From: Patescibacteria group bacterium
GTDB lineage: Bacteria > Patescibacteriota > Minisyncoccia > Phycocordibacterales > PALSA-1337
Assembly: GCA_018971685.1 (NCBI GenBank)
Contig: JAGXAG010000006.1
Coordinates: 62 to 64,061 of the forward strand
Length of the DNA: 64,000 bases
Direction of reading: 5' to 3'
A model generated the notes under the pieces. That model was not told where the DNA came from. It was given only the letters and a program-made list of their open reading frames with translations, and searched no databases. The position numbers were made by a program, and so were the translations under genes. This document shows, piece after piece, positions 1 through 64,000 of this stretch (its first letter is position 1; the number at the start of each line of letters is the position of its first letter).

Positions 1-775
1 ATGCGTTGCCATCTCCGTCGAAGGATCTGAATGTGTCGGCGAACACCGACAGCTTCAATGTGTAGGCGCCATTCAGAGACGATGAATTAGTAATGATGTC
101 GGTCGGGAGCTCCAGGAACCCCTGCGAGTCGATCAGACTCGTCATCTGATTGTTCGGATCATCGTTTCTGCTGTCGATGATTTCGAACGGCGTCTGATTT
201 CCCCTATTGCTCACTTCCAGCCTTGCCCACTTCAGATTGGGGATGTAAAAGGAGATCTTTCCTCCCAAGGCCGTGGAGAAACCAGACATGTCCGGTACCG
301 TGTACACTCCCTTGACCAGAACGGGTTTGATCAGTATATTCGATGGGGTGTAAAACAAGTACCATAAACCTTCGCCAAACCCATTCACGATTGTATTCCA
401 ATACACATACGCCGTCATGCCTTTCCCCTTGTCGGGGTTGAGGATCGGCGCCGTGTTTGTTAGAAAGTTCTGGAAAACAAACGCCATTTGGCCGGCAACG
501 AACCGGTCCATGGCCAATTTGTTGGTGAAATACCCTTCTTGTCCGGTCTGCCAACCGCCGGAATAGTAAAGTATTTTCTGACCATTGGTGTCATACGCCC
601 ACATACCTAGACTAACGGCGTTTGCTTTTGACACCGCATAGTCCGTCACCTTCTGAACTGTTCCCAGCGATAGAGACTGAGGCTGTCCGCCCGCGTTCCG
701 CGGAGAACAGACACTCATCACCATAGTCAAAGCGATCGCGAGGATCGCGGGAAAACCAACACGAGTCGTTCTCAT
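1..775 (-). CDS. Secreted hypothetical protein. The start codon is at 775-773 and the frame stays open through position 1, so the C-terminus lies outside the window
   Basis: Manual minus-strand translation gives MRTTRVGFPAILAIALTMVMSVCSPRNAGGQ..., a signal-peptide-like N-terminus, with no stop down to the window edge. The ORF track missed it because there is no in-window stop. Confidence 0.5.
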   Translation of the reverse strand, partial: MRTTRVGFPAILAIALTMVMSVCSPRNAGGQPQSLSLGTVQKVTDYAVSKANAVSLGMWAYDTNGQKILYYSGGWQTGQEGYFTNKLAMDRFVAGQMAFVFQNFLTNTAPILNPDKGKGMTAYVYWNTIVNGFGEGLWYLFYTPSNILIKPVLVKGVYTVPDMSGFSTALGGKISFYIPNLKWARLEVSNRGNQTPFEIIDSRNDDPNNQMTSLIDSQGFLELPTDIITNSSSLNGAYTLKLSVFADTFRSFDGDGNA

Positions 776-804
776 ACGACCCTCCTTTCTTTCTTTTCAG
801 GTTA

Positions 805-1065
805 ATGAGTGGCTCCGTCGACGGTTGTCAACGAACTAGCCAATCTGGTTATACTTATAGCATATCTGATGTATTTTGTAAAGGGTGGTGTGGGGACAGC
901 GCGAGAGATAGCTGCAATCAAGGATCGTCATTTTTCATCTCCACTCATAGAGGCAAGTCTGTTTTTCTGGAAATCAACTGTAACGGACAATGGGCGTGGA
1001 TTGAAGCCATGACGGGGCAACCGATATCCGCCAAGATTGCAGAAGTTCTGTCGAAAGGCTTGTGA
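805..1065 (+). CDS. Small Cys-rich hypothetical ORF (86 aa), followed directly by a rho-independent terminator
   Basis: It is the only plus-strand ORF upstream of the clear terminator hairpin at 1085-1126. No recognisable motifs. Confidence 0.2.
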   Translation: MSGSVDGCQRTSQSGYTYSISDVFCKGWCGDSARDSCNQGSSFFISTHRGKSVFLEINCNGQWAWIEAMTGQPISAKIAEVLSKGL

Positions 1066-1084
1066 TTGTGAGTATTAAAGACCG

Positions 1085-1126
1085 AGCCGTACTGTGGTAT
1101 CATTACGGTACGGCTTTTGTTTTTTA
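1085..1126 (+). terminator. Rho-independent terminator
   Basis: Stem AGCCGTAC / GTACGGCT with a 15-nt loop, followed by TTTTGTTTTTT. Confidence 0.6.
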
Positions 1127-1368
1127 TGAATGATGAACTCATAAAAATATTCAAGGAAGACCAAGACGACTTATGCCACCTGCGTAGACAGGCTGCTTAT
1201 CCGCCAAGGCAAGAAGCAAAAATTCGGCACGCAGTATTTCAAGAAAGACGCCGAAACGCCGTGGAGATTATTGCCGGTCGATCCTAATGTTTCCGATGAA
1301 GAAAGATTCAAATTCGGTTTACCGTCGTCGGCGGAGATGAAGAAGCGCGTGGAAAAATTGAACAAAAA

Positions 1369-3144
1369 ATGAACCTGCAGAAAGGAAAAATATATATCGG
1401 CTTCGCGGTACTTTTGCGCTACATGGGGAAATACAAGCGGGACATCATAATACTTTCGATCATGGGCGTGATTTCCGCGATCGGCAACGGCACCATACCT
1501 TATATCGCCGGCAAATTCTTCGACGCCGTGACCGGATCGGCCGCGGTTACATTCATGGACCAAACCATGCCTCTGTATATCGCCGTGCTTGCGCTCTGGA
1601 CCGTGATCCAGCTCGCCACTTACTTCATGGACTGGCGAATAAATATCATGAGCGAATATTTTTCCAACGCCGTCTGGCTCGATTATTTGGCGAACGGATT
1701 TGGATTCTTGCTGCTCTTGCCGATGTCGTTCCACAAGAAGCACAAAATCGGCGAGATCGGCAATAAAATAGGCATGGCCGCCGGCTCGCTCGAGACTATT
1801 GCCGGCAGGATCGTCATCGATTTGGCGCCGCAGATCCTGTCGATAGTGATCGCGCTCGGCATCGCCTTTTATATGAAGCCGATCATGGCGGCACTGCTCT
1901 TGGCCGGCCTGATCGTCTATTTGTTCGTCCTCGTACGCAAGATCAAACCTCTGGCCGGTTACCAAAAGGCGTATTATGATATCGTCTCGACCGCTGTTTG
2001 GGGAGACAATTATGACACTATCGGCAACGCCATCGCCGTGAAGCAGGCCACGGCCGAAGAATACGAGCGGGCCAAAATGTCCAGAAACGCCAAGAAGGCC
2101 TTGCCGCTGTGGATGCGGCTGACCAAAGTTTGGGGTAACTTGAGTTTGTACCAGCGGCTGACGATACTTTCGACGCAGGTGGTTATATTTATTTTGTCGG
2201 CCATCTTCATCCGGGCGGGTACGATGACTATCGGCGAATTGATCGCGTTCAATGCTTACGCCGCGATGATATTCGGGCCGTTCGTGACTATAGCCAGGAA
2301 TTGGCAGACGATCCAGAACGGCGTGGTCAATATCAACGAGACCGAGAAAATCCTGGAAATGGAGCCGGAAAACTACCGTCCGAAACGCGCGGTCGATTTT
2401 GAGATCAAGGGCGGCATATCGTTCCGGAATGTTAGCTTCCAATACGACAGCGGCAAACCGGTCTTGGAGGACATTTCCTTCGAGGTGAAGCCCGGCGAAG
2501 TGGTTGCGCTGGTCGGAGAGTCGGGGGTGGGCAAGAGCACGCTGGTCGACCTGGTGTCGGGTTACCATTTCCCGGACAAAGGAACGGTGGCGATCGACGG
2601 GCACGATATCCGCGAAGTCGATTTGCGCAAGCTGCGGTCGAAGATAGCGGTGGTGCCGCAGGAGGTGGTTTTATTCAACGACACGATCGAAATGAATATC
2701 AAATACGGCAACTTCGAAGCGCCGGCGGAGCGCCTGGCGGAAGCGGCGCGCAAGGCGGATGCCGTCGGCTTCATCGAGAAATTCCCGGACAAGTGGCGGC
2801 AATTGGTGGGCGAGCGCGGCATCAAGCTTTCGGTCGGCCAGAAGCAGAGGGTTTCGATCGCGCGGGCGATCTTGCGGGATCCGGTCATACTCATTCTCGA
2901 CGAACCGACCTCGGCGCTGGATGCCGGCACGGAAAAGACGATCACGGGTTCATTGGACGGATTGATGCGCGGCAAGACGACCTTCATCATCGCTCACCGC
3001 CTGTCGACAGTCCGCCGCGCGGATATCATTCTGGTCTTCAAAGGCGGCAAGATCATCGAGCGCGGCCGCCACGAAGAGTTGTTGAAAATCGCCGGTGGCG
3101 AATACAGACGGCTGTATGAATTGCAGATAGGGCTGCACGGGTAG
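1369..3144 (+). CDS. ABC transporter, fused permease/ATP-binding protein (MsbA-like exporter)
   Basis: N-terminal six-TM domain. Walker A GESGVGKST, ABC signature LSVGQKQRVSIARA, Walker B ILILDEPTSALD. Confidence 0.85.
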   Translation: MNLQKGKIYIGFAVLLRYMGKYKRDIIILSIMGVISAIGNGTIPYIAGKFFDAVTGSAAVTFMDQTMPLYIAVLALWTVIQLATYFMDWRINIMSEYFSNAVWLDYLANGFGFLLLLPMSFHKKHKIGEIGNKIGMAAGSLETIAGRIVIDLAPQILSIVIALGIAFYMKPIMAALLLAGLIVYLFVLVRKIKPLAGYQKAYYDIVSTAVWGDNYDTIGNAIAVKQATAEEYERAKMSRNAKKALPLWMRLTKVWGNLSLYQRLTILSTQVVIFILSAIFIRAGTMTIGELIAFNAYAAMIFGPFVTIARNWQTIQNGVVNINETEKILEMEPENYRPKRAVDFEIKGGISFRNVSFQYDSGKPVLEDISFEVKPGEVVALVGESGVGKSTLVDLVSGYHFPDKGTVAIDGHDIREVDLRKLRSKIAVVPQEVVLFNDTIEMNIKYGNFEAPAERLAEAARKADAVGFIEKFPDKWRQLVGERGIKLSVGQKQRVSIARAILRDPVILILDEPTSALDAGTEKTITGSLDGLMRGKTTFIIAHRLSTVRRADIILVFKGGKIIERGRHEELLKIAGGEYRRLYELQIGLHG

Positions 3145-3184
3145 GGAGATGGCCGACGATTTTCGGCATAAAATAGCCGATTAT

Positions 3185-3244
3185 CCACAAATTAGTACCC
3201 AATTTGTGGACTTTACTCCACAAATTTGGTAGTATTTGGGTACT
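3185..3244. promoter_or_regulatory. Operator-like nested palindromes directly upstream of the AAA+ ATPase gene
   Basis: TCCACAAATT-AGTACCC-AATTTGTGGA, then TTGTGGAc-ttta-cTCCACAA, then TCCACAAATT...GGGTACT. Half-site TCCACAAATT recurs 33 bp apart. AGTACCC/GGGTACT are inverted. Confidence 0.4.
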
Positions 3245-4372
3245 ATGTATCCGAGAACATTGGCTAAAATTGTCGCCGAGTCCTTCAAAACCGGTTTTAT
3301 AACTGTTATTTATGGCGCCAGGCGCGTGGGTAAGACGGTTTTATTGGAACAGGTGAGGGCACTCATGAAAAACGACAAAGTCATCTCTTTCAATGGCGAT
3401 ACATCAGAAGCCGTAAACGCCTTGAGCACCAATTCCGAAGTGCGCCTGAGCGGACTCGTAAAAGACCGCGATGTGATATTCGTCGACGAAGCCCAGAAGA
3501 TTCCGGGCATTTCCCTGGCCCTGAAGATTATCATAGACAAATATCCGGAAAAAAAAATCTTGGTCACCGGTTCCTCGTCGCTCGATCTTTCGCGCGGCGC
3601 GCACGAGAATCTTACCGGCAGATATCGGCCGTTCATCCTGTTTCCGCTCAGTACCGGAGAATTGTCTTACGACATGGAACCTTTCCAGAGACAAGCGCTC
3701 CTGGAAGACCAGCTCGTTTTCGGCGGATATCCCCATGTTTACGCGCTTCGTGACAGGGAAGAGCGGAAAAAATATCTTACCGATGTCGCAAGGGATTATC
3801 TTTTCAAAGACATTCTGGAATTGGAACAGCTGAGACAACCGGATGGCCTGAAGAAATTGGCCGCCATGATTGCTTTCCAAATCGGCCAAGAAGTGTCTTT
3901 GAACGAATTGTCGAGCAGTCTCGGCATGAGCGTAAAAACCGTGGCCAAGTATTTGAGCCTGCTGGAGAAAAGCTTCGTACTCTTCAAACTCGACGCATTC
4001 TCGACCAATCCGCGCAAAGAAATCGCCAAAAGCAAAAAATACTACTTTTACGATTTGGGCATCCGCAACGCCTTGGCCGAACAATGGCAGCCGCTCTCTT
4101 CGCGCGCCGATGTCGGCCAGTTGTGGGAAAACTTTCTCATGATCGAGCGGATGAAAGCGAAGGAATATTCCGGCCGGATATCATCCAGCTATTTTTGGAG
4201 GAATTACTCCGGCGCCGAGATAGACTTGATCGAATCGGCAGACGGGAAAATATCGGCATACGAATTCAAATGGAGCAAAGACGGCGCCAAGACGCCGAAC
4301 AGTTTCAAAGAGAATTACGGCATCGAAGCTGAGACGGTGAACCGGGACAATTATTTGCCGTTCGTGTCATAA
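3245..4372 (+). CDS. AAA+ superfamily ATPase with a DUF4143-type C-terminal domain (COG1373-like)
   Basis: Walker A GARRVGKT, Walker B VIFVDEAQ. The track ORF starts at TTG 3236; ATG 3245 (MYPRTLAKIV) is the likely start. Confidence 0.75.
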   Translation: MYPRTLAKIVAESFKTGFITVIYGARRVGKTVLLEQVRALMKNDKVISFNGDTSEAVNALSTNSEVRLSGLVKDRDVIFVDEAQKIPGISLALKIIIDKYPEKKILVTGSSSLDLSRGAHENLTGRYRPFILFPLSTGELSYDMEPFQRQALLEDQLVFGGYPHVYALRDREERKKYLTDVARDYLFKDILELEQLRQPDGLKKLAAMIAFQIGQEVSLNELSSSLGMSVKTVAKYLSLLEKSFVLFKLDAFSTNPRKEIAKSKKYYFYDLGIRNALAEQWQPLSSRADVGQLWENFLMIERMKAKEYSGRISSSYFWRNYSGAEIDLIESADGKISAYEFKWSKDGAKTPNSFKENYGIEAETVNRDNYLPFVS

Positions 4373-4511
4373 GAGCCATATACAGTGAAGTTTAGCTCGT
4401 AAAGAGCAGGATAATATGCAAAATTTTGTCCTGATTTTCGGAAACATCTTTCATAATCGTATCATTTAACGCCCGTAACCGTATCATTTTGATACGATTG
4501 CGGCGATCTTT

Positions 4512-4520
4512 TGCTATAAT
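4512..4520 (+). promoter_or_regulatory. Extended -10 promoter element TGCTATAAT
   Basis: TGnTATAAT, 12 nt upstream of ATG 4532. The same nonamer also occurs at 14233, 24757 and 34229. Confidence 0.45.
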
Positions 4521-4531
4521 TAACGCAAACA

Positions 4532-4762
4532 ATGTCGAAAAAAGTCATAGATCTGTTTTCCGGCGTAGGCGGTTTGAGCTACGGCTTTGCCAATGACCGC
4601 AATTTCGAGATCGTCGCGGCCAACGAAATATTGCCGAACATGGCGAAAGCGTACTCGCTCAATCATCCGTCGGTGAAGATGTACGCGGAAGACATTAAAA
4701 ATTTCACCGCCGACAGATTGGCTATACAGCCATTGATACTGCTTCAAGGTGGAGATATCTGA
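4532..4762 (+). pseudogene. Truncated DNA (cytosine-5)-methyltransferase, N-terminal 76 aa only
   Basis: Motif I DLFSGVGGLSYGF and AANEI are present. The ORF stops at ...LLQGGDI*, exactly where the catalytic PCQ motif (motif IV) would follow. Confidence 0.6.
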
Positions 4763-4803
4763 AAGTATACAGTGACCAAACCACACACAACTCAATTAGA
4801 TTT

Positions 4804-4985
4804 TTGGAGGAAGTCATGAGTAAATTTCCACACAGAATACATGCAATCAAATCTGATAATGGAAGTATATTTACTAACTACTACTTAGGCACAAACAAAC
4901 GAAGTGATGCGACTGTAAAAACGATGCATGCATTAGATGTGTTCTGTACACAAAACAACATCATTCACTACCCTCACCCCATTGG
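4804..4985 (+). mobile_element. Remnant of a transposase/integrase catalytic core (rve-like fragment)
   Basis: HRIHAIKSDNGSIFTNYY resembles the xxSDNGxEF integrase core. The ORF runs into the 3' end of the convergent HK gene and has no complete DDE domain. Confidence 0.35.
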
Positions 4986-6641
4986 CAGCCATATAACCGC
5001 CCGGGCGCCGAGATCTTTGCCTTTTGACTCTATCTTGAACTCGCCGCGGTGCGCTTTGACTATGGCTTTGACGACGGAAAGCCCGATGCCCATGCCGATG
5101 GGATTGAGCTCGCGCGCTTGATGGCCGCGGAAGAACAGGGAAGTGCCGATCTTCCCGCGCTCTTCAGGACTGATGCCTATGCCGGTATTCTCGATTGCGA
5201 TCTCGAATAAGCCGCCGCGCTTGCCGGTGGTTATGGAGACAGAACCGTTCCGGCGGTTGTATTTGACGGCGTTCTCGACCACGATGAACAAACATTCCCG
5301 CATCTTATCGTAATCGACCGGGAATTCCGGCCAGGCGTCGGCATTCATGGGATACGATACGGCTATGCCGGACCGCTCTATGTCCAAGTGCAATTCGTCA
5401 ATCACTTCCCGGACGGCCGGCATGAGGCTGCCCACGGAAGTATTCAGGATATTGGTGCCGGCCTTGATGGCGGTTATGTCCAGGAAGTCGTCCACGATAT
5501 GCGTCAGGCGGTCTACTGAGCCGCTTGCCTCCATGAGCGCTTGCCTGGCTTCGCCGTCGATCTCCCCGCGCTCTCCTTTGAGCAGAGATTCTATTTCCCA
5601 ACGGATGCCGGTTATGGGCGTGCGCAAATGGTGCTGGGTGATCATGATGAACTGGTCTTTGGTCTCGTTCAACCTCTCCAGGTCCTTCCGCGCTTTTTTC
5701 TCCATCTCGTACGCGTGCTTCACTTCGGCGGTCTGGTCGGCCACTTTTTGCTCGAGATTTTTGTTGAGGTCGGAAAGTTTGGCGCGCTGTTCGGCTTCGC
5801 GCAGGGAAATCTTCAGCAAATATGTTGCCAGGGCGATGAATACGATGAAAGTCGCCGCGCGGCCGGCGATTCCCCAAGACAGGTCGATGAATATGTTCAC
5901 GAAAAATATGACCGTCATGCCGATCGCCAGCACCTCCGTCGCCACTGCCCGGACATTCATTTGGCGGTATTTGATGATGGAGTAGGCTATGAACGGTATC
6001 CAAACTATCTCCGTCACGGGTCCCAACCAATTAAGGCCGAAATATCCGAATCTGGGCAACACTATGCACATGAGGCTCGGCGGCGTGGCCCCCACGATTA
6101 TCGTCAATAGCATGTATTTCAAATTTCCTTTGGTGTTTTTGTCGGAATAGTATTTGTATTTTCTATAAAGTATCGCCACGCCGTAAGCGAAAAATCCGAA
6201 AAAGACCAACTCAAACAGAAACGACAACGATCCGAAACGCCATCCCCACGGATGCGCGGCGCTTATCGGAAATTCGCTGTAGATTATCTTATCCGTGAAT
6301 AAGAACAGGTAGCAGAATATGATCTGTAAAATTACCAGCGACCAAGTGAACAGAGTGCTCGGCTTCTTGTCTTCGGGGTAAGTGATGAAGAAATATAGAA
6401 ACGCTGTCGCTATGGTGCTGCCCAAGAAATAAGTCAGCCGAGAATAAAAAAGAGCGCTTTGGTAATCTCTGGAAGACACGAACAATCCCACGCAAAATAT
6501 CCAAATCGTGACCCATAATATACTGTGCGCGAATGCGCGCGACGACAAATTTTTACTTCCCAAAAATACCACTAATGCAAGACTGCCGATCAGAATTGAT
6601 GTAAACCAAATTAGCGTGCCGTATATGGTTATTTCAGGCAT
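4974..6641 (-). CDS. Sensor histidine kinase with multi-TM N-terminus, HisKA and HATPase_c
   Basis: About seven TM helices, a coiled coil, H-box ITQHHLRTPITGI, then N/G1/G2 boxes (NAVKYN, GTGIGISPEE, GMGIGLSVV). Confidence 0.8.
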   Translation of the reverse strand: MPEITIYGTLIWFTSILIGSLALVVFLGSKNLSSRAFAHSILWVTIWIFCVGLFVSSRDYQSALFYSRLTYFLGSTIATAFLYFFITYPEDKKPSTLFTWSLVILQIIFCYLFLFTDKIIYSEFPISAAHPWGWRFGSLSFLFELVFFGFFAYGVAILYRKYKYYSDKNTKGNLKYMLLTIIVGATPPSLMCIVLPRFGYFGLNWLGPVTEIVWIPFIAYSIIKYRQMNVRAVATEVLAIGMTVIFFVNIFIDLSWGIAGRAATFIVFIALATYLLKISLREAEQRAKLSDLNKNLEQKVADQTAEVKHAYEMEKKARKDLERLNETKDQFIMITQHHLRTPITGIRWEIESLLKGERGEIDGEARQALMEASGSVDRLTHIVDDFLDITAIKAGTNILNTSVGSLMPAVREVIDELHLDIERSGIAVSYPMNADAWPEFPVDYDKMRECLFIVVENAVKYNRRNGSVSITTGKRGGLFEIAIENTGIGISPEERGKIGTSLFFRGHQARELNPIGMGIGLSVVKAIVKAHRGEFKIESKGKDLGARAVIWLPMG

Positions 6642-6664
6642 AGTGTGATTTAATTATAACACTT

Positions 6665-7789
6665 ATGAGAACTTATATTCTTACCGGAGGAACTGGATTT
6701 TTGGGTTTATATCTATCACGAGAAATTCTCAATCATGGAGACCGTATCATATTCATAGGAAGAGCCAGAAATGGTTTGTCTTTCAGGGAAAGAATGTCCA
6801 ATGCGTTAGGGAGCTATGAAGCCAGATCTGCGGAATTCGTCGAAGCTGACATAGTCGACGGTGAAGTAAAATCAATGATTGAATCTGTATCCCGAATACC
6901 TTGGCCCGTAGATGGAGTATGGCACCTTGCAGCTGATCTGAGCTTTAATCCAAAAAACAGAGAGCGGGTCTTTAGTGTAAATATCGGCGGCACAAGGAAT
7001 GCCATAAAGCTGTCAGAAAATTTGAAATGCCCGTTGTATTACATTAGCACCGCTTATGTACATGGACGAAGATCTGGCGTTGCCTTTGAGAGATATGAGG
7101 CACGGCCAAAAAAATTCAATAATGCTTATGAAGAGAGCAAGTTTGAAACGGAGCAACTGATAAAAAATGCCTCCAATCTGAAGACGGTTATATTCAGGCC
7201 GAGCATTCTGATAGATCATGATACCAAGCGTACAAGCAATTTCGGATATTATTCGTTTATCGTGAGCATGTTGCAGTTCCGCGACGCGTTGAAACTAAAC
7301 GATTATCAGATTGCTTACATACCATTTCCATTTTTTTATTACAGTAAATCACTTCTAAATCTGATGCCGGTTACTACAGCTGTCACTATGATGTATCGCA
7401 TATCTCAAGATGCGAGGTCTCAAGGAAAAATATTCCACATTTGTAATCCAAACCCTTTTCCTGTGGGTGATATATTTAAGCAGACTCTGGACGCTCTCTG
7501 CGTCAGAATACCCCTATTCGGAGTACCTAAAGCAATCGCACTGGTCTACTTTGTCATGTTTAGCTTTTTCGGATCATTTATGAAATCTTTCCGGTCGATC
7601 GCAAAGAGGATTAAATATTTCAAATGGTATATTATTGAACGCATATCGTATGATATGACCAACACTAAAGAGTTGTCTGGAGATAATTTTGGCGATTCTT
7701 TTAAATTTCCATCAGATTACATATATATCACAGCATCGTCTTTTTGTAGTAGAATAAGGTCACAATCACATGAAAACATTAAATATTGA
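6665..7789 (+). CDS. SDR-family NAD(P)-dependent reductase, thioester-reductase/NAD_binding_4-like
   Basis: Rossmann motif TGGTGFLG, YISTAYVHG, catalytic YEESK (YxxxK). AT-rich relative to its neighbours. Confidence 0.65.
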   Translation: MRTYILTGGTGFLGLYLSREILNHGDRIIFIGRARNGLSFRERMSNALGSYEARSAEFVEADIVDGEVKSMIESVSRIPWPVDGVWHLAADLSFNPKNRERVFSVNIGGTRNAIKLSENLKCPLYYISTAYVHGRRSGVAFERYEARPKKFNNAYEESKFETEQLIKNASNLKTVIFRPSILIDHDTKRTSNFGYYSFIVSMLQFRDALKLNDYQIAYIPFPFFYYSKSLLNLMPVTTAVTMMYRISQDARSQGKIFHICNPNPFPVGDIFKQTLDALCVRIPLFGVPKAIALVYFVMFSFFGSFMKSFRSIAKRIKYFKWYIIERISYDMTNTKELSGDNFGDSFKFPSDYIYITASSFCSRIRSQSHENIKY

Positions 7790-8903
7790 TTCTATAATAC
7801 CGTCTTTCGGTATTGAAACAGTTACGGAAAGCAATTTTCCAGCGTATGTAACATTTAAAAAACAAGTAGAAATCCCCTCGCCTACTTATTGGTACTATCG
7901 CTTTCTATTATTCCTAATAAAAGTAATCGTCAAAATACGGTTGGGTATAATAGGCCAGTCGTATAAGAAATATAGAAGCCCAAAACATCTTAACAATGAT
8001 GAGGTTGAGAAAGTGTACAATAGAGAAGCGGACAGCTACGAACGCAAACACCATTTGACGACAAATTTTCGTGATACTTGGTGGAGGAGACAGAGCGGTC
8101 TGGATGTGATTTCTTTTGTTCAGGAAAAAAGCAGGATGGGAGAAGAAGTAAATTTGTTAGATATTGCCACAGGAGTCGGGCTTTCAATTGAAGAGATGTT
8201 AAGAGTCTTTAGGCAATATTCCGTAAGACTTAATATAACCGCAATCGATTACAACAAAGAAATGCTTCGCGTGGCCAACGACATAGTCTTGGCTAGAATA
8301 CGAAAATCCGGCACGCTTGATGGCGGGAACCGGCTGAGATTCGTCCGCGGTGATGCTCGCTCATTATCTCGTGCTTCAGATGGAGACGGCAATACTTCGG
8401 AGGAATTCGTCAAATTCAAAGAAGGATCCGTAGACTGTATAACTATTATGTTCGGTATCGGCGGCATACATGATTTTATCGATTCTTACAGAGAACAGTT
8501 GAAAATTCTGAAGTGCGGCGGTATAGCTTCAATCAATGATATGCATAAACCCGTCTTTGATTTTTCCGAAAAATGGCCTTTTTACATAGGCCGAAAGACT
8601 CGCGACATATTCAGCATGATGGCATGGGAAATAGCGGCCAAACCCTTGGCGTTGGGAACACTATGGGGTTGGCGAGATCCAAGCATTGATTTCCATATTC
8701 TCCCTTACATTTGCATCAGTGATCAAAAAAATAATAAATACTACGGCTTTAAGCAAAAATATTTTTCGTTGAACAATGAATTTTGGTGGTTCAAATTACC
8801 TGTCGTCTCGACTGCGCGTATAATTCTTGAAAAGGTCGAAATTGATAGGCCGGAGTTCGAACGGAGAAATGCCATAGTTGAAAGTATATTTGCCAGTAAT
8901 TAG
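7770..8903 (+). CDS. Class I SAM-dependent methyltransferase
   Basis: Motif I LLDIATGVG and a downstream acidic motif. Its start overlaps the end of the SDR gene. Confidence 0.6.
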   Translation: MKTLNIDSIIPSFGIETVTESNFPAYVTFKKQVEIPSPTYWYYRFLLFLIKVIVKIRLGIIGQSYKKYRSPKHLNNDEVEKVYNREADSYERKHHLTTNFRDTWWRRQSGLDVISFVQEKSRMGEEVNLLDIATGVGLSIEEMLRVFRQYSVRLNITAIDYNKEMLRVANDIVLARIRKSGTLDGGNRLRFVRGDARSLSRASDGDGNTSEEFVKFKEGSVDCITIMFGIGGIHDFIDSYREQLKILKCGGIASINDMHKPVFDFSEKWPFYIGRKTRDIFSMMAWEIAAKPLALGTLWGWRDPSIDFHILPYICISDQKNNKYYGFKQKYFSLNNEFWWFKLPVVSTARIILEKVEIDRPEFERRNAIVESIFASN

Positions 8904-8921
8904 TAAATCCTCGACAAATAA

Positions 8922-10532
8922 ATGGATTTAGTAAACCTATCGCTTCTTATAGTTTTTGCTATCATATTTGCTTTGGCGTGCTTCCTAGTCGCGAACAGAA
9001 AAATCTCTTCGGCGATATCATATTTCTCGCTCGTTTCATACAGCGCCAGTGTATGGGTGTTGTCAATGTATCTGTTCAGGAACGGCGAGTTTGTTCCGCT
9101 TATAGTCTCCACCAAAGCTTTGTATGTAGCGGGCATACTCATCACGCATTATTTCCTGTATTTTACGGATTGTTTTTTGGTGAATAAGAAAATAAACCGA
9201 ATATGGCCCCAATTGAGAAATGTGGTGACGGCAATTATCGTCGTCCTGGTTATATTTACGAATCTGATTATTAATGGCGTTTCTACTTTTCCGGCTAACT
9301 CGGTGTCTTTCGGCTATCTCTATCCTGTATATGCTTTCTTTGTATCATTTTATTTCTTTCTGAGTTTCGTGAATCTGTTCCACAATCACGCTTTCTTCTC
9401 CAGGAACAAAGGGGCTGATAATTCCATAAAGGTCAGACAACTTGAATACATAATCATAGCGACAATAATACCGTCATCCATAGGAGTGCTCTTTGATATA
9501 TTCTTGCCATACTACGGCTTCTTCGAACTTTATTGGTTCGGGCCGGCGGTGGTTATAATCTTCGTCGTCTTTAATGTGTATGCGATATTCAAACACAAAC
9601 TTCTTGACATAAAGTTGATTACCGCCGAGCTTTTTACAATATTGATATGGATAACAACACTTGTACACACAATGCTGTCAGAGAATACGCAAGATCAATT
9701 AATAAACGGTTTTGTATTTATCCTCGTGACGATTTTCGGAATCTTACTATTAAGGGGAATGTTCAAAGAGATTGCCCAGCGCGAGCGCATCGAGAAACTG
9801 GCGGGGGAGTTGGAGGTGGCGAATATGGGGCAGCAGGAGTTTCTGCATTTCTTATCGCACGAGGTCAAGGGATACTTCACGGTTGTCTCCGCGCTCTACG
9901 ATGCCATCCTTACGGACCCGGATTACGGGCCGGTGTCGGAAGAATTGCGAAAACTGGTATCGACCGGATTGGCCAGGAATAAGAAAGCCGTCGGCGACAT
10001 CGAGGACATACTCGTTTCCGCGGATCTGCAGAATGGCAAGGTGTCATACGAATTGAAGCCGACAGACGCCAAAGCCGCCCTGCTCGAATTGGTAAAGGAG
10101 ATGAAGCCCGAAGCCGATGAAAAAGAATTGGTCCTGCAAGTCGCCGCCGACGATGGCCCGGATTATTCCGTCATGGCCGACAAGAAGTACCTGTTCGGCC
10201 ACGCCGTCAGGAACCTGATAGAGAATGCCATCATATACACCGAAAAAGGCGAAATCATGATCACGCTTTCGCGCCACGGCGGCAATGTCACTTTGGCGGT
10301 GGCCGACAGCGGCGTTGGGCTTTCCGACGACGACAAGACCAAACTGTTCACCCGCGGCGGCCGAGGCGCCGAGTCCGGCAAGATAAACGCTCACTCGACC
10401 GGCCACGGCTTGTACATCACGAAAATGATCATCGTCGCGCACCAAGGCAGAGTCTGGGCCGAATCCGCCGGCCGCGGCAAGGGCTCGATCTTCTTCGTCG
10501 AGTTGCCGGCCGTGAATAAGGGCGCGGCGTGA
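8922..10532 (+). CDS. Membrane sensor histidine kinase
   Basis: 6-7 TM N-terminal region, H-box HFLSHEVKGYF, HATPase boxes NLIENAIIYT, DSGVGLSDD, GHGLYI. Confidence 0.8.
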   Translation: MDLVNLSLLIVFAIIFALACFLVANRKISSAISYFSLVSYSASVWVLSMYLFRNGEFVPLIVSTKALYVAGILITHYFLYFTDCFLVNKKINRIWPQLRNVVTAIIVVLVIFTNLIINGVSTFPANSVSFGYLYPVYAFFVSFYFFLSFVNLFHNHAFFSRNKGADNSIKVRQLEYIIIATIIPSSIGVLFDIFLPYYGFFELYWFGPAVVIIFVVFNVYAIFKHKLLDIKLITAELFTILIWITTLVHTMLSENTQDQLINGFVFILVTIFGILLLRGMFKEIAQRERIEKLAGELEVANMGQQEFLHFLSHEVKGYFTVVSALYDAILTDPDYGPVSEELRKLVSTGLARNKKAVGDIEDILVSADLQNGKVSYELKPTDAKAALLELVKEMKPEADEKELVLQVAADDGPDYSVMADKKYLFGHAVRNLIENAIIYTEKGEIMITLSRHGGNVTLAVADSGVGLSDDDKTKLFTRGGRGAESGKINAHSTGHGLYITKMIIVAHQGRVWAESAGRGKGSIFFVELPAVNKGAA

Positions 10533-10659
10533 GGGAATTTGTAATGCGTAGGTTCTGCCAGTCTCCATGCTCTAGCGGAAGCAATGTCGTATTTTCCAAG
10601 TATGTTACCAATTAGCAGTGTTTGCGGTTTGTTACGAAAGACGGTATTATTTTGCAATC

Positions 10660-11424
10660 ATGACTAGCACAACAGAAGCTTCGGTGATGGCCGGAGCGGT
10701 TGCCGGAGCGCGAGACCATGCCGATACCTCGATCTGCAAAATAGCCAAGAGAGAACGGGCGATCAACGCCTTCGCGCGCGTTACCCAATTCCTGGACTGG
10801 CCGATCGCCTTTTTGGTTTTCGGCGCTTTCTTCAGGGTGCGGATCGCCGGCCGCGAAAACTTCAAGGCCGTGAAGAGCCCGTTCCTCATCGTATCCAATC
10901 ACATCGCGTTCTATGACAGCTTTTTATTTCGTCTGGCGCTCGGCTTGTTCACGCCGCATCTGCCGCTCCGGTTCATGGCTGTGGACAAGTTCGAATGGAA
11001 ATTCTTGAATTTTCTGGCGTCGATCGGCGTGATCGAGTTTGTTTATTCGCTATTCGGCGTGTTTATCGTAGTACCCGGCCTCGGCATCGAGCGCAATCTG
11101 GAAAAAGCCAAGGAAATCATCAAAGTCGGCGGCAATGTGGCCATATATCCCGAAGGCAAAATCTTCACTCGAGGCGGCATTGGCCAGTTCAAGAAGGGTG
11201 CCGCGGTCCTGGCCAAGCATACCGGCGTGCCGGTAGTGCCGGTGGCTTTCCGGCTCGGCCCGAAGCATTGGCTGCGCCGGGAATTATCGATCAATATAGG
11301 TGCGCCGGTGCGCATGTCGCCGCGGGACTCGGACGAATCCGCGGCGGGGTCGCTCAGGGACGCGGTGACGAAGCTGTACGAGTCGGCTATTCACAGTCCG
11401 TCTGCCCGCGCTGTGGTACAATAG
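10660..11424 (+). CDS. 1-acyl-sn-glycerol-3-phosphate acyltransferase family (PlsC-like)
   Basis: HX4D motif VSNHIAFYDSF and YPEGK (FPEGTR-like). The track start 10618 is an upstream extension; ATG 10660 is more likely. Confidence 0.7.
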   Translation: MTSTTEASVMAGAVAGARDHADTSICKIAKRERAINAFARVTQFLDWPIAFLVFGAFFRVRIAGRENFKAVKSPFLIVSNHIAFYDSFLFRLALGLFTPHLPLRFMAVDKFEWKFLNFLASIGVIEFVYSLFGVFIVVPGLGIERNLEKAKEIIKVGGNVAIYPEGKIFTRGGIGQFKKGAAVLAKHTGVPVVPVAFRLGPKHWLRRELSINIGAPVRMSPRDSDESAAGSLRDAVTKLYESAIHSPSARAVVQ

Positions 11425-11428
11425 ATCC

Positions 11429-11809
11429 ATGAAAAAGATCATGTTTGTGGATGACGACAAGTTTTTGATGGACATGTATTCCACGAAATTTTCCAAAGCC
11501 GGATACGAAGTCAAAGCGGCCGATTCCACCGAAACGGCGCTCAAGATATTGCGAGACAGCTATGTTCCAGACATAATGCTCGTCGATGTCGTCATGCCCG
11601 GCATGGACGGGCTTGACCTGGTCGCGGCGGTACGGCGCGAGAAGCTGGCGCCGGGCGCGATCATCATCATGCTTTCCAACCAGGGCGCTTCCGAAGATAT
11701 CGAACGGGCCAAGAAGTTGGGCGTAGAAAGTTATATAGTAAAGGCGACAACCATACCGTCGGATGTGCTGAAGGAAGTGGAGGAAATCTTGGCAAATAAA
11801 AAACCGTAA
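11429..11809 (+). CDS. Single-domain CheY-like response regulator (receiver only)
   Basis: VDDD...D(LVDVVMPGMDG)...K receiver signature. 126 aa with no output domain. Confidence 0.85.
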   Translation: MKKIMFVDDDKFLMDMYSTKFSKAGYEVKAADSTETALKILRDSYVPDIMLVDVVMPGMDGLDLVAAVRREKLAPGAIIIMLSNQGASEDIERAKKLGVESYIVKATTIPSDVLKEVEEILANKKP

Positions 11810-11838
11810 TCATTATTTATTATCTGATCTCCGTTTTC

Positions 11839-12918
11839 ATGGGGATGACAAACACAACAATGGACTACAAAAAAGAACTAGACGATCTGGTGAACCTGAT
11901 AATAAAGGAGGGCGCTTCCGACCTGCATTTGTCGCCCGGCCGGCCGCCGATCATCCGTTCTGCCGGCAACTTGATACCGCTTGTCCGCAAAGCCGTCCTT
12001 TCCGAAGCGGACATGAAGGGGTTCCTGGGCGTGCTGTTGACGGCGCCCAACAAGGAACTCCTTGAAAAAGACAAGAATGTCGATTTTTCCTACAACTTGA
12101 CGCACGCGCGCTTCCGCGGCAACGCCTATTTCCGCCAGGGCGCGGCGGCTGTGGCGCTCCGCCTCATACCCAAAGCCATTCGCACACTTTCCGAACTCAA
12201 TCTGCCGCCGATATTGGAATCGTTTACCCGCAAGCCCCAAGGATTTTTCCTCGTTGTCGGCCCTATCGGCCAGGGCAAGACCACCACGCTTTCGACCTTG
12301 ATCGAAATCATCAACCAAACCAGGAATGAGCATATCCTCACCATCGAAGATCCGATCGAATACCAATTCGATTCCAAAAAGTCCATTATAGACCAGAGAG
12401 AAGTGCGTTTGGACACGCCGGACTTCAGGGACGCTCTGACCGCGATGTTCCGCGAAGATGTCGATGTCTGCATGGTCGGCGAAATGCGCGACACAGACAC
12501 CATGGCCACCGCCGTAACCGCCGCCGAGACCGGCCACCTCATATTCTCAACCCTGCATACCAATAACGCCGCCCAGACCGTCAACCGCATCATCGATTCC
12601 TTCGCGTCGTCACAGCAAGACCAGATACGCATCCAGCTGGCCGGCTCGCTTACGGGCATATTCTCGCAAAGGCTCATACCCAGGATCTCCGGCGGCCTTA
12701 TTCCGGCCTATGAGCTTCTGATCAACAACAGCGCCGTGTCCAATCTGATCCGCGAAAAGCGCGTCCACGAAATACAGACAGTCGTCGAAACCAGTTCGCA
12801 GGAAGGCATGGTGGACATGAACAGGTCGCTGGCCGAGCTTGTGCGCGCCGGAGAGATCACCGTGGAAAGCGCGTACCTGAATTCACTTAGCCCGAAAGCG
12901 TTGGAGAGGATGATTTAA
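11839..12918 (+). CDS. pilT: Type IV pilus retraction ATPase PilT (PilT/PilU family)
   Basis: Walker A GPIGQGKTTT, Asp box, His box, and PilT-like length (359 aa). Confidence 0.8.
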   Translation: MGMTNTTMDYKKELDDLVNLIIKEGASDLHLSPGRPPIIRSAGNLIPLVRKAVLSEADMKGFLGVLLTAPNKELLEKDKNVDFSYNLTHARFRGNAYFRQGAAAVALRLIPKAIRTLSELNLPPILESFTRKPQGFFLVVGPIGQGKTTTLSTLIEIINQTRNEHILTIEDPIEYQFDSKKSIIDQREVRLDTPDFRDALTAMFREDVDVCMVGEMRDTDTMATAVTAAETGHLIFSTLHTNNAAQTVNRIIDSFASSQQDQIRIQLAGSLTGIFSQRLIPRISGGLIPAYELLINNSAVSNLIREKRVHEIQTVVETSSQEGMVDMNRSLAELVRAGEITVESAYLNSLSPKALERMI

Positions 12919-12922
12919 AGCC

Positions 12923-14134
12923 ATGTTATTCGATTATTCAGCCGTAGACCAATCAGGAGCCAAGAAGTATGGCTCGATCGACGCCGTCAATGTCGACATA
13001 GCCATCTCGTCGTTGCAGAGAAGAGGCATGGTTGTGACAGAAATAAAAGAAGCCGGGGCGTCATCGTCGTTTTTGTCAAAAAATGTCGCCATTTTCGACC
13101 GTGTTTCGACCAAGGATATTGTCATATTGTCGCGCCAACTCTCGACTCTATTCGAAGCGCAAGTGTCGGCTCTGCGCATATTCCGCCTGCTGGCGGCCGA
13201 AACGGAAAACGCCGTTCTGGCGCGCAAACTGACGGAAGTTGCCGACGATATCCAAAGCGGCAGTCCTATTTCGGGCGCGCTCGCCAAGCACAAGAAGATC
13301 TTTTCCGACTTTTATGTGAGCATGGTAAAGGCCGGCGAAGAATCGGGCAAACTGAATGAAACCTTCTTATATCTGGCTGATTACCTGGACCGCAGTTACG
13401 ACCTGTCTTCCAGGGTAAAAGGCGCGCTTATATATCCGGCTTTCGTGATCGTCACTTTCGTTACGGTCATGATCCTCATGTTTACCATGGTTATACCGAA
13501 GATCAGCTCGATCCTGACGGATTCCGGCGCGGACATACCGATATACACCAAGGTGATCATGGGTATCAGCAACTTTCTGGTCAGTTACGGTTTTGTCCTG
13601 CTGGCCTTGCTCGTAGTCGGCGGTTTCTTCCTGGTGAGATTTATCCGCACGCCGGCCGGCCGTTTTGCCTATGACCGCTTCAAACTGAGCGTGCCTTATG
13701 TGAGCGGCTTGTTCCGCAAGCTGTACTTGGCGCGTATGGCGGATAATATGGCGACGATGCTTGCTTCCGGCATTACGATGGTCCGGGCTCTGGAATTGAC
13801 CTCGAATGTTATCAGCAACAGCGTCTATAAAACCATTCTCTCCGACGCTGTGGAATCGGTCAAAGGCGGCAAGACGCTCTCCGACTCTCTGTCCGTCGAT
13901 CCGCAAGCCATTCCGGGCATCATGACGCAGATGATGAAAGTGGGCGAAGAGTCCGGCGAATTGGGCAATATCTTGAAGACGGTGGCGAAGTTTTATAGCA
14001 GGGAAGTGACGACGGCGGTTGACTCGCTGGTTTCGCTCATCGAACCGGCGCTTATTGTATTTTTGGGCGGCGGCGTGGCGATCTTGCTGGCTTCCGTGCT
14101 GATCCCGATATATAACATCGCGAGCGCGCAGTAG
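12923..14134 (+). CDS. pilC: Type IV pilus inner-membrane platform protein PilC (GspF family)
   Basis: Two T2SSF repeats, three TM segments, about 400 aa. Confidence 0.8.
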   Translation: MLFDYSAVDQSGAKKYGSIDAVNVDIAISSLQRRGMVVTEIKEAGASSSFLSKNVAIFDRVSTKDIVILSRQLSTLFEAQVSALRIFRLLAAETENAVLARKLTEVADDIQSGSPISGALAKHKKIFSDFYVSMVKAGEESGKLNETFLYLADYLDRSYDLSSRVKGALIYPAFVIVTFVTVMILMFTMVIPKISSILTDSGADIPIYTKVIMGISNFLVSYGFVLLALLVVGGFFLVRFIRTPAGRFAYDRFKLSVPYVSGLFRKLYLARMADNMATMLASGITMVRALELTSNVISNSVYKTILSDAVESVKGGKTLSDSLSVDPQAIPGIMTQMMKVGEESGELGNILKTVAKFYSREVTTAVDSLVSLIEPALIVFLGGGVAILLASVLIPIYNIASAQ

Positions 14135-14149
14135 TGCAAGTTTTGCCGG

Positions 14150-14182
14150 ATCCGCATACAAAAACCGTCTCCAGGCGGTTTT
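14150..14182 (+). terminator. Rho-independent terminator after pilC
   Basis: AAAAACCG-tctccagg-CGGTTTTTTG. Confidence 0.5.
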
Positions 14183-14232
14183 TTGTGTGCTTCCAGTTAT
14201 CCCCATAGTTATTTGCGCCACTTTTCGCCGTT

Positions 14233-14241
14233 TTTGCTATA
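14233..14241 (+). promoter_or_regulatory. Extended -10 promoter TGCTATAAT upstream of the pilin gene
   Basis: TTTTTGCTATAAT, 76 nt upstream of ATG 14317. Confidence 0.45.
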
Positions 14242-14316
14242 ATTAAGCACGAACAACCTTGGTTAAAGGTCTGTATCAATTATTAGCAAGTTTATTAATA
14301 ACATCATATTTACAAT

Positions 14317-14799
14317 ATGAAAAAACTACAAAGTTACGCGCGCGGCTTCACCTTGATCGAATTGCTCGTCGTCATCGCCATCATTGGTATCTTGGCGTCC
14401 GTCGTGTTGGTGAGCTTGGGGAGTGCGAGACAGAAGGGTGCGGATGCTAAAATTCAGGAAGAATTGGGTCAAGCTAGATCGGCTGCAGAGATATTTAGTT
14501 CAAATAACGGTAATTCTTATGGTACCGCGCCTACATCCGGAATCTGTACTACTGGAAGTATGTTTACGGATGGTGTTTCAGGTATGCGCCAAGCGTTGTC
14601 TGCTATATCTACAGCTACAGACTGTGGTTCAAACGGTACAGCCTATTCGATAGCTGCTGCCTTAAATACGAGCGGTCAATATTGGTGTATAGACTCAACG
14701 GGTGTATCTAGAAATACCACTGCAGCTGGTTCGTTATATGCAGGCTTAACAGGGGCTTCTGGCGCTCATGCTGCAGCAGGTGCGACAGTATGCAATTAG
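14317..14799 (+). CDS. pilA: Type IV pilin (major pilin candidate) with a prepilin class III signal
   Basis: N-terminus ...ARGFTLIELLVVIAIIGILASVV (G|FTLIE cleavage/methylation motif). Has its own promoter and terminator. Confidence 0.8.
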   Translation: MKKLQSYARGFTLIELLVVIAIIGILASVVLVSLGSARQKGADAKIQEELGQARSAAEIFSSNNGNSYGTAPTSGICTTGSMFTDGVSGMRQALSAISTATDCGSNGTAYSIAAALNTSGQYWCIDSTGVSRNTTAAGSLYAGLTGASGAHAAAGATVCN

Positions 14800-14824
14800 T
14801 TTGATTTAGTCTGGTTTTACTTTA

Positions 14825-14855
14825 GCCACCCGCTTGAAGCGGGTGGTTTTTATTC
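14825..14855 (+). terminator. Rho-independent terminator after the pilin gene
   Basis: GCCACCCGC-ttgaa-GCGGGTGGT followed by TTTTTATT. Confidence 0.6.
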
Positions 14856-16088
14856 TTGCGTCAAGAAGCCGTAATTGATAATATTATACAAATGAAATTA
14901 AGAAAGATTTCCACGGCTAGATATTTACCTATTGAATTCTATGTTTTATTGTTGCCTTCAATTGTTATATTTATAACACTCCTCATCATCAATGCTCCAT
15001 TTGTATCTATAATAGAACATTTTTTCATGGCGCAATCGATTAACGCCATAATATACGGTGATAAGATTCTCTTATCTGTTTTTTTTGTCATGGCGGTGTA
15101 TATTACCATGAAGGTCGTGGTGAGTGCATGGCGAGCTATGTATATATTGGCAAAAAATGGTAGCAGGAGTTGGGCTAAAGAAAGCGTGATAAAAGGTACA
15201 ATATCTGTAAGCAGAAGCGCAGTTTTTGTTTTTCTTACATACAGTCTGACCAGTGTTGTTTTAGTAGCTTTACTACTTCAAATTTTTGGTGCAGTAAGTT
15301 TTGTCAATGTCGTCAAATCAACTATTACTCTAACTAATATCGATAGTTTAATATTTGGTGGTTATTTACCGTCCGTTATACACTCTCTAAGCCGTATACC
15401 ATATCTCGAACAAGCAATAGTTCGATCATATTTGTCTTTAGTTATAATAACGCCGGTAATTTTGGCGTTATTATTCTTGTTCAACAGAAGACTGTTCCGT
15501 AAATTTACGATTAGTTTTTTTTTGGTCTTCTTGATAGCTTTGCCGTTTTGGCAGCTAATTCCGGCTGTGTCCCCCAGCGCCATGTATAGATTCAATCTTT
15601 TCCAGGTACCTATACCCCCGAACATTGAGTCGAGCATGGTCAAATATCCTATAAGTCCGTATTTGAAAAATAATATAATCTCCATTGAGGATGACTTCAT
15701 AAATCCGTCTTATAGATCTATCGCCGTAAGCACTTTTCCTAGTATGCATGCTGCTTGGGCTATGATTGTTGCATATTATGGTACGATTTTGTTCTGGCCT
15801 TTGGGTGTATTGTTAGTGCCATGGGCGATTTTCAATTCATTTGGGGCAATATATGTGGAGCAGCATTACGGTGTTGATGTGATATTTGGCGTACTTGTAG
15901 CAGTAACCGCTATAATTTCTGTCAGTTATTTATTAAAAGTAGAAGAAAAATACTTCAATGATAAGTATAATTTATTTGCCGTTATAGATATGGCAAATAC
16001 TGATATGCGGAACTTGTTGAGAAAAGCAAACAATTTACATGCAAGATTGCATATGTGGATAAGGCAATCTGTAAATAATTCCAAATAA
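14856..16088 (+). CDS. Polytopic membrane protein with a C-terminal PAP2-like phosphatase motif set
   Basis: About ten TM helices, PSMH (PSGH-like) and EQHYGVDV (SRx5Hx3D-like). Embedded in the pilus locus. Confidence 0.55.
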   Translation: MRQEAVIDNIIQMKLRKISTARYLPIEFYVLLLPSIVIFITLLIINAPFVSIIEHFFMAQSINAIIYGDKILLSVFFVMAVYITMKVVVSAWRAMYILAKNGSRSWAKESVIKGTISVSRSAVFVFLTYSLTSVVLVALLLQIFGAVSFVNVVKSTITLTNIDSLIFGGYLPSVIHSLSRIPYLEQAIVRSYLSLVIITPVILALLFLFNRRLFRKFTISFFLVFLIALPFWQLIPAVSPSAMYRFNLFQVPIPPNIESSMVKYPISPYLKNNIISIEDDFINPSYRSIAVSTFPSMHAAWAMIVAYYGTILFWPLGVLLVPWAIFNSFGAIYVEQHYGVDVIFGVLVAVTAIISVSYLLKVEEKYFNDKYNLFAVIDMANTDMRNLLRKANNLHARLHMWIRQSVNNSK

Positions 16089-16095
16089 GGTTATA

Positions 16096-16707
16096 ATGGT
16101 TAAGATGAACAGCATAAAATTCAAGGCAAATGATCGCGGCTTCACTCTCATCGAACTCCTGGTGGTTATCGCCATCATAGGCATACTGGCTTCTGTAGTC
16201 CTCATAAGCCTAAGCACCGCCCGATCAAAGGCCATGGATGTCCGGATAAAATCAAACTTGTCGCAAATGAGAAACCAGCTGGAACAAGATTACGCGAACG
16301 GGGCTTATGTGGATCTTTCGGCCGGGCAGAACAACACGGCCAATATAAATCCGACTATGCCAGGTGGCGCCAACCTGCTTGTGCTCGTCAACGATACCGG
16401 CAATCTGAACGGCCACGCGCAATTGACCAACTTGGCTTCCGGCGGCAATGTAGACTTGTTTGCCACCACCAGCGGTTCTACCGTCGGCCCCAATGCCGGC
16501 GATCCGTCATATTTGGATTCCGGCCTGGTTATATTTACATCCGCCGCCTCCGGCAATTCCGTTCAAGATTATGCCGTTTATGCCACCACTACGGCCGGCT
16601 ATGATTGCGTCGATTCTGCCGGGAATAATGTGACGGATGGTACCGCCGTAACTATGCCGATAACTTCCGTCCCTCTGGACACCAACAATAAAGTTGTTTG
16701 CAAGTGA
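16096..16707 (+). CDS. Pilin-like protein with a prepilin N-terminal methylation domain
   Basis: DRGFTLIELLVVIAIIGILASVV. Confidence 0.75.
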   Translation: MVKMNSIKFKANDRGFTLIELLVVIAIIGILASVVLISLSTARSKAMDVRIKSNLSQMRNQLEQDYANGAYVDLSAGQNNTANINPTMPGGANLLVLVNDTGNLNGHAQLTNLASGGNVDLFATTSGSTVGPNAGDPSYLDSGLVIFTSAASGNSVQDYAVYATTTAGYDCVDSAGNNVTDGTAVTMPITSVPLDTNNKVVCK

Positions 16708-16810
16708 TTTTCGGGGCTTCGAGCCGCGATACCGTGCCGGTTTTGCCGATCCTGCGCGGTTAGTTATGCCTGTGGACAATCCCCATCGACACTTGTGATA
16801 CAATAACACC

Positions 16811-17338
16811 ATGAAAAAGCATCAATTCTCCCGGGCGTTTACTCTTATCGAACTTCTGGTTGTCATCGCAATCATAGGCATTTTGACTGCCATAGTTATC
16901 ACCAACCTCGCCACTTCCCGAGCCAAAGCGCGCGATGCCAAAAGGGTTTCCGACTTAGGACAGATCCAGTTAGCCCTGGAATTGTATTTCGACCGGTGCA
17001 AGCAGTATCCGGCCTTTATAGCGGGAACTCCCGGTTCCGGCACGGGATCTGTAACTCTAAACACCAGTTTCAATAATAATTGCCCTTCCGGCGTAAGCCT
17101 GGGAACATATATTTCGCAAATTCCAAAAGATTCTTCCGGTGCCAATTATGACTATTATGTAGATAATATGTCCGGGCCGTCTGATTACATTTTGCACGCC
17201 ACGCTTGAATATCCCAATAGCGCGGTCCAAAACGGCCTGGACTCTTCTAATTTACCATCGTGGGCAAGCGGCATGACCCCTCCACCCACATGCAGTAATG
17301 CAAGCAATTCGACAAATTATTGCCTCGGACCCAAGTGA
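16811..17338 (+). CDS. Pilin-like protein with a prepilin N-terminal methylation domain
   Basis: SRAFTLIELLVVIAIIGILTAIV. Its stop overlaps the pilD start (TGATG). Confidence 0.75.
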   Translation: MKKHQFSRAFTLIELLVVIAIIGILTAIVITNLATSRAKARDAKRVSDLGQIQLALELYFDRCKQYPAFIAGTPGSGTGSVTLNTSFNNNCPSGVSLGTYISQIPKDSSGANYDYYVDNMSGPSDYILHATLEYPNSAVQNGLDSSNLPSWASGMTPPPTCSNASNSTNYCLGPK

Positions 17339-18135
17339 TGGACACGCTTTCATCAATATTTTCATTCCTGTTCGGCGCCATCGTTGGCAGCTTTTTGAAT
17401 GTCGTTTCTTTGCGGTACAAAACTGGCAGGAGCGTAGGCGGCCGGTCAAAGTGTATGGCGTGCGGCAAGGAATTGGCGTGGCTGGAATTGATCCCGATAT
17501 TGAGCTTTTTCATGCAGGGCGGATCTTGCCGGAAATGCAAGAGCAAGATCTCATGGCAATATCCGCTGGTGGAATTCTCGGCCGGCGCTTTATTCGTGCT
17601 TATTTTCTTCAAATTTCCGCCGGTTTCATATGAAGCCGCGCTGGTTACGCTCTTATATGTTTTTGCCGCCTGTTTGCTCGTCGTGATCACTGTCCATGAT
17701 ATCAAGCACAAGATCATTCCGGATCCGTTCGTCTGGTCTTTCGATGTGCTGGCGCTCGTAAGCTTGTTCGTCGGCGGCAACTCGTGGTGGCATATTCCAA
17801 GTTACGAGAATTTGATCGCCGGCCCTTTATTGGCCGTGCCGTTCGCTTTGATCTGGCTTGTATCCCGCGGCAGATGGATGGGCTTGGGCGACGCCAAGCT
17901 GGTCCTGGGCATCGGCTGGTTTTTGGGGGTAAATCTCGGCGTGAACGCGCTGATTTTATCTTTCTGGATCGGCGCGGCGGTATCGGTCGGCTGGCTGTTC
18001 GCGACTTACAAGAAGTTCAAGCGCAACCAGGAAATACCTTTCGGCCCGTATTTGATCCTGGGCATGTATTTGGTCTTGATCTTCGGCATTCAGGTGATCG
18101 ATATGGGCATGGTCCGGCAGGTAATGGGCGTTTGA
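17338..18135 (+). CDS. pilD: Prepilin peptidase PilD (A24 family)
   Basis: Tetra-Cys zinc motif CMACGKEL...CRKCKSKI, eight TM segments, conserved Asp-containing motifs. Confidence 0.8.
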   Translation: MDTLSSIFSFLFGAIVGSFLNVVSLRYKTGRSVGGRSKCMACGKELAWLELIPILSFFMQGGSCRKCKSKISWQYPLVEFSAGALFVLIFFKFPPVSYEAALVTLLYVFAACLLVVITVHDIKHKIIPDPFVWSFDVLALVSLFVGGNSWWHIPSYENLIAGPLLAVPFALIWLVSRGRWMGLGDAKLVLGIGWFLGVNLGVNALILSFWIGAAVSVGWLFATYKKFKRNQEIPFGPYLILGMYLVLIFGIQVIDMGMVRQVMGV

Positions 18136-18166
18136 ATATGGATAGGCCTGCAGTATAATAATTACT

Positions 18167-18781
18167 ATGTCACACCGAAATTCTCCCAAAGGATTCACCC
18201 TCGTCGAACTTTTGGTGACGGTCTCGATCTTCGTCTTCATGACAGCTCTTATGCTGGCCAAATACGGCAATTTCAACCAGAGCGTGCTCCTCACTAACCT
18301 TGCCTATGATGTGGCGTTGACCATCCGCACCGCGCAGACTTACGGCATCAGCGTACGCGGCACAGATGTGAACGGTACACAGAATTTTTCCACGGCTTAC
18401 GGAGTAGATTTTAACGACGCCGCTACCCCCGCCTGCGACAGCTATTCGACCAAGTACGCATTTGCCATGTTCGCGGATTCTACGCTGAACGGCTGGTGTG
18501 ACACGGGAGAAGCCATGTCTGACCATATATACCATATAACACGCGGCGATTTTATATCGGCTCTTTGCACCGGTTCTGATGAAAACAATTGTTCTACGGT
18601 GGTCAATGAGTTAGGCATATCATTTTTGCGTCCCAATCCCGAAGCTAAGATTTGCTCTGGTGCCGGTTCCGGCCCTGTCGATTGCACCGCCACATATGCG
18701 AGAATTACCATAAGCGCTCCGGACAATAGCACGCGTACCGTGTCAGTGAGGAGCAACGGACAGATATCAGTGGGCAATTAA
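18167..18781 (+). CDS. Minor pilin/pseudopilin with a prepilin-type N-terminus
   Basis: KGFTLVELLVTVSIFVFMTAL. Confidence 0.7.
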   Translation: MSHRNSPKGFTLVELLVTVSIFVFMTALMLAKYGNFNQSVLLTNLAYDVALTIRTAQTYGISVRGTDVNGTQNFSTAYGVDFNDAATPACDSYSTKYAFAMFADSTLNGWCDTGEAMSDHIYHITRGDFISALCTGSDENNCSTVVNELGISFLRPNPEAKICSGAGSGPVDCTATYARITISAPDNSTRTVSVRSNGQISVGN

Positions 18782-18789
18782 AACACGCC

Positions 18790-19476
18790 ATGCGCACTTC
18801 CGGCAATAAAATCAGCGGATTTACTCTCATAGAGATGATCGTCGCTCTCGGCTTATTTTCGGTTGTGGCGGTGATCGCTCTCGGTTCTTTGGTCAAGATC
18901 ATTTCCGCCAATCAGAAAGCGCAGGCTTTACAGGCGACTTTCACCAATCTCAACTTTGCCCTGGAGTCGATGTCCAGAGAATTGCGCATGGGGACCGTCT
19001 ATCACTGCGATCTTACCCCAAATACCTACCAGGGTTCTACTCTTACCGCTTTAGGGTGCTCTATCAACGATACTGCCGTCAATCAGAACAATCAGTATCA
19101 GAATCCTATGTCGACGATCGCCTTCTTGTCGTCTAGGGTCGGCACAGACCCGACAACCGGCCTGCCATGCGGCCTGGCCACAGCTTACCGGTTCGAAAAT
19201 ATCAGCGGGTTCATCCATCTGCAAAAAGCCGAACAGACTGCCTGTGGCACACCCATCGGTGATGCTTACGGTTATGCTCATTTTTATGATATCGTCTCGC
19301 CGAACGATGTGTCGCTCACGGATTATCGCATGGGAGTTATTACTACAGATTCTGTGGGTAATCAGCTTATATATCCGCGAGTGTTCATCAGGCTCATCGG
19401 ATCGGCCGGAGCCAAAGCGAATATAAAAACCGACTTTGATATACAGACGACCATATCACAAAGAGTGCGAAATTGA
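18790..19476 (+). CDS. Minor pilin/pseudopilin
   Basis: SGFTLIEMIVALGLFSVVAVIAL. Confidence 0.7.
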   Translation: MRTSGNKISGFTLIEMIVALGLFSVVAVIALGSLVKIISANQKAQALQATFTNLNFALESMSRELRMGTVYHCDLTPNTYQGSTLTALGCSINDTAVNQNNQYQNPMSTIAFLSSRVGTDPTTGLPCGLATAYRFENISGFIHLQKAEQTACGTPIGDAYGYAHFYDIVSPNDVSLTDYRMGVITTDSVGNQLIYPRVFIRLIGSAGAKANIKTDFDIQTTISQRVRN

Positions 19477-19479
19477 CCA

Positions 19480-20055
19480 ATGAACCGCAAACCGAAAACA
19501 ACTTATTACGGATTTACTATCGTTGAAACGCTGGTGGCTATCGCTGTGCTCATGATCGCCGTGTCCGGGCCGCTGGTCGTAGCCAACAAAAGCCTGGCGG
19601 CGGCCATATATGCCAAGGACCAGACTACCGCGGCATATCTGGCGCAGGAAGGTATGGAACTTATCAGGAGCGCGAAAGACAACGATATCGCGGCCGGGAA
19701 TGATTGGAATAATACAATAAAGGGCAATAGTACTTGTAAACAGAACGGTTCCACCAATAATCCGACCGAATGTGCGATCGGTGTCGATAGTAGCGGCTAT
19801 ATACAAACCGGGGGTTGCGGTATATTTACGAACAACTGTGTGTTAAAAGTTGGCAAGATTGCATATTCATATTATGACACTCTAGGTAACAACGGCATCT
19901 TTAATACCGCACCTAACTCTATTTTCACCCGTTATTTTTACATAACGCCGATCAGCTCAAACGAAGAACAAGCGACAGTGATAGTCGATTGGAATGAAGG
20001 ATCAGTGCCGAATGAAGTAAAATTTACCACTGAGATTACCAATAGCACGCTATGA
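19480..20055 (+). CDS. Minor pilin/pseudopilin
   Basis: YGFTIVETLVAIAVLMIAVSG. Confidence 0.7.
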   Translation: MNRKPKTTYYGFTIVETLVAIAVLMIAVSGPLVVANKSLAAAIYAKDQTTAAYLAQEGMELIRSAKDNDIAAGNDWNNTIKGNSTCKQNGSTNNPTECAIGVDSSGYIQTGGCGIFTNNCVLKVGKIAYSYYDTLGNNGIFNTAPNSIFTRYFYITPISSNEEQATVIVDWNEGSVPNEVKFTTEITNSTL

Positions 20056-20540
20056 TCTCCATGAACAAAAAAAGGAAACAATCCGGCTACGCTCTCCTCT
20101 TTGCGGTGTTAACCGCCGTACTTGTCATGGGCGTGGCGGCATTCATCTTGGGCGTGGCTAAAAAGCAGTATGCCATTTCAGCCATTGCCCGCGACTCCAT
20201 GTATTCTTTCTACAACGCGGACAGCGCCATTAGCTGTATAGAGCAAAGTTGGAACCCATCCGCTAGTAATCCGAGTGTTACTTGCGACAACAAAATCATA
20301 TCTCCGACGCAATCGCAATCAACGAGCCCGTTATTTTCAGGCAACCCCACAAGATATCAAGGAGCCATAGATTTTGACACTGCAGGGTGCGCATTATTCA
20401 ATATATGGGTCGGTACCGATCCTGTAACTAACAATCCCAAGACCGTCATTGAAACACGCGGTTACAATGTGTGCGGCGGCAATCCTTTGGCGCCTACCGC
20501 GACCGCTGTTGAACGCGCCATCCGCCTGACACAACAGTGA
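20052..20540 (+). CDS. PilX-like minor pilin
   Basis: SGYALLFAVLTAVLVMGVAAFILG resembles the PilX N-terminus. Overlaps the previous gene by 4 nt. Confidence 0.55.
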   Translation: MISMNKKRKQSGYALLFAVLTAVLVMGVAAFILGVAKKQYAISAIARDSMYSFYNADSAISCIEQSWNPSASNPSVTCDNKIISPTQSQSTSPLFSGNPTRYQGAIDFDTAGCALFNIWVGTDPVTNNPKTVIETRGYNVCGGNPLAPTATAVERAIRLTQQ

Positions 20541-20570
20541 CCGTTTTACACCGGTCCGACCGGTGTAAAA

Positions 20571-22838
20571 ATGAATGCCATGCCCAAAAAAGCCCCGAAA
20601 GAGGCGGTAGAACGCCTAAATAAGCTCAAAGAGGCGATAGAGAAGCATCGCTACAACTATTATGTGCTAGACCAAACCGAGGTCTCCGACGCGGCATATG
20701 ATTCGCTGGTACATGAATTGGCGGAAATAGAAGCGGAATATCCGGAATTATTCACGCCTGATTCGCCGTCGCAGAGAGTCGGCGGCGAGCCGTTGCCGGG
20801 ATTCAAGAAGGTCAGGCACGAAGTGCCGCAATGGTCTTTCAACGACGCTTTCACGCCCGAGGAGATGCGCGATTTCGACGCGCGCGTCAAGCGATTCTTG
20901 GCGCAGGCGGGCGCCAAGGGAAGCGGCGAAGACGCGGGCGCGCCAAGGCCTTCGTACACCTGCGAGCACAAGATCGACGGGCTAAAGATCGTGCTTACTT
21001 ACGAAAACGGAATTTTGAAACAAGCGGCGACCCGGGGCGACGGCACCGTCGGCGAAGATGTGACGGAAAATGTTAAGACGATCAGGTCGGTGCCGTTGCG
21101 GCTCCGTGAACCGATTTCGATGATCGTCGAGGGCGAAGCCTGGATAGCGAAGAGCACGCTCGAATCCTTAAATAAAACGCGGATTGAAAACAGCTTGGAG
21201 CCGTTCGCGAACCCGCGGAATCTGGCGGCGGGATCGATCCGGCAGTTGGATCCGAAGGTGGCGGCTGAGCGTAGACTGGACTCCTTTATTTACGAGATGG
21301 CGACGCCGGCCTCTCCCTCCTCGCCGCGACGAAGTGTCTCACATCCGGCTTCGTCTCGTTCGACACTTGCCGCCGGCTCGACGGTCGAGGCCGGCTTCCC
21401 GCGGACGCAATGTGAAGAATTGGAATTTTTGCGCCGCATGGGATTCAAGGTCAATAAAAACTTCGAGCATTGCAAAGACATCGATGAAGTAATCGCGTAC
21501 TGGGAAAAATGGCGCGGCAAAATGAAAGATCAGGACTACTGGGCGGACGGGATCGTGGTGAAAGTGGATGAACGGAAATATCAAGAGGCGCTGGGCTATA
21601 CCGGCAAGGCGCCGCGATGGGGCATAGCGTTCAAATATCCCGGCGAAGAAGTCACGACCGTCTTGGAAGACATCGTCTTCCAAGTCGGCCGGATGGGCAC
21701 GATCACGCCGGTGGCGGTATTGAAGCCGGTTTCAGTCGGCGGTTCGACGGTTTCAAGGGCGACTCTGCACAATGAAGATGAAATCAAGCGACTGGATGTG
21801 CGTATCGGCGACACGGTCGTATTGCGCAAAGCCGGCGATGTTATCCCGGACATCGTGTCGGTGGTGAAAGAGCTCCGGGTGGCGTCGAGCAAACCGTTCG
21901 TCTGGCCTTCGCGGGTGGCGGCTTGCGGCGGCGACGGCAAGATCGAGCGCGTGCCGGGCGAAGCGGCTTGGCGGTGCGCCGACCGCAATTCATTCGAGCA
22001 ACAAAAAAGAAAACTTTATTATTTCACTTCGAAACACTGCTTCGACATCGACGGCATGGGGCCGAAGGTGATCGATTTGCTCTTGGAGCACGGCCTTATC
22101 TCTTCGCCGGCGGACATTTTCACCTTGAAGAAAGGCGATTTGGAGAATTTGCCGCGCATGGGAACAAAGTCGGCCGATAATTTGATGCGGGCTATCGAGA
22201 AAGCGCGCACGGTTACTTTGCCGCGATTCATCGCTTCGCTCTCTATTCCGCAAGTCGGCGAAGAGACGGCGTATGATCTTGCGCGACATTTCAGTGCCAC
22301 TACATCCCCGTCCGTTGTGGAGGACCTTCGGGACACGCCGTCGGCGCCTGCTGGCGCCGCGGCTGGCTCTCGGCCGCCTTCGCGACCTCCGAGGCGTCCC
22401 TCAGGTCTCTCCACGACGGACAGGGCGACTATCCTGTTGCGTGAAATGTTTGCAGCAGGTGTCGATGATTTTGAGAAAATCAATGGAGTCGGGCCGAAAG
22501 TTGCGCAGTCAATAGTCAGTTGGTTTGGAAATCAGGACAATCGCCGATTGGTCCACAGATTATTGAAGCTTGTGACGATCGAAATCGAGAAAGAAATAAC
22601 AGGATCGGCAAACTCACTCGCCGGCAAATCGTTCGTCTTTACCGGCACATTGCCGACTCTGCAAAGGGAAGAGGCGCAAAACATGGTGCGCCGAAACGGC
22701 GGCAGTGTTTCGAACTCGGTTTCCAAGAAAACTTCGTTTCTGGTCGCCGGCGCCGACGCCGGTTCGAAATTGGACAAAGCGCGCGAATCGGGCGTCAAGG
22801 TTATTTCCGAAGATGAATTCTTGAAAATGATAGGATAA
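20571..22838 (+). CDS. ligA: NAD-dependent DNA ligase LigA, carrying two in-frame repeat-element insertions
   Basis: Adenylation motif KIDGLKIV, OB/Zn/HhH domains, C-terminal BRCT. At 755 aa it is about 80 aa longer than typical LigA. Confidence 0.9.
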   Translation: MNAMPKKAPKEAVERLNKLKEAIEKHRYNYYVLDQTEVSDAAYDSLVHELAEIEAEYPELFTPDSPSQRVGGEPLPGFKKVRHEVPQWSFNDAFTPEEMRDFDARVKRFLAQAGAKGSGEDAGAPRPSYTCEHKIDGLKIVLTYENGILKQAATRGDGTVGEDVTENVKTIRSVPLRLREPISMIVEGEAWIAKSTLESLNKTRIENSLEPFANPRNLAAGSIRQLDPKVAAERRLDSFIYEMATPASPSSPRRSVSHPASSRSTLAAGSTVEAGFPRTQCEELEFLRRMGFKVNKNFEHCKDIDEVIAYWEKWRGKMKDQDYWADGIVVKVDERKYQEALGYTGKAPRWGIAFKYPGEEVTTVLEDIVFQVGRMGTITPVAVLKPVSVGGSTVSRATLHNEDEIKRLDVRIGDTVVLRKAGDVIPDIVSVVKELRVASSKPFVWPSRVAACGGDGKIERVPGEAAWRCADRNSFEQQKRKLYYFTSKHCFDIDGMGPKVIDLLLEHGLISSPADIFTLKKGDLENLPRMGTKSADNLMRAIEKARTVTLPRFIASLSIPQVGEETAYDLARHFSATTSPSVVEDLRDTPSAPAGAAAGSRPPSRPPRRPSGLSTTDRATILLREMFAAGVDDFEKINGVGPKVAQSIVSWFGNQDNRRLVHRLLKLVTIEIEKEITGSANSLAGKSFVFTGTLPTLQREEAQNMVRRNGGSVSNSVSKKTSFLVAGADAGSKLDKARESGVKVISEDEFLKMIG
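21306..21394 (+). repeat. Palindromic repeat element family 1, copy A, inserted in frame in ligA
   Basis: CCTCTCCCTCCTCGCCGCGACGAAGTGTCTCACATCCGGCTTCGTCTCGTTCGACACTTGCCGCCGGCTCGACGGTCGAGG. About 90% identical to the reverse complement of 23150-23250. Encodes the low-complexity peptide TPASPSSPRRSVSHPASSRSTLAAGSTVEAGFP. Confidence 0.7.
22307..22425 (+). repeat. Palindromic repeat element, a different family, also inserted in frame in ligA
   Basis: Imperfect terminal inverted repeats CCCGTCCGTTGTGGAGGA ... TCTCCACGACGGACAGGG. Encodes a roughly 40 aa Pro/Ser/Arg-rich insert between the HhH region and FAAGVDDFEKINGVG. Confidence 0.55.
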
Positions 22839-22854
22839 GTGGTAGAATCGCATC

Positions 22855-23148
22855 ATGATAACCGAAAAAGAACTTGAACGCCTGGCGATTCTGGCCAGAA
22901 TAAAATTGTCGGAAGGCGACAAAAAGTCGCTGGTCAAGGAATTCGACTCGATTTTGGGCTATATCGACCAATTAAAGAAAGTTGAGGTTTCCCTCGACGC
23001 TTCCGCGCGCGTCGGATCCGTCAAGAATGTTACCAGGCCCGATGTTGTCGAAAATACCAGCCGAGAAGATCGTGAGCGATTGTTGAACGAAGCGCCCGAC
23101 CGCCAAGGCGATTTTATTGCTGTGAAAAAAATCTTGAATAACACTTAG
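22855..23148 (+). CDS. gatC: Asp-tRNA(Asn)/Glu-tRNA(Gln) amidotransferase subunit C
   Basis: 97 aa, LERLAILARIKLSEGDKKSL...ILGYIDQLKKV pattern, immediately upstream of gatA. Confidence 0.75.
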   Translation: MITEKELERLAILARIKLSEGDKKSLVKEFDSILGYIDQLKKVEVSLDASARVGSVKNVTRPDVVENTSREDRERLLNEAPDRQGDFIAVKKILNNT

Positions 23149-23149
23149 A

Positions 23150-23250
23150 TTCGCGCCAGCCGCCTCGACCGTCGAGCCGGCGACAAGTGTCGAACGAGGC
23201 GAAGCCGAATGTGAGACGCTTCGTCGCGCCGAGGAGGGAGAGGTGGCGGT
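23150..23250 (-). repeat. Palindromic repeat element family 1, copy B (reverse orientation), in the gatC-gatA spacer
   Basis: The reverse complement matches the ligA copy at 21306-21394 with about 90% identity. Confidence 0.7.
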
Positions 23251-23277
23251 CGAATTACCCAAGTTGAATTAATTAAA

Positions 23278-24726
23278 ATGAAAATCGATTTGAAATCACT
23301 CACGATCAAAAAAGCCTCCGATCACTTGAAAAAAGGCGATTTTTCCGCCGTTGAATTGACCCAAGCATACCATGATGAAATCACCAAGAAGAACAAGGAC
23401 ATTAACGCCTACCTGGAAGTTTTCGACGACGCTCTGGATGCCGCCAAGCAGGCCGATGAAAAGATCGCCGACGCCCGGAAAACCCGCAAGGAAATAAGCC
23501 CGCTTGCCGGCATTCCATGCGGCGTGAAAGACAACATCCTCATAAAAGGCAAAATCGCCAGCGCCGCTTCCAAAATCCTGGAAAATTATCATGCCACTTA
23601 TGACGCCACCGTTATAAAAAAATTAGCCGCGAATGGCGCCGTATTTCTCGGCCGCACCAACATGGATGAATTCGCCATGGGCGGCTCGACCGAGAATTCC
23701 GCTTTCGGCGTGACCAAGAACCCGTATGATTTGGGCAGAGTCGCTGGCGGCTCTTCCGGCGGTTCGGCGGCGGCGGTTGCCATGGACGGCGCTTTGTTCG
23801 CCTTGGGTTCCGATACCGGCGGTTCTATCCGACAGCCGGCGAGCTTTTGCGGCGTGGTCGGATTGAAGCCGACTTACGGCGCGGTTTCCAGGTACGGCGT
23901 CATGGCCATGGGATCTTCGCTCGACCAGATCGGCCCGATCGCAAAAACCGCCTCCGACGCCGAGATCGTATTCAATGCAATCAAGGGCAACGATCTGAAA
24001 GACGGCACGATGATCAAGGATAACACTTATACCAAGAAAAGAATCGGCAAAAACAAGCCGGTTATAGGCGTACCGCGGCATTTTCTAGCCGGCGACGGCA
24101 TAGACCATGAAGTGTTAAAGGCGTTCAATGAAGCCGTTGATTTATTCAAGGCCAAAGGATATGAGATGAAAGAGATAAAACTGCCGAATATTTCCTATGC
24201 GCTCATGGTCTACTACATCATCATGCCGGCGGAAGTGTCGTCGAATTTGGCCAGGTTCGATGGCGTGAAATACGGCTTGCGCAAAAACGGCAAAGACGGC
24301 ATTGACGATTATTTTGAAACGAGGCGCGTCGGTTTCGGCCGGGAAGTGATACGCCGCATTCTGCTCGGGACTTATGTGCTGTCGTCCGGTTATTACGACG
24401 CCTACTACAATCGCGCCAACGCGGTGCGTCGGATGATTACCGGCGATTTCCTGAAAGCGTTCGAATCGGTTGACGCGATCGCCATGCCGACCGCACCCTC
24501 TCCGGCTTTCAAGATCGGCGAGAAGGCCAGCGACCCGGTTGCCATGTATCTGGAAGATATTTTTACGGTTACCGCCAATCTGACAGGCTTGCCGGCCATT
24601 TCGATCCCGTGCGGCTTCGCGGAAAACAGCGGGAAAAAATTACCGGTGGGCTTGCAGCTCACCGCGCGCCACGGCGACGAGTCGACGCTGTTTGAAACCG
24701 GCAAAGACTTTTTGGGCGAGTCGTGA
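23278..24726 (+). CDS. gatA: Glutamyl-tRNA(Gln) amidotransferase subunit A
   Basis: Amidase signature GGSSGGSAAAVA, Ser-cisSer-Lys triad context, 482 aa. Confidence 0.9.
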   Translation: MKIDLKSLTIKKASDHLKKGDFSAVELTQAYHDEITKKNKDINAYLEVFDDALDAAKQADEKIADARKTRKEISPLAGIPCGVKDNILIKGKIASAASKILENYHATYDATVIKKLAANGAVFLGRTNMDEFAMGGSTENSAFGVTKNPYDLGRVAGGSSGGSAAAVAMDGALFALGSDTGGSIRQPASFCGVVGLKPTYGAVSRYGVMAMGSSLDQIGPIAKTASDAEIVFNAIKGNDLKDGTMIKDNTYTKKRIGKNKPVIGVPRHFLAGDGIDHEVLKAFNEAVDLFKAKGYEMKEIKLPNISYALMVYYIIMPAEVSSNLARFDGVKYGLRKNGKDGIDDYFETRRVGFGREVIRRILLGTYVLSSGYYDAYYNRANAVRRMITGDFLKAFESVDAIAMPTAPSPAFKIGEKASDPVAMYLEDIFTVTANLTGLPAISIPCGFAENSGKKLPVGLQLTARHGDESTLFETGKDFLGES

Positions 24727-24756
24727 TCGCGCGCCTGCCGCGCGCGAACGATTTTT
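24727..24756 (+). terminator. GC-rich hairpin after gatA
   Basis: TCGCGCGC-ctgcc-GCGCGCGA followed by ACGATTTTTT. Confidence 0.5.
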
Positions 24757-24765
24757 TGCTATAAT
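24757..24765 (+). promoter_or_regulatory. Extended -10 promoter TGCTATAAT, abutting a start codon (candidate leaderless mRNA)
   Basis: TTTTTTGCTATAATATGgtcATG. The -10 ends one nucleotide before ATG 24766, and a second ATG lies at 24772. Confidence 0.45.
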
Positions 24766-25359
24766 ATGGTCATGCAACCTGCACTCGAGATCCCATACAT
24801 CGATTTCGGTTCATTCTTCAAGTCGATCGGCTCAGCCACCGTTGATTTCTATCCGCATTTAATCCAAGGCATAAAGGATGTAGCCGGCATACTGATAGGC
24901 ATTTCCATACCGTTGTCGCTCTTTTTCCTTATCGTCATCATCTACAGTACCGAGCAATTGAAGCGCATACGCAAGAAAGAGGCCGAAGCTTTCGACCTCA
25001 AGGTCGTGCCCGCATATGAAAAGACCGAAGGCGGCGATCCCGAAACCGCCAAACGCTGGCGGGACATTGTCGAGCACATTTCTTCGAACAACTCCAACGA
25101 TTGGCGTCAAGCTCTGATCGATGCCGACATTATTCTCGATCAGACGCTTACCAAAATGGGCTATCAAGGGCAAACCGTCGGCGACAAACTTCAGCGCGTG
25201 GCCAAAGGGGACTTCAATACGATCGACGACGCCTGGAAGGCGCACAAAGTCAGGAATCAGATCGCGCACGAGGGCTCCGGTTTCGAGCTCAATCACCACG
25301 AAGCCAAAAAAGCGTTCGACGCGTACCGCCGAGTGTTCGAGGAGTTTTATTACATTTAA
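24766..25359 (+). CDS. Hypothetical membrane protein
   Basis: One strong TM segment (ILIGISIPLSLFFLIVIIY), no recognisable motifs. Confidence 0.5.
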   Translation: MVMQPALEIPYIDFGSFFKSIGSATVDFYPHLIQGIKDVAGILIGISIPLSLFFLIVIIYSTEQLKRIRKKEAEAFDLKVVPAYEKTEGGDPETAKRWRDIVEHISSNNSNDWRQALIDADIILDQTLTKMGYQGQTVGDKLQRVAKGDFNTIDDAWKAHKVRNQIAHEGSGFELNHHEAKKAFDAYRRVFEEFYYI

Positions 25360-25386
25360 CGAGGACTAACCTCGAAGTTCTGCTTG

Positions 25387-25458
25387 TTGCGGGGGCCGGA
25401 ATCGAACCGGCAATCTTCAGGTTATGAGCCTGACGAGCTACCGTTACTCTACCCCGCG
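25387..25458 (-). tRNA. tRNA-Met (anticodon CAT) with a C1:A72 mismatch, possibly the initiator tRNA
   Basis: Cloverleaf CGCGGGG-TA-GAGT...anticodon loop CTCATAA...T-arm GCCGG-TTCGATT-CCGGC-CCCCGCA-A. No encoded CCA. Confidence 0.7.
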
Positions 25459-25549
25459 ATAATTACCAATAGTATTGCACACATGTCTAATCGGCGCAAT
25501 ATGTGATGTGAACATGACTCGAACCATGGTATACTACTAATTATACAAT

Positions 25550-26260
25550 ATGTCGAAGTTCGAATTAAAGCCTGAAGTCATCAAGCTGAGAAAGTCTGGC
25601 AAAAGTATTTTTGATATATCTAAAGCAATGAGAATATCCAAAAGTACCGCATCCATATGGTGCAGGAATATCGTAATGACCGTTTCTCAGAGAAATAATC
25701 TTATCGATAGAATGATAAAAAGCGGTCATGCCGGTCGTATCAAGGGGGCGGAAGCCAATAGAAATAAGAAATATATAGTGCAAGAGGAGGCAAAGGTGTG
25801 GGCGAATAAAACAGTATCGCAGATATCTTTGCGCGACAGATTGATAGCTGGACTCGCTCTGTATTGGGCAGAAGGTAGCAAAGCGGATTCCACTTTTGGA
25901 TTCGTCTTTGTAAACTCTGATCCCGTTATGGTCAGATTCATGTTAGATTGGCTTGTCGAGATCATGGATGTGCCAAAAGAGCAGATTACCGCCGCGGTGT
26001 CCATAAATATGATGCACAAGTCAAGAGATAAAGAGGTTTTGAATTTTTGGTCGCATCTGCTAGACTTGCCTTTAAGCTCCTTTTCCAAGACATTTTTTGC
26101 TTCCTCAGTGCGACGAAAGATATATGCAAATCACTCCAGACATTTCGGTGTGCTAAGATTGAGCGTCAGGAAAAGCAGTCGGTTGAAATATAAGGTAATT
26201 GAGATGATAAATGTGTTAAAAGCCGGTGTAGCTCAGGTGGTTAGAGCGAACGCTTCATAA
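25550..26260 (+). CDS. HTH-containing hypothetical protein whose last 13 codons are read from the downstream tRNA gene
   Basis: N-terminal HTH (LRKSGKSIFDISKAMRISKSTASIW) and a LAGLIDADG-reminiscent GLALYWAEGSK. The stop TAA is the tRNA anticodon loop CATAA. Confidence 0.5.
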   Translation: MSKFELKPEVIKLRKSGKSIFDISKAMRISKSTASIWCRNIVMTVSQRNNLIDRMIKSGHAGRIKGAEANRNKKYIVQEEAKVWANKTVSQISLRDRLIAGLALYWAEGSKADSTFGFVFVNSDPVMVRFMLDWLVEIMDVPKEQITAAVSINMMHKSRDKEVLNFWSHLLDLPLSSFSKTFFASSVRRKIYANHSRHFGVLRLSVRKSSRLKYKVIEMINVLKAGVAQVVRANAS

Positions 26261-26295
26261 GCGTTAGGTCCCTGGTTCAAGTCCAGGCACCGGCA
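26222..26295 (+). tRNA. tRNA with anticodon CAT, either elongator Met or lysidine-dependent Ile2
   Basis: GCCGGTG...anticodon loop TTCATAA...T-arm GGTCCCTGGTTCAAGTCCAGG, which resembles the Ile2 T-arm. Confidence 0.7.
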
Positions 26296-26418
26296 CAAGG
26301 TCCTGTGCTTATGGGCTTCGCATACAACAGTCACATATAATGCTGGTACGAAACAGGCCCGCCCTTTTCTTGTTTTTTATAGAATTTTTGATAAACTGAT
26401 TTTGTCCGATCTTTTTAT

Positions 26419-26493
26419 GCGCCCGTGGTGTAGCCTGGCTAACACGTTCCCCTGTCACGGGAAAGATCGTGGGTTCAAATCCCATCGGGCGCG
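26419..26493 (+). tRNA. tRNA-Asp (GTC)
   Basis: Anticodon loop CTGTCAC, acceptor GCGCCCG/CGGGCGC, discriminator G. Confidence 0.8.
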
Positions 26494-26514
26494 CAGTTCG
26501 TTTAAAATTCAGTT

Positions 26515-26587
26515 GCCAATGTAGCTCAGTTGGTAGAGCAGCCCCATGGTAAGGGGCAGGTCGCCAGTTCAATTCTGGCCATTGGCT
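26515..26587 (+). tRNA. tRNA-Thr (GGT), CCA encoded
   Basis: Anticodon loop ATGGTAA, acceptor GCCAATG/CATTGGC, followed by TCCA. Confidence 0.75.
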
Positions 26588-26614
26588 CCAGAATATGCGC
26601 GAAGTCGCAGACGC

Positions 26615-26687
26615 GCCAAAGTAGCTCAGTTGGTAGAGCACCGCTTTCGTAAAGCGGGGGTCGTGGGTTCAAGCCCCACCTTTGGCT
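26615..26687 (+). tRNA. tRNA-Thr (CGT), CCA encoded
   Basis: Anticodon loop TTCGTAA, acceptor GCCAAAG/CTTTGGC, followed by TCCA. Confidence 0.75.
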
Positions 26688-26700
26688 CCAAGGCAAATTT

Positions 26701-27666
26701 ATGGACAAAGAAAAAACACAACAGAAGATCGCCGAACTCGAGAACGCCATGAATGCGCCGGATTTTTGGGCGGACAAGGCGAAGGCGCAGGAGGCCATAC
26801 GGGAGTTGAAGAAATTGAAAGAGGAACTCGAAGGCGCGGGGAAATATGACAGGGGGGACGCCATATTGTCGATCCTTTCCGGCGCCGGCGGCGACGATGC
26901 CGAAGATTTCTCCGCCATGCTCGCACGCATGTACCGCAAGTATTGCGAGTCAAACGGTTGGAGTTGGAATATTGTTCACACCAATGAAAATGACCATGGC
27001 GGTTACAGGAACATCACTGTTGAAATAAGCGGTGGTCCGATCGTGGTCAGACCGGCCCAAGGCTCGGTCGGTAAGGATTCAAATCACGAAAATTTGAATG
27101 ACAATACAGCCGTGAAAACCGGCCCATACGGAGTTTTGAAGAACGAATCCGGAGTACATCGGCTGGTTCGGATTTCGCCGTTTAACGCCAATGAAAAAAG
27201 GCACACTTCATTCTCGCTGGTGGAAATATTGCCGAAATTCGAGAAAACTTCCGAGGGCGACATCGTGATACCGGAAAGCGATATCGAAGTGTCGATCGCC
27301 AAGTCCGGCGGTCCCGGCGGACAGAATGTCAACAAGCGCGAAACCGCCGTGCGCCTTTTGCACAAGCCGACCGGCATTTCCATACATGTTACTTCCGAAC
27401 GGTCGCAGGCCCAGAATAAAGAAAAGGCAATGGCGATCTTGCGCGCCAAGCTGTGGAAAAAGGCAGAAGATGACAGAGTTGCCAAGGAGCGCGGCATGCA
27501 GATCTCCTCGACCACTTTGATCGAATGGGGCAATCAGATACGGTCGTATGTTTTACATCCTTATAAGATGGTGAAAGACCACAGAACCGATCATGAGACT
27601 TCGCAGGTGGATAAAGTCTTGGATGGGGATATTCAAGGATTTATTGAGGCTGAATCACAGTTGTAA
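26701..27666 (+). CDS. prfB: Peptide chain release factor 2 with no programmed +1 frameshift site
   Basis: SPF tripeptide (RISPFNAN), GGQ motif ([10 protein letters not shown]). Begins 14 nt after a tRNA with no room for the CTT TGA frameshift cassette. Confidence 0.85.
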
Positions 27667-27667
27667 A

Positions 27668-27769
27668 ATCCCTTGCTCTTTTGCTTCGAATACTCTCGTT
27701 TCGTAAACCCATCATCCTGCTCCGCTAAGGCTTGCTCCGCGAGGTATTCTCAGCAACGAGCAAGGGATT
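27668..27769 (+). promoter_or_regulatory. Structured intergenic RNA element between prfB and ftsE
   Basis: 12-bp terminal inverted repeat AATCCCTTGCTC ... GAGCAAGGGATT enclosing about 78 nt with nested stems. Followed by TTCAATTG as in the island leaders. Confidence 0.4.
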
Positions 27770-27781
27770 TTCAATTGTGCT

Positions 27782-28474
27782 ATGATTAAACCGATGATTT
27801 ATTACGACAAAGTCACCAAAGTTTATCCGGACAAATCAATTGCACTAGAGGAAGTCACTTTTGGGGTCGAGCCCAAGGAATTTGTGACGATAGTCGGACA
27901 TTCGGGCGCGGGCAAAACTACTCTGATGAAACTTTTGATCGCCGAAGAGAGGCCGAGCGGCGGCGCCGTCTTCTTCGAATCGAGCAATATACACCGTTTG
28001 GGCAAGCGCGACATGAGCAAGATACGCCGCCGGATAGGCACCATATTCCAGGATTACCGGCTGATACCGACTAGGACCGTCTATGAGAATATCTCTTTTG
28101 CCATGGAAGCGGCCGGGCGGGGAGACGGTGAAATCGCCGCCGATGTGCCGCATGTGCTCGAACTGGTCAATCTCGGGCACAAGATATGGAATTTTCCACG
28201 CGAATTGTCGGGCGGCGAACGGCAGAGGGTCGCTATCGCGCGCGCCATTGTCAATCAGCCGGATATCGTGATCGCCGATGAGCCGACCGGCAACCTCGAT
28301 CCCGAAAACACCTTTGAAATAGTCAGGATTTTGCGTAAAATTAACGAATTGGGCACGACCGTATTGCTGACGACGCACAATAAAGGAGTGGTGGATACGG
28401 TCGGCGGCAGGATTATTACGATGGAGAGAGGAAGGGTTGTGAAAGACGATAAAAATGGGAGATATGTTTTGTAG
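27782..28474 (+). CDS. ftsE: Cell division ABC transporter ATP-binding protein FtsE
   Basis: Walker A GHSGAGKTT, signature LSGGERQRVAIARA, Walker B IVIADEPTGNLD. Confidence 0.9.
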   Translation: MIKPMIYYDKVTKVYPDKSIALEEVTFGVEPKEFVTIVGHSGAGKTTLMKLLIAEERPSGGAVFFESSNIHRLGKRDMSKIRRRIGTIFQDYRLIPTRTVYENISFAMEAAGRGDGEIAADVPHVLELVNLGHKIWNFPRELSGGERQRVAIARAIVNQPDIVIADEPTGNLDPENTFEIVRILRKINELGTTVLLTTHNKGVVDTVGGRIITMERGRVVKDDKNGRYVL

Positions 28475-28479
28475 TTTGT

Positions 28480-28499
28480 CATTCCCGCGAAAGCGGGAA
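28480..28499 (+). promoter_or_regulatory. Perfect 8-bp hairpin in the ftsE-ftsX spacer
   Basis: ATTCCCGC-gaaa-GCGGGAAT. Confidence 0.35.
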
Positions 28500-28525
28500 T
28501 CCAGAATAAAAAACATTGCGATGTT

Positions 28526-29494
28526 ATGATCAAACCTATGATTTTCACCACATTCAAAAGAATAACCAAGACGGGCTTCGTCAACTTCTGGCGCAACGGA
28601 TTCCTGTCATTCGCGGCGATCGTGGTCATCACGCTGTCGCTGTGCGCCTTCGGCGGACTTTTGTTCGCCAGCGCGTTCGGACGATCGCTCATCGCCGATG
28701 TCAAAGACAAAGTGGATATCAATGTGTATTTTACGCTTTCGACGCCGGAGTCGAACATTCTGGCTTTGCAAAGCGATTTGAACGGCTTGCCGGAAGTCGC
28801 CAGCACCACCTATATATCGAGCGATCAGGCGCTTGCGTCATTCAAGGACAAGTGGCAGGACAACGCGCTCATCATGCAAGGGCTGGATGAAATCGGCAGC
28901 AATCCATTCCCGGCGTCGATCAATATCAAAGCCAAAGATCCGGGGCAGTACGGCGCGATCGCGGATTATCTGACGAGCAAAAATCCGACCGATTCTTCGG
29001 GCACGCCGATCATCGAAAAAGTCAATTACGCGCAAAACAAGCTTATCATTGATCGTTTGAGCAAAATAATTCCGGCGGTAGAGCAAGCGGGGGCGGTTTT
29101 GGCGATCATTCTGGTTCTGGTGGCGATGATCGTGGTCTTCAACACGATCCGGCTGATCGTCTATACCAGCAAAGACGAGATTGCAGTCATGAAGCTGGTC
29201 GGCGCGAGCAATGTGTTCGTGCGCGGGCCGCTGGTTGTCTCGGGCATCATGTATGGCGTCATTTCCGGGATTATCACGCTCGTCCTCATGGCGGCTTTCG
29301 CCTATTGGAGCGACGCCCTCATCTTGCGTTTGGCGGGCGTCGACGTGGCTTCCAATTTCGAGCTGGTCGTGAACCTTCTATCCAACTATTTTGTGCGCAA
29401 TTTCACGCAGATATTCCTGATCGTCATGGGCGCCGGAATTATTCTCGGCGGAGTGTCGAGTTATATTGCGGCCAGGAGGTATTTGAGAGTATAA
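28526..29494 (+). CDS. ftsX: Cell division permease FtsX
   Basis: Four TM segments, a large extracytoplasmic loop, C-terminal FtsX motif. Downstream of ftsE. Confidence 0.85.
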   Translation: MIKPMIFTTFKRITKTGFVNFWRNGFLSFAAIVVITLSLCAFGGLLFASAFGRSLIADVKDKVDINVYFTLSTPESNILALQSDLNGLPEVASTTYISSDQALASFKDKWQDNALIMQGLDEIGSNPFPASINIKAKDPGQYGAIADYLTSKNPTDSSGTPIIEKVNYAQNKLIIDRLSKIIPAVEQAGAVLAIILVLVAMIVVFNTIRLIVYTSKDEIAVMKLVGASNVFVRGPLVVSGIMYGVISGIITLVLMAAFAYWSDALILRLAGVDVASNFELVVNLLSNYFVRNFTQIFLIVMGAGIILGGVSSYIAARRYLRV

Positions 29495-29546
29495 AAACCG
29501 CCGGACGATCGGTCGTCCGGCGCGACAGGTGACGCTTGTCATCAGA

Positions 29547-30164
29547 TCATCGCGGCAATTTCATGCCGCCCATTACCGCGTACATGAACGGTTGGGCGTC
29601 GTATCTGTGTATGGGCACCCAATCGAAGTAGATTGTTTTGACGCCGGCTTGCACTTCTTTGTATCCTTCATGTCGATAAAGAAATTTCGGCACCACACAG
29701 ACAAAGAAGTATCTTTGGCGGAAAGTCCTTAGGTGCGGATATGACCGGGTACCTCCGGTGATCACCGGATCACAGCCGATCGCGGCCATCGAGTAACCAC
29801 CTTTCCTGAAGTCGTCATTGAGTTCTTCGGCCAGTGCCCGGTGCGCGGCTTCTTCCGGTTTTTCTCCCGGCATTAATTTTTCGCTGACACTGGTGTCACG
29901 GCGTATTTTTCTTACCCGGCCGTCATTAAAGACTTGCCGGGTTTCGCGGAGGAAGTGCAAAGTCTGATCAGACAACGGATAGTAAACATAAATCGCGGCC
30001 ACCTTGATGCATCTGACCAAAAAGCCGTTTACGAACCGGAATACGGCTTCACCGGCGTTCACTTCCTTGAGCAGGTGCTCGACCTTTTTGGCTTCGCCGC
30101 GTCCCCAAGAATCGATAGGGATGCGGTGTTCCACTAGCAGTTTTTCCAATTGTTCAATGTTCAT
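29547..30164 (-). CDS. Hypothetical protein with a NUDIX-box-like motif
   Basis: GEKPEEAAHRALAEELN approximates GX5EX7REUXEEXGU. Divergent from pyrG. Confidence 0.45.
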   Translation of the reverse strand: MNIEQLEKLLVEHRIPIDSWGRGEAKKVEHLLKEVNAGEAVFRFVNGFLVRCIKVAAIYVYYPLSDQTLHFLRETRQVFNDGRVRKIRRDTSVSEKLMPGEKPEEAAHRALAEELNDDFRKGGYSMAAIGCDPVITGGTRSYPHLRTFRQRYFFVCVVPKFLYRHEGYKEVQAGVKTIYFDWVPIHRYDAQPFMYAVMGGMKLPR

Positions 30165-30240
30165 AATTTATCTTACCCTGACACAATTCACGGAAAATAG
30201 CAATATTGGAATTTTCCTCGGGGTTTACTACAATGCAGGC

Positions 30241-32037
30241 ATGGCAATACGCGCCCTAAAGAATCACCACAAGTATATCTTCGTGATCGGCGGAGTGATG
30301 TCGGGCGTGGGCAAAGGCATAGCGACATCATCGATCGGCACGCTGCTTACCGCGAAAGGGTATCGCGTCAATCTGGTCAAAGTCGATCCATACTTGAATG
30401 TTGACGCCGGTACCATGAATCCCACCGAGCACGGCGAGGTTTTCGTATTGAATTCCGGATTGGAGACCGACCAGGATATGGGCAATTACGAAAGATTCCT
30501 CGGCAGGGATTTGACGGCGGACGATTATATTACGAGCGGCATGGTCTATAAGCATGTCATAGAGAAAGAGCGCGCTTTGGAGTTCGGCGGCAAATGCGTG
30601 GAGGCGATCCCGCATATCCGCGATGAAATAGTGCACCGGTTCGAACATTCCGCCAAAGTCAATAAGTCTGACATTTCGATCATCGAGATCGGCGGCACGA
30701 TCGGCGATTACCAGAATGTCATGTTTATCGAAGCCGCGAGGGTGCTTAAGATGCGCCATCCGAACGATGTTTTGTTCATTATGGTTTCGTATCTGCCGAC
30801 GCCGGGCAAACTGGGTGAAATGAAATCGCGGCCGACCCAGAACGCCGCGCGCCAGCTGGCGGGTTACGGCATCAATACCGATTTTATCATCGCGCGCGCG
30901 GAAAGCCCACTCGACCATAAGAGGAAGGAGAAAATCGCGGTCTCTTGCAATATTCCGTGCGAGCGGGTGATATCGGCGCCGGACATAGAGAGCATTTACG
31001 ATGTGCCGGCGAATTTCGAGAAAGATAAGCTCGGCATCTTGCTTCTGGACGCGCTCGGCCTGAAATCAAAAAAGCCGGACAAATCATTCGAGGCTTGGAA
31101 AAGAATGGCGCGGGGGATCAAGAACCATTCGAACCGTGAGGTGAATATTGCGATCGTGGGAAAATATTTCAATACCGGAGATTTTATTTTGTCGGATGCA
31201 TACCTGTCTGTGCTGGAGGCGATCAAATTCTCGGCCTATGAGGCCGGAGTGAAAGCGGTTATCCATACGGTGAATTCGAGGGACTTCGAGGGAAATGATG
31301 TCGGGAGGCCTCTCCCTCCTCGGCGCGACGAAGTGTCTCACATTCGATCCGCCCATCCGACACCCGTTGCCGCCTCGACGGGAGAGGCGCAGGCAGCCGG
31401 TTTCGAGGTACTCGATAAGTATGACGGCATTATAGTGCCGGGCGGATTCGGCGAGTCGGGAATTGAAGGCAAATTGAATGTGATCAAGTACGCACGCGAG
31501 AACAAAATACCGTATTTTGGACTGTGTTACGGCATGCAGCTCATGACTATAGAATATGCCAGGAATGTTTTGGGCCTGAATGAGGCGCATACGGCGGAAA
31601 TAAACCCACGAAGCCCCCATCTTATCATAGATATCATGCCGGACCAGAAGAAAAAACTGGCGGAAGGCAATTACGGCGGATCGATGCGTCTGGGATTGTA
31701 TCCGGCAAAATTGGCGAAAGATACGATCGCGCAAGAAGCGTATTCATATTTCCAAGGCAAGCGGTTGCCGAAGCCGACGGCAATGATCAAAGAGCGGCAC
31801 AGGCATCGTTATGAAGTCAATCCCAAGTACATCGAAAGGCTGGAGAAAGGCGGCTTAGTATTCTCGGGCTGTTCACCTGACGGCCGTTTGATGGAGATCG
31901 CTGAATTACCGCGCGAAGTCCACCCGTTTTTCCTGGGCACGCAATTTCATCCCGAATTTTTGGCGCGGCCTTTGCAACCGCATCCGCTATTCACCGCGTT
32001 TGTAAAAGCGGCAAAGGTCAGGCTCGGCGGCCGATGA
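30241..32037 (+). CDS. pyrG: CTP synthase PyrG, carrying an in-frame repeat-element insertion
   Basis: N-terminal synthase domain YIFVIGGVMSGVGKGI, C-terminal glutamine amidotransferase (GLCYGMQ). The track ORF from 30004 is an upstream extension. Confidence 0.9.
   Translation: MAIRALKNHHKYIFVIGGVMSGVGKGIATSSIGTLLTAKGYRVNLVKVDPYLNVDAGTMNPTEHGEVFVLNSGLETDQDMGNYERFLGRDLTADDYITSGMVYKHVIEKERALEFGGKCVEAIPHIRDEIVHRFEHSAKVNKSDISIIEIGGTIGDYQNVMFIEAARVLKMRHPNDVLFIMVSYLPTPGKLGEMKSRPTQNAARQLAGYGINTDFIIARAESPLDHKRKEKIAVSCNIPCERVISAPDIESIYDVPANFEKDKLGILLLDALGLKSKKPDKSFEAWKRMARGIKNHSNREVNIAIVGKYFNTGDFILSDAYLSVLEAIKFSAYEAGVKAVIHTVNSRDFEGNDVGRPLPPRRDEVSHIRSAHPTPVAASTGEAQAAGFEVLDKYDGIIVPGGFGESGIEGKLNVIKYARENKIPYFGLCYGMQLMTIEYARNVLGLNEAHTAEINPRSPHLIIDIMPDQKKKLAEGNYGGSMRLGLYPAKLAKDTIAQEAYSYFQGKRLPKPTAMIKERHRHRYEVNPKYIERLEKGGLVFSGCSPDGRLMEIAELPREVHPFFLGTQFHPEFLARPLQPHPLFTAFVKAAKVRLGGR
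31308..31392 (+). repeat. Palindromic repeat element family 1, copy C, inserted in frame in pyrG
   Basis: GCCTCTCCCTCCTCGGCGCGACGAAGTGTCTCACATTCGA...CGCCTCGACGGGAGAGGC. The 5' half is about 95% identical to the ligA copy, with terminal inverted repeats GCCTCTCCC/GGGAGAGGC. Encodes RPLPPRRDEVSHIRSAHPTPVAASTGEAQAAG. Confidence 0.65.
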
Positions 32038-32067
32038 CCGCGCGCAACGAAAAAACCGCCTAATTTT

Positions 32068-32613
32068 TCACTTTTTTCCAGTCAACGGAAAGGTCTTCAA
32101 TACTTTCCACGCGCGGTCTTCGCGGTTTTCTTTTACGAATACGGTAAGATTGTCGAATGAAATTTCAAATTTTGGCGCGGGCGCGGATTGCAGGTGTTTC
32201 CATACAGCTTCGAATTGCTGCGGTTTCAAAAATCGCGCGACGGACATATGGATATGCGGATCAATCTCTTGCGGTGTCAAATTCAGGCCGATATTGCGCA
32301 ATTTGGACTGAGCCTTCTTTATAAAGGATTTGAGTTCGGCCGGCGGCTCTGGCGCGTCGACGAATATTGTGCGCGAATGGAAGCTGTTCCAACCGGAGAG
32401 AGCGAGCGGTATCGCCGGCGCCTCGGCGGCCGATGAAAGAATCTCATCAATGGCGTCGGCGTTCGGCTGGTCAAAAGGAGATTTTACGGTTATGTGCGGC
32501 GGCACGATGGCCGACACATCTTCCACGCCAAATCTGGCCGAAAGATCGGCACAAGTGGCCTTATAATATTCCGCCGCTTCGCCCCTGATGATGTTTCCGA
32601 CGAAAAAACGCAT
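32068..32613 (-). CDS. 2H phosphoesterase superfamily protein (LigT/ThpR-like)
   Basis: Two H-x-T/S-x motifs (PHITVK and PHIHMSVA). Confidence 0.55.
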   Translation of the reverse strand: MRFFVGNIIRGEAAEYYKATCADLSARFGVEDVSAIVPPHITVKSPFDQPNADAIDEILSSAAEAPAIPLALSGWNSFHSRTIFVDAPEPPAELKSFIKKAQSKLRNIGLNLTPQEIDPHIHMSVARFLKPQQFEAVWKHLQSAPAPKFEISFDNLTVFVKENREDRAWKVLKTFPLTGKK

Positions 32614-32730
32614 ATGAAAGCATCCTAGCATATAGGCTGCGCGGTTGCCAAGAAGCCGGAAAATTGGTAGTTTTATAGGCGGACTTCACAGGAAAAATCA
32701 ACAGGCTGTCTGGCCTAGAAAGGAGATGAC

Positions 32731-33228
32731 TTGAAAAAGCTGCTTCTGTTTTCTTGGCCGATTGTGGCCGAGAAATTGTTCGCTGGCCCGATGTATTACC
32801 TCGGGTTCCCGCTCACATTCCATGAATTGGGACCATGGTACGGCTACGCGGCGATCACTGTAGTTGTGTGGTTGCTGTCGGTGACATTCATGATCGCTTA
32901 CGATCGGAAAAGCATCGATTTTCTCAAGGTGCGTGATGCGAGAGAAGCTGCCGCGAATTTTGCCTGCCGTTTCACCAAAAGATTTTTCGGTCGCGATTAC
33001 TTGAAGCATGCCGATTTTATCGTCACGCTGATCGTAATGTGGCAGTTTTTCCCGCCATACTCGATCCTGGCACGCAGGGAAAAAGGGAGATGGGGGATCA
33101 CATACAGGGAACTTTTACTATTGACGGCCGTCACCCTGATCTCGAACGCGTATTGGACATTGGTGGCCTATTCCGAGATGTTCTCGGTCTCGGGCCTGTG
33201 GCACCTTGTAAAGAGGTTAGTTTCGTAG
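32731..33228 (+). CDS. Hypothetical membrane protein
   Basis: Four predicted TM helices, no motifs. Confidence 0.45.
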   Translation: MKKLLLFSWPIVAEKLFAGPMYYLGFPLTFHELGPWYGYAAITVVVWLLSVTFMIAYDRKSIDFLKVRDAREAAANFACRFTKRFFGRDYLKHADFIVTLIVMWQFFPPYSILARREKGRWGITYRELLLLTAVTLISNAYWTLVAYSEMFSVSGLWHLVKRLVS

Positions 33229-33273
33229 CATCGCTTCTCTATATGATAACAAGTGGAAAAGAAGCGATTTTAT

Positions 33274-33344
33274 TGCGGGATCATCTAGTGGTAGGATGCG
33301 ACTCTCTGAAAGTCGTCACCTTGGTTCGAATCCAAGTCCCGCAG
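33274..33344 (+). tRNA. tRNA-Gln (CTG)
   Basis: U1:A72 with G73 discriminator (the Gln identity set), anticodon loop CTCTGAA, T-arm CTTGG-TTCGAAT-CCAAG. Confidence 0.75.
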
Positions 33345-33863
33345 CATTCTAGGATTTTTGGAATAAATTTCTCCAGAATCCTTTATGGTTCCTTGCTTTT
33401 TGCTCAGTTCTAACATTTCAGAAATGAGCCAAAGCTCGTCATGGATGTTTTCGAGCGGTAGAAGCAAATCGTCCAATGAAATTCTAAGTTTTCCGCGATC
33501 GAGCAAGTAGTTCGAACCTATTCCGGTGAAGACCTCTTTCTTCATGTCTGCATTATTAGAAGACACAGCCTTCTTCATGACCCGGACGGCCTTCTCAGCA
33601 AAGTTGAACCCACGCTCGGCAATATCAAGCCAATTCTCGACTCTTTTATCGACATCTTTGAGTAAGGTAAACAGCCTTTCTTTCTCCTGGGTAAGCTCAA
33701 TTTTCTTCCTCTTGAATTCTTCCTCACTAATCTCGCTGTCAGCACGCATATCAATGAGCTTGTCGATCTTGCGCAGGCAGGCGTCATAATCTTTCTGCTG
33801 TTTGCCGAATATGCGGTCACGGTCCTCAATTTCTCTGTGATTAAGCTCCTTGAGAGTAGTCAT
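33285..33863 (-). pseudogene. C-terminal coiled-coil fragment of a large serine recombinase/integrase, abutting tRNA-Gln
   Basis: RADSEISEEEFKRKKIELTQEKERL matches the YxDGxISxEEFxxRKxELxxE coiled-coil signature of large serine recombinases. No catalytic domain is present, and the 3' end overlaps the tRNA. Confidence 0.4.
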
Positions 33864-34207
33864 GGCCCATTTCTTGAAATCTTCAGGGATCTCAAATTTG
33901 GCTACGATTTTATTGATCTATCCATGGTAATAGTAATTTCTTCCAATCTACACTTTTTCAGAAAAAAAGAAATAGTGATGCGGACCGTGGGGTAGAGGTT
34001 AAGCTTGGAAATATGGCTTAGAATCGAACATGCGTGAATTTGCCGAATTTTGCCTCACACGGCCGAGAAGAAATCCGTAGCCGTAACGTTGGGCCATTCG
34101 GTTTGGAAAATGGCACACCGGGGCGAACAGGTGGCAAGAATGGTGTGAAGAATCCGAGGAGAGACCTGGGACCGAGCAATAGAGCCGTATAATGGTCTGG
34201 ACAGCGC

Positions 34208-34237
34208 TTGACTTTTGTTATGTAATTATGCTATAAT
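34208..34237 (+). promoter_or_regulatory. Sigma70-type promoter TTGACT-18-TGCTATAAT at the island's cargo operon
   Basis: The best consensus promoter in the window. It lies 138 nt upstream of ATG 34375 with a GGATTCC-type hairpin in the leader. Confidence 0.55.
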
Positions 34238-34374
34238 ATACAACGTAAGCACTACGAAAAACCGTGCTGAACCGCACAGGAATCTTTCTCGGATTCCTAT
34301 CATATGCCTCTAGAGTGTTTCTGGAGAAATGATTCCAATTATGGAGCGTGGTAAATCTCTGAAAGGAGATAAAA

Positions 34375-34986
34375 ATGAGAGAGTACATTGTTAACCTTAC
34401 GAATAACCTCATTGGCGAACACCAGTTCGACTCGATGATGGCCAACCTGACTAACGAGGGCGAGTTTATATTGCAAGCTTCTCGTGAGTTGTTGGTTCAG
34501 AATGTTTCGCGCATGTCCCCCGAAACTCTCGGTAGGATTCTGTGCGAACTGGATGGCGATGATATCAAGCCCGGGGTGCATTTCGAGCTTTCGGTTAACG
34601 AGAAGTGCGAGCGTTCGATACGCATTCTCGTTTCCGGATTGCTCGCACAGAGCATCTACAACCGTCTTTCGGGCAGAATCCCTTGCGGATACACCCGTCG
34701 CGGCACTGTCAGCCCGGAATTCAAGGCACTCATCGGCCAATTCGTTCAGCGCCGTCAGGATTATCTGGCCGGACTCAAATCCGGATCGTCCATGCTTAAG
34801 ATCACTTACCAGGGCAAGCAATTGACCTGCGTATATCTGAGGCATACCCAGGACACAGTTACGGTCCAGACGACGAAAGAGATCGTAGATCACCTGTTCA
34901 ACAATGGCACGCTGTGCCTCTCTGGTCCCTTCACTGACATGGCAGTTAAGTTCAAGTTGAACGAGGTCCAGATCGCCAATGGTTAG
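34375..34986 (+). CDS. Hypothetical protein (island cargo 1)
   Basis: 203 aa. RBS AAAGGAGAtaaaaATG. No known motifs. Confidence 0.5.
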   Translation: MREYIVNLTNNLIGEHQFDSMMANLTNEGEFILQASRELLVQNVSRMSPETLGRILCELDGDDIKPGVHFELSVNEKCERSIRILVSGLLAQSIYNRLSGRIPCGYTRRGTVSPEFKALIGQFVQRRQDYLAGLKSGSSMLKITYQGKQLTCVYLRHTQDTVTVQTTKEIVDHLFNNGTLCLSGPFTDMAVKFKLNEVQIANG

Positions 34987-35041
34987 TCACTTTCGAGATT
35001 GAATGCAATCTCGGCCTCACAGAAATGTGGGGCACTCTAAT

Positions 35042-35089
35042 GGATTCACGACACGGCGTCGCGGATCCTGAAAGTTTCAGTTCTTTAAA
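35042..35089 (+). promoter_or_regulatory. Conserved leader module copy 1 (GGATTCA-hairpin-GCGGATCC-TGAAAGTTTCAGTTCTTTAAA)
   Basis: Shares its 3' block and architecture with copies at 35747-35809, 36206-36254 and 36613-36669. The RBS AGGAGTAGTGAATG follows. Confidence 0.5.
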
Positions 35090-35112
35090 CCAAAATACGG
35101 AAGGAGTAGTGA

Positions 35113-35706
35113 ATGAATTCGAATCAAGTTCTGATCTGGCTGAGCAGCCTCATTGCGCTGCTCCTGTACTATCCACTGATCTCCGGAATCCTCAAGGGCG
35201 AAATTAAGCAAAGTGTCGCCACATGGATCCTCTGGGTTTCTCTGGATACGATTGCCCTCGTCAGCATCATCATGCAAAAAGGCAACTATCTGCTTCTGGT
35301 GTTCTACTGCACCTGCGGCACTATAGTCACCTTATCCCTCGTTTACAAGCGACTGTTCAGTTGGACAAGATTCGAGAGCTTTGTTCTCGGACTTGTTGTC
35401 ATCTGTCTTGTTGTTTGGGGCTTGAGTGGATCGAGGTGGGCTACAATCGCAAGCACTATCGCCGTGTGCATTTCCGGTGCTCCGCAGATCCGTGATTCAT
35501 GGCGGACACCTGATCGGACTACCGGATTGATCTACATGGGATACGTTCTCGCGAATAGCCTCTCCTTTTTCGGAGGCAAGACGTGGACGATCGAAGAGAG
35601 ATTCTATCCGGGAATGATGGCGCTTCTTTGTCTGACGATTGCTACGGCGTCGTTCAGGAAGAAAGACCAGAAGTCTCCGGTGATCTCCGTAACCGCGCCG
35701 CTTTGA
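35113..35706 (+). CDS. Hypothetical polytopic membrane protein (island cargo 2)
   Basis: Five or six TM helices, no motifs. Confidence 0.5.
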   Translation: MNSNQVLIWLSSLIALLLYYPLISGILKGEIKQSVATWILWVSLDTIALVSIIMQKGNYLLLVFYCTCGTIVTLSLVYKRLFSWTRFESFVLGLVVICLVVWGLSGSRWATIASTIAVCISGAPQIRDSWRTPDRTTGLIYMGYVLANSLSFFGGKTWTIEERFYPGMMALLCLTIATASFRKKDQKSPVISVTAPL

Positions 35707-35746
35707 AAAACGCGCAACCCGGGTAATATGTTAGCGGCATATTACC

Positions 35747-35809
35747 CATTCAACTGGATTCATGATGGTTAGTCATGATCGTGGATCCTGAGAGTTATAG
35801 TTCCTTCAA
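35747..35809 (+). promoter_or_regulatory. Conserved leader module copy 2
   Basis: Hairpin GGGTAATATG/CATATTACCC at 35720-35746, then CATTCAACTGGATTCATGA...GTGGATCCTGAGAGTTATAGTTCCTTCAAA. Confidence 0.5.
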
Positions 35810-35829
35810 ACATCGAACCCCTTAATCGT

Positions 35830-45070: not shown

Positions 45071-47566
45071 ATGGACTATAATCATAATTCGTCGATATCC
45101 GGTGAATCCGTGCAGTTCAACCGCCAACAAAAACAGCACCAATTCCAACAACCTCCTAAGCAACCGGACCAAGCAGCGATCGCAAATCGGGATAAGCCGC
45201 CGAAAGTGCCGGCGGGCGGCCTGTCGAAAGCGGCATATTATATTTTCCTAGCCACGGTAATATTGGCGCCAATAGTGTTTATTCCCAGCCAATATCTGGC
45301 GCTCGATCTCGCAAAGACTGTCGTGATCGTGATGGGCGTTCTGGCTTCAGCCGTGTGTTACGGCATTGTGATATTGAAAGAGAGGGAAATCACCCTGCCG
45401 CCCAAAACTATTTTTTGGACGAGTATACTCATCGCAATCTCTCTCGTCGTATCTTCTTTGATTTCCATTCATGTCGGAAAATCTTTATTCGGGCAAGGAT
45501 TCGAAGTAGGGACTGCCGGGTTTATCTTGGCTCTGTTCGTGTCCGCACTGGTTGCCTTTGAAACCATTCGCAGAGATCAAGGCCGAACGCTCGCCGTTTA
45601 CGGGATATTGGGCATAATATTCGCAGTGTTTTTCGTTCTTCACGCTCTAAGGCTTCTGATCGGGCCGTCGTTTTTGTCGATGTCCGTATTAACCGCCGCC
45701 ACATCGACCCTTTTGGGCAATTGGAACGATTTGGGCATGTTCTCGATAATGATTTTGATTATTTCCTCAAGCGCGCTGTTCCTGTTGCCTCTCACAAAGA
45801 AGATGAAGTGGATTTACGGCATCGTTGCTTTGTCGGCCATAGCAAGCGCATTTCTGATCAATCAATCGCTTGCTTGGGTTGCAGCCGCTGCGACATTTGC
45901 GCTTGTTTCGGTCGCGGTGTGGCGCGCAAATGCCGATAATGCCGCAATGGTTGACGCGTCGAACAAAAGATCGTGGATAAAAAATATAGTATGGTTGCCG
46001 GTTGCATTGGCGGTTTTGTCGTTGATCCTGGCGTGGAAAGGCAATGTGTTAGCCGGCCCCGCCATTCAAGGCACAAATACGCAGTATGTGGAACTCAATC
46101 TGCCGTGGCAAATGACGATAGATATAGTTTCCGGTGCCGTTAAAAACTTTCCATGGTTCGGCGTCGGGCCAAACCATTTTGCGCAAGCGTTCATGGCTTA
46201 CAAGCCGTCCGGGTTCAATCTGACGGATGCCTGGTCAGTTGAATTTGGTTCGGGTTTTGGTTTTATTCCAACTCTGTTCGCGGCCGAAGGCGGAATAGGC
46301 ATCGTGCTGTGGATTTTGTTCTTTGTCTTTCTCGGCATCGCATCAGCCAAATATTACAAGCGATTGCCGGCAGATCCGGTGAAACGGTTCATTGCGGTGT
46401 CCTCGTGCGGCGCGATGACATTTTTGTGGATAATGGCCATCTTGTATGTGCCGTCGCATGCGATCCTATTCCTGGCTTTCGTCATGACGGGCATACATAT
46501 CGCTTCTTTGGTTTCTAATGGCGATGTCAAAGCCTTGAAGTTGGCGCCGGCCCAAGGCACCGTCAATCGTAAAGTCATCTTGCCGGGCGCGCTTGTCATC
46601 CTTATTTTCGTCGCAGTGATCTGGGGCATGGTCTATGTGAAAAAGACAATAGCGCTCGCCTATTTCGCTTCGGGCGTCAAAGATGTCAATTCCGGTCAGG
46701 ATTACCAATCGGCGGACGCGGCTTTCAAAAAAGCGCTTTCGTTCGACCTGTCGGATGTTTACTATCAAGCGTTGGCGGAGAATGACCGCATGGAAGCCAG
46801 CCGGATCATCGGTACCGCCACTTCGTCCACGCCGGAGATTGCCAATAAACTCTCAACGCTCATAAACGCAGGCATATCGGCTGCCAGGCAGGCGATCGCT
46901 TACGATCCGACGAATTATTACAATTATGTTTCCGAAGCGCGCATCTCGAGCCTGGCGGCGCAATTGAAAATACCGAATGCTTATGACAATGCGGTCGCGG
47001 CTTATACCAATGCCATCCGCGCCAATCCGCTCAACCCGTCGCTCTACCTGAGTTTGGCGCAGACGCAGGCGGCCGAAGGCAAACTTGATGACGCGCTTGC
47101 AACCTTGGGTTCGGCATTGCAGGTAAAAAACAATTATCTTGACGCGGTATTCTTCCTCTCGCAGGTCCAGGCGGCCAAAGGCGACCTGCCGAATGCTATT
47201 ATCTCGGCGCAAGTGGCGGTACAGATCAATCCGCAAAATCCGCTTCTTTATTTCCAGCTCGGCCTTCTCGAATACAATGCCAAAGCTTATGACCAGGCGG
47301 CCCAGGCCCTGGCGAAAGCGGTCGAACTGCAGCCGCAATACGCCAATGCCCAATACTTCCTGGGCTTATCATATGTGCGCCTGAACAAGATAGCTGATGC
47401 TATCACCCAATTTGAAGATCTGGCCAAGACCAACCCGGACAACCAAGAAATCTCTTTCATCCTCTCCAACCTCCGCGCCGGCAAGTCTCCATTTGCCGAC
47501 GCCAAACCGCCGGTAACCTCAACACCCGAGAAGAGGGCGAGCCTGCCGGTTAAGGAGGGCAAATGA
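45071..47566 (+). CDS. O-antigen ligase-like (Wzy_C) polytopic membrane protein with C-terminal TPR repeats
   Basis: About 12 TM helices, then multiple TPR-like A/Y/L repeats in the last roughly 300 aa. Confidence 0.65.
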   Translation: MDYNHNSSISGESVQFNRQQKQHQFQQPPKQPDQAAIANRDKPPKVPAGGLSKAAYYIFLATVILAPIVFIPSQYLALDLAKTVVIVMGVLASAVCYGIVILKEREITLPPKTIFWTSILIAISLVVSSLISIHVGKSLFGQGFEVGTAGFILALFVSALVAFETIRRDQGRTLAVYGILGIIFAVFFVLHALRLLIGPSFLSMSVLTAATSTLLGNWNDLGMFSIMILIISSSALFLLPLTKKMKWIYGIVALSAIASAFLINQSLAWVAAAATFALVSVAVWRANADNAAMVDASNKRSWIKNIVWLPVALAVLSLILAWKGNVLAGPAIQGTNTQYVELNLPWQMTIDIVSGAVKNFPWFGVGPNHFAQAFMAYKPSGFNLTDAWSVEFGSGFGFIPTLFAAEGGIGIVLWILFFVFLGIASAKYYKRLPADPVKRFIAVSSCGAMTFLWIMAILYVPSHAILFLAFVMTGIHIASLVSNGDVKALKLAPAQGTVNRKVILPGALVILIFVAVIWGMVYVKKTIALAYFASGVKDVNSGQDYQSADAAFKKALSFDLSDVYYQALAENDRMEASRIIGTATSSTPEIANKLSTLINAGISAARQAIAYDPTNYYNYVSEARISSLAAQLKIPNAYDNAVAAYTNAIRANPLNPSLYLSLAQTQAAEGKLDDALATLGSALQVKNNYLDAVFFLSQVQAAKGDLPNAIISAQVAVQINPQNPLLYFQLGLLEYNAKAYDQAAQALAKAVELQPQYANAQYFLGLSYVRLNKIADAITQFEDLAKTNPDNQEISFILSNLRAGKSPFADAKPPVTSTPEKRASLPVKEGK

Positions 47567-47639
47567 AATCGCAACAAATGAAATATTTCGTGTTAAAATA
47601 ATCCTGACTTCCCGGAACGAAAAACGCGGAAAAACAAAA

Positions 47640-49319
47640 ATGGTCAGGCGATGGTTTTCATTCATAGGCAAGGAAATACGCGGACTCCATGAGGCCGCGT
47701 ATCTTCTGGCCTTTTTCGCGCTATCGTCGCAACTCTTGGCATTGGTCCGCGATAAACTTCTCGCCTATTCGTTTGGCGCCAGCCATCAGCTTGACATATA
47801 TTATGCGGCGTTCAGGATACCAGATGTCATATTCGCGTCCGTAGGCTCGCTGGTGTCCGCATCGATACTCTTACCTTATTTCATCGAGCGGTTCGAAAAA
47901 GGGCACAAAGAAGGCAAATCGTTTTCAGATGCCATATTCACCGTCTTTTTTGCGACTATTGTCGTGGCGAGCGCCATTATATACATATCTGCACCATGGC
48001 TTGTGCCGAAAATAATTCCGGGATTTGCCAATGATCCGTATCTGCCGCAGCTCATAATGTCTGTAAGAATAATGCTTTTGTCTCCTTTATTTTTGGGCCT
48101 CTCCAACCTGTTTTCGTGTTTGACTCAGATGAGGCACAGATTTTTGGTATATGGCGCCAGCCCGGTGGTTTATAATATGGGCATTATATTCGGAGTGTTA
48201 TTCATATATCCGTTGTTCGGAATTTCCGGACTGGCGATCGGCGTGGCGTTCGGGGCGTTTTTGCATATGGCCATACAAGTGCCGTTCATGGCGCATGAAG
48301 GATTGGTACCAAAATTTTCAAAAGCGATCGAATGGGTGAAAATAAAGAGCATTATTTTCAATTCTTTGCCGCGCACCATAACCCTATCCGCCAATCAGCT
48401 GGCATCGTTCGTGCTTGTCGCCATGGCTTCTCTCATGGCGCCGGGCTCGATATCCGTCTTTACCTTTGCTTTCAATCTGCAAGGCGTGCCATTGACTATT
48501 ATCGGAGCCAGCTACTCTTCGGCGGTTTTTCCCACGCTGTCAAAATTGTATTTCCAAAAGAATTCAAAAGAATTTTTGGATAAAATGATTGTCTCCGCCC
48601 AACACATCATATTCTGGTCTATGCCGTTAATGGTGCTTTTTATCGTTTTGCGCGCGCAAATCGTGCGTACCGTTCTTGGCGCCGGCAAATTTGATTGGGC
48701 AGATACCAGACTGACCGCCGCCATGCTTGCCCTGTTCGTTGTTTCGACGATTGCGCAGAGCCTGATCGTCCTGTTTGTGCGCGCCTTTTACGCCGAAGGC
48801 AAGACGGCCAGGCCGCTCCTCATAAATGCCATATCGGCGTCGACGATTGTCGTATCTGGATACTTGCTACTCAAAGTTTTTTACGCATGGCCGGTTTTCC
48901 GATTTTTCGTCGAAGATTTGTTGAAGGTGAGCGGCCAATCCGGCACGAGCGTACTCATGTTAGGATTGGCGTATTCGCTTGGAGCCATACTGAACTTGAT
49001 CCTGCACTGGTATGTTTTCAGCAAACATTACAAAGGCTTTACCAAGCCGGTACTCGCGACTATGTTCCATAGTTTTGCGGCGTCGGTCATCATGGGCTAC
49101 GCGGCTTTCCTGAGTCTGCGCGTTTTCGACGGCATATTTCCGCTTACAAAAATATGGGGCGTCTTCATGCAAGGCTTCTCGGCCGGCATATTCGGCCTTG
49201 CCGTCGGCGTCGTCATCTTGATCTTGCTCAAGAATAAGGAGCTGGCGGCGGTCTGGGCGACCATCCACCACAAGATTTGGAAGACGCAAATTCCACCGGC
49301 GGAAGTGGAGAGGATGTGA
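47640..49319 (+). CDS. murJ: Lipid II flippase MurJ (MviN)
   Basis: 14-TM MOP-superfamily profile, N-terminal LALVRDKLLAYSFGAS...DIYYAAFRIP, typical of MurJ. Confidence 0.8.
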   Translation: MVRRWFSFIGKEIRGLHEAAYLLAFFALSSQLLALVRDKLLAYSFGASHQLDIYYAAFRIPDVIFASVGSLVSASILLPYFIERFEKGHKEGKSFSDAIFTVFFATIVVASAIIYISAPWLVPKIIPGFANDPYLPQLIMSVRIMLLSPLFLGLSNLFSCLTQMRHRFLVYGASPVVYNMGIIFGVLFIYPLFGISGLAIGVAFGAFLHMAIQVPFMAHEGLVPKFSKAIEWVKIKSIIFNSLPRTITLSANQLASFVLVAMASLMAPGSISVFTFAFNLQGVPLTIIGASYSSAVFPTLSKLYFQKNSKEFLDKMIVSAQHIIFWSMPLMVLFIVLRAQIVRTVLGAGKFDWADTRLTAAMLALFVVSTIAQSLIVLFVRAFYAEGKTARPLLINAISASTIVVSGYLLLKVFYAWPVFRFFVEDLLKVSGQSGTSVLMLGLAYSLGAILNLILHWYVFSKHYKGFTKPVLATMFHSFAASVIMGYAAFLSLRVFDGIFPLTKIWGVFMQGFSAGIFGLAVGVVILILLKNKELAAVWATIHHKIWKTQIPPAEVERM

Positions 49320-49343
49320 TATTTCTGCTATATTCAATGGACG

Positions 49344-51365
49344 ATGAACCCCGCCCAAATACGCAATTTCTCTATTATCGCGCACATAGACCACGGCAAG
49401 TCCACCTTGGCCGACCGGATGTTGGAGTTGACCGGCACCATAGAGAAGCGCAAAATGCAGGCGCAGGTGTTGGATTCCATGGAATTGGAGCGTGAGCGCG
49501 GCATAACCATCAAACTCCAGCCGGTCAGGATGAAATGGTCATTGAAAGAGACCATCGCCGGCGCGCCCGCGGGCGAGTATGTGTTGAATCTAATAGACAC
49601 GCCCGGACACATCGATTTTTCCTATGAAGTATCCAGGTCGCTCAAAGCCGTCGAAGGATCCATCTTGCTCGTCGACGCCACCCAAGGCGTCCAGGCTCAG
49701 ACCCTAACCACCCTCAATATGGCGCGCGAGGCCGGCCTGGTCATCATTCCCGTCGTTTCCAAGATCGATTCGCCGCTGGCGCAGATCGAAGAGACCGTCA
49801 AAGAGATCAGTCAGCTTTTGGGTTGCCATGAATCCGAAGTCATCAAAGTTTCCGGCAAAACCGGCGAGGGCGTCGAACATTTACTCGACAAAATTATTAG
49901 TAAAATCCCGCCGCCATCCTGTGCCAGCCCCGCCCGAAACAAAGGAAGTTTCGCGAGCTCCGCGACTCTGCCGCGAAGCAATCCGTCGTTGCGTTTCCCG
50001 GACGGCAAGGGCGTGCATGTCCGAGAGCCATTGCCGGCCGCGGAAACGCCGACGGTTGCGAGCGGCATTCGCGGAGCTCGCGAAACTTCCTTTGTTTCGG
50101 GCGGGGCGACTGAATCTTTTTCGGCCGCCGAATCATTCAAGGAACCATTCCGGTCCCTCGTTTTTGACTTCCAATACTCCAACCACACCGGCATGATCGT
50201 CTATGTCCGCGTGTTCGACGGACAAGTCCGCAAACATGACAAATTGCAGTTCAAAATAGCCGGCAAAACATTCGAGGCCATCGAAGCAGGAATATTCGCT
50301 CCCCAGGAAACCCCCGTCGAATACATTGGCGCCGGCGAGATCGGCTATATCGTGACCGGCATCAAGGAGCCTGGCATTGCTTCCGTCGGCGATACCGTAG
50401 CCTCGATCAGAGACAATCAGCCGCCGCTATCCGGTTACCAAAGTCCAAAACCCGTTGTCTGGGCGTCGATCTATCCCGAAAGCCAAGACAATTTGCCCCT
50501 TTTGCGCCAAGCCCTCGCGCGCTTGCGCCTGTCCGATGCCGCTTTTACTTATGAAGAGGAGGCGTCCGGCACGCTCGGCAAAGGGTACCGATCAGGGTTC
50601 CTCGGCATGTTGCACCTGGAAATAGTCACCGAGCGCTTACGCCGCGAATACAACCTTGAACTGGTCGTTACCATGCCAACCATCATTTATTCCGTCAGAT
50701 TGAAAAACGACAAAGAGACCAAAATTTATTCGCCGGCGCTGTTCCCCGACGATCACGATATCATGTCTGTGAGCGAACCGGTCGTAACCATGAAGATAAT
50801 CACTCCACCGCCATATATCGGCGGATTGATGAAGTCAATTTATGACCACGAGGGCGAGATCGTCTCTACCGATAACTTCGGCGATAGCCGTACGATATTG
50901 GCCTTGAATATGCCGCTACGCGAGCTGATGCGCAACTTCTTCGACGAAGTCAAGAGCGTTTCTTCCGGTTACGCGTCGATTTCTTACGACATAACCGGCG
51001 CGAGGCAAGCCGATGTCACCAGGCTGGATATTTTGGTTGCCGACGAACCCGTGCCGGCTTTTGCCAGGGTTGTATCCAGGAGAAGAGTGCAAGAAGAGGC
51101 GGAATCTGCCGTCGAAAGGTTGCACAAACTGCTGCCACGCGAATTGTTCACTTTCAAAATCCAAGCCAAGGCCCACGGTCGTATCCTGGCTTCGCGCACC
51201 CTTTCCGGCATGAAAAAGGACGCCGCCGGTACGCTCTCCGGCGGCGATATCACCCGCAAGATGAAATTGCGCGAAAAACAAAAAGAAGGCCGCAAACGGC
51301 TGAAGGCGCGCGGCAAAGTGGCGATAGCGCAGGATGTTTTCGTGAAGATGATGCGCGCCGATTAG
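49344..51365 (+). CDS. lepA: Elongation factor 4 (LepA), with an approximately 70-aa in-frame palindromic insertion
   Basis: G1-G5 GTPase motifs (AHIDHGKST, DTPGH, SKID), and the LepA C-terminal domain. 673 aa against about 600 expected. Confidence 0.9.
   Translation: MNPAQIRNFSIIAHIDHGKSTLADRMLELTGTIEKRKMQAQVLDSMELERERGITIKLQPVRMKWSLKETIAGAPAGEYVLNLIDTPGHIDFSYEVSRSLKAVEGSILLVDATQGVQAQTLTTLNMAREAGLVIIPVVSKIDSPLAQIEETVKEISQLLGCHESEVIKVSGKTGEGVEHLLDKIISKIPPPSCASPARNKGSFASSATLPRSNPSLRFPDGKGVHVREPLPAAETPTVASGIRGARETSFVSGGATESFSAAESFKEPFRSLVFDFQYSNHTGMIVYVRVFDGQVRKHDKLQFKIAGKTFEAIEAGIFAPQETPVEYIGAGEIGYIVTGIKEPGIASVGDTVASIRDNQPPLSGYQSPKPVVWASIYPESQDNLPLLRQALARLRLSDAAFTYEEEASGTLGKGYRSGFLGMLHLEIVTERLRREYNLELVVTMPTIIYSVRLKNDKETKIYSPALFPDDHDIMSVSEPVVTMKIITPPPYIGGLMKSIYDHEGEIVSTDNFGDSRTILALNMPLRELMRNFFDEVKSVSSGYASISYDITGARQADVTRLDILVADEPVPAFARVVSRRRVQEEAESAVERLHKLLPRELFTFKIQAKAHGRILASRTLSGMKKDAAGTLSGGDITRKMKLREKQKEGRKRLKARGKVAIAQDVFVKMMRAD
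49927..50107 (+). repeat. 181-bp MITE-like element with perfect 39-bp terminal inverted repeats, inserted in frame in lepA
   Basis: Left arm GCCCCGCCCGAAACAAAGGAAGTTTCGCGAGCTCCGCGA (49927-49965). It is exactly the reverse complement of 50069-50107, and the centre is itself near-palindromic. Confidence 0.8.
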
Positions 51366-51493
51366 TACCTCCACACAGGGAAGTACAAAAGGATCATGCT
51401 GATGATAACCAATATGCTCACAACGATGAATCCTATGTTTAGCTTTTTTCTGGTTTTTTCATGAAATAGCATGCTTATAGTATACTTATTTGC

Positions 51494-51877
51494 ATGAAGC
51501 ATCGCAACCGTTATTCCTGGAGCCGATTTTTGTCTTCGCCGATAGCGATTATCATCTTGGCGATATTATTGATTTTCATGCTTCGAGGCGTCTGGGGCGT
51601 TTACGGTAAATCTTCCGCCGCCGCCGACAGATTGGCGCAAGCCCAAGCGTCGCTCGATGCCTTGAAAGCTCATGAATCGGATCTGGAACGGCAGGTTTCG
51701 TATCTTTCAACCGACCAAGGCGTCGAATCAGAGATCAGGAGCAAATTTCGCGCCGCCTTGCCCGGCGAATCGGTTGCGGTTATTATTGACGGAACGCCGA
51801 CATCGACCGATAATGTGCCGGTCGTTGTTCCGGCGAAATCGTGGTGGATGAAATTATTGAGTGTGTTTGGGTTGTAG
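51494..51877 (+). CDS. Septum formation initiator-like protein (FtsB/DivIC family candidate)
   Basis: A single N-terminal TM followed by a coiled coil (AQAQASLDALKAHESDLERQVSYL). Confidence 0.45.
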   Translation: MKHRNRYSWSRFLSSPIAIIILAILLIFMLRGVWGVYGKSSAAADRLAQAQASLDALKAHESDLERQVSYLSTDQGVESEIRSKFRAALPGESVAVIIDGTPTSTDNVPVVVPAKSWWMKLLSVFGL

Positions 51878-51882
51878 CGCAG

Positions 51883-51953
51883 GCGGGTATAGTTTAGTGG
51901 CAAAATGACTGCTTCCCAAGCAGTAGATCGGAGTTCGATTCTCCGTACCCGCA
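51883..51953 (+). tRNA. tRNA-Gly (CCC)
   Basis: GCGGGTA...anticodon loop TTCCCAA...T-arm CGGAG-TTCGATT-CTCCG-TACCCGC-A. Confidence 0.75.
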
Positions 51954-51989
51954 CCCGAAGTCGAAAAAAGCGTCCGATTGCGCGCTTTG

Positions 51990-52229
51990 CTAACTTATTC
52001 CCAAAGACGACTTTAACTTTTCTTCGTTGAAGCCGACCACGATCTCTCCGCCGAGATCAATAACCGGCACCCCCATCTGTCCGGTTTTATCTATCATCTC
52101 TTTGCGCTTATCCATGTCGCTGGCCACATTGTACTCGGTATAATCGACATTGTTTGTTTTGAAAAAAGACTTCGCCATGTTGCAATACACGCAAGTCGGC
52201 GTCGAATAAATAGTTACGGTTTTTTGCAT
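51990..52229 (-). CDS. Glutaredoxin-like/NrdH-redoxin family protein
   Basis: 79 aa, CVYC active site near the N-terminus, thioredoxin-fold pattern. Confidence 0.7.
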   Translation of the reverse strand: MQKTVTIYSTPTCVYCNMAKSFFKTNNVDYTEYNVASDMDKRKEMIDKTGQMGVPVIDLGGEIVVGFNEEKLKSSLGIS

Positions 52230-52373
52230 ATTATTGTTTTTTTAAGTTATTGCCCTTGTAAACCAAGGCTTCTATTAGGGTTTGATTATAACTACAAAGT
52301 TAACCGCTTTGCAAGCAGGCGCTTGTTGATTTCCTGTGGAAAATGGAGAATTTCGGTTGCAATGGATTCGCGG

Positions 52374-52445
52374 TGCCCTCGGCAGGAATTGAACCCACAT
52401 CAATCCCTTAGGACGGGACTGTTCTATCCGTTGAACTACGAGGGC
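52374..52445 (-). tRNA. tRNA-Arg (CCT)
   Basis: Acceptor GCCCTCG/CGAGGGC, D-arm GTTC-AACGGATA-GAAC, anticodon loop GTCCTAA (position 32 is atypical). Confidence 0.6.
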
Positions 52446-52501
52446 GATACGATCAAATTAGCACACTTTCGCCGAAATAATAAATCTGTTATATTAGTCG
52501 T

Positions 52502-52768
52502 ATGACGCCCGAAGAGAGATCATTGCTCGAAAATACGCACAAATTGGCCGAAGAGAACAACGAAATCCTTCGCAGCATCCGCCGGTCAAACAGGTTTTCA
52601 ACGGCGATGAAAATAGCGTATTGGGTGCTCATTATAGGTTTGTCGGTCGGTGCGTATTATTTGATCCAGCCATATATGACTTTTCTTTCCGGCCTGTCCG
52701 GCGGACAGTCGCTCAACTTGAATAACGCGCAGAATGCCGCAGACCAGCTGAAAGATCTTTTGAAGTAA
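52502..52768 (+). CDS. Hypothetical small membrane protein
   Basis: One TM segment, flanked by tRNA genes. Confidence 0.35.
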   Translation: MTPEERSLLENTHKLAEENNEILRSIRRSNRFSTAMKIAYWVLIIGLSVGAYYLIQPYMTFLSGLSGGQSLNLNNAQNAADQLKDLLK

Positions 52769-52771
52769 CTT

Positions 52772-52844
52772 GCCGAGATAGCTCAGTCGGTAGAGCATTC
52801 CCCTGAAGAGGGAAGGGTCGCCAGTTCGATCCTGGCTCTCGGCA
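52772..52844 (+). tRNA. tRNA-Phe (GAA)
   Basis: GCCGAGA...anticodon loop CTGAAGA...acceptor TCTCGGC-A. Confidence 0.8.
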
Positions 52845-52865
52845 CAGTGAAAGTTTGCCGCAGGA

Positions 52866-53336
52866 TTAAGCGGTTCTCACCTTTAATTTCGATTGCTTCT
52901 TCTTGTCCAGTTTCGGAAGCATCAGAATGAGCAGACCGTGCTTCTCGACGGCTTCGGCTTCGTCGACATCGATCTCTTCCGGCAATTGGACCGTGCGCGA
53001 GAACGAACCCCAGTACAATTCCCGCAGAAAATAATCGTCGTCGTTTTCGATGCGCTCTTCTTCGCGCTTGCCGCGTATGGTAACCAAGTCGCGAGTAATC
53101 GTAACATCAAGGTCTTCGGGCCTGACGCCGGCTATCATGCTTTTTATGACGATTGAATCGGGCGTTTGATAGACATCGACGGTCAATTCGCCCTCCTTCT
53201 CCGTCTCCTCGTCTATCCATGAAGCCAAGTCACCGCCGTTCTTTTTGGACGGCTTTAATTCCGGCTCATGTTCATCGCCGTTCATCCTGACAGCGCCGGT
53301 CAATCGTTCGAAAAAAGTTCTTTTATCTTTGGTCAT
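52866..53336 (-). CDS. Hsp20/alpha-crystallin family small heat shock protein
   Basis: Alpha-crystallin domain pattern VDVYQTPDSIVIKSMIAGVRPEDLDVTI. Confidence 0.8.
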   Translation of the reverse strand: MTKDKRTFFERLTGAVRMNGDEHEPELKPSKKNGGDLASWIDEETEKEGELTVDVYQTPDSIVIKSMIAGVRPEDLDVTITRDLVTIRGKREEERIENDDDYFLRELYWGSFSRTVQLPEEIDVDEAEAVEKHGLLILMLPKLDKKKQSKLKVRTA

Positions 53337-53355
53337 GTTTTATTTATTAATATGA

Positions 53356-54084
53356 TTATACGATTAATTTCGGTCTTACCGCTTTTACTTCTTCGAACAG
53401 AATCATCAGTATCACCACGGCGATCCAGATCCACAGGAAAGATTTCAAAGTATCGGACGGCGATGAGCTAATTATAGACAAATTGAATCCGGCATGCAAA
53501 GCGATGGCTGTGATCAGGCCGAGCGTGCCGGAGACGATCTTGAATATCCTGCCGCGATAAAACGCCAGGCCGAGTGCGAAGCCGACCGTGGCGGAACTGA
53601 CGATGTGTACGAGTGTGGCGCCGACGAACCTCATGCTGCCCGTCACGATACTCTGGGTTATTTCACCGTTAGACAGCGGGCTGAGCACGAACAAGGTGTT
53701 TTCGATAGCCGAGAATCCCAAAGCTACGGTAATAGCATATATCATGGCGTCTATCGGTTCGTCATTCCATCTGGTTCTAAGCGCCACCATTCCAACAGTG
53801 CCAAACTTGATGATTTCTTCAACCGCCGCCCAGAGAGTATAGCGGCCGGTTTCGTTGGCGACGGCGTCGGATATGTATTTTTCGGCGAATATGGCGACTA
53901 TCACCGACAATGCTCCGGCCAAGAATGCCCCGGCGATGAGCCATCTTGGTTCCGGGTGCTCTATGTCTTCGTGGAGCCAGAAAGTGAGCCAAATAAAGGC
54001 GGGGATCAGCCCGGCCAAAATGGCGTAAAGAAATGCATCATAATTCATACTGTTATTATTATAGCTCATAGCCTTGAATTTCAT
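53356..54084 (-). CDS. PrsW-family intramembrane metalloprotease-like protein
   Basis: Polytopic, with motifs EEIIKFG and FSAIEN (the EExxK / FxxxE pair of PrsW/CPBP proteases). Confidence 0.5.
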   Translation of the reverse strand: MKFKAMSYNNNSMNYDAFLYAILAGLIPAFIWLTFWLHEDIEHPEPRWLIAGAFLAGALSVIVAIFAEKYISDAVANETGRYTLWAAVEEIIKFGTVGMVALRTRWNDEPIDAMIYAITVALGFSAIENTLFVLSPLSNGEITQSIVTGSMRFVGATLVHIVSSATVGFALGLAFYRGRIFKIVSGTLGLITAIALHAGFNLSIISSSPSDTLKSFLWIWIAVVILMILFEEVKAVRPKLIV

Positions 54085-54209
54085 ACTGTTGACAAATATC
54101 CGAGGTGTTATATGGTGCTAGTAGAGTAACAAAGCTGGTTCTTGCTCAACAGTTATTGTGTCGCCGGACGGCGGCTATGTTGAGCTGGAATTGGTTGAAA
54201 AATTGATAG

Positions 54210-55202
54210 GTGTTTATGAACATTGTAAGTTTGGCATTGTCTCTGGTTGTTGCGTTTGGAATGTTTTCGGCCAAGGCGGCCCAGTCGCCGACTGTCGGCG
54301 ATTCAGCAAAATCAACGGCACCCGGTGCTAACAACGGAAACCGCCAACCGAAAGGTCTGATCGGCGCCGGCAGTCCGGTAATCGTCGTTACGCCGGTTTT
54401 ATTGGCGGCCCAGCCGTCGGCTTCGTGGGCGGCGGGTGCGGATATGGTCATCGCCGACGCGCTCGCTGGCGGATTGAAGTCGAACACAGCCGTGACAAAT
54501 CCGTCCGATTATGCGGTGTGCAATCACCACATCGGTTGGCAAAATCTGGTCTATTCGACCGGCGCGTACATGTGGGACGGAATGTTGAATCCCGTCGCGC
54601 CGTTCAACGCCGAATACGGCCATGTCGTATGGGCGTTGGTTGATGCCAGATCCGGCACAGGCAATGACGATCTGTCATTAGACATGCTACAGGTTGTTAC
54701 GGCGTCAAACGACGGTAACGCACTGGGCGGCACCAATGGTTTTTCCGGCGACAATTATACGGCTCGTGCCGTGGCAGTCAAAAAAGACGGTACTGTGGTT
54801 GAAAGCGGCACCGCATCACAGGAAGGCGTACGGGTGCTTGTGCTGGTCCAGTCGCCTTTATTCAACAATGGCGGGACTCAGGCCGGCCTCGACCAAGTGA
54901 AATCATGGGTGATGAGCCAGGGCAACTACAGTTTGACATATGTTGCCGAAGTCGTCGGCAATAACGCTACGGCGTCGGCGGCGTCTGTAACTGTGAACGG
55001 CGGTGTGCCATCTGTGAATCTGCGATTCATGCCGAACGGCCAATTGTCGGTTGTCGCCGGAGACACGGATCGTACCTATGTTCTCTATTCCACGGCAACT
55101 TTGCCCGGCGTATGGAAATTTGCCGGGACCTTGAATGGGACAAATGCTGTTACAGTCCAATTCACGAACACGGCGATGTTTTTCAAAGCCGTGGCCCAGT
55201 GA
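54210..55202 (+). CDS. Secreted hypothetical protein
   Basis: N-terminal signal peptide, no motifs. Confidence 0.45.
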   Translation: MFMNIVSLALSLVVAFGMFSAKAAQSPTVGDSAKSTAPGANNGNRQPKGLIGAGSPVIVVTPVLLAAQPSASWAAGADMVIADALAGGLKSNTAVTNPSDYAVCNHHIGWQNLVYSTGAYMWDGMLNPVAPFNAEYGHVVWALVDARSGTGNDDLSLDMLQVVTASNDGNALGGTNGFSGDNYTARAVAVKKDGTVVESGTASQEGVRVLVLVQSPLFNNGGTQAGLDQVKSWVMSQGNYSLTYVAEVVGNNATASAASVTVNGGVPSVNLRFMPNGQLSVVAGDTDRTYVLYSTATLPGVWKFAGTLNGTNAVTVQFTNTAMFFKAVAQ

Positions 55203-55387
55203 ATGGTAACGGATCGGTAACATTTTGCGATCTCCCGGGGACGCACGCGCGTTCCCTGGGGATTTTTTATATAACATTGACAAATTCTAATGGTATTATA
55301 AGGTTCACGAAAGAGATACGCCCAAAAATACGGTTTGCACAGTAAATGAGTCATATTTATCAAGAAAATTAATAAAATTACATCAAA

Positions 55388-56332
55388 ATGAACAAAAAAC
55401 TGCTAATTTTAGCCATTTCAGCCACAATAATCGCTTTGCCGGCACTAGCCGCGGCGCAACCGACGACTGACAACAGCCTCTCTAGCGCGGCTCCGGCCGC
55501 TAAACCGTCTGTCGGCGATTCTTCTTCCAGTGCCGCTCCGACAGCTCCGCCGGCGGGTAATTCTTCTTCCAGCGCGGCACCAGTTACGCCTCCTGCCGGA
55601 AACTCTTCTTCGAGCGCAGCGCCGTCGACTCCTCCTACGGGAGGGTCATCTTCCAGCGCCGCTCCGGCCTCAACTCCTTCACCTGTCCCTCCCACCCCTC
55701 CTTCTTCCGGCGGCGGATCGACTTCAAGCTCAGGCAGTTTTATAGGCGGTGGATTCAGCGCCGTGCCTCTGGCGATCAGAACCGCAACTTCAACCGCAAC
55801 GGCTTCGGCGGATTGTCCGCTTATAACTGCTTACATGAAGCTTGGCTGGAACAATCCGGCCGATCAGGTTGCCAAGTTACAAGCATTTCTGAAAAATTCC
55901 GAGCATCTGAATGTTTCCGTAACCGGCATATTTGACCAGCAAACCGAACAGGCTGTCGAAGCTTTCCAGAGGAAATATCTTGAGACTATCATGGGTCCGT
56001 GGAGCGCCACCAAGCCTTCCGGTACCGTCTACATTACGACCATCAAGAAAATCAACGAAATCGCCTGCAATCAGCCGCTTACGCTCGATCCGAAAGAACT
56101 GTCCACCATCGCGCAATATGTGAAAAATCTGGCTTCCGGTGCGCGAAATGAAACGGCTCAAACTATTGAAGTCGGCGCCGTCAGCAGTTCAACAACGGTT
56201 TCCGGCCCTGTCGTACCGATAGGCCCGGCTCTCATAGGCCAGAATGTAACGGCCAGCTCGTCAAACGCCGCCGCTGTTGGCAATGCCTCTGTCATCCAAA
56301 GATTTTGGAGTTTCATAAAAAGCATCTTTTAG
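55388..56332 (+). CDS. Secreted protein with Ser/Pro-rich tandem repeats and a putative peptidoglycan-binding (PG_binding_1-like) domain
   Basis: Signal peptide, four units of (SSSSAAP-x-PP-x-G), then ITAYMKLGWNNPADQVAKLQAFL...GIFDQQTEQAVEAFQRKY. Confidence 0.55.
   Translation: MNKKLLILAISATIIALPALAAAQPTTDNSLSSAAPAAKPSVGDSSSSAAPTAPPAGNSSSSAAPVTPPAGNSSSSAAPSTPPTGGSSSSAAPASTPSPVPPTPPSSGGGSTSSSGSFIGGGFSAVPLAIRTATSTATASADCPLITAYMKLGWNNPADQVAKLQAFLKNSEHLNVSVTGIFDQQTEQAVEAFQRKYLETIMGPWSATKPSGTVYITTIKKINEIACNQPLTLDPKELSTIAQYVKNLASGARNETAQTIEVGAVSSSTTVSGPVVPIGPALIGQNVTASSSNAAAVGNASVIQRFWSFIKSIF
55500..55690 (+). repeat. Roughly 45-bp tandem DNA repeat (4 units) encoding the Ser/Pro-rich linker
   Basis: Repeated ...TCTTCTTCCAGYGCSGCWCC...CCGCCGGCGGGWAA... 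units. Confidence 0.5.
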
Positions 56333-56411
56333 CGATCAGGAGGGATGTACTATAACGCGTCTGATGTGAAGCGGAGGGACGCCCTATATATAGGGCGTCC
56401 CTCTGTATTTA

Positions 56412-57548
56412 TCACGCCAATTTTTTTGTGCCGTGAGCTGTTATATCACCGCTTGATTCTTCAATGCCGCGCATTGCTCCCGCAAGTGCTATCATAAGGG
56501 CGTTGTCGCCGGATATGTGTTTTGATGGCAGGAATAAAGGAATGTCTAATGAATACGCCAGCCGAGCCAATCGTTCGCGGATCAGGCGGTTCGCGGAGAC
56601 GCCGCCGCCCAGAATGAGTGATTTGGCGGAAGTTTGGTCTATGGCCGCGCGAGTCTTCGACTCGAGGACTTCGGTAACGGCGCGTTCAAACCCGAGGGCC
56701 ATGCCTTTTTTGAAGTCGTCGTCCAGCCGGCCGTCTGCATCCGCCCGGGTTTTTTCCGCCTTTTGGATGGCGTAGAGTACGGCGGTTTTCAAGCCCGAGA
56801 ATGAAAAATCAAGCGAACCGTTTCTAATCATAGGCCTGGGCAGATCTACCGGCGGTTCGATCCCTTCTTCTTCGGCTTTTTGCGCCAGCACGGAAATATG
56901 CGGTCCGCCCGGATAGGGAAGTCCGAGTAGGCGCGCGACTTTGTCGAACGCTTCTCCCGCGGCATCGTCGCGGGTGGCGCCGAGGATTTCATATTTCCAT
57001 AGATTTTTTTTGACATATGTGCCGGCTTCTCCGCGCACGCTTTCGATTTTCACCAACTCGGTGTGTCCGCCGCTTACAAGCAGTGCCACCGACGGCAAAG
57101 GCAACGGTTTCAATTCTTGCCAAGTGCCATAAGGCGCGTCTGATCCCAAAAGTGATCCGACGATGTGGCCTTCCATGTGATTTACGGGAGTGATCGGGAC
57201 TTTCCACTTTTCGGCCAGATCTCGCGCGAACACGATGCCGGTCCACAAAGCAGGCTCCAGGCCCGGGCCTTCCGTAACAGCGATGCGGTCTATGCCCGGC
57301 CTTTTTTCCAGAAAATCATAGCCGTAAAGCGGCTCCATGAGTTTTGTCAAAAGCACCGGCAGATTCTTTTGGTGTTCCCGTTTGGCCAGGTTAGGGTATA
57401 CGCCGCCATACGCGCTGTGCAGTTCGGCTTGCGAATGAACCAGCGAATTTATCACGCGGCATTCGAATTTTCCCGCCGCTTCTCTGGTTTCGATGATGGC
57501 GAGCGCCGTCTCGTCGCAACTTGTTTCTATGCCCAAGATGGTTGTCAT
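56412..57548 (-). CDS. tsaD: tRNA N6-adenosine threonylcarbamoyltransferase TsaD
   Basis: MTTILGIETSCDETALAI N-terminus, Kae1/TsaD metal-binding His pair and GGVSANRLIRERL. Confidence 0.9.
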   Translation of the reverse strand: MTTILGIETSCDETALAIIETREAAGKFECRVINSLVHSQAELHSAYGGVYPNLAKREHQKNLPVLLTKLMEPLYGYDFLEKRPGIDRIAVTEGPGLEPALWTGIVFARDLAEKWKVPITPVNHMEGHIVGSLLGSDAPYGTWQELKPLPLPSVALLVSGGHTELVKIESVRGEAGTYVKKNLWKYEILGATRDDAAGEAFDKVARLLGLPYPGGPHISVLAQKAEEEGIEPPVDLPRPMIRNGSLDFSFSGLKTAVLYAIQKAEKTRADADGRLDDDFKKGMALGFERAVTEVLESKTRAAIDQTSAKSLILGGGVSANRLIRERLARLAYSLDIPLFLPSKHISGDNALMIALAGAMRGIEESSGDITAHGTKKLA

Positions 57549-57553
57549 TCGGT

Positions 57554-57626
57554 GCGCGCTGTAGGACTTGAACCTACGACCCTTCCCACGTCAAGGGAAT
57601 GCTCTACCAACTGAGCTAAGCGCGCC
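57554..57626 (-). tRNA. tRNA-Val (GAC)
   Basis: Acceptor GCGCGCT/AGCGCGC, anticodon loop TTGACGT. Confidence 0.75.
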
Positions 57627-57637
57627 GGTCACGAAAA

Positions 57638-58693
57638 TCAATTTACCACATCAGATAAGATAATGCCACGGCCGGGATCGTCTTTTACCCTCAAAGTATC
57701 TACATGGTCAAGCGTCGGCTTGCCGTTACCCGGCGATATGTACAATTCAACCAGCAACCCCTCCATGGTCTTGGCAGAGAAGTATTGATCGAACAGGAGA
57801 TTGCCAAGCGAATAATAAACCGGCACTTCGCCAAGCCACTCATTGTCTCCGATTACATGCGAATGTGCGCCGACGATAGCGCCGGCGCCGGCCGCGGCCA
57901 ATTCCCGGGCCTGCTTGCGCATAGTATCTGTCGGATGCGGCGAATATTCCACGCCCCAGTGCGGCATGACCACGACAAAATCGCCCTTGGCCTTTAATTC
58001 TTGGACGCGCGAGACGATCCGTTCGAAGCCTGATTGGAAAGCGTGATAACCGACCAAAGCGACGCAAACGCCCTTTTTGCATATGACCGCTTCGCTGGAA
58101 GTGGCGTTCCATGGCGTGCCGAACCACTCCACGCCCGCCGCCGAGAGGTATTTTCGTGTCTGCTCGATGCCGCTTGCGCCGAAGTTGTCGCTGTGGTTAT
58201 TGGCCATGCTGACGGCATCCAAGCCGGCCCGCGCCAGCGCACCGGCGGTTTCCGGCGCAAATGTGAAGGCGAAAGAATCGGTCGTTGCGCCACGGTCGTT
58301 CAATGTTTTCGACGGTTCCGCCGTTATGGGCCCTTCGAGGTTTGCCACGGCGATGTCGGCGGCCCTGAATGTGGGAGCGACCTCGGCAAACAGGGTATCA
58401 TAGCCTTTGATCTCGCCGAGCCGCCTTATAGCCCTGTCCATCATGATATCGCCGCCGATGATAACGGTGATTGTCTTGTCAGGAGAATTGTTACTTGCGG
58501 CAGTGCCGCCGGCGTAATCGGTTTTGCCGGGAGAAAATGCCGGCAGAATTGCCGCGGCTGTTTGCAAAAGATTTTTGCCGCCGTTCGCCGTCCTCGCCAG
58601 TTCTCCCACGCCCCGCGATATCGCCAACGCGCCGCCCCAGCCGACGGCAAGAGCCATAAGCGTTGCGAACATTACGCCAAAGCGATTTTTCAT
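57638..58693 (-). CDS. CapA/PgsA-family metallophosphatase-like protein
   Basis: Signal peptide, VIIGGDIMMDR, VANLEGP, MANNHSDNFG motifs. Confidence 0.7.
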   Translation of the reverse strand: MKNRFGVMFATLMALAVGWGGALAISRGVGELARTANGGKNLLQTAAAILPAFSPGKTDYAGGTAASNNSPDKTITVIIGGDIMMDRAIRRLGEIKGYDTLFAEVAPTFRAADIAVANLEGPITAEPSKTLNDRGATTDSFAFTFAPETAGALARAGLDAVSMANNHSDNFGASGIEQTRKYLSAAGVEWFGTPWNATSSEAVICKKGVCVALVGYHAFQSGFERIVSRVQELKAKGDFVVVMPHWGVEYSPHPTDTMRKQARELAAAGAGAIVGAHSHVIGDNEWLGEVPVYYSLGNLLFDQYFSAKTMEGLLVELYISPGNGKPTLDHVDTLRVKDDPGRGIILSDVVN

Positions 58694-58744
58694 GCAAGTT
58701 CATTATATATCGCACGGCCTTTTATTAAAATAGACTCTGCCGAT

Positions 58745-59467
58745 TCACGGCCGGCCATGTTTCTGCGCCAGGAAATACGCGCTCGGGCCGAACCATATGC
58801 CGGCAAACGGCGCTTGGACCAGCTTCTCCAAAAAGAGCAGGAATGAAATCGGCATAACCCTTTTCAAGAATAACCATCGGAAATTGGACACGCTCTTTTT
58901 TGCCAGGATATTAAATCCCACAGTGGTCAGCATGAGCGATATTTCATCCGGAATATGATTGATGAAGGCATTGTCAGGAACTATGGCAGTATCTATCGGC
59001 CTTTTGCGCCCGAACAGTTCGCGGAATTTGTTCTTGAAATGTTTCTTATTCGGTATCTCCAATATGAGATAGCAACCGGGCTTCAACACCCGATATATCT
59101 CTTTTATGGCTCGATCCGGCTCTTCGATGTAATGGAATACTCGCACGCACACGACCGTATCGAAATTTTTGTCCGGAAACGGCATGTCTTCCGCGATCCC
59201 GATCTCAAAATCCGCATCAGTCCCGCCATTCAATGTTTTCTTTGCGTGCCCCAATTGTTCTTTTGACGGATCGACGACTGTTATCTTGTCGGCGCGAGAC
59301 ATATACAATCCGATCATTCTACCGGTCCCTCCGCCTATGTCGGCCACTGCGCCGAGCTGGCCGGGAATCCGCGACAAAAGATCAGACACGGCTATTTTAT
59401 CCGCCATATTTTCGTATTCACGCCCATTCCAGAACGCAGCGTAATCATATCCGTCGTATGAGACCAT
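58745..59467 (-). CDS. Class I SAM-dependent methyltransferase
   Basis: Motif I VADIGGGTGRM, Methyltransf_11-like spacing. Confidence 0.65.
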   Translation of the reverse strand: MVSYDGYDYAAFWNGREYENMADKIAVSDLLSRIPGQLGAVADIGGGTGRMIGLYMSRADKITVVDPSKEQLGHAKKTLNGGTDADFEIGIAEDMPFPDKNFDTVVCVRVFHYIEEPDRAIKEIYRVLKPGCYLILEIPNKKHFKNKFRELFGRKRPIDTAIVPDNAFINHIPDEISLMLTTVGFNILAKKSVSNFRWLFLKRVMPISFLLFLEKLVQAPFAGIWFGPSAYFLAQKHGRP

Positions 59468-59478
59468 CGAAATTATAG

Positions 59479-60054
59479 TTATGCTGACTTTTTATCTCGC
59501 CTGTATTTGAAAGCCAGGAAAAACATGGCCAGAAATATCGGCTCGCCCAAAGCGACCGGCAAAACCGCTCCGGGGTTTAAATTTTGTTTCGGCGCCACAT
59601 GAAAATATGTAATGGCGCTGCCTATGGGCTTGTCGTAATCTTTGACGACGGCCAGGATTGACAATGCGTAATCTCCCGAAGTCACGAAATGAATTTTCCA
59701 ATCAAGAGGCAGGGTGGCCGCGCCGCCGATGGTTCCGACGAACAGCCCTTTTTCAACGCTCCAATCCTCCAAATCAACAGGCATATGAGTTTTTGTGTCC
59801 ACCAGGGACAAATACGCGGTCACATCGGTTATCGGCTTGGATGCGGCGTTCTTTATGTCACCGTGCACTTCAACAAAATCGCCGGCCGTTCCGCTAAGTG
59901 TTCTTGAAGAAGAGATTTCCAAAATAATCGGCGGCATGGCGGGATCGCCGGCCGCGGTTTGGGCGGAGGAAATATTCGGCGCAAAAACGGCGAAACTTAT
60001 TACCGCGGCCGAGATTGTGAAAAAATATTTTGTTTTCAGTAATTTATCTTTCAT
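59479..60054 (-). CDS. Secreted/membrane-anchored hypothetical protein
   Basis: Signal peptide plus a C-terminal TM, immediately downstream of the ABC-2 permease. Confidence 0.45.
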   Translation of the reverse strand: MKDKLLKTKYFFTISAAVISFAVFAPNISSAQTAAGDPAMPPIILEISSSRTLSGTAGDFVEVHGDIKNAASKPITDVTAYLSLVDTKTHMPVDLEDWSVEKGLFVGTIGGAATLPLDWKIHFVTSGDYALSILAVVKDYDKPIGSAITYFHVAPKQNLNPGAVLPVALGEPIFLAMFFLAFKYRRDKKSA

Positions 60055-60058
60055 TTTT

Positions 60059-60826
60059 TTATTCTTTTATCACCCCGCGCTTTTCAAATATCCTGACCGA
60101 CACGAATAAAAAAACGCCGGCTGCGGCCGAAAAACCGAGAATGGACAGCAAATACGGCCAGTTAGCGGACAACGAGGCGTGATAATCAACCAAGACATTA
60201 TCCAGAGAGGCAAAAGCGGCATCAAGCGGATTTATGGCCGTTATGACGCTCGCGACAATGCCGGTTTTAAGGGTGGCCGCGAACAAAGCCGGAATGCCCG
60301 CCGCCAAAAAAAGAACAAGCGAGGTGGTCAGAGTATTCTTGAAAGAGCGGTATAAAAATGACAATCCGAAAACCAAAACCGTGAATCCGGCGATAAGCAA
60401 AGTCCCGTAAAGCGCCGCGTAAGCCAGAAACACCGCCGACAGGTTGCTTCCGGCGGAGGAAACGAGCACATACGGCACGGCCACGGCATACATAAGAGCC
60501 CAAACGGACATAACGGTTAAAAATTTCCCCAGGATAAAATCGCGGACCGGCAAAGGCGACAAAAACAAGTCTTCAATCGTTTCTTGTTCAAATTCCGTCG
60601 TGATAAGCGACGAAGCGTCTATGATCGCCACGAGAAGGGACGCGCCGATGATTATTTTTCCTAAGAGCCAGAGCATTTCGGTCTGATCAAGCAAGCTCAA
60701 TTCTTTGTTCGTCAAAAGCAAATAGCAAGTGACACTGTAAATAAGAGCTGTCAAAAGGAGCCACAGGGCGCTTTTCCAGGTGTAGATTTCGGCGAGAATG
60801 TCTTTTTTCCAAATGAGTTTGTGCAT
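60059..60826 (-). CDS. ABC-2 type transporter permease
   Basis: Six TM helices, overlapping/adjacent to the ATPase gene. Confidence 0.6.
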   Translation of the reverse strand: MHKLIWKKDILAEIYTWKSALWLLLTALIYSVTCYLLLTNKELSLLDQTEMLWLLGKIIIGASLLVAIIDASSLITTEFEQETIEDLFLSPLPVRDFILGKFLTVMSVWALMYAVAVPYVLVSSAGSNLSAVFLAYAALYGTLLIAGFTVLVFGLSFLYRSFKNTLTTSLVLFLAAGIPALFAATLKTGIVASVITAINPLDAAFASLDNVLVDYHASLSANWPYLLSILGFSAAAGVFLFVSVRIFEKRGVIKE

Positions 60827-60831
60827 AATGA

Positions 60832-61551
60832 TTATTTGGTTAAGGCGAGGAAAATATCACGCAGGTCTTCTTTTTTTGTTTGTCGTCTCAAATCTTCAAG
60901 CGTGCCGTCGGCAACGAGCGCGCCGTCCGCGATGACGGCCATTCTATTGCACAAGCGGGAAACTTCGTGCAGAAGGTGGGATGAATAAAAAATGGTCATG
61001 CCTTTGTCATTCATCTTTTTCAACAGCCGCTGGATATCTTCCTGGCCCTGCGGATCCAGGCCCAGTGTCGGCTCGTCCAAAAAAAGGATTTCGGGATCAT
61101 TGGCGATGGCCCGGGCAAGCTTCAATCTCTGTTTCATTCCCCTGGAATATGACAAGACCGGCGAATCGGCGCGATCAGCCAATCCGACCGCCGCGAGCAA
61201 TTCATCAATCCTGCCATTCAAATTTTTTACGCCGTAAAGCGAAACAAAAAAACGGAGAAACTCCCGGCCGGTCATCCATTCGTAAAGCCCCTTGCTTTCG
61301 GAAAGGACGCCGATTTTATCCGAGCGGTGCGATTTTTCCGAAACCGGTTTTCCGGATATTTCAATCTCGCCCGTATCCGGTTTCAAAATTCCGGTCATAA
61401 GGCGGATGGTCGTCGTCTTGCCGGCGCCGTTCGGCCCCAAAAATCCGAAAAATTCGCCTTTGGCAACCGACAAGTTCAAATCACGGACAGCCTGCCTGCC
61501 GCCGTATGACTTATTCACTCCGTTCATCTTGATAATCTCGTTTGATTGCAT
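60832..61551 (-). CDS. ABC transporter ATP-binding protein
   Basis: Walker A GPNGAGKTT, signature SRGMKQRLKLARA, Walker B ILFLDEPTLGLD. Confidence 0.85.
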   Translation of the reverse strand: MQSNEIIKMNGVNKSYGGRQAVRDLNLSVAKGEFFGFLGPNGAGKTTTIRLMTGILKPDTGEIEISGKPVSEKSHRSDKIGVLSESKGLYEWMTGREFLRFFVSLYGVKNLNGRIDELLAAVGLADRADSPVLSYSRGMKQRLKLARAIANDPEILFLDEPTLGLDPQGQEDIQRLLKKMNDKGMTIFYSSHLLHEVSRLCNRMAVIADGALVADGTLEDLRRQTKKEDLRDIFLALTK

Positions 61552-61569
61552 GTTATTTCCGGAAAAAAA

Positions 61570-61755
61570 CTAGCGCGGCCTGTTCGGCTCGGTCCAGAAT
61601 AAATTGATAAGCAGGCTTGAAACGCCGATTACAACCAGAAACCAGCCGGTGAAAAAATTGACGGTGATTTGCGAATCCGGCACATCGTAAATAAATTCCA
61701 GATACCATCCGAAACAGAGGACGGCGATCGATATGGCGTAAAAAATGTATCTCAT
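61570..61755 (-). CDS. Small membrane protein (61 aa) at the head of the ABC operon
   Basis: Two hydrophobic helices (ISIAVLCFGWYL, FLVVIGVSSLLINLF). The alternative-frame ORF 61553-61789 is less hydrophobic. Confidence 0.35.
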   Translation of the reverse strand: MRYIFYAISIAVLCFGWYLEFIYDVPDSQITVNFFTGWFLVVIGVSSLLINLFWTEPNRPR

Positions 61756-61776
61756 AATGATTTGATATGATTCGCG

Positions 61777-62448
61777 TTACTGATCCCAATGAAAACTGCC
61801 GACGACGGCGTCGAAGACTTTCGCCGCCCGCTGCCAGTCTGTTTCGGACGCGGACAAGTCTATGAGCGCGGCGTGGTCTTGCCCGGTCACATACACCCGT
61901 TCGTGTTCCAGGCTCTGCCCGCCGGCGGATGTTTTGTAAATTTTATAGACAAGCTTGTAAGAGAGGTTGCCGTTCACTTTGGCCGAACCGTAACTCACGC
62001 GCGCATATCCGGGAAGTTTTTTCAGGGCCGGCTCTTCCTGGCTCAATATGAACAGTTCCGGCGTGCTGTTGTCCGGAATATCTATTAGCCCAATGGTTCC
62101 CGATCCGCCGGAATAGGAAACAGCGTATTTCCCCGGAGCGATTGAGCCGGCATGCCAATCGGCCGGAATGGAAATGCGGTAATGATTCTGGGCCATATCC
62201 CGGTTGCGGAATTCTTGGACCAGCGCCGCATTTCCAAACGGGCTCGAAGTCGCCGCGGCCGCCGAAGTTGATGCTGACGCCGTAGAGACCGTCCCGCCGG
62301 CCGCGCCACTTGTGATAATCGGTTTTGCCGAAGCCGGATTGATGGATAATGCCGTCCGCAAGCCGGCAAGCGGACCGAATGAGTAGAGATAAACGGCCGC
62401 CAGGGCGACGATGGTCAGTCCGAAAATGGCTATTATCTTTTTATTCAT
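61777..62448 (-). CDS. Secreted hypothetical protein (lipoprotein-like)
   Basis: Signal peptide, no motifs. Confidence 0.45.
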   Translation of the reverse strand: MNKKIIAIFGLTIVALAAVYLYSFGPLAGLRTALSINPASAKPIITSGAAGGTVSTASASTSAAAATSSPFGNAALVQEFRNRDMAQNHYRISIPADWHAGSIAPGKYAVSYSGGSGTIGLIDIPDNSTPELFILSQEEPALKKLPGYARVSYGSAKVNGNLSYKLVYKIYKTSAGGQSLEHERVYVTGQDHAALIDLSASETDWQRAAKVFDAVVGSFHWDQ

Positions 62449-62602
62449 AGCCGTATGATAAATCGGCTATTGTAAAGATTTTGTAAACAGCATCGCGCGA
62501 ATAATTTATCATCAGTATAAAAAACCGCGAAAAACGGCCGGCGATTATGGCCGGCCGTTTTTCAATCATAGATAATATATTTAGCTTATAATGATTCAGT
62601 CT

Positions 62603-63049
62603 TTATTCCGCGCCGTTGAACTGATGGTCAGAGTTGCCGGTTGTCGTCGCGGTTTCATCCTGATGTCCGCCCGGACCATCTTTTTCCGCGCCGGTTTTTT
62701 CGGTATCCGCTCCGGCGCCGTCGGGAACTTCTTTGCCGTTTTCCGCCGAAACCGATCCGCCGGCCGGAGCGGTAACCGTTCCGCCGGATATATTATCGGG
62801 CTTATCGGCGGCATCGTTTTGAACCCCGCTTGAAACATCCTGTTTGATGACAGCCGGATTGGCCGTGCCGGATTGGCCGGCGGCGCTCGCTTGCAGAGCG
62901 ATTGAACCGGCGGCGCCGAATAAAACGGCGACGGCAAGAGCTCCGGACGCGATAATGGTATTTTTATTCCATTTCATATTTTTTTTCAAATTAAAATAAT
63001 AATTAAGACTGCCCGACCGGCATTTCAGGAAGACGCGACCGGCGAACAC
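62603..63049 (-). CDS. Secreted low-complexity hypothetical protein
   Basis: Signal peptide followed by an Ala/Gly/Ser/Thr-rich sequence. Confidence 0.4.
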   Translation of the reverse strand: MFAGRVFLKCRSGSLNYYFNLKKNMKWNKNTIIASGALAVAVLFGAAGSIALQASAAGQSGTANPAVIKQDVSSGVQNDAADKPDNISGGTVTAPAGGSVSAENGKEVPDGAGADTEKTGAEKDGPGGHQDETATTTGNSDHQFNGAE

Positions 63050-63123
63050 CGCGCGCCGACACCCGAAACGCCCCGTCTCGCCTTAAATATAAAATATGGC
63101 GGGTAAAAAGCCTGTAAAGGATT

Positions 63124-64000
63124 TCAGTTTGAACTTAGCGGGATCTTGATCGCCACCGTCGTGCCGGCGCCAGGCTCGGAATTTACGGATGCCGTGCCGC
63201 CGTGTTCAACGGCGATTTGTCTGACAATGGAAAGGCCGAGGCCGGCGCCGCGAGAGCCGGCGCTCTTGTAAAATCTGTCGAAAACATACGGCAAGTCTTT
63301 TTCGGCGATGCCGGAACCGGTGTCGGCAATCGATATTTTCACCGCGCGCCCGTCTTTTTCGGCTTTCAATGTTATCATCCCGCCGGCCGCCGTATGATCC
63401 AAAGAATTCTGGATGAGATTGAAAATAACTCTTTCAATCTCAGCTTCACGGCAAAGAATCGGCGCCGGAAAATCTCCGGCTTTGATTTCCAAGCCAAAAT
63501 TGATATCCCGGCTTTCCGCCAGCCCTTTCATTTTTTCACCGGCCTTTCGGACAATCGCCGCGGCGTCGATTTTTGCCTTGGTCTCTTTTTCGATCGCGCC
63601 GGAACGGGCCACGGCGAGCAAACTGCCGGCAAGATCCGACAGCCGGTCTATTTCTTCAATGTTGCTCTCAAGCGTCCGGCGAACGCTTTCTTTGTCGGTA
63701 ACCGGCCGGCGCAGCAATATCTCCGCGTCGCTCCGCATCACCGCGAGCGGCGTCCGCAATTCATGAGAAGCGTTTTCGGCGAAAGATTTCTGGTCGTCAA
63801 GAACTTTCCGTATCGGCTTCAGGGTGTAGCCGGCCAATATGTAGCTCAGAAATCCGGAGACGATGAATATGACCGAATCCAGAGCGATGATATCGTTTTT
63901 TATGAATGACAGAGTATGATCGGTAAATTCGGTTTGCGACTGCTCGTCGGTAAAATTTCCGTCAGTCGTGTCTTTGATATCGGACTGGATGGATAAATAC
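63124..64000 (-). CDS. Sensor histidine kinase, 5'-partial (the N-terminus lies beyond the window end)
   Basis: H-box ASHELRTPLAVM, HATPase N/G boxes (NLIQNSLDHT, DTGSGIAEKD, GAGLGLSIV). The frame stays open through 64000, and the track start is an internal TTG. Confidence 0.75.
   Translation of the reverse strand, partial: YLSIQSDIKDTTDGNFTDEQSQTEFTDHTLSFIKNDIIALDSVIFIVSGFLSYILAGYTLKPIRKVLDDQKSFAENASHELRTPLAVMRSDAEILLRRPVTDKESVRRTLESNIEEIDRLSDLAGSLLAVARSGAIEKETKAKIDAAAIVRKAGEKMKGLAESRDINFGLEIKAGDFPAPILCREAEIERVIFNLIQNSLDHTAAGGMITLKAEKDGRAVKISIADTGSGIAEKDLPYVFDRFYKSAGSRGAGLGLSIVRQIAVEHGGTASVNSEPGAGTTVAIKIPLSSN

What the first reader, a model, noticed from the sequence alone, without database searches (positions are those of the whole stretch)
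21306..31392. Dispersed ~90-bp palindromic repeat family: in frame in ligA and pyrG, reverse-orientation in the gatC-gatA spacer
Three copies are 90-95% identical over the shared core CCTCTCCCTCCTCG(C/G)CGCGACGAAGTGTCTCACAT(C/T)CG...CTCGACGG...GAGG: 21306-21394 in ligA, 23150-23250 reverse complement between gatC and gatA, and 31308-31392 in pyrG. The ligA and pyrG copies sit in different reading frames, yet both are translated as Pro/Ser/Arg-rich inserts (...SPSSPRRSVSHPASS... and ...PLPPRRDEVSHIRSAHP...). The element carries internal hairpins (GACGAAG/CTTCGTC and CTCGAC-GG-TCGAG) and short inverted termini (GCCTCTCCC/GGGAGAGGC in the pyrG copy). This points to a mobile or formerly mobile selfish repeat that inserts into essential housekeeping genes without inactivating them.
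Basis: seen in the sequence. Interest (0 to 1): 0.85.

Follow-up and report, generated by a model that had tools for sequence, protein, structure and literature searches.

The report
Hairpin repeat inserted in-frame in essential genes
A roughly 90-base hairpin-forming repeat sits in frame inside the DNA ligase and CTP synthase genes, and between gatC and gatA, of an uncultured Patescibacteria (CPR) bacterium; the same repeat is found in frame in many other housekeeping genes of related genomes, so it behaves like the Rickettsia palindromic elements but in a different phylum.

Summary
Three copies of one repeat lie at 21306-21394 (+, in ligA), 23149-23255 (-, gatC-gatA spacer) and 31305-31396 (+, in pyrG). 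The ligA and gatC-gatA copies are 94% identical. The pyrG copy is 81-84% identical to the other two overall and 95-97% over its first 40 nt. None is expected by chance. Both genic copies are insertions relative to solved LigA and PyrG structures, and they are read in different frames.

The organism is a Patescibacteria/Paceibacterota MAG. The same family occurs in at least 7 related MAGs and in groundwater and other metagenome contigs. There it lies in frame, in both orientations, in SecA, MetRS, PNPase, FtsK, Dus, a methyltransferase, a glycosyltransferase, and again in LigA and PyrG at the same loops.

The architecture is two invariant modules, CTCCCTCCTCGGCGCGACGAAGTG and CACTTGTCGCCGCCT(G)CGACGGTCG. 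They flank a genome-specific apical hairpin and are closed by a variable, covarying basal stem.

Stop codons are strongly depleted: all three forward frames are open in 96% of copies against 22% of shuffles. AlphaFold models the LigA insert as a disordered loop. No transposase, Rfam match or phage copy was found.

Verdict: a non-autonomous, selfish hairpin repeat that is tolerated because it can be translated. It works like an RPE but is a new family in a new phylum. Translation and the mobilising enzyme are inferred, not shown.

The parts
21306..21394 (+). Family A copy 1, in frame in ligA (peptide PASPSSPRRSVSHPASSRSTLAAGSTVEAG). Basal stem CCGGCCT/AGGCCGG.
   Evidence: AF2 models residues 244-270 with pLDDT<50 and as coil.
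23149..23255 (-). Family A copy 2, in reverse orientation. It fills the gatC-gatA spacer from the base after the gatC stop (TAG 23146-23148) to 22 nt before the gatA ATG.
   Evidence: The mRNA-sense fold is -55.4 kcal/mol, z -4.2. No terminator-like site. The orthologous spacer is empty in L053 and holds another hairpin family in L052.
31305..31396 (+). Family A copy 3, in frame in pyrG (peptide RPLPPRRDEVSHIRSAHPTPVAASTGEA). The middle has diverged. Termini GCCTCTCCC/GGGAGAGGC.
   Evidence: The same site is occupied by the same family, in another frame, in L029.
20571..22838 (+). ligA (NAD-dependent DNA ligase), the host gene. 755 codons from the first ATG; the NCBI protein starts at codon 4.
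22855..23148 (+). gatC
23278..24726 (+). gatA
30238..32037 (+). pyrG (CTP synthase), the host gene. The likely start is the ATG at 30238.
22297..22442 (+). Family B: an unrelated 146-nt hairpin insert, in frame in the HhH region of ligA. It shows the same phenomenon with a different family.
   Evidence: (-88.7 kcal/mol, z -7.3)
49927..50107 (+). Family C: a hairpin with perfect 39-bp arms, in frame in lepA (49344-51365). It shows the same phenomenon with a third family.
   Evidence: (z -13.6)

Best explanation
This is a family of small, non-coding, non-autonomous repeats restricted so far to a clade of Patescibacteria (Paceibacterota-like CPR bacteria).

**Structure.** Each copy is a long imperfect palindrome of about 85-125 bp. 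Two invariant, asymmetric sequence modules flank a genome-specific apical hairpin. A variable basal stem closes the element.

**Spread.** Copies spread, or are homogenised, within a genome at the DNA level. The agent is presumably a trans-acting enzyme that recognises the conserved modules and the hairpin. That enzyme has not been identified.

**Persistence in genes.** The sequence has almost no stop codons: all three forward frames and usually two reverse frames are open. A copy that lands in a permissive surface loop of a protein therefore does not truncate it. It is read through as a Pro/Ser/Arg/Ala-rich disordered loop and persists, even in single-copy essential genes (ligA, pyrG, secA, metG, pnp, ftsK). 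Copies elsewhere survive only in intergenic spacers, which they often fill completely.

**Decay.** Copies are lost by deletion across the hairpin between short direct repeats, which leaves footprints.

**Shown:** the repeat family, its architecture, hairpin covariation, in-frame occupancy of many genes, stop-codon depletion, polymorphism at orthologous sites, and the disordered-loop prediction.

**Inferred:** translation of the insert, mobility by transposition, and the nature of the mobilising enzyme.
For: 1. **Real repeat.** 3 window copies against 0 expected. 28 exact-core hits in 7 Patescibacteria MAGs, about 10 of them at contig ends, plus 18 metagenome hits. A profile finds 59 hits in 391 kb of fetched DNA.

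2. **Architecture.** In 22 non-redundant copies the modules CTCCCTCCTCG-GCGCGACGAAGTG and CACTTGTCGCCGC-CT(G)CGACGGTCG are invariant or nearly invariant. The apical region differs by genome, and the basal stem varies with compensation. 97.8% of cells are paired, against 27-63% when the partners are slid. 19 cells carry changes on both sides, against 5.3 in shuffles (0 of 500 shuffles reach this).

3. **In-frame occupancy.** Besides window ligA and pyrG, copies lie in frame in PyrG (same site, other frame), LigA (same site), SecA, FtsK and a GT4 glycosyltransferase in forward orientation, and in MetRS, PNPase, a SAM methyltransferase and Dus in reverse orientation.

4. **Stop depletion.** All 3 forward frames are open in 96% of 27 copies, against 22% of composition-matched shuffles. 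The mean number of open frames is 5.26, against 3.39.

5. **Permissive loops.** The inserts fall where E. coli LigA and M. tuberculosis PyrG have short loops. AF2 gives pLDDT<50 and no secondary structure for LigA residues 244-270, between confidently modelled elements. The same LigA loops carry unrelated inserts in 33 and 34 of 120 homologues.

6. **Turnover.** The gatC-gatA spacer holds family A in the window, another hairpin family in L052, and nothing in L053. At the ligA site there is a full element in P0003 and a footprint, CCGCCT|GCGACGGTCGAGGCGG, in P0008. The two LigA proteins are about 90% identical outside the insert.

7. **Genome-specific copies at orthologous sites.** Copies at the ligA and pyrG sites carry their own genome's apical subfamily, and they are read in different frames. 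The 24-nt module is identical across genomes although host synonymous sites have diverged.

8. **Not an assembly artefact.** The identical LigA is encoded in independent NCBI and Logan assemblies.
Against: - No transposase-like domain was found in any of 66 window ORFs. No longer, autonomous version was found in 391 kb of related loci.
- There are no target-site duplications and no conserved terminal inverted repeats.
- No clean empty genic site was seen. The 'absent' state at ligA is a footprint, so deletion is documented but insertion is not.
- The ligA-site copies belong to one LigA clade on an NJ tree. A single ancient insertion followed by gene conversion could explain them without ongoing transposition.
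- Translation is not demonstrated.
- The window copies fold only moderately better than shuffles (z -0.4 to -4.2).
Confidence: 0.72

Rival explanations
1. Ancient, vertically inherited inserts that are no longer mobile. In this reading one or a few insertions occurred in an ancestor of the clade. Today's similarity among copies comes from gene conversion between paralogous copies, plus hairpin-templated correction, not from transposition.
For: - The LigA proteins that carry the element or its footprint at the ligA site (P0001, P0106, P0002, P0003, P0008) are neighbours on the NJ tree.
- The same pyrG site is occupied in two genomes whose PyrG proteins are about 78% identical.
- No transposase or target-site duplication was found.
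- Deletion footprints show decay.
Against: - Copies lie in many unrelated genes and spacers that differ between genomes.
- The orthologous gatC-gatA spacer is empty in one relative and holds a different family in another.
- Within-genome copies are 94% identical, while host synonymous sites between genomes are far more diverged.
- At the shared ligA and pyrG sites the reading frames and the basal stems differ between genomes.
Confidence: 0.15
2. A host-used structured RNA or cis-regulatory hairpin, for example an mRNA stabiliser, an RNase processing site or a translational pause signal. In this reading it is kept by selection at the RNA level.
For: - The sequence modules are invariant across genomes, beyond what neutral evolution would give.
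- The hairpin covaries.
- Intergenic copies fill whole spacers inside operons such as gatC-gatA.
- The mRNA-sense fold of the spacer copy is significant, z -4.2.
Against: - The element occurs in both orientations relative to the host gene, so the transcribed RNA differs, and it sits in unrelated genes and loops.
- No Rfam family matches even at E<=1.
- No terminator-like tail is present.
- Covariation is equally expected for a DNA palindrome.
- Orthologous sites without the element function in relatives.
Confidence: 0.06
3. The insert is not translated. In this reading it is bypassed by the ribosome or excised from the RNA, as with the byp elements of Magnusiomyces mitochondria or the T4 gene 60 gap.
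For: - These are very stable hairpins inside essential genes. Families B and C reach -89 and -144 kcal/mol.
- GC-rich mobile hairpins in organelles are known to be bypassed (own knowledge, not checked here).
Against: - Every genic copy keeps the host frame open on both sides.
- The family is strongly depleted of stop codons. That would be unnecessary if the segment were skipped.
- No ribozyme or intron match was found.
- No take-off or landing codon pairs, or stop codons, were seen at the junctions.
Confidence: 0.04
4. An assembly or binning artefact, in which chimeric MAG contigs join reads at a shared repeat.
For: Repeats often sit at contig ends, so they do disturb assembly.
Against: - The identical 752-aa LigA with both inserts was recovered in independent NCBI and Logan assemblies.
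- The host genes are collinear and homologous on both sides of every genic copy.
Confidence: 0.02

Closest known systems
Rickettsia palindromic elements (RPE; Ogata et al. 2000, as summarised in PMC10969869)
   Same: - Both are small palindromic, non-coding repeats dispersed in a reduced genome.
- A large share of copies lies in frame inside unrelated housekeeping genes, at positions compatible with the protein fold.
- No transposase is known for either.
- Both occur as several families per genome.
   Different: - The phylum differs: Patescibacteria rather than Alphaproteobacteria.
- This element is shorter, about 85-125 bp against about 100-150 bp.
- It is read in at least two forward and two reverse frames, rather than as one conserved peptide per family.
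- The conserved part is an asymmetric internal core, with variable apical and basal stems.
- Sequence similarity to the RPE consensus sequences was not tested.
REP / REPIN elements mobilised by RAYT (Y1) transposases, including the CGTC-tagged REPs of PMC3733652
   Same: - Both are GC-rich imperfect palindromes that form hairpins.
- Both show genome-specific subfamilies.
- Stem changes are compensated in both.
- Many copies carry a 3' tail, GCTGACG, whose reverse complement begins with CGTC.
   Different: - REPs are extragenic by definition and are 20-40 nt per unit.
- No RAYT was found here.
- The two arms are not simple inverted REP units: they differ in the 11-12-nt segments CTCCCTCCTCG and C(T)GCGACGGTCG.
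Bacterial MITEs with in-frame insertions (Coxiella QMITE, intragenic ERIC, Anabaena MITEs; PMC10969869, PMC5896051)
   Same: All are non-autonomous, short, multi-copy elements that fold into hairpins and occasionally form in-frame fusions with host ORFs.
   Different: - No conserved terminal inverted repeats, no target-site duplication and no parent IS were found.
- The fraction of copies in essential genes is much higher.
Mobile GC clusters and byp elements of yeast mitochondria (own knowledge, not checked here)
   Same: These are GC-rich hairpin elements that are richer in G+C than their host genome. They invade protein-coding genes at recurrent sites.
   Different: The byp elements are skipped by the ribosome. 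The elements here keep the frame open and lack stop codons, which points to translation.

Membership tests
RPE-like in-frame palindromic repeats (functional class) | A dispersed multi-copy short repeat with palindromic (hairpin) structure | tested here: met
RPE-like in-frame palindromic repeats (functional class) | Copies lie inside unrelated protein-coding genes without breaking the reading frame | tested here: met
   ligA and pyrG in the window. SecA, MetRS, PNPase, FtsK, GT4, methyltransferase, Dus, PyrG and LigA elsewhere.
RPE-like in-frame palindromic repeats (functional class) | Insert positions are compatible with the protein fold (surface loops) | tested here: met
   Alignment to solved LigA and PyrG structures. 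In the AF2 model the insert has pLDDT<50 and is coil. This was checked for LigA only.
RPE-like in-frame palindromic repeats (functional class) | The insert is translated into the mature protein | not testable with these tools
   Needs proteomics or ribosome profiling. Only open frames and stop-codon depletion were shown.
Rickettsia RPE families proper (RPE-1 to RPE-10) | Sequence homology to an RPE consensus, and occurrence in Rickettsiales | not tested
   No RPE consensus was available in the tools. The host here is Patescibacteria, so membership is not claimed.
MITE | Conserved terminal inverted repeats | tested here: not met
   The termini (basal stem) vary between copies. The conserved sequence is internal and asymmetric.
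MITE | Target-site duplication (direct repeat) flanking each copy | tested here: not met
   No direct repeats flank the copies. The CCGCCT direct repeat seen in some copies is internal to the element and is not general (and the reading).
MITE | A related autonomous IS with a transposase | tested here: inconclusive
   None was found in the window or in 391 kb of loci. Whole genomes were not searched.
REP/REPIN-RAYT | Extragenic location | tested here: not met
   At least 11 copies lie inside ORFs.
REP/REPIN-RAYT | A conserved GTAG or CGTC head next to the palindrome | tested here: inconclusive
   The GCTGACG tail (reverse complement CGTCAGC) is present in many copies but not all. It is absent or altered in the window ligA and pyrG copies.
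REP/REPIN-RAYT | A cognate RAYT (Y1 transposase) gene in the genome | not tested
   Only a 64-kb window and 8-kb loci were available. There was no Y1_Tnp hit among the window ORFs.
Known structured RNA families (Rfam 15) | A match to a covariance model | tested here: not met
   Only tRNAs were found in 20000-33000 at E<=1.

The most novel reading that the evidence does not exclude
The most novel reading is that CPR/Patescibacteria genomes host a whole guild of hairpin repeat families. Families A, B and C are in this window, and many more are visible in LigA homologues. These families would repeatedly re-colonise the same surface loops of essential proteins.

The proposed mechanism acts on hairpins:
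- The elements home to earlier footprints or hairpins.
- The palindrome is extended into neighbouring host codons by templated correction or by inverted duplication of the flank. This is suggested by two family B copies in L055, whose perfect 23-24-bp stems include host LKL/PIS and F-P codons.

If so, these elements would be a main source of the lineage-specific insertions typical of CPR proteins, driven by a mobilisation mechanism not yet described.
Probability: 0.2. Interest if true: 0.8.

Novelty: new member of a known kind. Interest (0 to 1): 0.6.

Why it matters
In-frame colonisation of essential genes by selfish palindromic DNA has been documented at high frequency mainly in Rickettsia. 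Finding the same behaviour, with several families and recurrent hot-spot loops, in ultra-small CPR bacteria has several consequences.

- The phenomenon looks like a general outcome of reduced genomes with little intergenic space, not a rickettsial oddity.
- It offers a concrete source for the many unexplained insertions in CPR proteins.
- It explains some MAG fragmentation, because repeats lie at contig ends.
- It warns annotators that Pro/Ser/Arg-rich segments in CPR housekeeping proteins may be repeat-derived.
- The invariant asymmetric core is a defined handle for finding the enzyme that moves these elements.

I found no paper describing this in the searchable library. That is not proof that it is unpublished.

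Tried and rejected
- **Rfam scan** of 20-33 kb at E<=1: only tRNAs.
- **Exact-protein look-up of GatA:** not on record.
- **Viral contig scan** for the core: 0 hits, so there is no evidence of a phage vector.
- **Census of host proteins by peptide search.** A concatenated 205-aa peptide query gave only 3 hits at E<=1, because short low-complexity matches cannot reach significance in 5.8 billion sequences. It still added a Peptidase_M50 host.
- **Search for an autonomous version,** meaning a 5' and a 3' module separated by a gene. All 'orphan' modules were contig-end truncations, 3'-module variants or chance hits in high-GC genomes (L012, L020, L041).
- **Target-site-duplication model,** based on the CCGCCT repeat at the P0003/P0008 site. 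Rejected because the repeat is absent from other subfamilies, and because the short form is not a dispersed element (0 other copies against 31 full copies in 391 kb).
- **Terminator or promoter role** for the spacer copy: no such site.
- **Split genes** around intergenic copies: the copies sit between separate ORFs.
- **Pfam scan of all 66 window ORFs** for a transposase or recombinase: none.
- **DNA for P0018:** not available.

Full report
**1. The observation**

- A 20-nt core matches three times with at most 1 mismatch. The expected number in dinucleotide-preserving shuffles is 0.00.
- The repeat finder reports the ligA and gatC-gatA copies as 91-nt arms that are 90% complementary. It finds the pyrG copy 95-97% identical to the others over its first 38-40 nt.
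- Local alignments give 93.9% identity (ligA vs gatC-gatA, 82 nt), 80.7% (ligA vs pyrG) and 84.3% (gatC-gatA vs pyrG). The pyrG copy is therefore the same family with a decayed middle.
- A profile built from 27 copies finds exactly these three in the 64-kb window, with E-values from 1e-19 to 1e-22.

**2. Gene context**

NCBIfam confirms LigA, GatC, GatA and PyrG.
- The ligA copy is read as ...ASPSSPRRSVSHPASSRSTLAAGSTVEAG... The pyrG copy is read one frame over, as ...RPLPPRRDEVSHIRSAHPTPVAASTGEA....
- Against solved structures, both are insertions. E. coli LigA aligns up to query residue 243 and resumes at 276. M. tuberculosis PyrG aligns to query 343 and resumes at 384, while only about 9 chain residues pass.
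- The third copy, in reverse orientation, fills the gatC-gatA spacer from the base after the gatC stop codon. It has no terminator-like tail.
- In each window copy five of six frames lack stop codons.

**3. Organism and distribution**

The LigA protein is identical to an NCBI protein from a 'Patescibacteria group bacterium'. Its nearest relatives, at no more than 67% identity, are Paceibacterota/Parcubacteria. The same gene with both of its inserts is present in GCA_028870795.1 and in an independent Logan assembly, which excludes an assembly artefact.

A 22-nt core pattern gives 30 hits among one genome per species (GTDB):
- 28 hits fall in seven Patescibacteria MAGs: CAYHFU01 9, CAIKAN01 8, CAYHQT01 5, JAMDBV01 3, and JBAZBL01, CAZKSQ01 and CAZIUH01 1 each.
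- 2 hits are chance matches in high-GC Actinobacteria that lack the rest of the element.

The metagenome scan adds 19 loci, mostly from the same groundwater and lake samples. About ten hits lie within 50 nt of a contig end, as expected for a dispersed repeat that breaks assemblies. No copy is in the viral collection.

**4. Anatomy**

Twenty-two non-redundant copies align as follows:
- a basal stem 5' arm of 3-12 nt, variable in sequence
- CTCCCTCCTCG
- GCGCGACGAAGTG
- an apical hairpin of 20-40 nt, specific to each genome or subfamily
- CACTTGTCGCCGC
- CT(G)CGACGGTCG
- the basal stem 3' arm
- in many copies, a tail GCTGACG(CGATTC), which partly pairs with sequence further upstream

RNAalifold folds the whole element as one long hairpin.
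- On that structure 97.8% of cells are standard pairs, against 27-63% when the partners are slid by 1-3 columns.
- 19 cells carry changes on both sides, against 5.3 in shuffles (0 of 500 shuffles reach this).
- The compensated changes lie mainly in the basal stem (CG to UA; UA to GC, AU or CG).
- One lies in the ligA copy of the window itself, at columns 24/87, where G-C has become C-G.

The two arms are inverted repeats of each other, except for an 11-12-nt asymmetric segment on each side: CTCCCTCCTCG against C(T)GCGACGGTCG. The termini are therefore not conserved and the core is. That is unlike a classical MITE. No direct repeats flank the copies.

Covariation of this kind is expected for a DNA palindrome as well as for an RNA. 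Because copies occur in both orientations within genes, I read it as a DNA-level property.

**5. In-frame occupancy elsewhere**

Among complete copies in the fetched loci, the element lies inside long ORFs in both orientations. Pfam confirms the hosts (LigA).
- Forward orientation: SecA (inside the wing/scaffold domain), FtsK, a GT4 glycosyltransferase, the PyrG GATase domain and LigA.
- Reverse orientation: MetRS (inside the catalytic domain), PNPase, a SAM methyltransferase and Dus.

At least two forward frames (LPPRRDEV... and SPSSARRSV...) and two reverse frames (...TLRRAEEG, ...HFVAPRRGR) are used.

Stop codons are depleted.
- All three forward frames are open in 96% of 27 copies, against 22% of composition-matched shuffles.
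- The mean number of open frames is 5.26, against 3.39.
- The copies are related, so this is not an independent-sample statistic. It does hold across subfamilies with different apical sequences.

Copies that do not span an ORF lie tightly between separate ORFs and often fill the spacer.

**6. Permissive loops and hot spots**

In an alignment of 120 LigA homologues, the loop that holds the family A copy (P0001 residues 247-271) carries an insert of at least 8 aa in 33 sequences. The HhH loop that holds the second window insert (574-619) does so in 34.
- These inserts belong to many unrelated peptide families.
- The same family can occupy different loops in one protein (P0011, P0012, P0021, P0102).
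- An AlphaFold2 model of the window LigA (mean pLDDT 81) gives pLDDT<50 and no secondary structure for residues 244-270, between a confident strand and a confident helix. It gives pLDDT of about 46-55 for 586-611.

The inserts are therefore predicted to be disordered surface loops.

**7. Turnover at orthologous sites**

*gatC-gatA spacer.* It is 129 nt with family A in the window. It is 92 nt with a different perfect hairpin in L052. It is an empty 61 nt in L053.

*ligA loop.*
- L054 (P0003) has a full element with a further small hairpin nested in its 3' module.
- L052 (P0008) has only CCACCGCCT|GCGACGGTCGAGGCGGCTACG. Its LigA is about 90% identical to P0003 outside the insert.
- L053 (P0002) has TCACCT|GCGACGGTCGAGGCTAC.
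- These short forms are what is left if the interior is deleted between the two CCGCCT direct repeats, one in the basal 5' arm and one inside the 3' module.
- The short form is not a dispersed element of its own: it has 0 other copies, against 31 full copies, in 391 kb. I therefore read it as a deletion footprint, not as a pre-insertion target.

*LigA clade.* The LigA proteins that carry the element or a footprint are neighbours on an NJ tree. That fits an old insertion in that clade.

*Signs against simple inheritance.*
- Each orthologous copy carries the apical subfamily of its own genome.
- The 5' junctions put them in different frames.
- The same holds at the pyrG site for the window and L029. 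There the host codons are about 75% identical at the nucleotide level, while the 24-nt module is identical.

This needs either repeated re-insertion at the same loops or gene conversion from paralogous copies. The data do not separate the two.

**8. Other families in the window**

- *Family B.* ligA has a second, unrelated insert at 22297-22442 with a very stable hairpin (-88.7 kcal/mol, z -7.3). Its 64-nt core is 83% identical to two copies in the ligA of another Paceibacterota contig, L055, at two other loops.
- *Family C.* lepA carries a hairpin with perfect 39-bp arms at 49927-50107, in frame just after the GTPase domain.
- *Stems that reach into host codons.* In L055 the two family B copies have perfect 23-24-bp stems. 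The outer 10-12 bp are copy-specific and lie in host codons: TTGAAATTGG, encoding L-K-L, pairs with CCAATTTCAA, encoding P-I-S. GTTGGAAA pairs with TTTCCAAC, which covers the conserved F-P. Uninserted orthologues lack this complementarity.

This suggests that the palindrome grows into its flanks, by hairpin-templated correction or by inverted duplication of the flank at insertion. It may explain the variable, compensated basal stems of family A. I could not test it further.

**9. Mechanism and rivals**

The best-supported reading is a non-autonomous selfish hairpin repeat. Its conserved core is the recognition site of an unidentified trans-acting enzyme. Its lack of stop codons lets copies survive, translated, in permissive loops of essential proteins. 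Hairpin-mediated deletion removes copies.

No transposase-like domain occurs in any of the 66 window ORFs, and no autonomous version was found. Current mobility therefore remains an inference.

The rivals are weighed in the report sections:
- ancient immobile inserts homogenised by gene conversion
- a host-used RNA hairpin
- ribosomal bypass or RNA excision
- an assembly artefact

The first of these is the only serious one.

**10. Comparison and novelty**

Functionally this is the RPE phenomenon (review PMC10969869). It meets the class features that could be tested: a dispersed palindromic repeat, in-frame occupancy of unrelated genes, and fold-compatible positions.

I do not file it as a member of the Rickettsia RPE families, because it is in another phylum and homology was not tested. 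It also fails defining features of two other classes:
- MITE features: conserved terminal inverted repeats and target-site duplication.
- The REP/REPIN feature: extragenic location.

Five literature searches found no description of such elements in CPR/Patescibacteria.

I rate it a new member of a known kind, with some unusual features:
- a conserved asymmetric core with variable stems
- use of several frames and both orientations
- recurrent hot-spot loops shared by several families

Interest: 0.6.

Noticed in passing
window 22297-22442 (in ligA): A second, unrelated GC-rich hairpin insert (family B), in frame in the HhH region of LigA (aa 577-623). Its fold is -88.7 kcal/mol with z -7.3. A 64-nt core is 83% identical to two copies in the ligA of another Paceibacterota contig (L055).
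   Followed up: partly
window 49927-50107 (in lepA, 49344-51365): A third hairpin family (C): perfect 39-bp arms separated by 103 nt, translated in frame as an insert of about 70 aa right after the GTP_EFTU domain. The fold z-score is about -13.6.
   Followed up: partly
L055:1501-3777 (ligA of JGI contig Ga0182027_10068836): Two family B copies sit in one gene. Their perfect 23-24-bp stems extend 10-12 bp into host codons (LKL/PIS, and the conserved F-P). Uninserted orthologues lack this complementarity. The palindrome seems to recruit or rewrite its flanks.
   Followed up: partly
L052:3001-5064 and L053:2549-4591 (ligA of relatives): 30-nt footprints of family A (CCGCCT|GCGACGGTCGAGGCGG) lie at the same LigA loop. 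They fit deletion of the interior between two CCGCCT direct repeats.
   Followed up: yes
L052:5416-5507 (gatC-gatA spacer of a relative): The orthologous spacer holds a different perfect hairpin repeat (GTGTCATCCTCGCGAAAGCGAGGATC...GATCCTCGCTTTCGCGAGGATGACAC). In L053 the spacer is empty.
   Followed up: partly
LigA homologues P0001-P0120 (alignment): Many other repeat-like peptide families recur in the same LigA loops. Examples are 'IPAKAGIQ...LDSRLHGNDR', 'TGYRxQGT...FTLNPV', 'PPLQRGGA...' and 'GRGVSPLxRG'. Sometimes one family occupies two or three loops of one protein.
   Followed up: no
L013 / L039 / L048 and L054 (family A copies): A small extra hairpin (CCTTCG...CGAAGG type) is nested at the same position of the 3' module, between CACTTG and TCGCCGCC, in copies from two different genomes.
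   Followed up: no
window 20880-20965 (ligA aa about 104-125): A further GC-rich segment with a short palindrome (CGAAGACGCGGGCGCGCCAAGGCCTTCG) lies where E. coli LigA has a gap. It may be a remnant of another insert.
   Followed up: no
window 42220-44547: A ribonucleotide reductase-like ORF of 775 aa gives only weak, fragmentary Pfam hits (Ribonuc_red_lgC 29 bits). It may be very divergent or also interrupted.
   Followed up: no
window 11839-20540: A type IV pilus cluster (PilB-like T2SSE, PilC-like T2SSF, prepilin peptidase, several N_methyl pilins) lies directly upstream of ligA. The same pilin-ligA-gatC-gatA order is kept in relatives (L052-L054).
   Followed up: partly
window 25386-26690: A cluster of five tRNA genes: Met (on the minus strand), then Met, Asp, Thr-GGU and Thr-CGU.
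   Followed up: no

Follow-up and report, generated by a model that had tools for sequence, protein, structure and literature searches.

How does a long, perfect palindrome come to lie in the open reading frame of the housekeeping gene lepA, and is it a local accident or a copy of something that moves? Protein-coding palindromic repeats have long been treated as essentially a peculiarity of Rickettsia, whose palindromic elements (RPEs) were described by Ogata et al. in 2000 and 2002 (summarised in PMC10969869 and PMC1166351). A separate, non-mobile case is known from the mitochondria of hairworms. A prior description of such repeats in CPR bacteria was not found in the literature. The window analyzed here is a stretch of 64,000 nt from a member of the Patescibacteria, or CPR; with a further 7.5 kb, it makes up the DNA of this genome that was covered. 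The features of the locus are as follows.

49344 to 51365, plus strand: lepA (EF4), an ORF of 673 aa that matched EF4 structures at E = 3e-161
49920 to 50141, plus strand: extra linker segment relative to solved EF4, residues 193-266, 74 aa
49927 to 49965, plus strand: left arm of the palindrome, 39 nt, 100% complementary to 50069-50107, opening with GCCCCGCC
49966 to 50068, plus strand: quasi-palindromic centre with the apical loop, 103 nt, the imperfect upper stem of the hairpin, also found in the typA copy
50069 to 50107, plus strand: right arm of the palindrome, 39 nt, 100% complementary to the left arm
49947 to 50087, plus strand: core common to the lepA and typA copies, 141 nt, from an ungapped local alignment to L024 3106-3246
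50106 to 50111, plus strand: GCGACT tail, read Ala-Thr, at the 3' junction of the lepA palindrome

The original prediction described 39-bp arms that are exact reverse complements, a nearly palindromic 103-bp centre, and mirror ORFs at 49811-50194 (minus strand) and 49828-50196 (plus strand), and all of these were recovered. A search for inverted repeats (20 nt or longer, within 400 nt) found no others in the 64-kb window. No other match to the arm occurs in the window, even with 3 mismatches, and shuffles expect 0 arm matches. The palindrome totals 181 nt, and its ends were noted as GCCCCGCC...GGCGGGGCGACT. Nucleotides 49915-50120 fold into one long hairpin, with the centre as its upper stem, at -150.4 kcal/mol versus -82.3 +/- 4.7 for shuffles (z = -14.5). 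The GC content is 0.66 in the element, 0.55 in lepA, and 0.50 in the window. All six frames over the 181 nt are free of stops (P of about 0.003 with a palindromic shuffle as the null, and 1e-4 with a plain shuffle), a state found in 0/389 natural windows with a GC content of at least 0.60. The palindrome starts at codon position 2 of a Ser and ends at codon position 2 of an Ala. The element had been said to sit in frame, and the frame of lepA is indeed unbroken, but 181 is not a multiple of 3; exact excision of 181 nt would therefore break the frame, while excision of 183 nt, the in-frame unit, would not.

The LepA protein is 100% identical to the NCBI entry 'GTP-binding protein [Patescibacteria group bacterium]' (P0001), and contains the Pfam domains GTP_EFTU, EFG_III, EFG_C, and LepA_C. 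When it was searched against the PDB with phmmer, residues 3-192 aligned with 6-189 of Thermus thermophilus EF4 and residues 267-672 with 194-603, so that 74 residues stand in for the four-residue linker (EF4 190-193) between the G domain and domain II, where about 70 extra residues had been anticipated. This mapping places the insert in a solvent-exposed linker. An AF2 model built from a 24-sequence alignment renders the insert as coil with a pLDDT of 25-29, but the model is poor overall (mean pLDDT 47), and structural tolerance therefore rests on the mapping to solved EF4. In the closest LepA orthologue (P0007/L025), seven residues at the insert site represent an empty site, and the three LepA proteins with 80-83% identity (P0002, P0007, and P0010) have 7-10 residues there. 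Alignment to orthologues, as had been proposed, marks the segment as a lineage-specific insertion; further LepA homologues contain unrelated inserts at the site.

A conserved protein domain was considered as the source of the insert and rejected. An exhaustive phmmer search of 1.84 billion proteins with the insert peptide gave only three weak multi-stretch matches, to long proteins at 29-35% identity, which were taken as compositional. An exact 22-mer from the lepA arm had 0 matches in 185,579 species-representative genomes, a collection that evidently lacks the source genome, and an exact 22-mer from the centre had 0 matches in JGI metagenomes and IMG/VR. As to whether the left outer arm is native linker, there is a peptide hint ('SPARNKG' versus 'SGARNDE' in P0013/P0015), but the DNA is only about 52% identical to L026.

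A six-frame peptide search matched LepA itself and one other protein, TypA, and nothing else. The LepA accessions (MBU6427223.1, MDE1946723.1, MDE2010974.1, and MDE2232817.1) and those of TypA (MBU6427275.1/MBU6427345.1, MDE1946922.1, MDE2011123.1, and MDE2233186.1) pair up across four assemblies, so both copies belong to one genome. The typA gene is an intact 655-aa ORF that runs through a palindrome of 175 nt with perfect 36-nt arms, in frame, in the same orientation as in lepA, and in the linker equivalent to the lepA site. The 141-nt core, which consists of the centre and the inner 19 nt of each arm, differs between the two copies at 11 positions, eight of which form four compensated arm pairs. 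The in-frame peptide common to both is ATLPRSNPSLRFPDGKGVHVREPLPAAET[P/S]TVASGIR, and 38 aa are shared. Outside the core, the flanking DNA of the two genes cannot be aligned, and the proteins are about 28% identical, which makes homology-driven conversion between lepA and typA implausible. The outer nucleotides, about 20 in each arm, where the termini of a TIR would lie, are unrelated in the two copies, yet perfectly paired within each. A perfect-TIR MITE of 181 bp, as first proposed, is not supported by these data: the shared unit is the core, the outer nucleotides are unrelated, and no target-site duplication is evident. The count of copies came out divided, in that the core recurs in typA but no second copy of the complete 39-nt arm turned up in the data searched. 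Known copies of the lepA/typA family number two only, both at the equivalent site of paralogous GTPases, which is thin for a 'dispersed repeat'.

Wherever the arms of the lepA copy differ from those of the typA copy, which happens four times, the opposite arm has a compensating change (4/4, with 0 uncompensated); perfection of the arms is thus not due to youth alone. The compensated changes indicate that the arms evolve in concert, as judged from the two sequences.

The GCGACT tail also follows, in the same frame, the typA palindrome (L024 3262-3267) and a hairpin in ligA (22425-22430), and so occurs at 3/3 palindromes. The ligA hairpin belongs to a different family.

22305 to 22428, plus strand: in-frame hairpin insert in ligA, with similar termini CCCCGTCCG...CGGACAGGGCGACT, from its fold and a comparison of termini

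It lies between the HhH and BRCT domains in a 755-aa LigA ORF (20571-22838), and 22260-22460 fold at -106 kcal/mol (z = -6.3). The first LigA insert (21300-21410) was tried as a further hairpin element and discarded at z = 0.16. Other fold outliers, among them 3121-3280, 35321-35440, 40561-40700, and 56301-56480, are not in-frame inserts in long ORFs.

In related Patescibacteria, other hairpin inserts occur in lepA and typA, together with dozens of similar elements; all of the inserts tested in other lepA genes are hairpins (z of -3.2 to -8.1). One sibling family, with 27 distinct copies, was matched exactly 19 times in two MAGs, and Hainich groundwater metagenomes contained 18 stretches of it; a single MAG can contain 11 or more copies of a sibling family, and such families are confined to single populations. 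All interior sibling copies (20/20) lie in housekeeping genes, in ORFs of at least 150 aa with the frame open. Hosts of this family include LepA (two sites), TypA, HisRS, a UvrD-type helicase-nuclease, a beta-CASP RNase, a DHH/RecJ-like protein, CTP synthase, DnaE, a class-V aminotransferase, GatB, TGT, and a PIF1-like helicase, and copies lie within domains as well as at boundaries. The sibling tail, GCGAAT where the lepA family has GCGACT, is found on the sense strand in 14:0 cases. What the families have in common is their termini (GCCCCGCC/GGCGGGGC) together with the GCGA(C/A)T tail, the terminal octamer GCCCCGCC being common to the lepA arm and the siblings. Sibling stems covary: nine pairs contain double changes versus 2.6 +/- 1.2 in shuffles (0/500), and the same count with slid partners gives 1-4 pairs. 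One inner pair alternates between U-G and U-A. One sibling copy, in L011, is a flip isomer: it resembles an opposite insertion, but only its interior is flipped.

We consider it likely that the lepA palindrome belongs to a lineage-specific, protein-coding palindromic repeat comparable to the Rickettsia palindromic elements: selfish, non-autonomous, and known in this genome from two copies. The original prediction of an RPE-style palindrome within a coding gene, tolerated as a surface loop, is supported by the second copy in typA, the orthologues without the insert, the position of the insert in the inter-domain linker of EF4, and the in-frame siblings in CPR bacteria.

A non-mobile origin is unlikely. 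According to this explanation, the palindrome arose locally by template switching or inverted duplication of the lepA linker, and typA acquired its own independently or by ectopic conversion. Locus-specific outer arms that are perfectly paired are what it would predict, and only two copies, at structurally equivalent sites, are known, with no known transposase and no evident target duplication; template switching is an established origin of perfect palindromes (cited in PMC6649704). What the non-mobile explanation has difficulty with is a 141-nt core with only 11 mismatches in two such dissimilar genes, and siblings that share these termini and this tail and occupy at least 20 unrelated gene sites, which imply that sequences of this kind do move.

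Somewhat less probable again is a structural element retained by selection for a role at the RNA or DNA level, such as a translational pause that aids co-translational folding, or a regulatory or processing site. The compensated arm changes and stem covariation, the orientation fixed relative to the gene, the position at domain boundaries in LepA, TypA, and LigA, and the U-G/U-A toggle, which suits the sense strand alone, would all be expected of such an element. However, it is absent from the closest orthologues, others have unrelated hairpins or none, sibling copies are found inside domains too, no Rfam match was obtained for it, and families confined to single populations fit the fast turnover of selfish DNA rather than function.

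An intervening sequence that is absent from the protein, whether an intein, an intron-like RNA, or a translational bypass element, is very improbable. Neither 181 nor 175 nt divides by 3, and bypass signals and some excision signals typically have very stable hairpins, but the host frame is open through lepA, typA, ligA, and all 20 interior siblings, and the lepA element is open in six frames. Open frames would be needless if the insert were removed, and this reading was rejected on that ground. An insert of about 60 (61-74) residues is moreover much too small to be an intein, and it lacks the Cys/Ser...His-Asn junctions. An Rfam search of 49000-51500 at E <= 1 gave two chance-level matches, both outside the lepA element, and no intron family.

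An assembly or amplification artefact, that is, a chimeric fold-back, is scarcely credible: palindromes are a classic product of such errors and contigs do break within these elements, but the same LepA is found on three contigs and in four NCBI assemblies that stem from two or more submissions, GCA_028870795.1 and GCA_028865255.1 being among the assemblies with this protein, L001 is 100% identical to the window across 22 kb, the insert is in frame and is not derived from adjacent lepA sequence, the second copy in typA has diverged, and the same kind of element occurs in independent metagenomes.

If the lepA palindrome is a mobile repeat of the RPE kind, the ribosome would read through it and produce an unstructured Ser/Ala/Arg/Pro/Gly-rich loop of about 60-70 residues, tolerated rather than useful. 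The open frame suggests that a hairpin of -150 kcal/mol is translated through. In a small, gene-dense genome, selection would spare only copies that are in frame, stop-free, and located in permissive loops. The complementarity of the arms would be held by concerted evolution, most likely through intramolecular template switching (quasi-palindrome correction) or arm-to-arm gene conversion, and a change in one arm would be copied onto the other by the same correction. The pattern of changes leads us to infer template switching, which probably keeps the arms of the lepA/typA repeat perfect. Correction of this kind could also flip the interior and extend the stem into the local flank; such extension would account for outer arms that are unrelated although the core is shared. 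The fixed orientation, the asymmetric conserved tail, and the hairpin fit a putative movement as single-stranded DNA, either of the HUH/Y1 type or transposase-free.

A broader proposal is offered tentatively. Bacteria of the Paceibacteria-type CPR might contain a class of protein-coding palindromic mobile elements that perfect themselves and have so far gone undescribed, each with a conserved hairpin core and an asymmetric tail, that spread through single-stranded hairpin intermediates, always insert into genes in one orientation, have stems lengthened and corrected by template switching into local sequence, and have interiors that can flip. Such elements might be a main source of lineage-specific insertions in CPR housekeeping proteins, and might also cause contigs of CPR MAGs to break.

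As depicted in PMC10969869 and PMC1166351, RPEs resemble the lepA element as short, hairpin-forming palindromic repeats without a transposase of their own, and resemble the CPR elements in having a small-genome bacterium as host, in lying in frame within housekeeping genes unrelated to one another, in encoding a family-specific peptide at fold-compatible positions, and in forming several families per lineage. Several differences are apparent. At 181 nt, the lepA element is somewhat longer than typical RPEs (roughly 100-150 bp); it has no sequence relationship to them, as judged by a peptide search rather than by RPE profiles, and its phylum is Patescibacteria. Its family has two known copies, unlike RPEs, and shares a core with locus-specific outer stems. 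The lepA/typA arms are perfect and co-evolve, whereas RPEs are reported to lose the identity of their repeats over time (PMC6649704). The CPR elements also differ in their asymmetric conserved tail (GCGACT/GCGAAT) and strictly fixed orientation. Interior siblings are intragenic in 20/20 cases, whereas 85 of 728 RPEs of R. felis lie within ORFs (PMC1166351).

The coding palindromes of Nematomorpha are likewise long, perfect inverted repeats in translated genes, with arms that evolve concertedly by paired substitutions, and template switching is the proposed maintaining mechanism. In those, however, conserved parts of the protein are encoded in both arms, and the palindromes do not form dispersed repeat families; the lepA palindrome, in contrast, is an insertion that orthologues lack altogether, and its repeat family has members in different genes. 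Bacterial MITEs (ERIC, Correia/NEMIS, RUP, and Nezha; PMC10969869) are similar in being small and inverted-repeat, with no transposase coding and occasional in-frame intragenic copies. The lepA/typA copies differ from them in that they lack conserved terminal repeats, show no evident target-site duplication, and have no known parent IS; the lepA element is one hairpin overall, whereas MITEs are terminal inverted repeats around unrelated DNA. REP/REPIN elements, mobilised by RAYT, and IS200/IS605-type elements also have a short conserved sequence adjoining a hairpin, and are strongly biased in orientation. By definition, though, REPs lie outside genes, and they are much shorter; all CPR copies seen are intragenic. 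By analogy, the resemblance to REP/REPIN and IS200/IS605 may serve as a lead.

The same strategy in unrelated small-genome CPR bacteria suggests that selfish hairpin DNA in a gene-dense genome generally ends up this way. Affected essential genes include lepA, typA, ligA, dnaE, pyrG, and gatB. Beyond what is found in Rickettsia, the CPR elements have arms that compensated changes keep perfect, stems extended in a locus-specific way, and flip isomers, and thus represent a natural system for template switching and palindrome maintenance in bacteria. They break MAG contigs, yield truncated or odd-length gene calls, and inflate the apparent number of 'lineage-specific insertions' in CPR proteins, of which annotators and phylogenomic pipelines should be aware.

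Target sites of the lepA and typA palindromes were compared as well, and no convincing duplication was found: the flanks read CA and GACT in lepA and AA and GACT in typA, with no direct duplication. GCGACT also occurs at the junction of left arm and centre (49962-49967), 144 nt from the 3' copy in lepA and 141 nt in typA, and this first copy lies within the shared core.

The palindrome in lepA consists of two 39-nt arms (49927-49965 and 50069-50107) that are 100% complementary and 103 nt apart, and the centre forms an imperfect palindrome of its own, as stated in the original prediction of perfect arms around a near-palindromic centre. Folding of the region gives a single hairpin of -150.4 kcal/mol, versus -82 +/- 4.7 for shuffled sequences (z -14.5). 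The whole 64-kb window contains no second inverted repeat of 20 nt or more within a distance of 400 nt, nor any further match to the 39-nt arm, with up to 3 mismatches allowed. The lepA open reading frame (49344-51365, 673 aa) encloses the palindrome, and the predicted mirror ORFs are present on both strands. None of the six frames of the element contains a stop, a property that is uncommon even among palindromes of like composition (P ~0.003) and was seen in 0 of 389 natural GC-rich windows. The GC content of the element (0.66) exceeds that of lepA (0.55), which in turn exceeds that of the window (0.50). The element had also been described as an in-frame 181-bp unit. The lepA frame is indeed open across it, but 181 nt is not divisible by three; the palindrome both begins and ends at codon position 2.

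The LepA of the window is identical to an NCBI entry for a "Patescibacteria group bacterium" LepA, and its nearest relatives are LepAs of the Paceibacteria/Parcubacteria type (70-83% identity). In an alignment of 24 LepAs, the spacing between "IPPP" and "FRSLVFDF" is ~76 residues in the query and 7-10 residues in the closest sequences (P0002, P0007 and P0010), so the insert is missing from the closest orthologues, as had been suspected. The locus of P0007 (L025) provides an empty site at this position. The remaining homologues carry unrelated inserts of different lengths. Against solved structures, query residues 3-192 align with residues 6-189 of Thermus thermophilus EF4, and 267-672 with 194-603; hence, 74 residues take the place of the four that link the G domain to domain II, in agreement with the predicted position. 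An exhaustive HMMER search of 1.84 billion proteins for homologues of the insert peptide returned three weak multi-stretch matches (29-35% identity) and nothing else. By these comparisons, the segment has been inserted into a surface linker and is not conserved protein. An AlphaFold2 model, poor throughout (mean pLDDT 47), renders the insert as coil (pLDDT 25-29), which is weakly consistent with a surface loop. A second insertion hot spot of LepA lies within the G domain, after "QPVRMKW" (alignment A1 columns 66-135), where several Paceibacteria LepAs have 30-70 extra residues with hairpin folds (L005 1734-1872, L003 1703-1785).

When the six concatenated frames of the element were searched against 5.8 billion proteins, the only matches were LepA itself and partial TypA/BipA. 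By cluster look-up, this LepA (MBU6427223.1, MDE1946723.1, MDE2010974.1 and MDE2232817.1) and the TypA (MBU6427275.1 and the N-terminal fragment MBU6427345.1, MDE1946922.1, MDE2011123.1 and MDE2233186.1) co-occur in four assemblies, in one of which (MBU) the contigs carrying typA (P0121/P0245) end within the element. In the typA locus L024 (GCA_028865255.1), a 655-aa ORF is intact across a 175-nt palindrome with perfect 36-nt arms and a 103-nt spacer, located where the G domain is joined to domain II, the structural equivalent of the lepA site. In addition, L001 (GCA_028870795.1) matches the window with 100% identity across 22 kb. An assembly artefact is excluded by the four shared assemblies, the intact typA palindrome and the L001 match. 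The start of typA in L024 was called late, giving 490 aa instead of 655, and a palindrome without spacer (2386-2435; 25-nt arms, 92% complementary), which may be a terminator or operator, precedes the typA start (2506) by ~70 nt.

The lepA and typA copies share an ungapped core of 141 nt (window 49947-50087, L024 3106-3246) with 11 mismatches. Eight of these form four mirrored arm pairs (T-A to C-G, G-C to C-G, and C-G to T-A twice), and there are no uncompensated arm differences; every change is matched on the opposite arm, and the arms are therefore perfect in both copies. Beyond the core, the arms are unrelated (lepA GCCCCGCCCGAAACAAAGGA..., typA GCGTTCTCGACGGAGTG...), with perfect pairing within each copy. 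In a classic MITE, the ends are conserved and the middle varies, whereas the two copies show the reverse; conserved TIRs, a defining feature of MITEs, are lacking, and no TSD, another such feature, is evident at the flanks. The MITE/TIR anatomy originally proposed is thus not supported. Both palindromes have lengths of 1 modulo 3, and both are directly followed by GACT, which together with the last two arm bases forms GCGACT (Ala-Thr). The same hexamer follows an unrelated in-frame hairpin in ligA of the same window. With 34 matches in the window versus 31 expected, GCGACT shows no over-representation, so its presence at three of three junctions is unlikely to be due to chance. Possibly a target or cleavage motif, it also occurs at the junction of left arm and centre and is thus present twice in each copy (window 49962-49967 and 50106-50111; L024 3121-3126 and 3262-3267), with spacings of 144 nt in lepA and 141 nt in typA, both multiples of three.

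The ligA hairpin is as follows.

22305-22428, in ligA (20571-22838): in-frame hairpin insert, peptide TTSPSVVEDLRDTPSAPAGAAAGSRPPSRPPRRPSGLSTTDRA, between the HhH and BRCT domains of LigA

The fold has -106 kcal/mol (z -6.3). The interior is unlike that of the lepA element, while the termini are similar (CCCCGTCCG...CGGACAGGG). A Ser/Pro/Ala-rich insert that divides the LigA adenylation domain (21300-21410, residues ~244-280) forms no hairpin (z 0.16); palindromes therefore do not account for all lineage-specific inserts here.

All other lepA inserts for which DNA was retrieved from related CPR genomes are hairpins.

Folding z-scores of lepA inserts in related genomes
L002, insert: -6.3
L003, insert site 1: -4.9
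L003, insert site 2: -8.1
L005, insert site 1: -6.6
L005, insert site 2: -7.3
L004, insert: -3.2

A sibling family, with the GGALPRS module (peptide "GGALPRSSLRSSSRDSSHPSGG"), occurs at LepA site 2, LepA site 1 and in TypA. Its unit is ~95 nt, and 27 distinct copies were collected (L006-L023, L027-L044), with all 20 interior copies lying, in one orientation, within housekeeping-gene ORFs of at least 150 aa. By Pfam, the hosts are HisRS, a UvrD-type helicase-nuclease, TypA, a beta-CASP RNase, a DHH/DHHA1 protein, CTP synthase, DnaE, a class-V aminotransferase, GatB, TGT, a PIF1-like helicase, a T4SS coupling-protein-like ATPase and an aaRS. A 22-mer of this family gave 19 matches in the genome collection, all from two MAGs of project ERP119705, and 18 stretches in Hainich groundwater metagenomes (wells H41/H43), with no match in viral contigs; in the collections searched, the family is limited to one groundwater site. 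Its consensus, AC-CGCCCCGCC...GGCGGGGCG-AATAAC, shares with the lepA element an identical terminal octamer and a nearly identical tail read in the same frame; 14 of 14 copies carry the tail on the sense strand (p = 1.2e-4). Covariation in the stem clearly exceeds that of the controls: nine stem pairs have changed on both sides, versus 2.6 +/- 1.2 in shuffles (0/500) and 1-4 with slid partners. L011 (4574-4681) and L013 (3639-3746), which represent one site in orthologous beta-CASP RNase genes of two MAGs, are flip/flop isomers: relative to the standard form in L013, the palindromic body is inverted in L011, with the head (ACC) and tail (GAATAAC) unchanged. A further dispersed in-frame hairpin family (peptides "REQSRDEADTFPRDLA..." and "REQSRDEADTFPRDLAARGD.SRGKVVGEV.ETV") is found at LepA site 2 (P0021, P0004; L003 2164-2269), in a PIF1-like helicase (L022 ~1360-1600) and in TypA (P0247), in the latter two in tandem with a GGALPRS element. 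Contigs of MAGs and metagenomes often end inside palindromes (P0121/P0245, P0125, L008, L017, L019, L021, L030, L040, L041), resulting in "partial" gene calls and, in L024, in the miscalled late start of typA.

The lepA element is a repeated, in-frame, stop-free insertion in a surface linker with co-evolving arms, and it forms part of a larger group of families that share their ends and keep a fixed orientation. Its closest kind is the Rickettsia palindromic element (RPE), an in-frame palindromic repeat of unrelated genes (PMC10969869, PMC1166351), which works alike. However, RPEs belong to another phylum, show no homology to the lepA element in the protein search and decay, whereas its arms are perfect and co-evolving; it is not an RPE member. 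The RPE-style reading of the original prediction is supported by the second copy in typA, the in-frame insertion and the surface linker, with the low copy number of this family and its means of spread as the least certain points. Coding palindromes of Nematomorpha share arm perfection and concerted evolution but are neither insertions nor repeat families, and REP/REPIN sequences, unlike the lepA element, are not intragenic. A search of the open-access literature turned up no account of elements of this kind in CPR, which is not proof of absence.

The ribosome would read through the element, yielding a disordered, tolerated loop. Where genes are densely packed, a copy would survive only if it is in frame, free of stops and placed in a permissive loop, which would account for the repeated hits on paralogous GTPase linkers. 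The arms would stay perfect through template switching within the molecule or conversion of one arm by the other, a mechanism proposed for the perfect palindromes in coding genes of hairworm mitochondria (PMC6649704); such events would also explain the extension of stems into local sequence and the flip isomers. Spread may proceed via a single-strand hairpin intermediate, as the hairpin with a motif next to it and the biased orientation suggest; this is the weakest step.

Elsewhere in the window, a perfect 30-nt palindrome without spacer (GAGGGACGCCCTATA/TATAGGGCGTCCCTC) lies at 56374-56403, with no open frame spanning it. Two low-GC islands (6001-10000 and 14001-16000; 0.40-0.42, versus ~0.50 elsewhere) could be acquired DNA. 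The cumulative GC skew reaches a maximum near 44-46 kb and falls thereafter, possibly marking a replication landmark.
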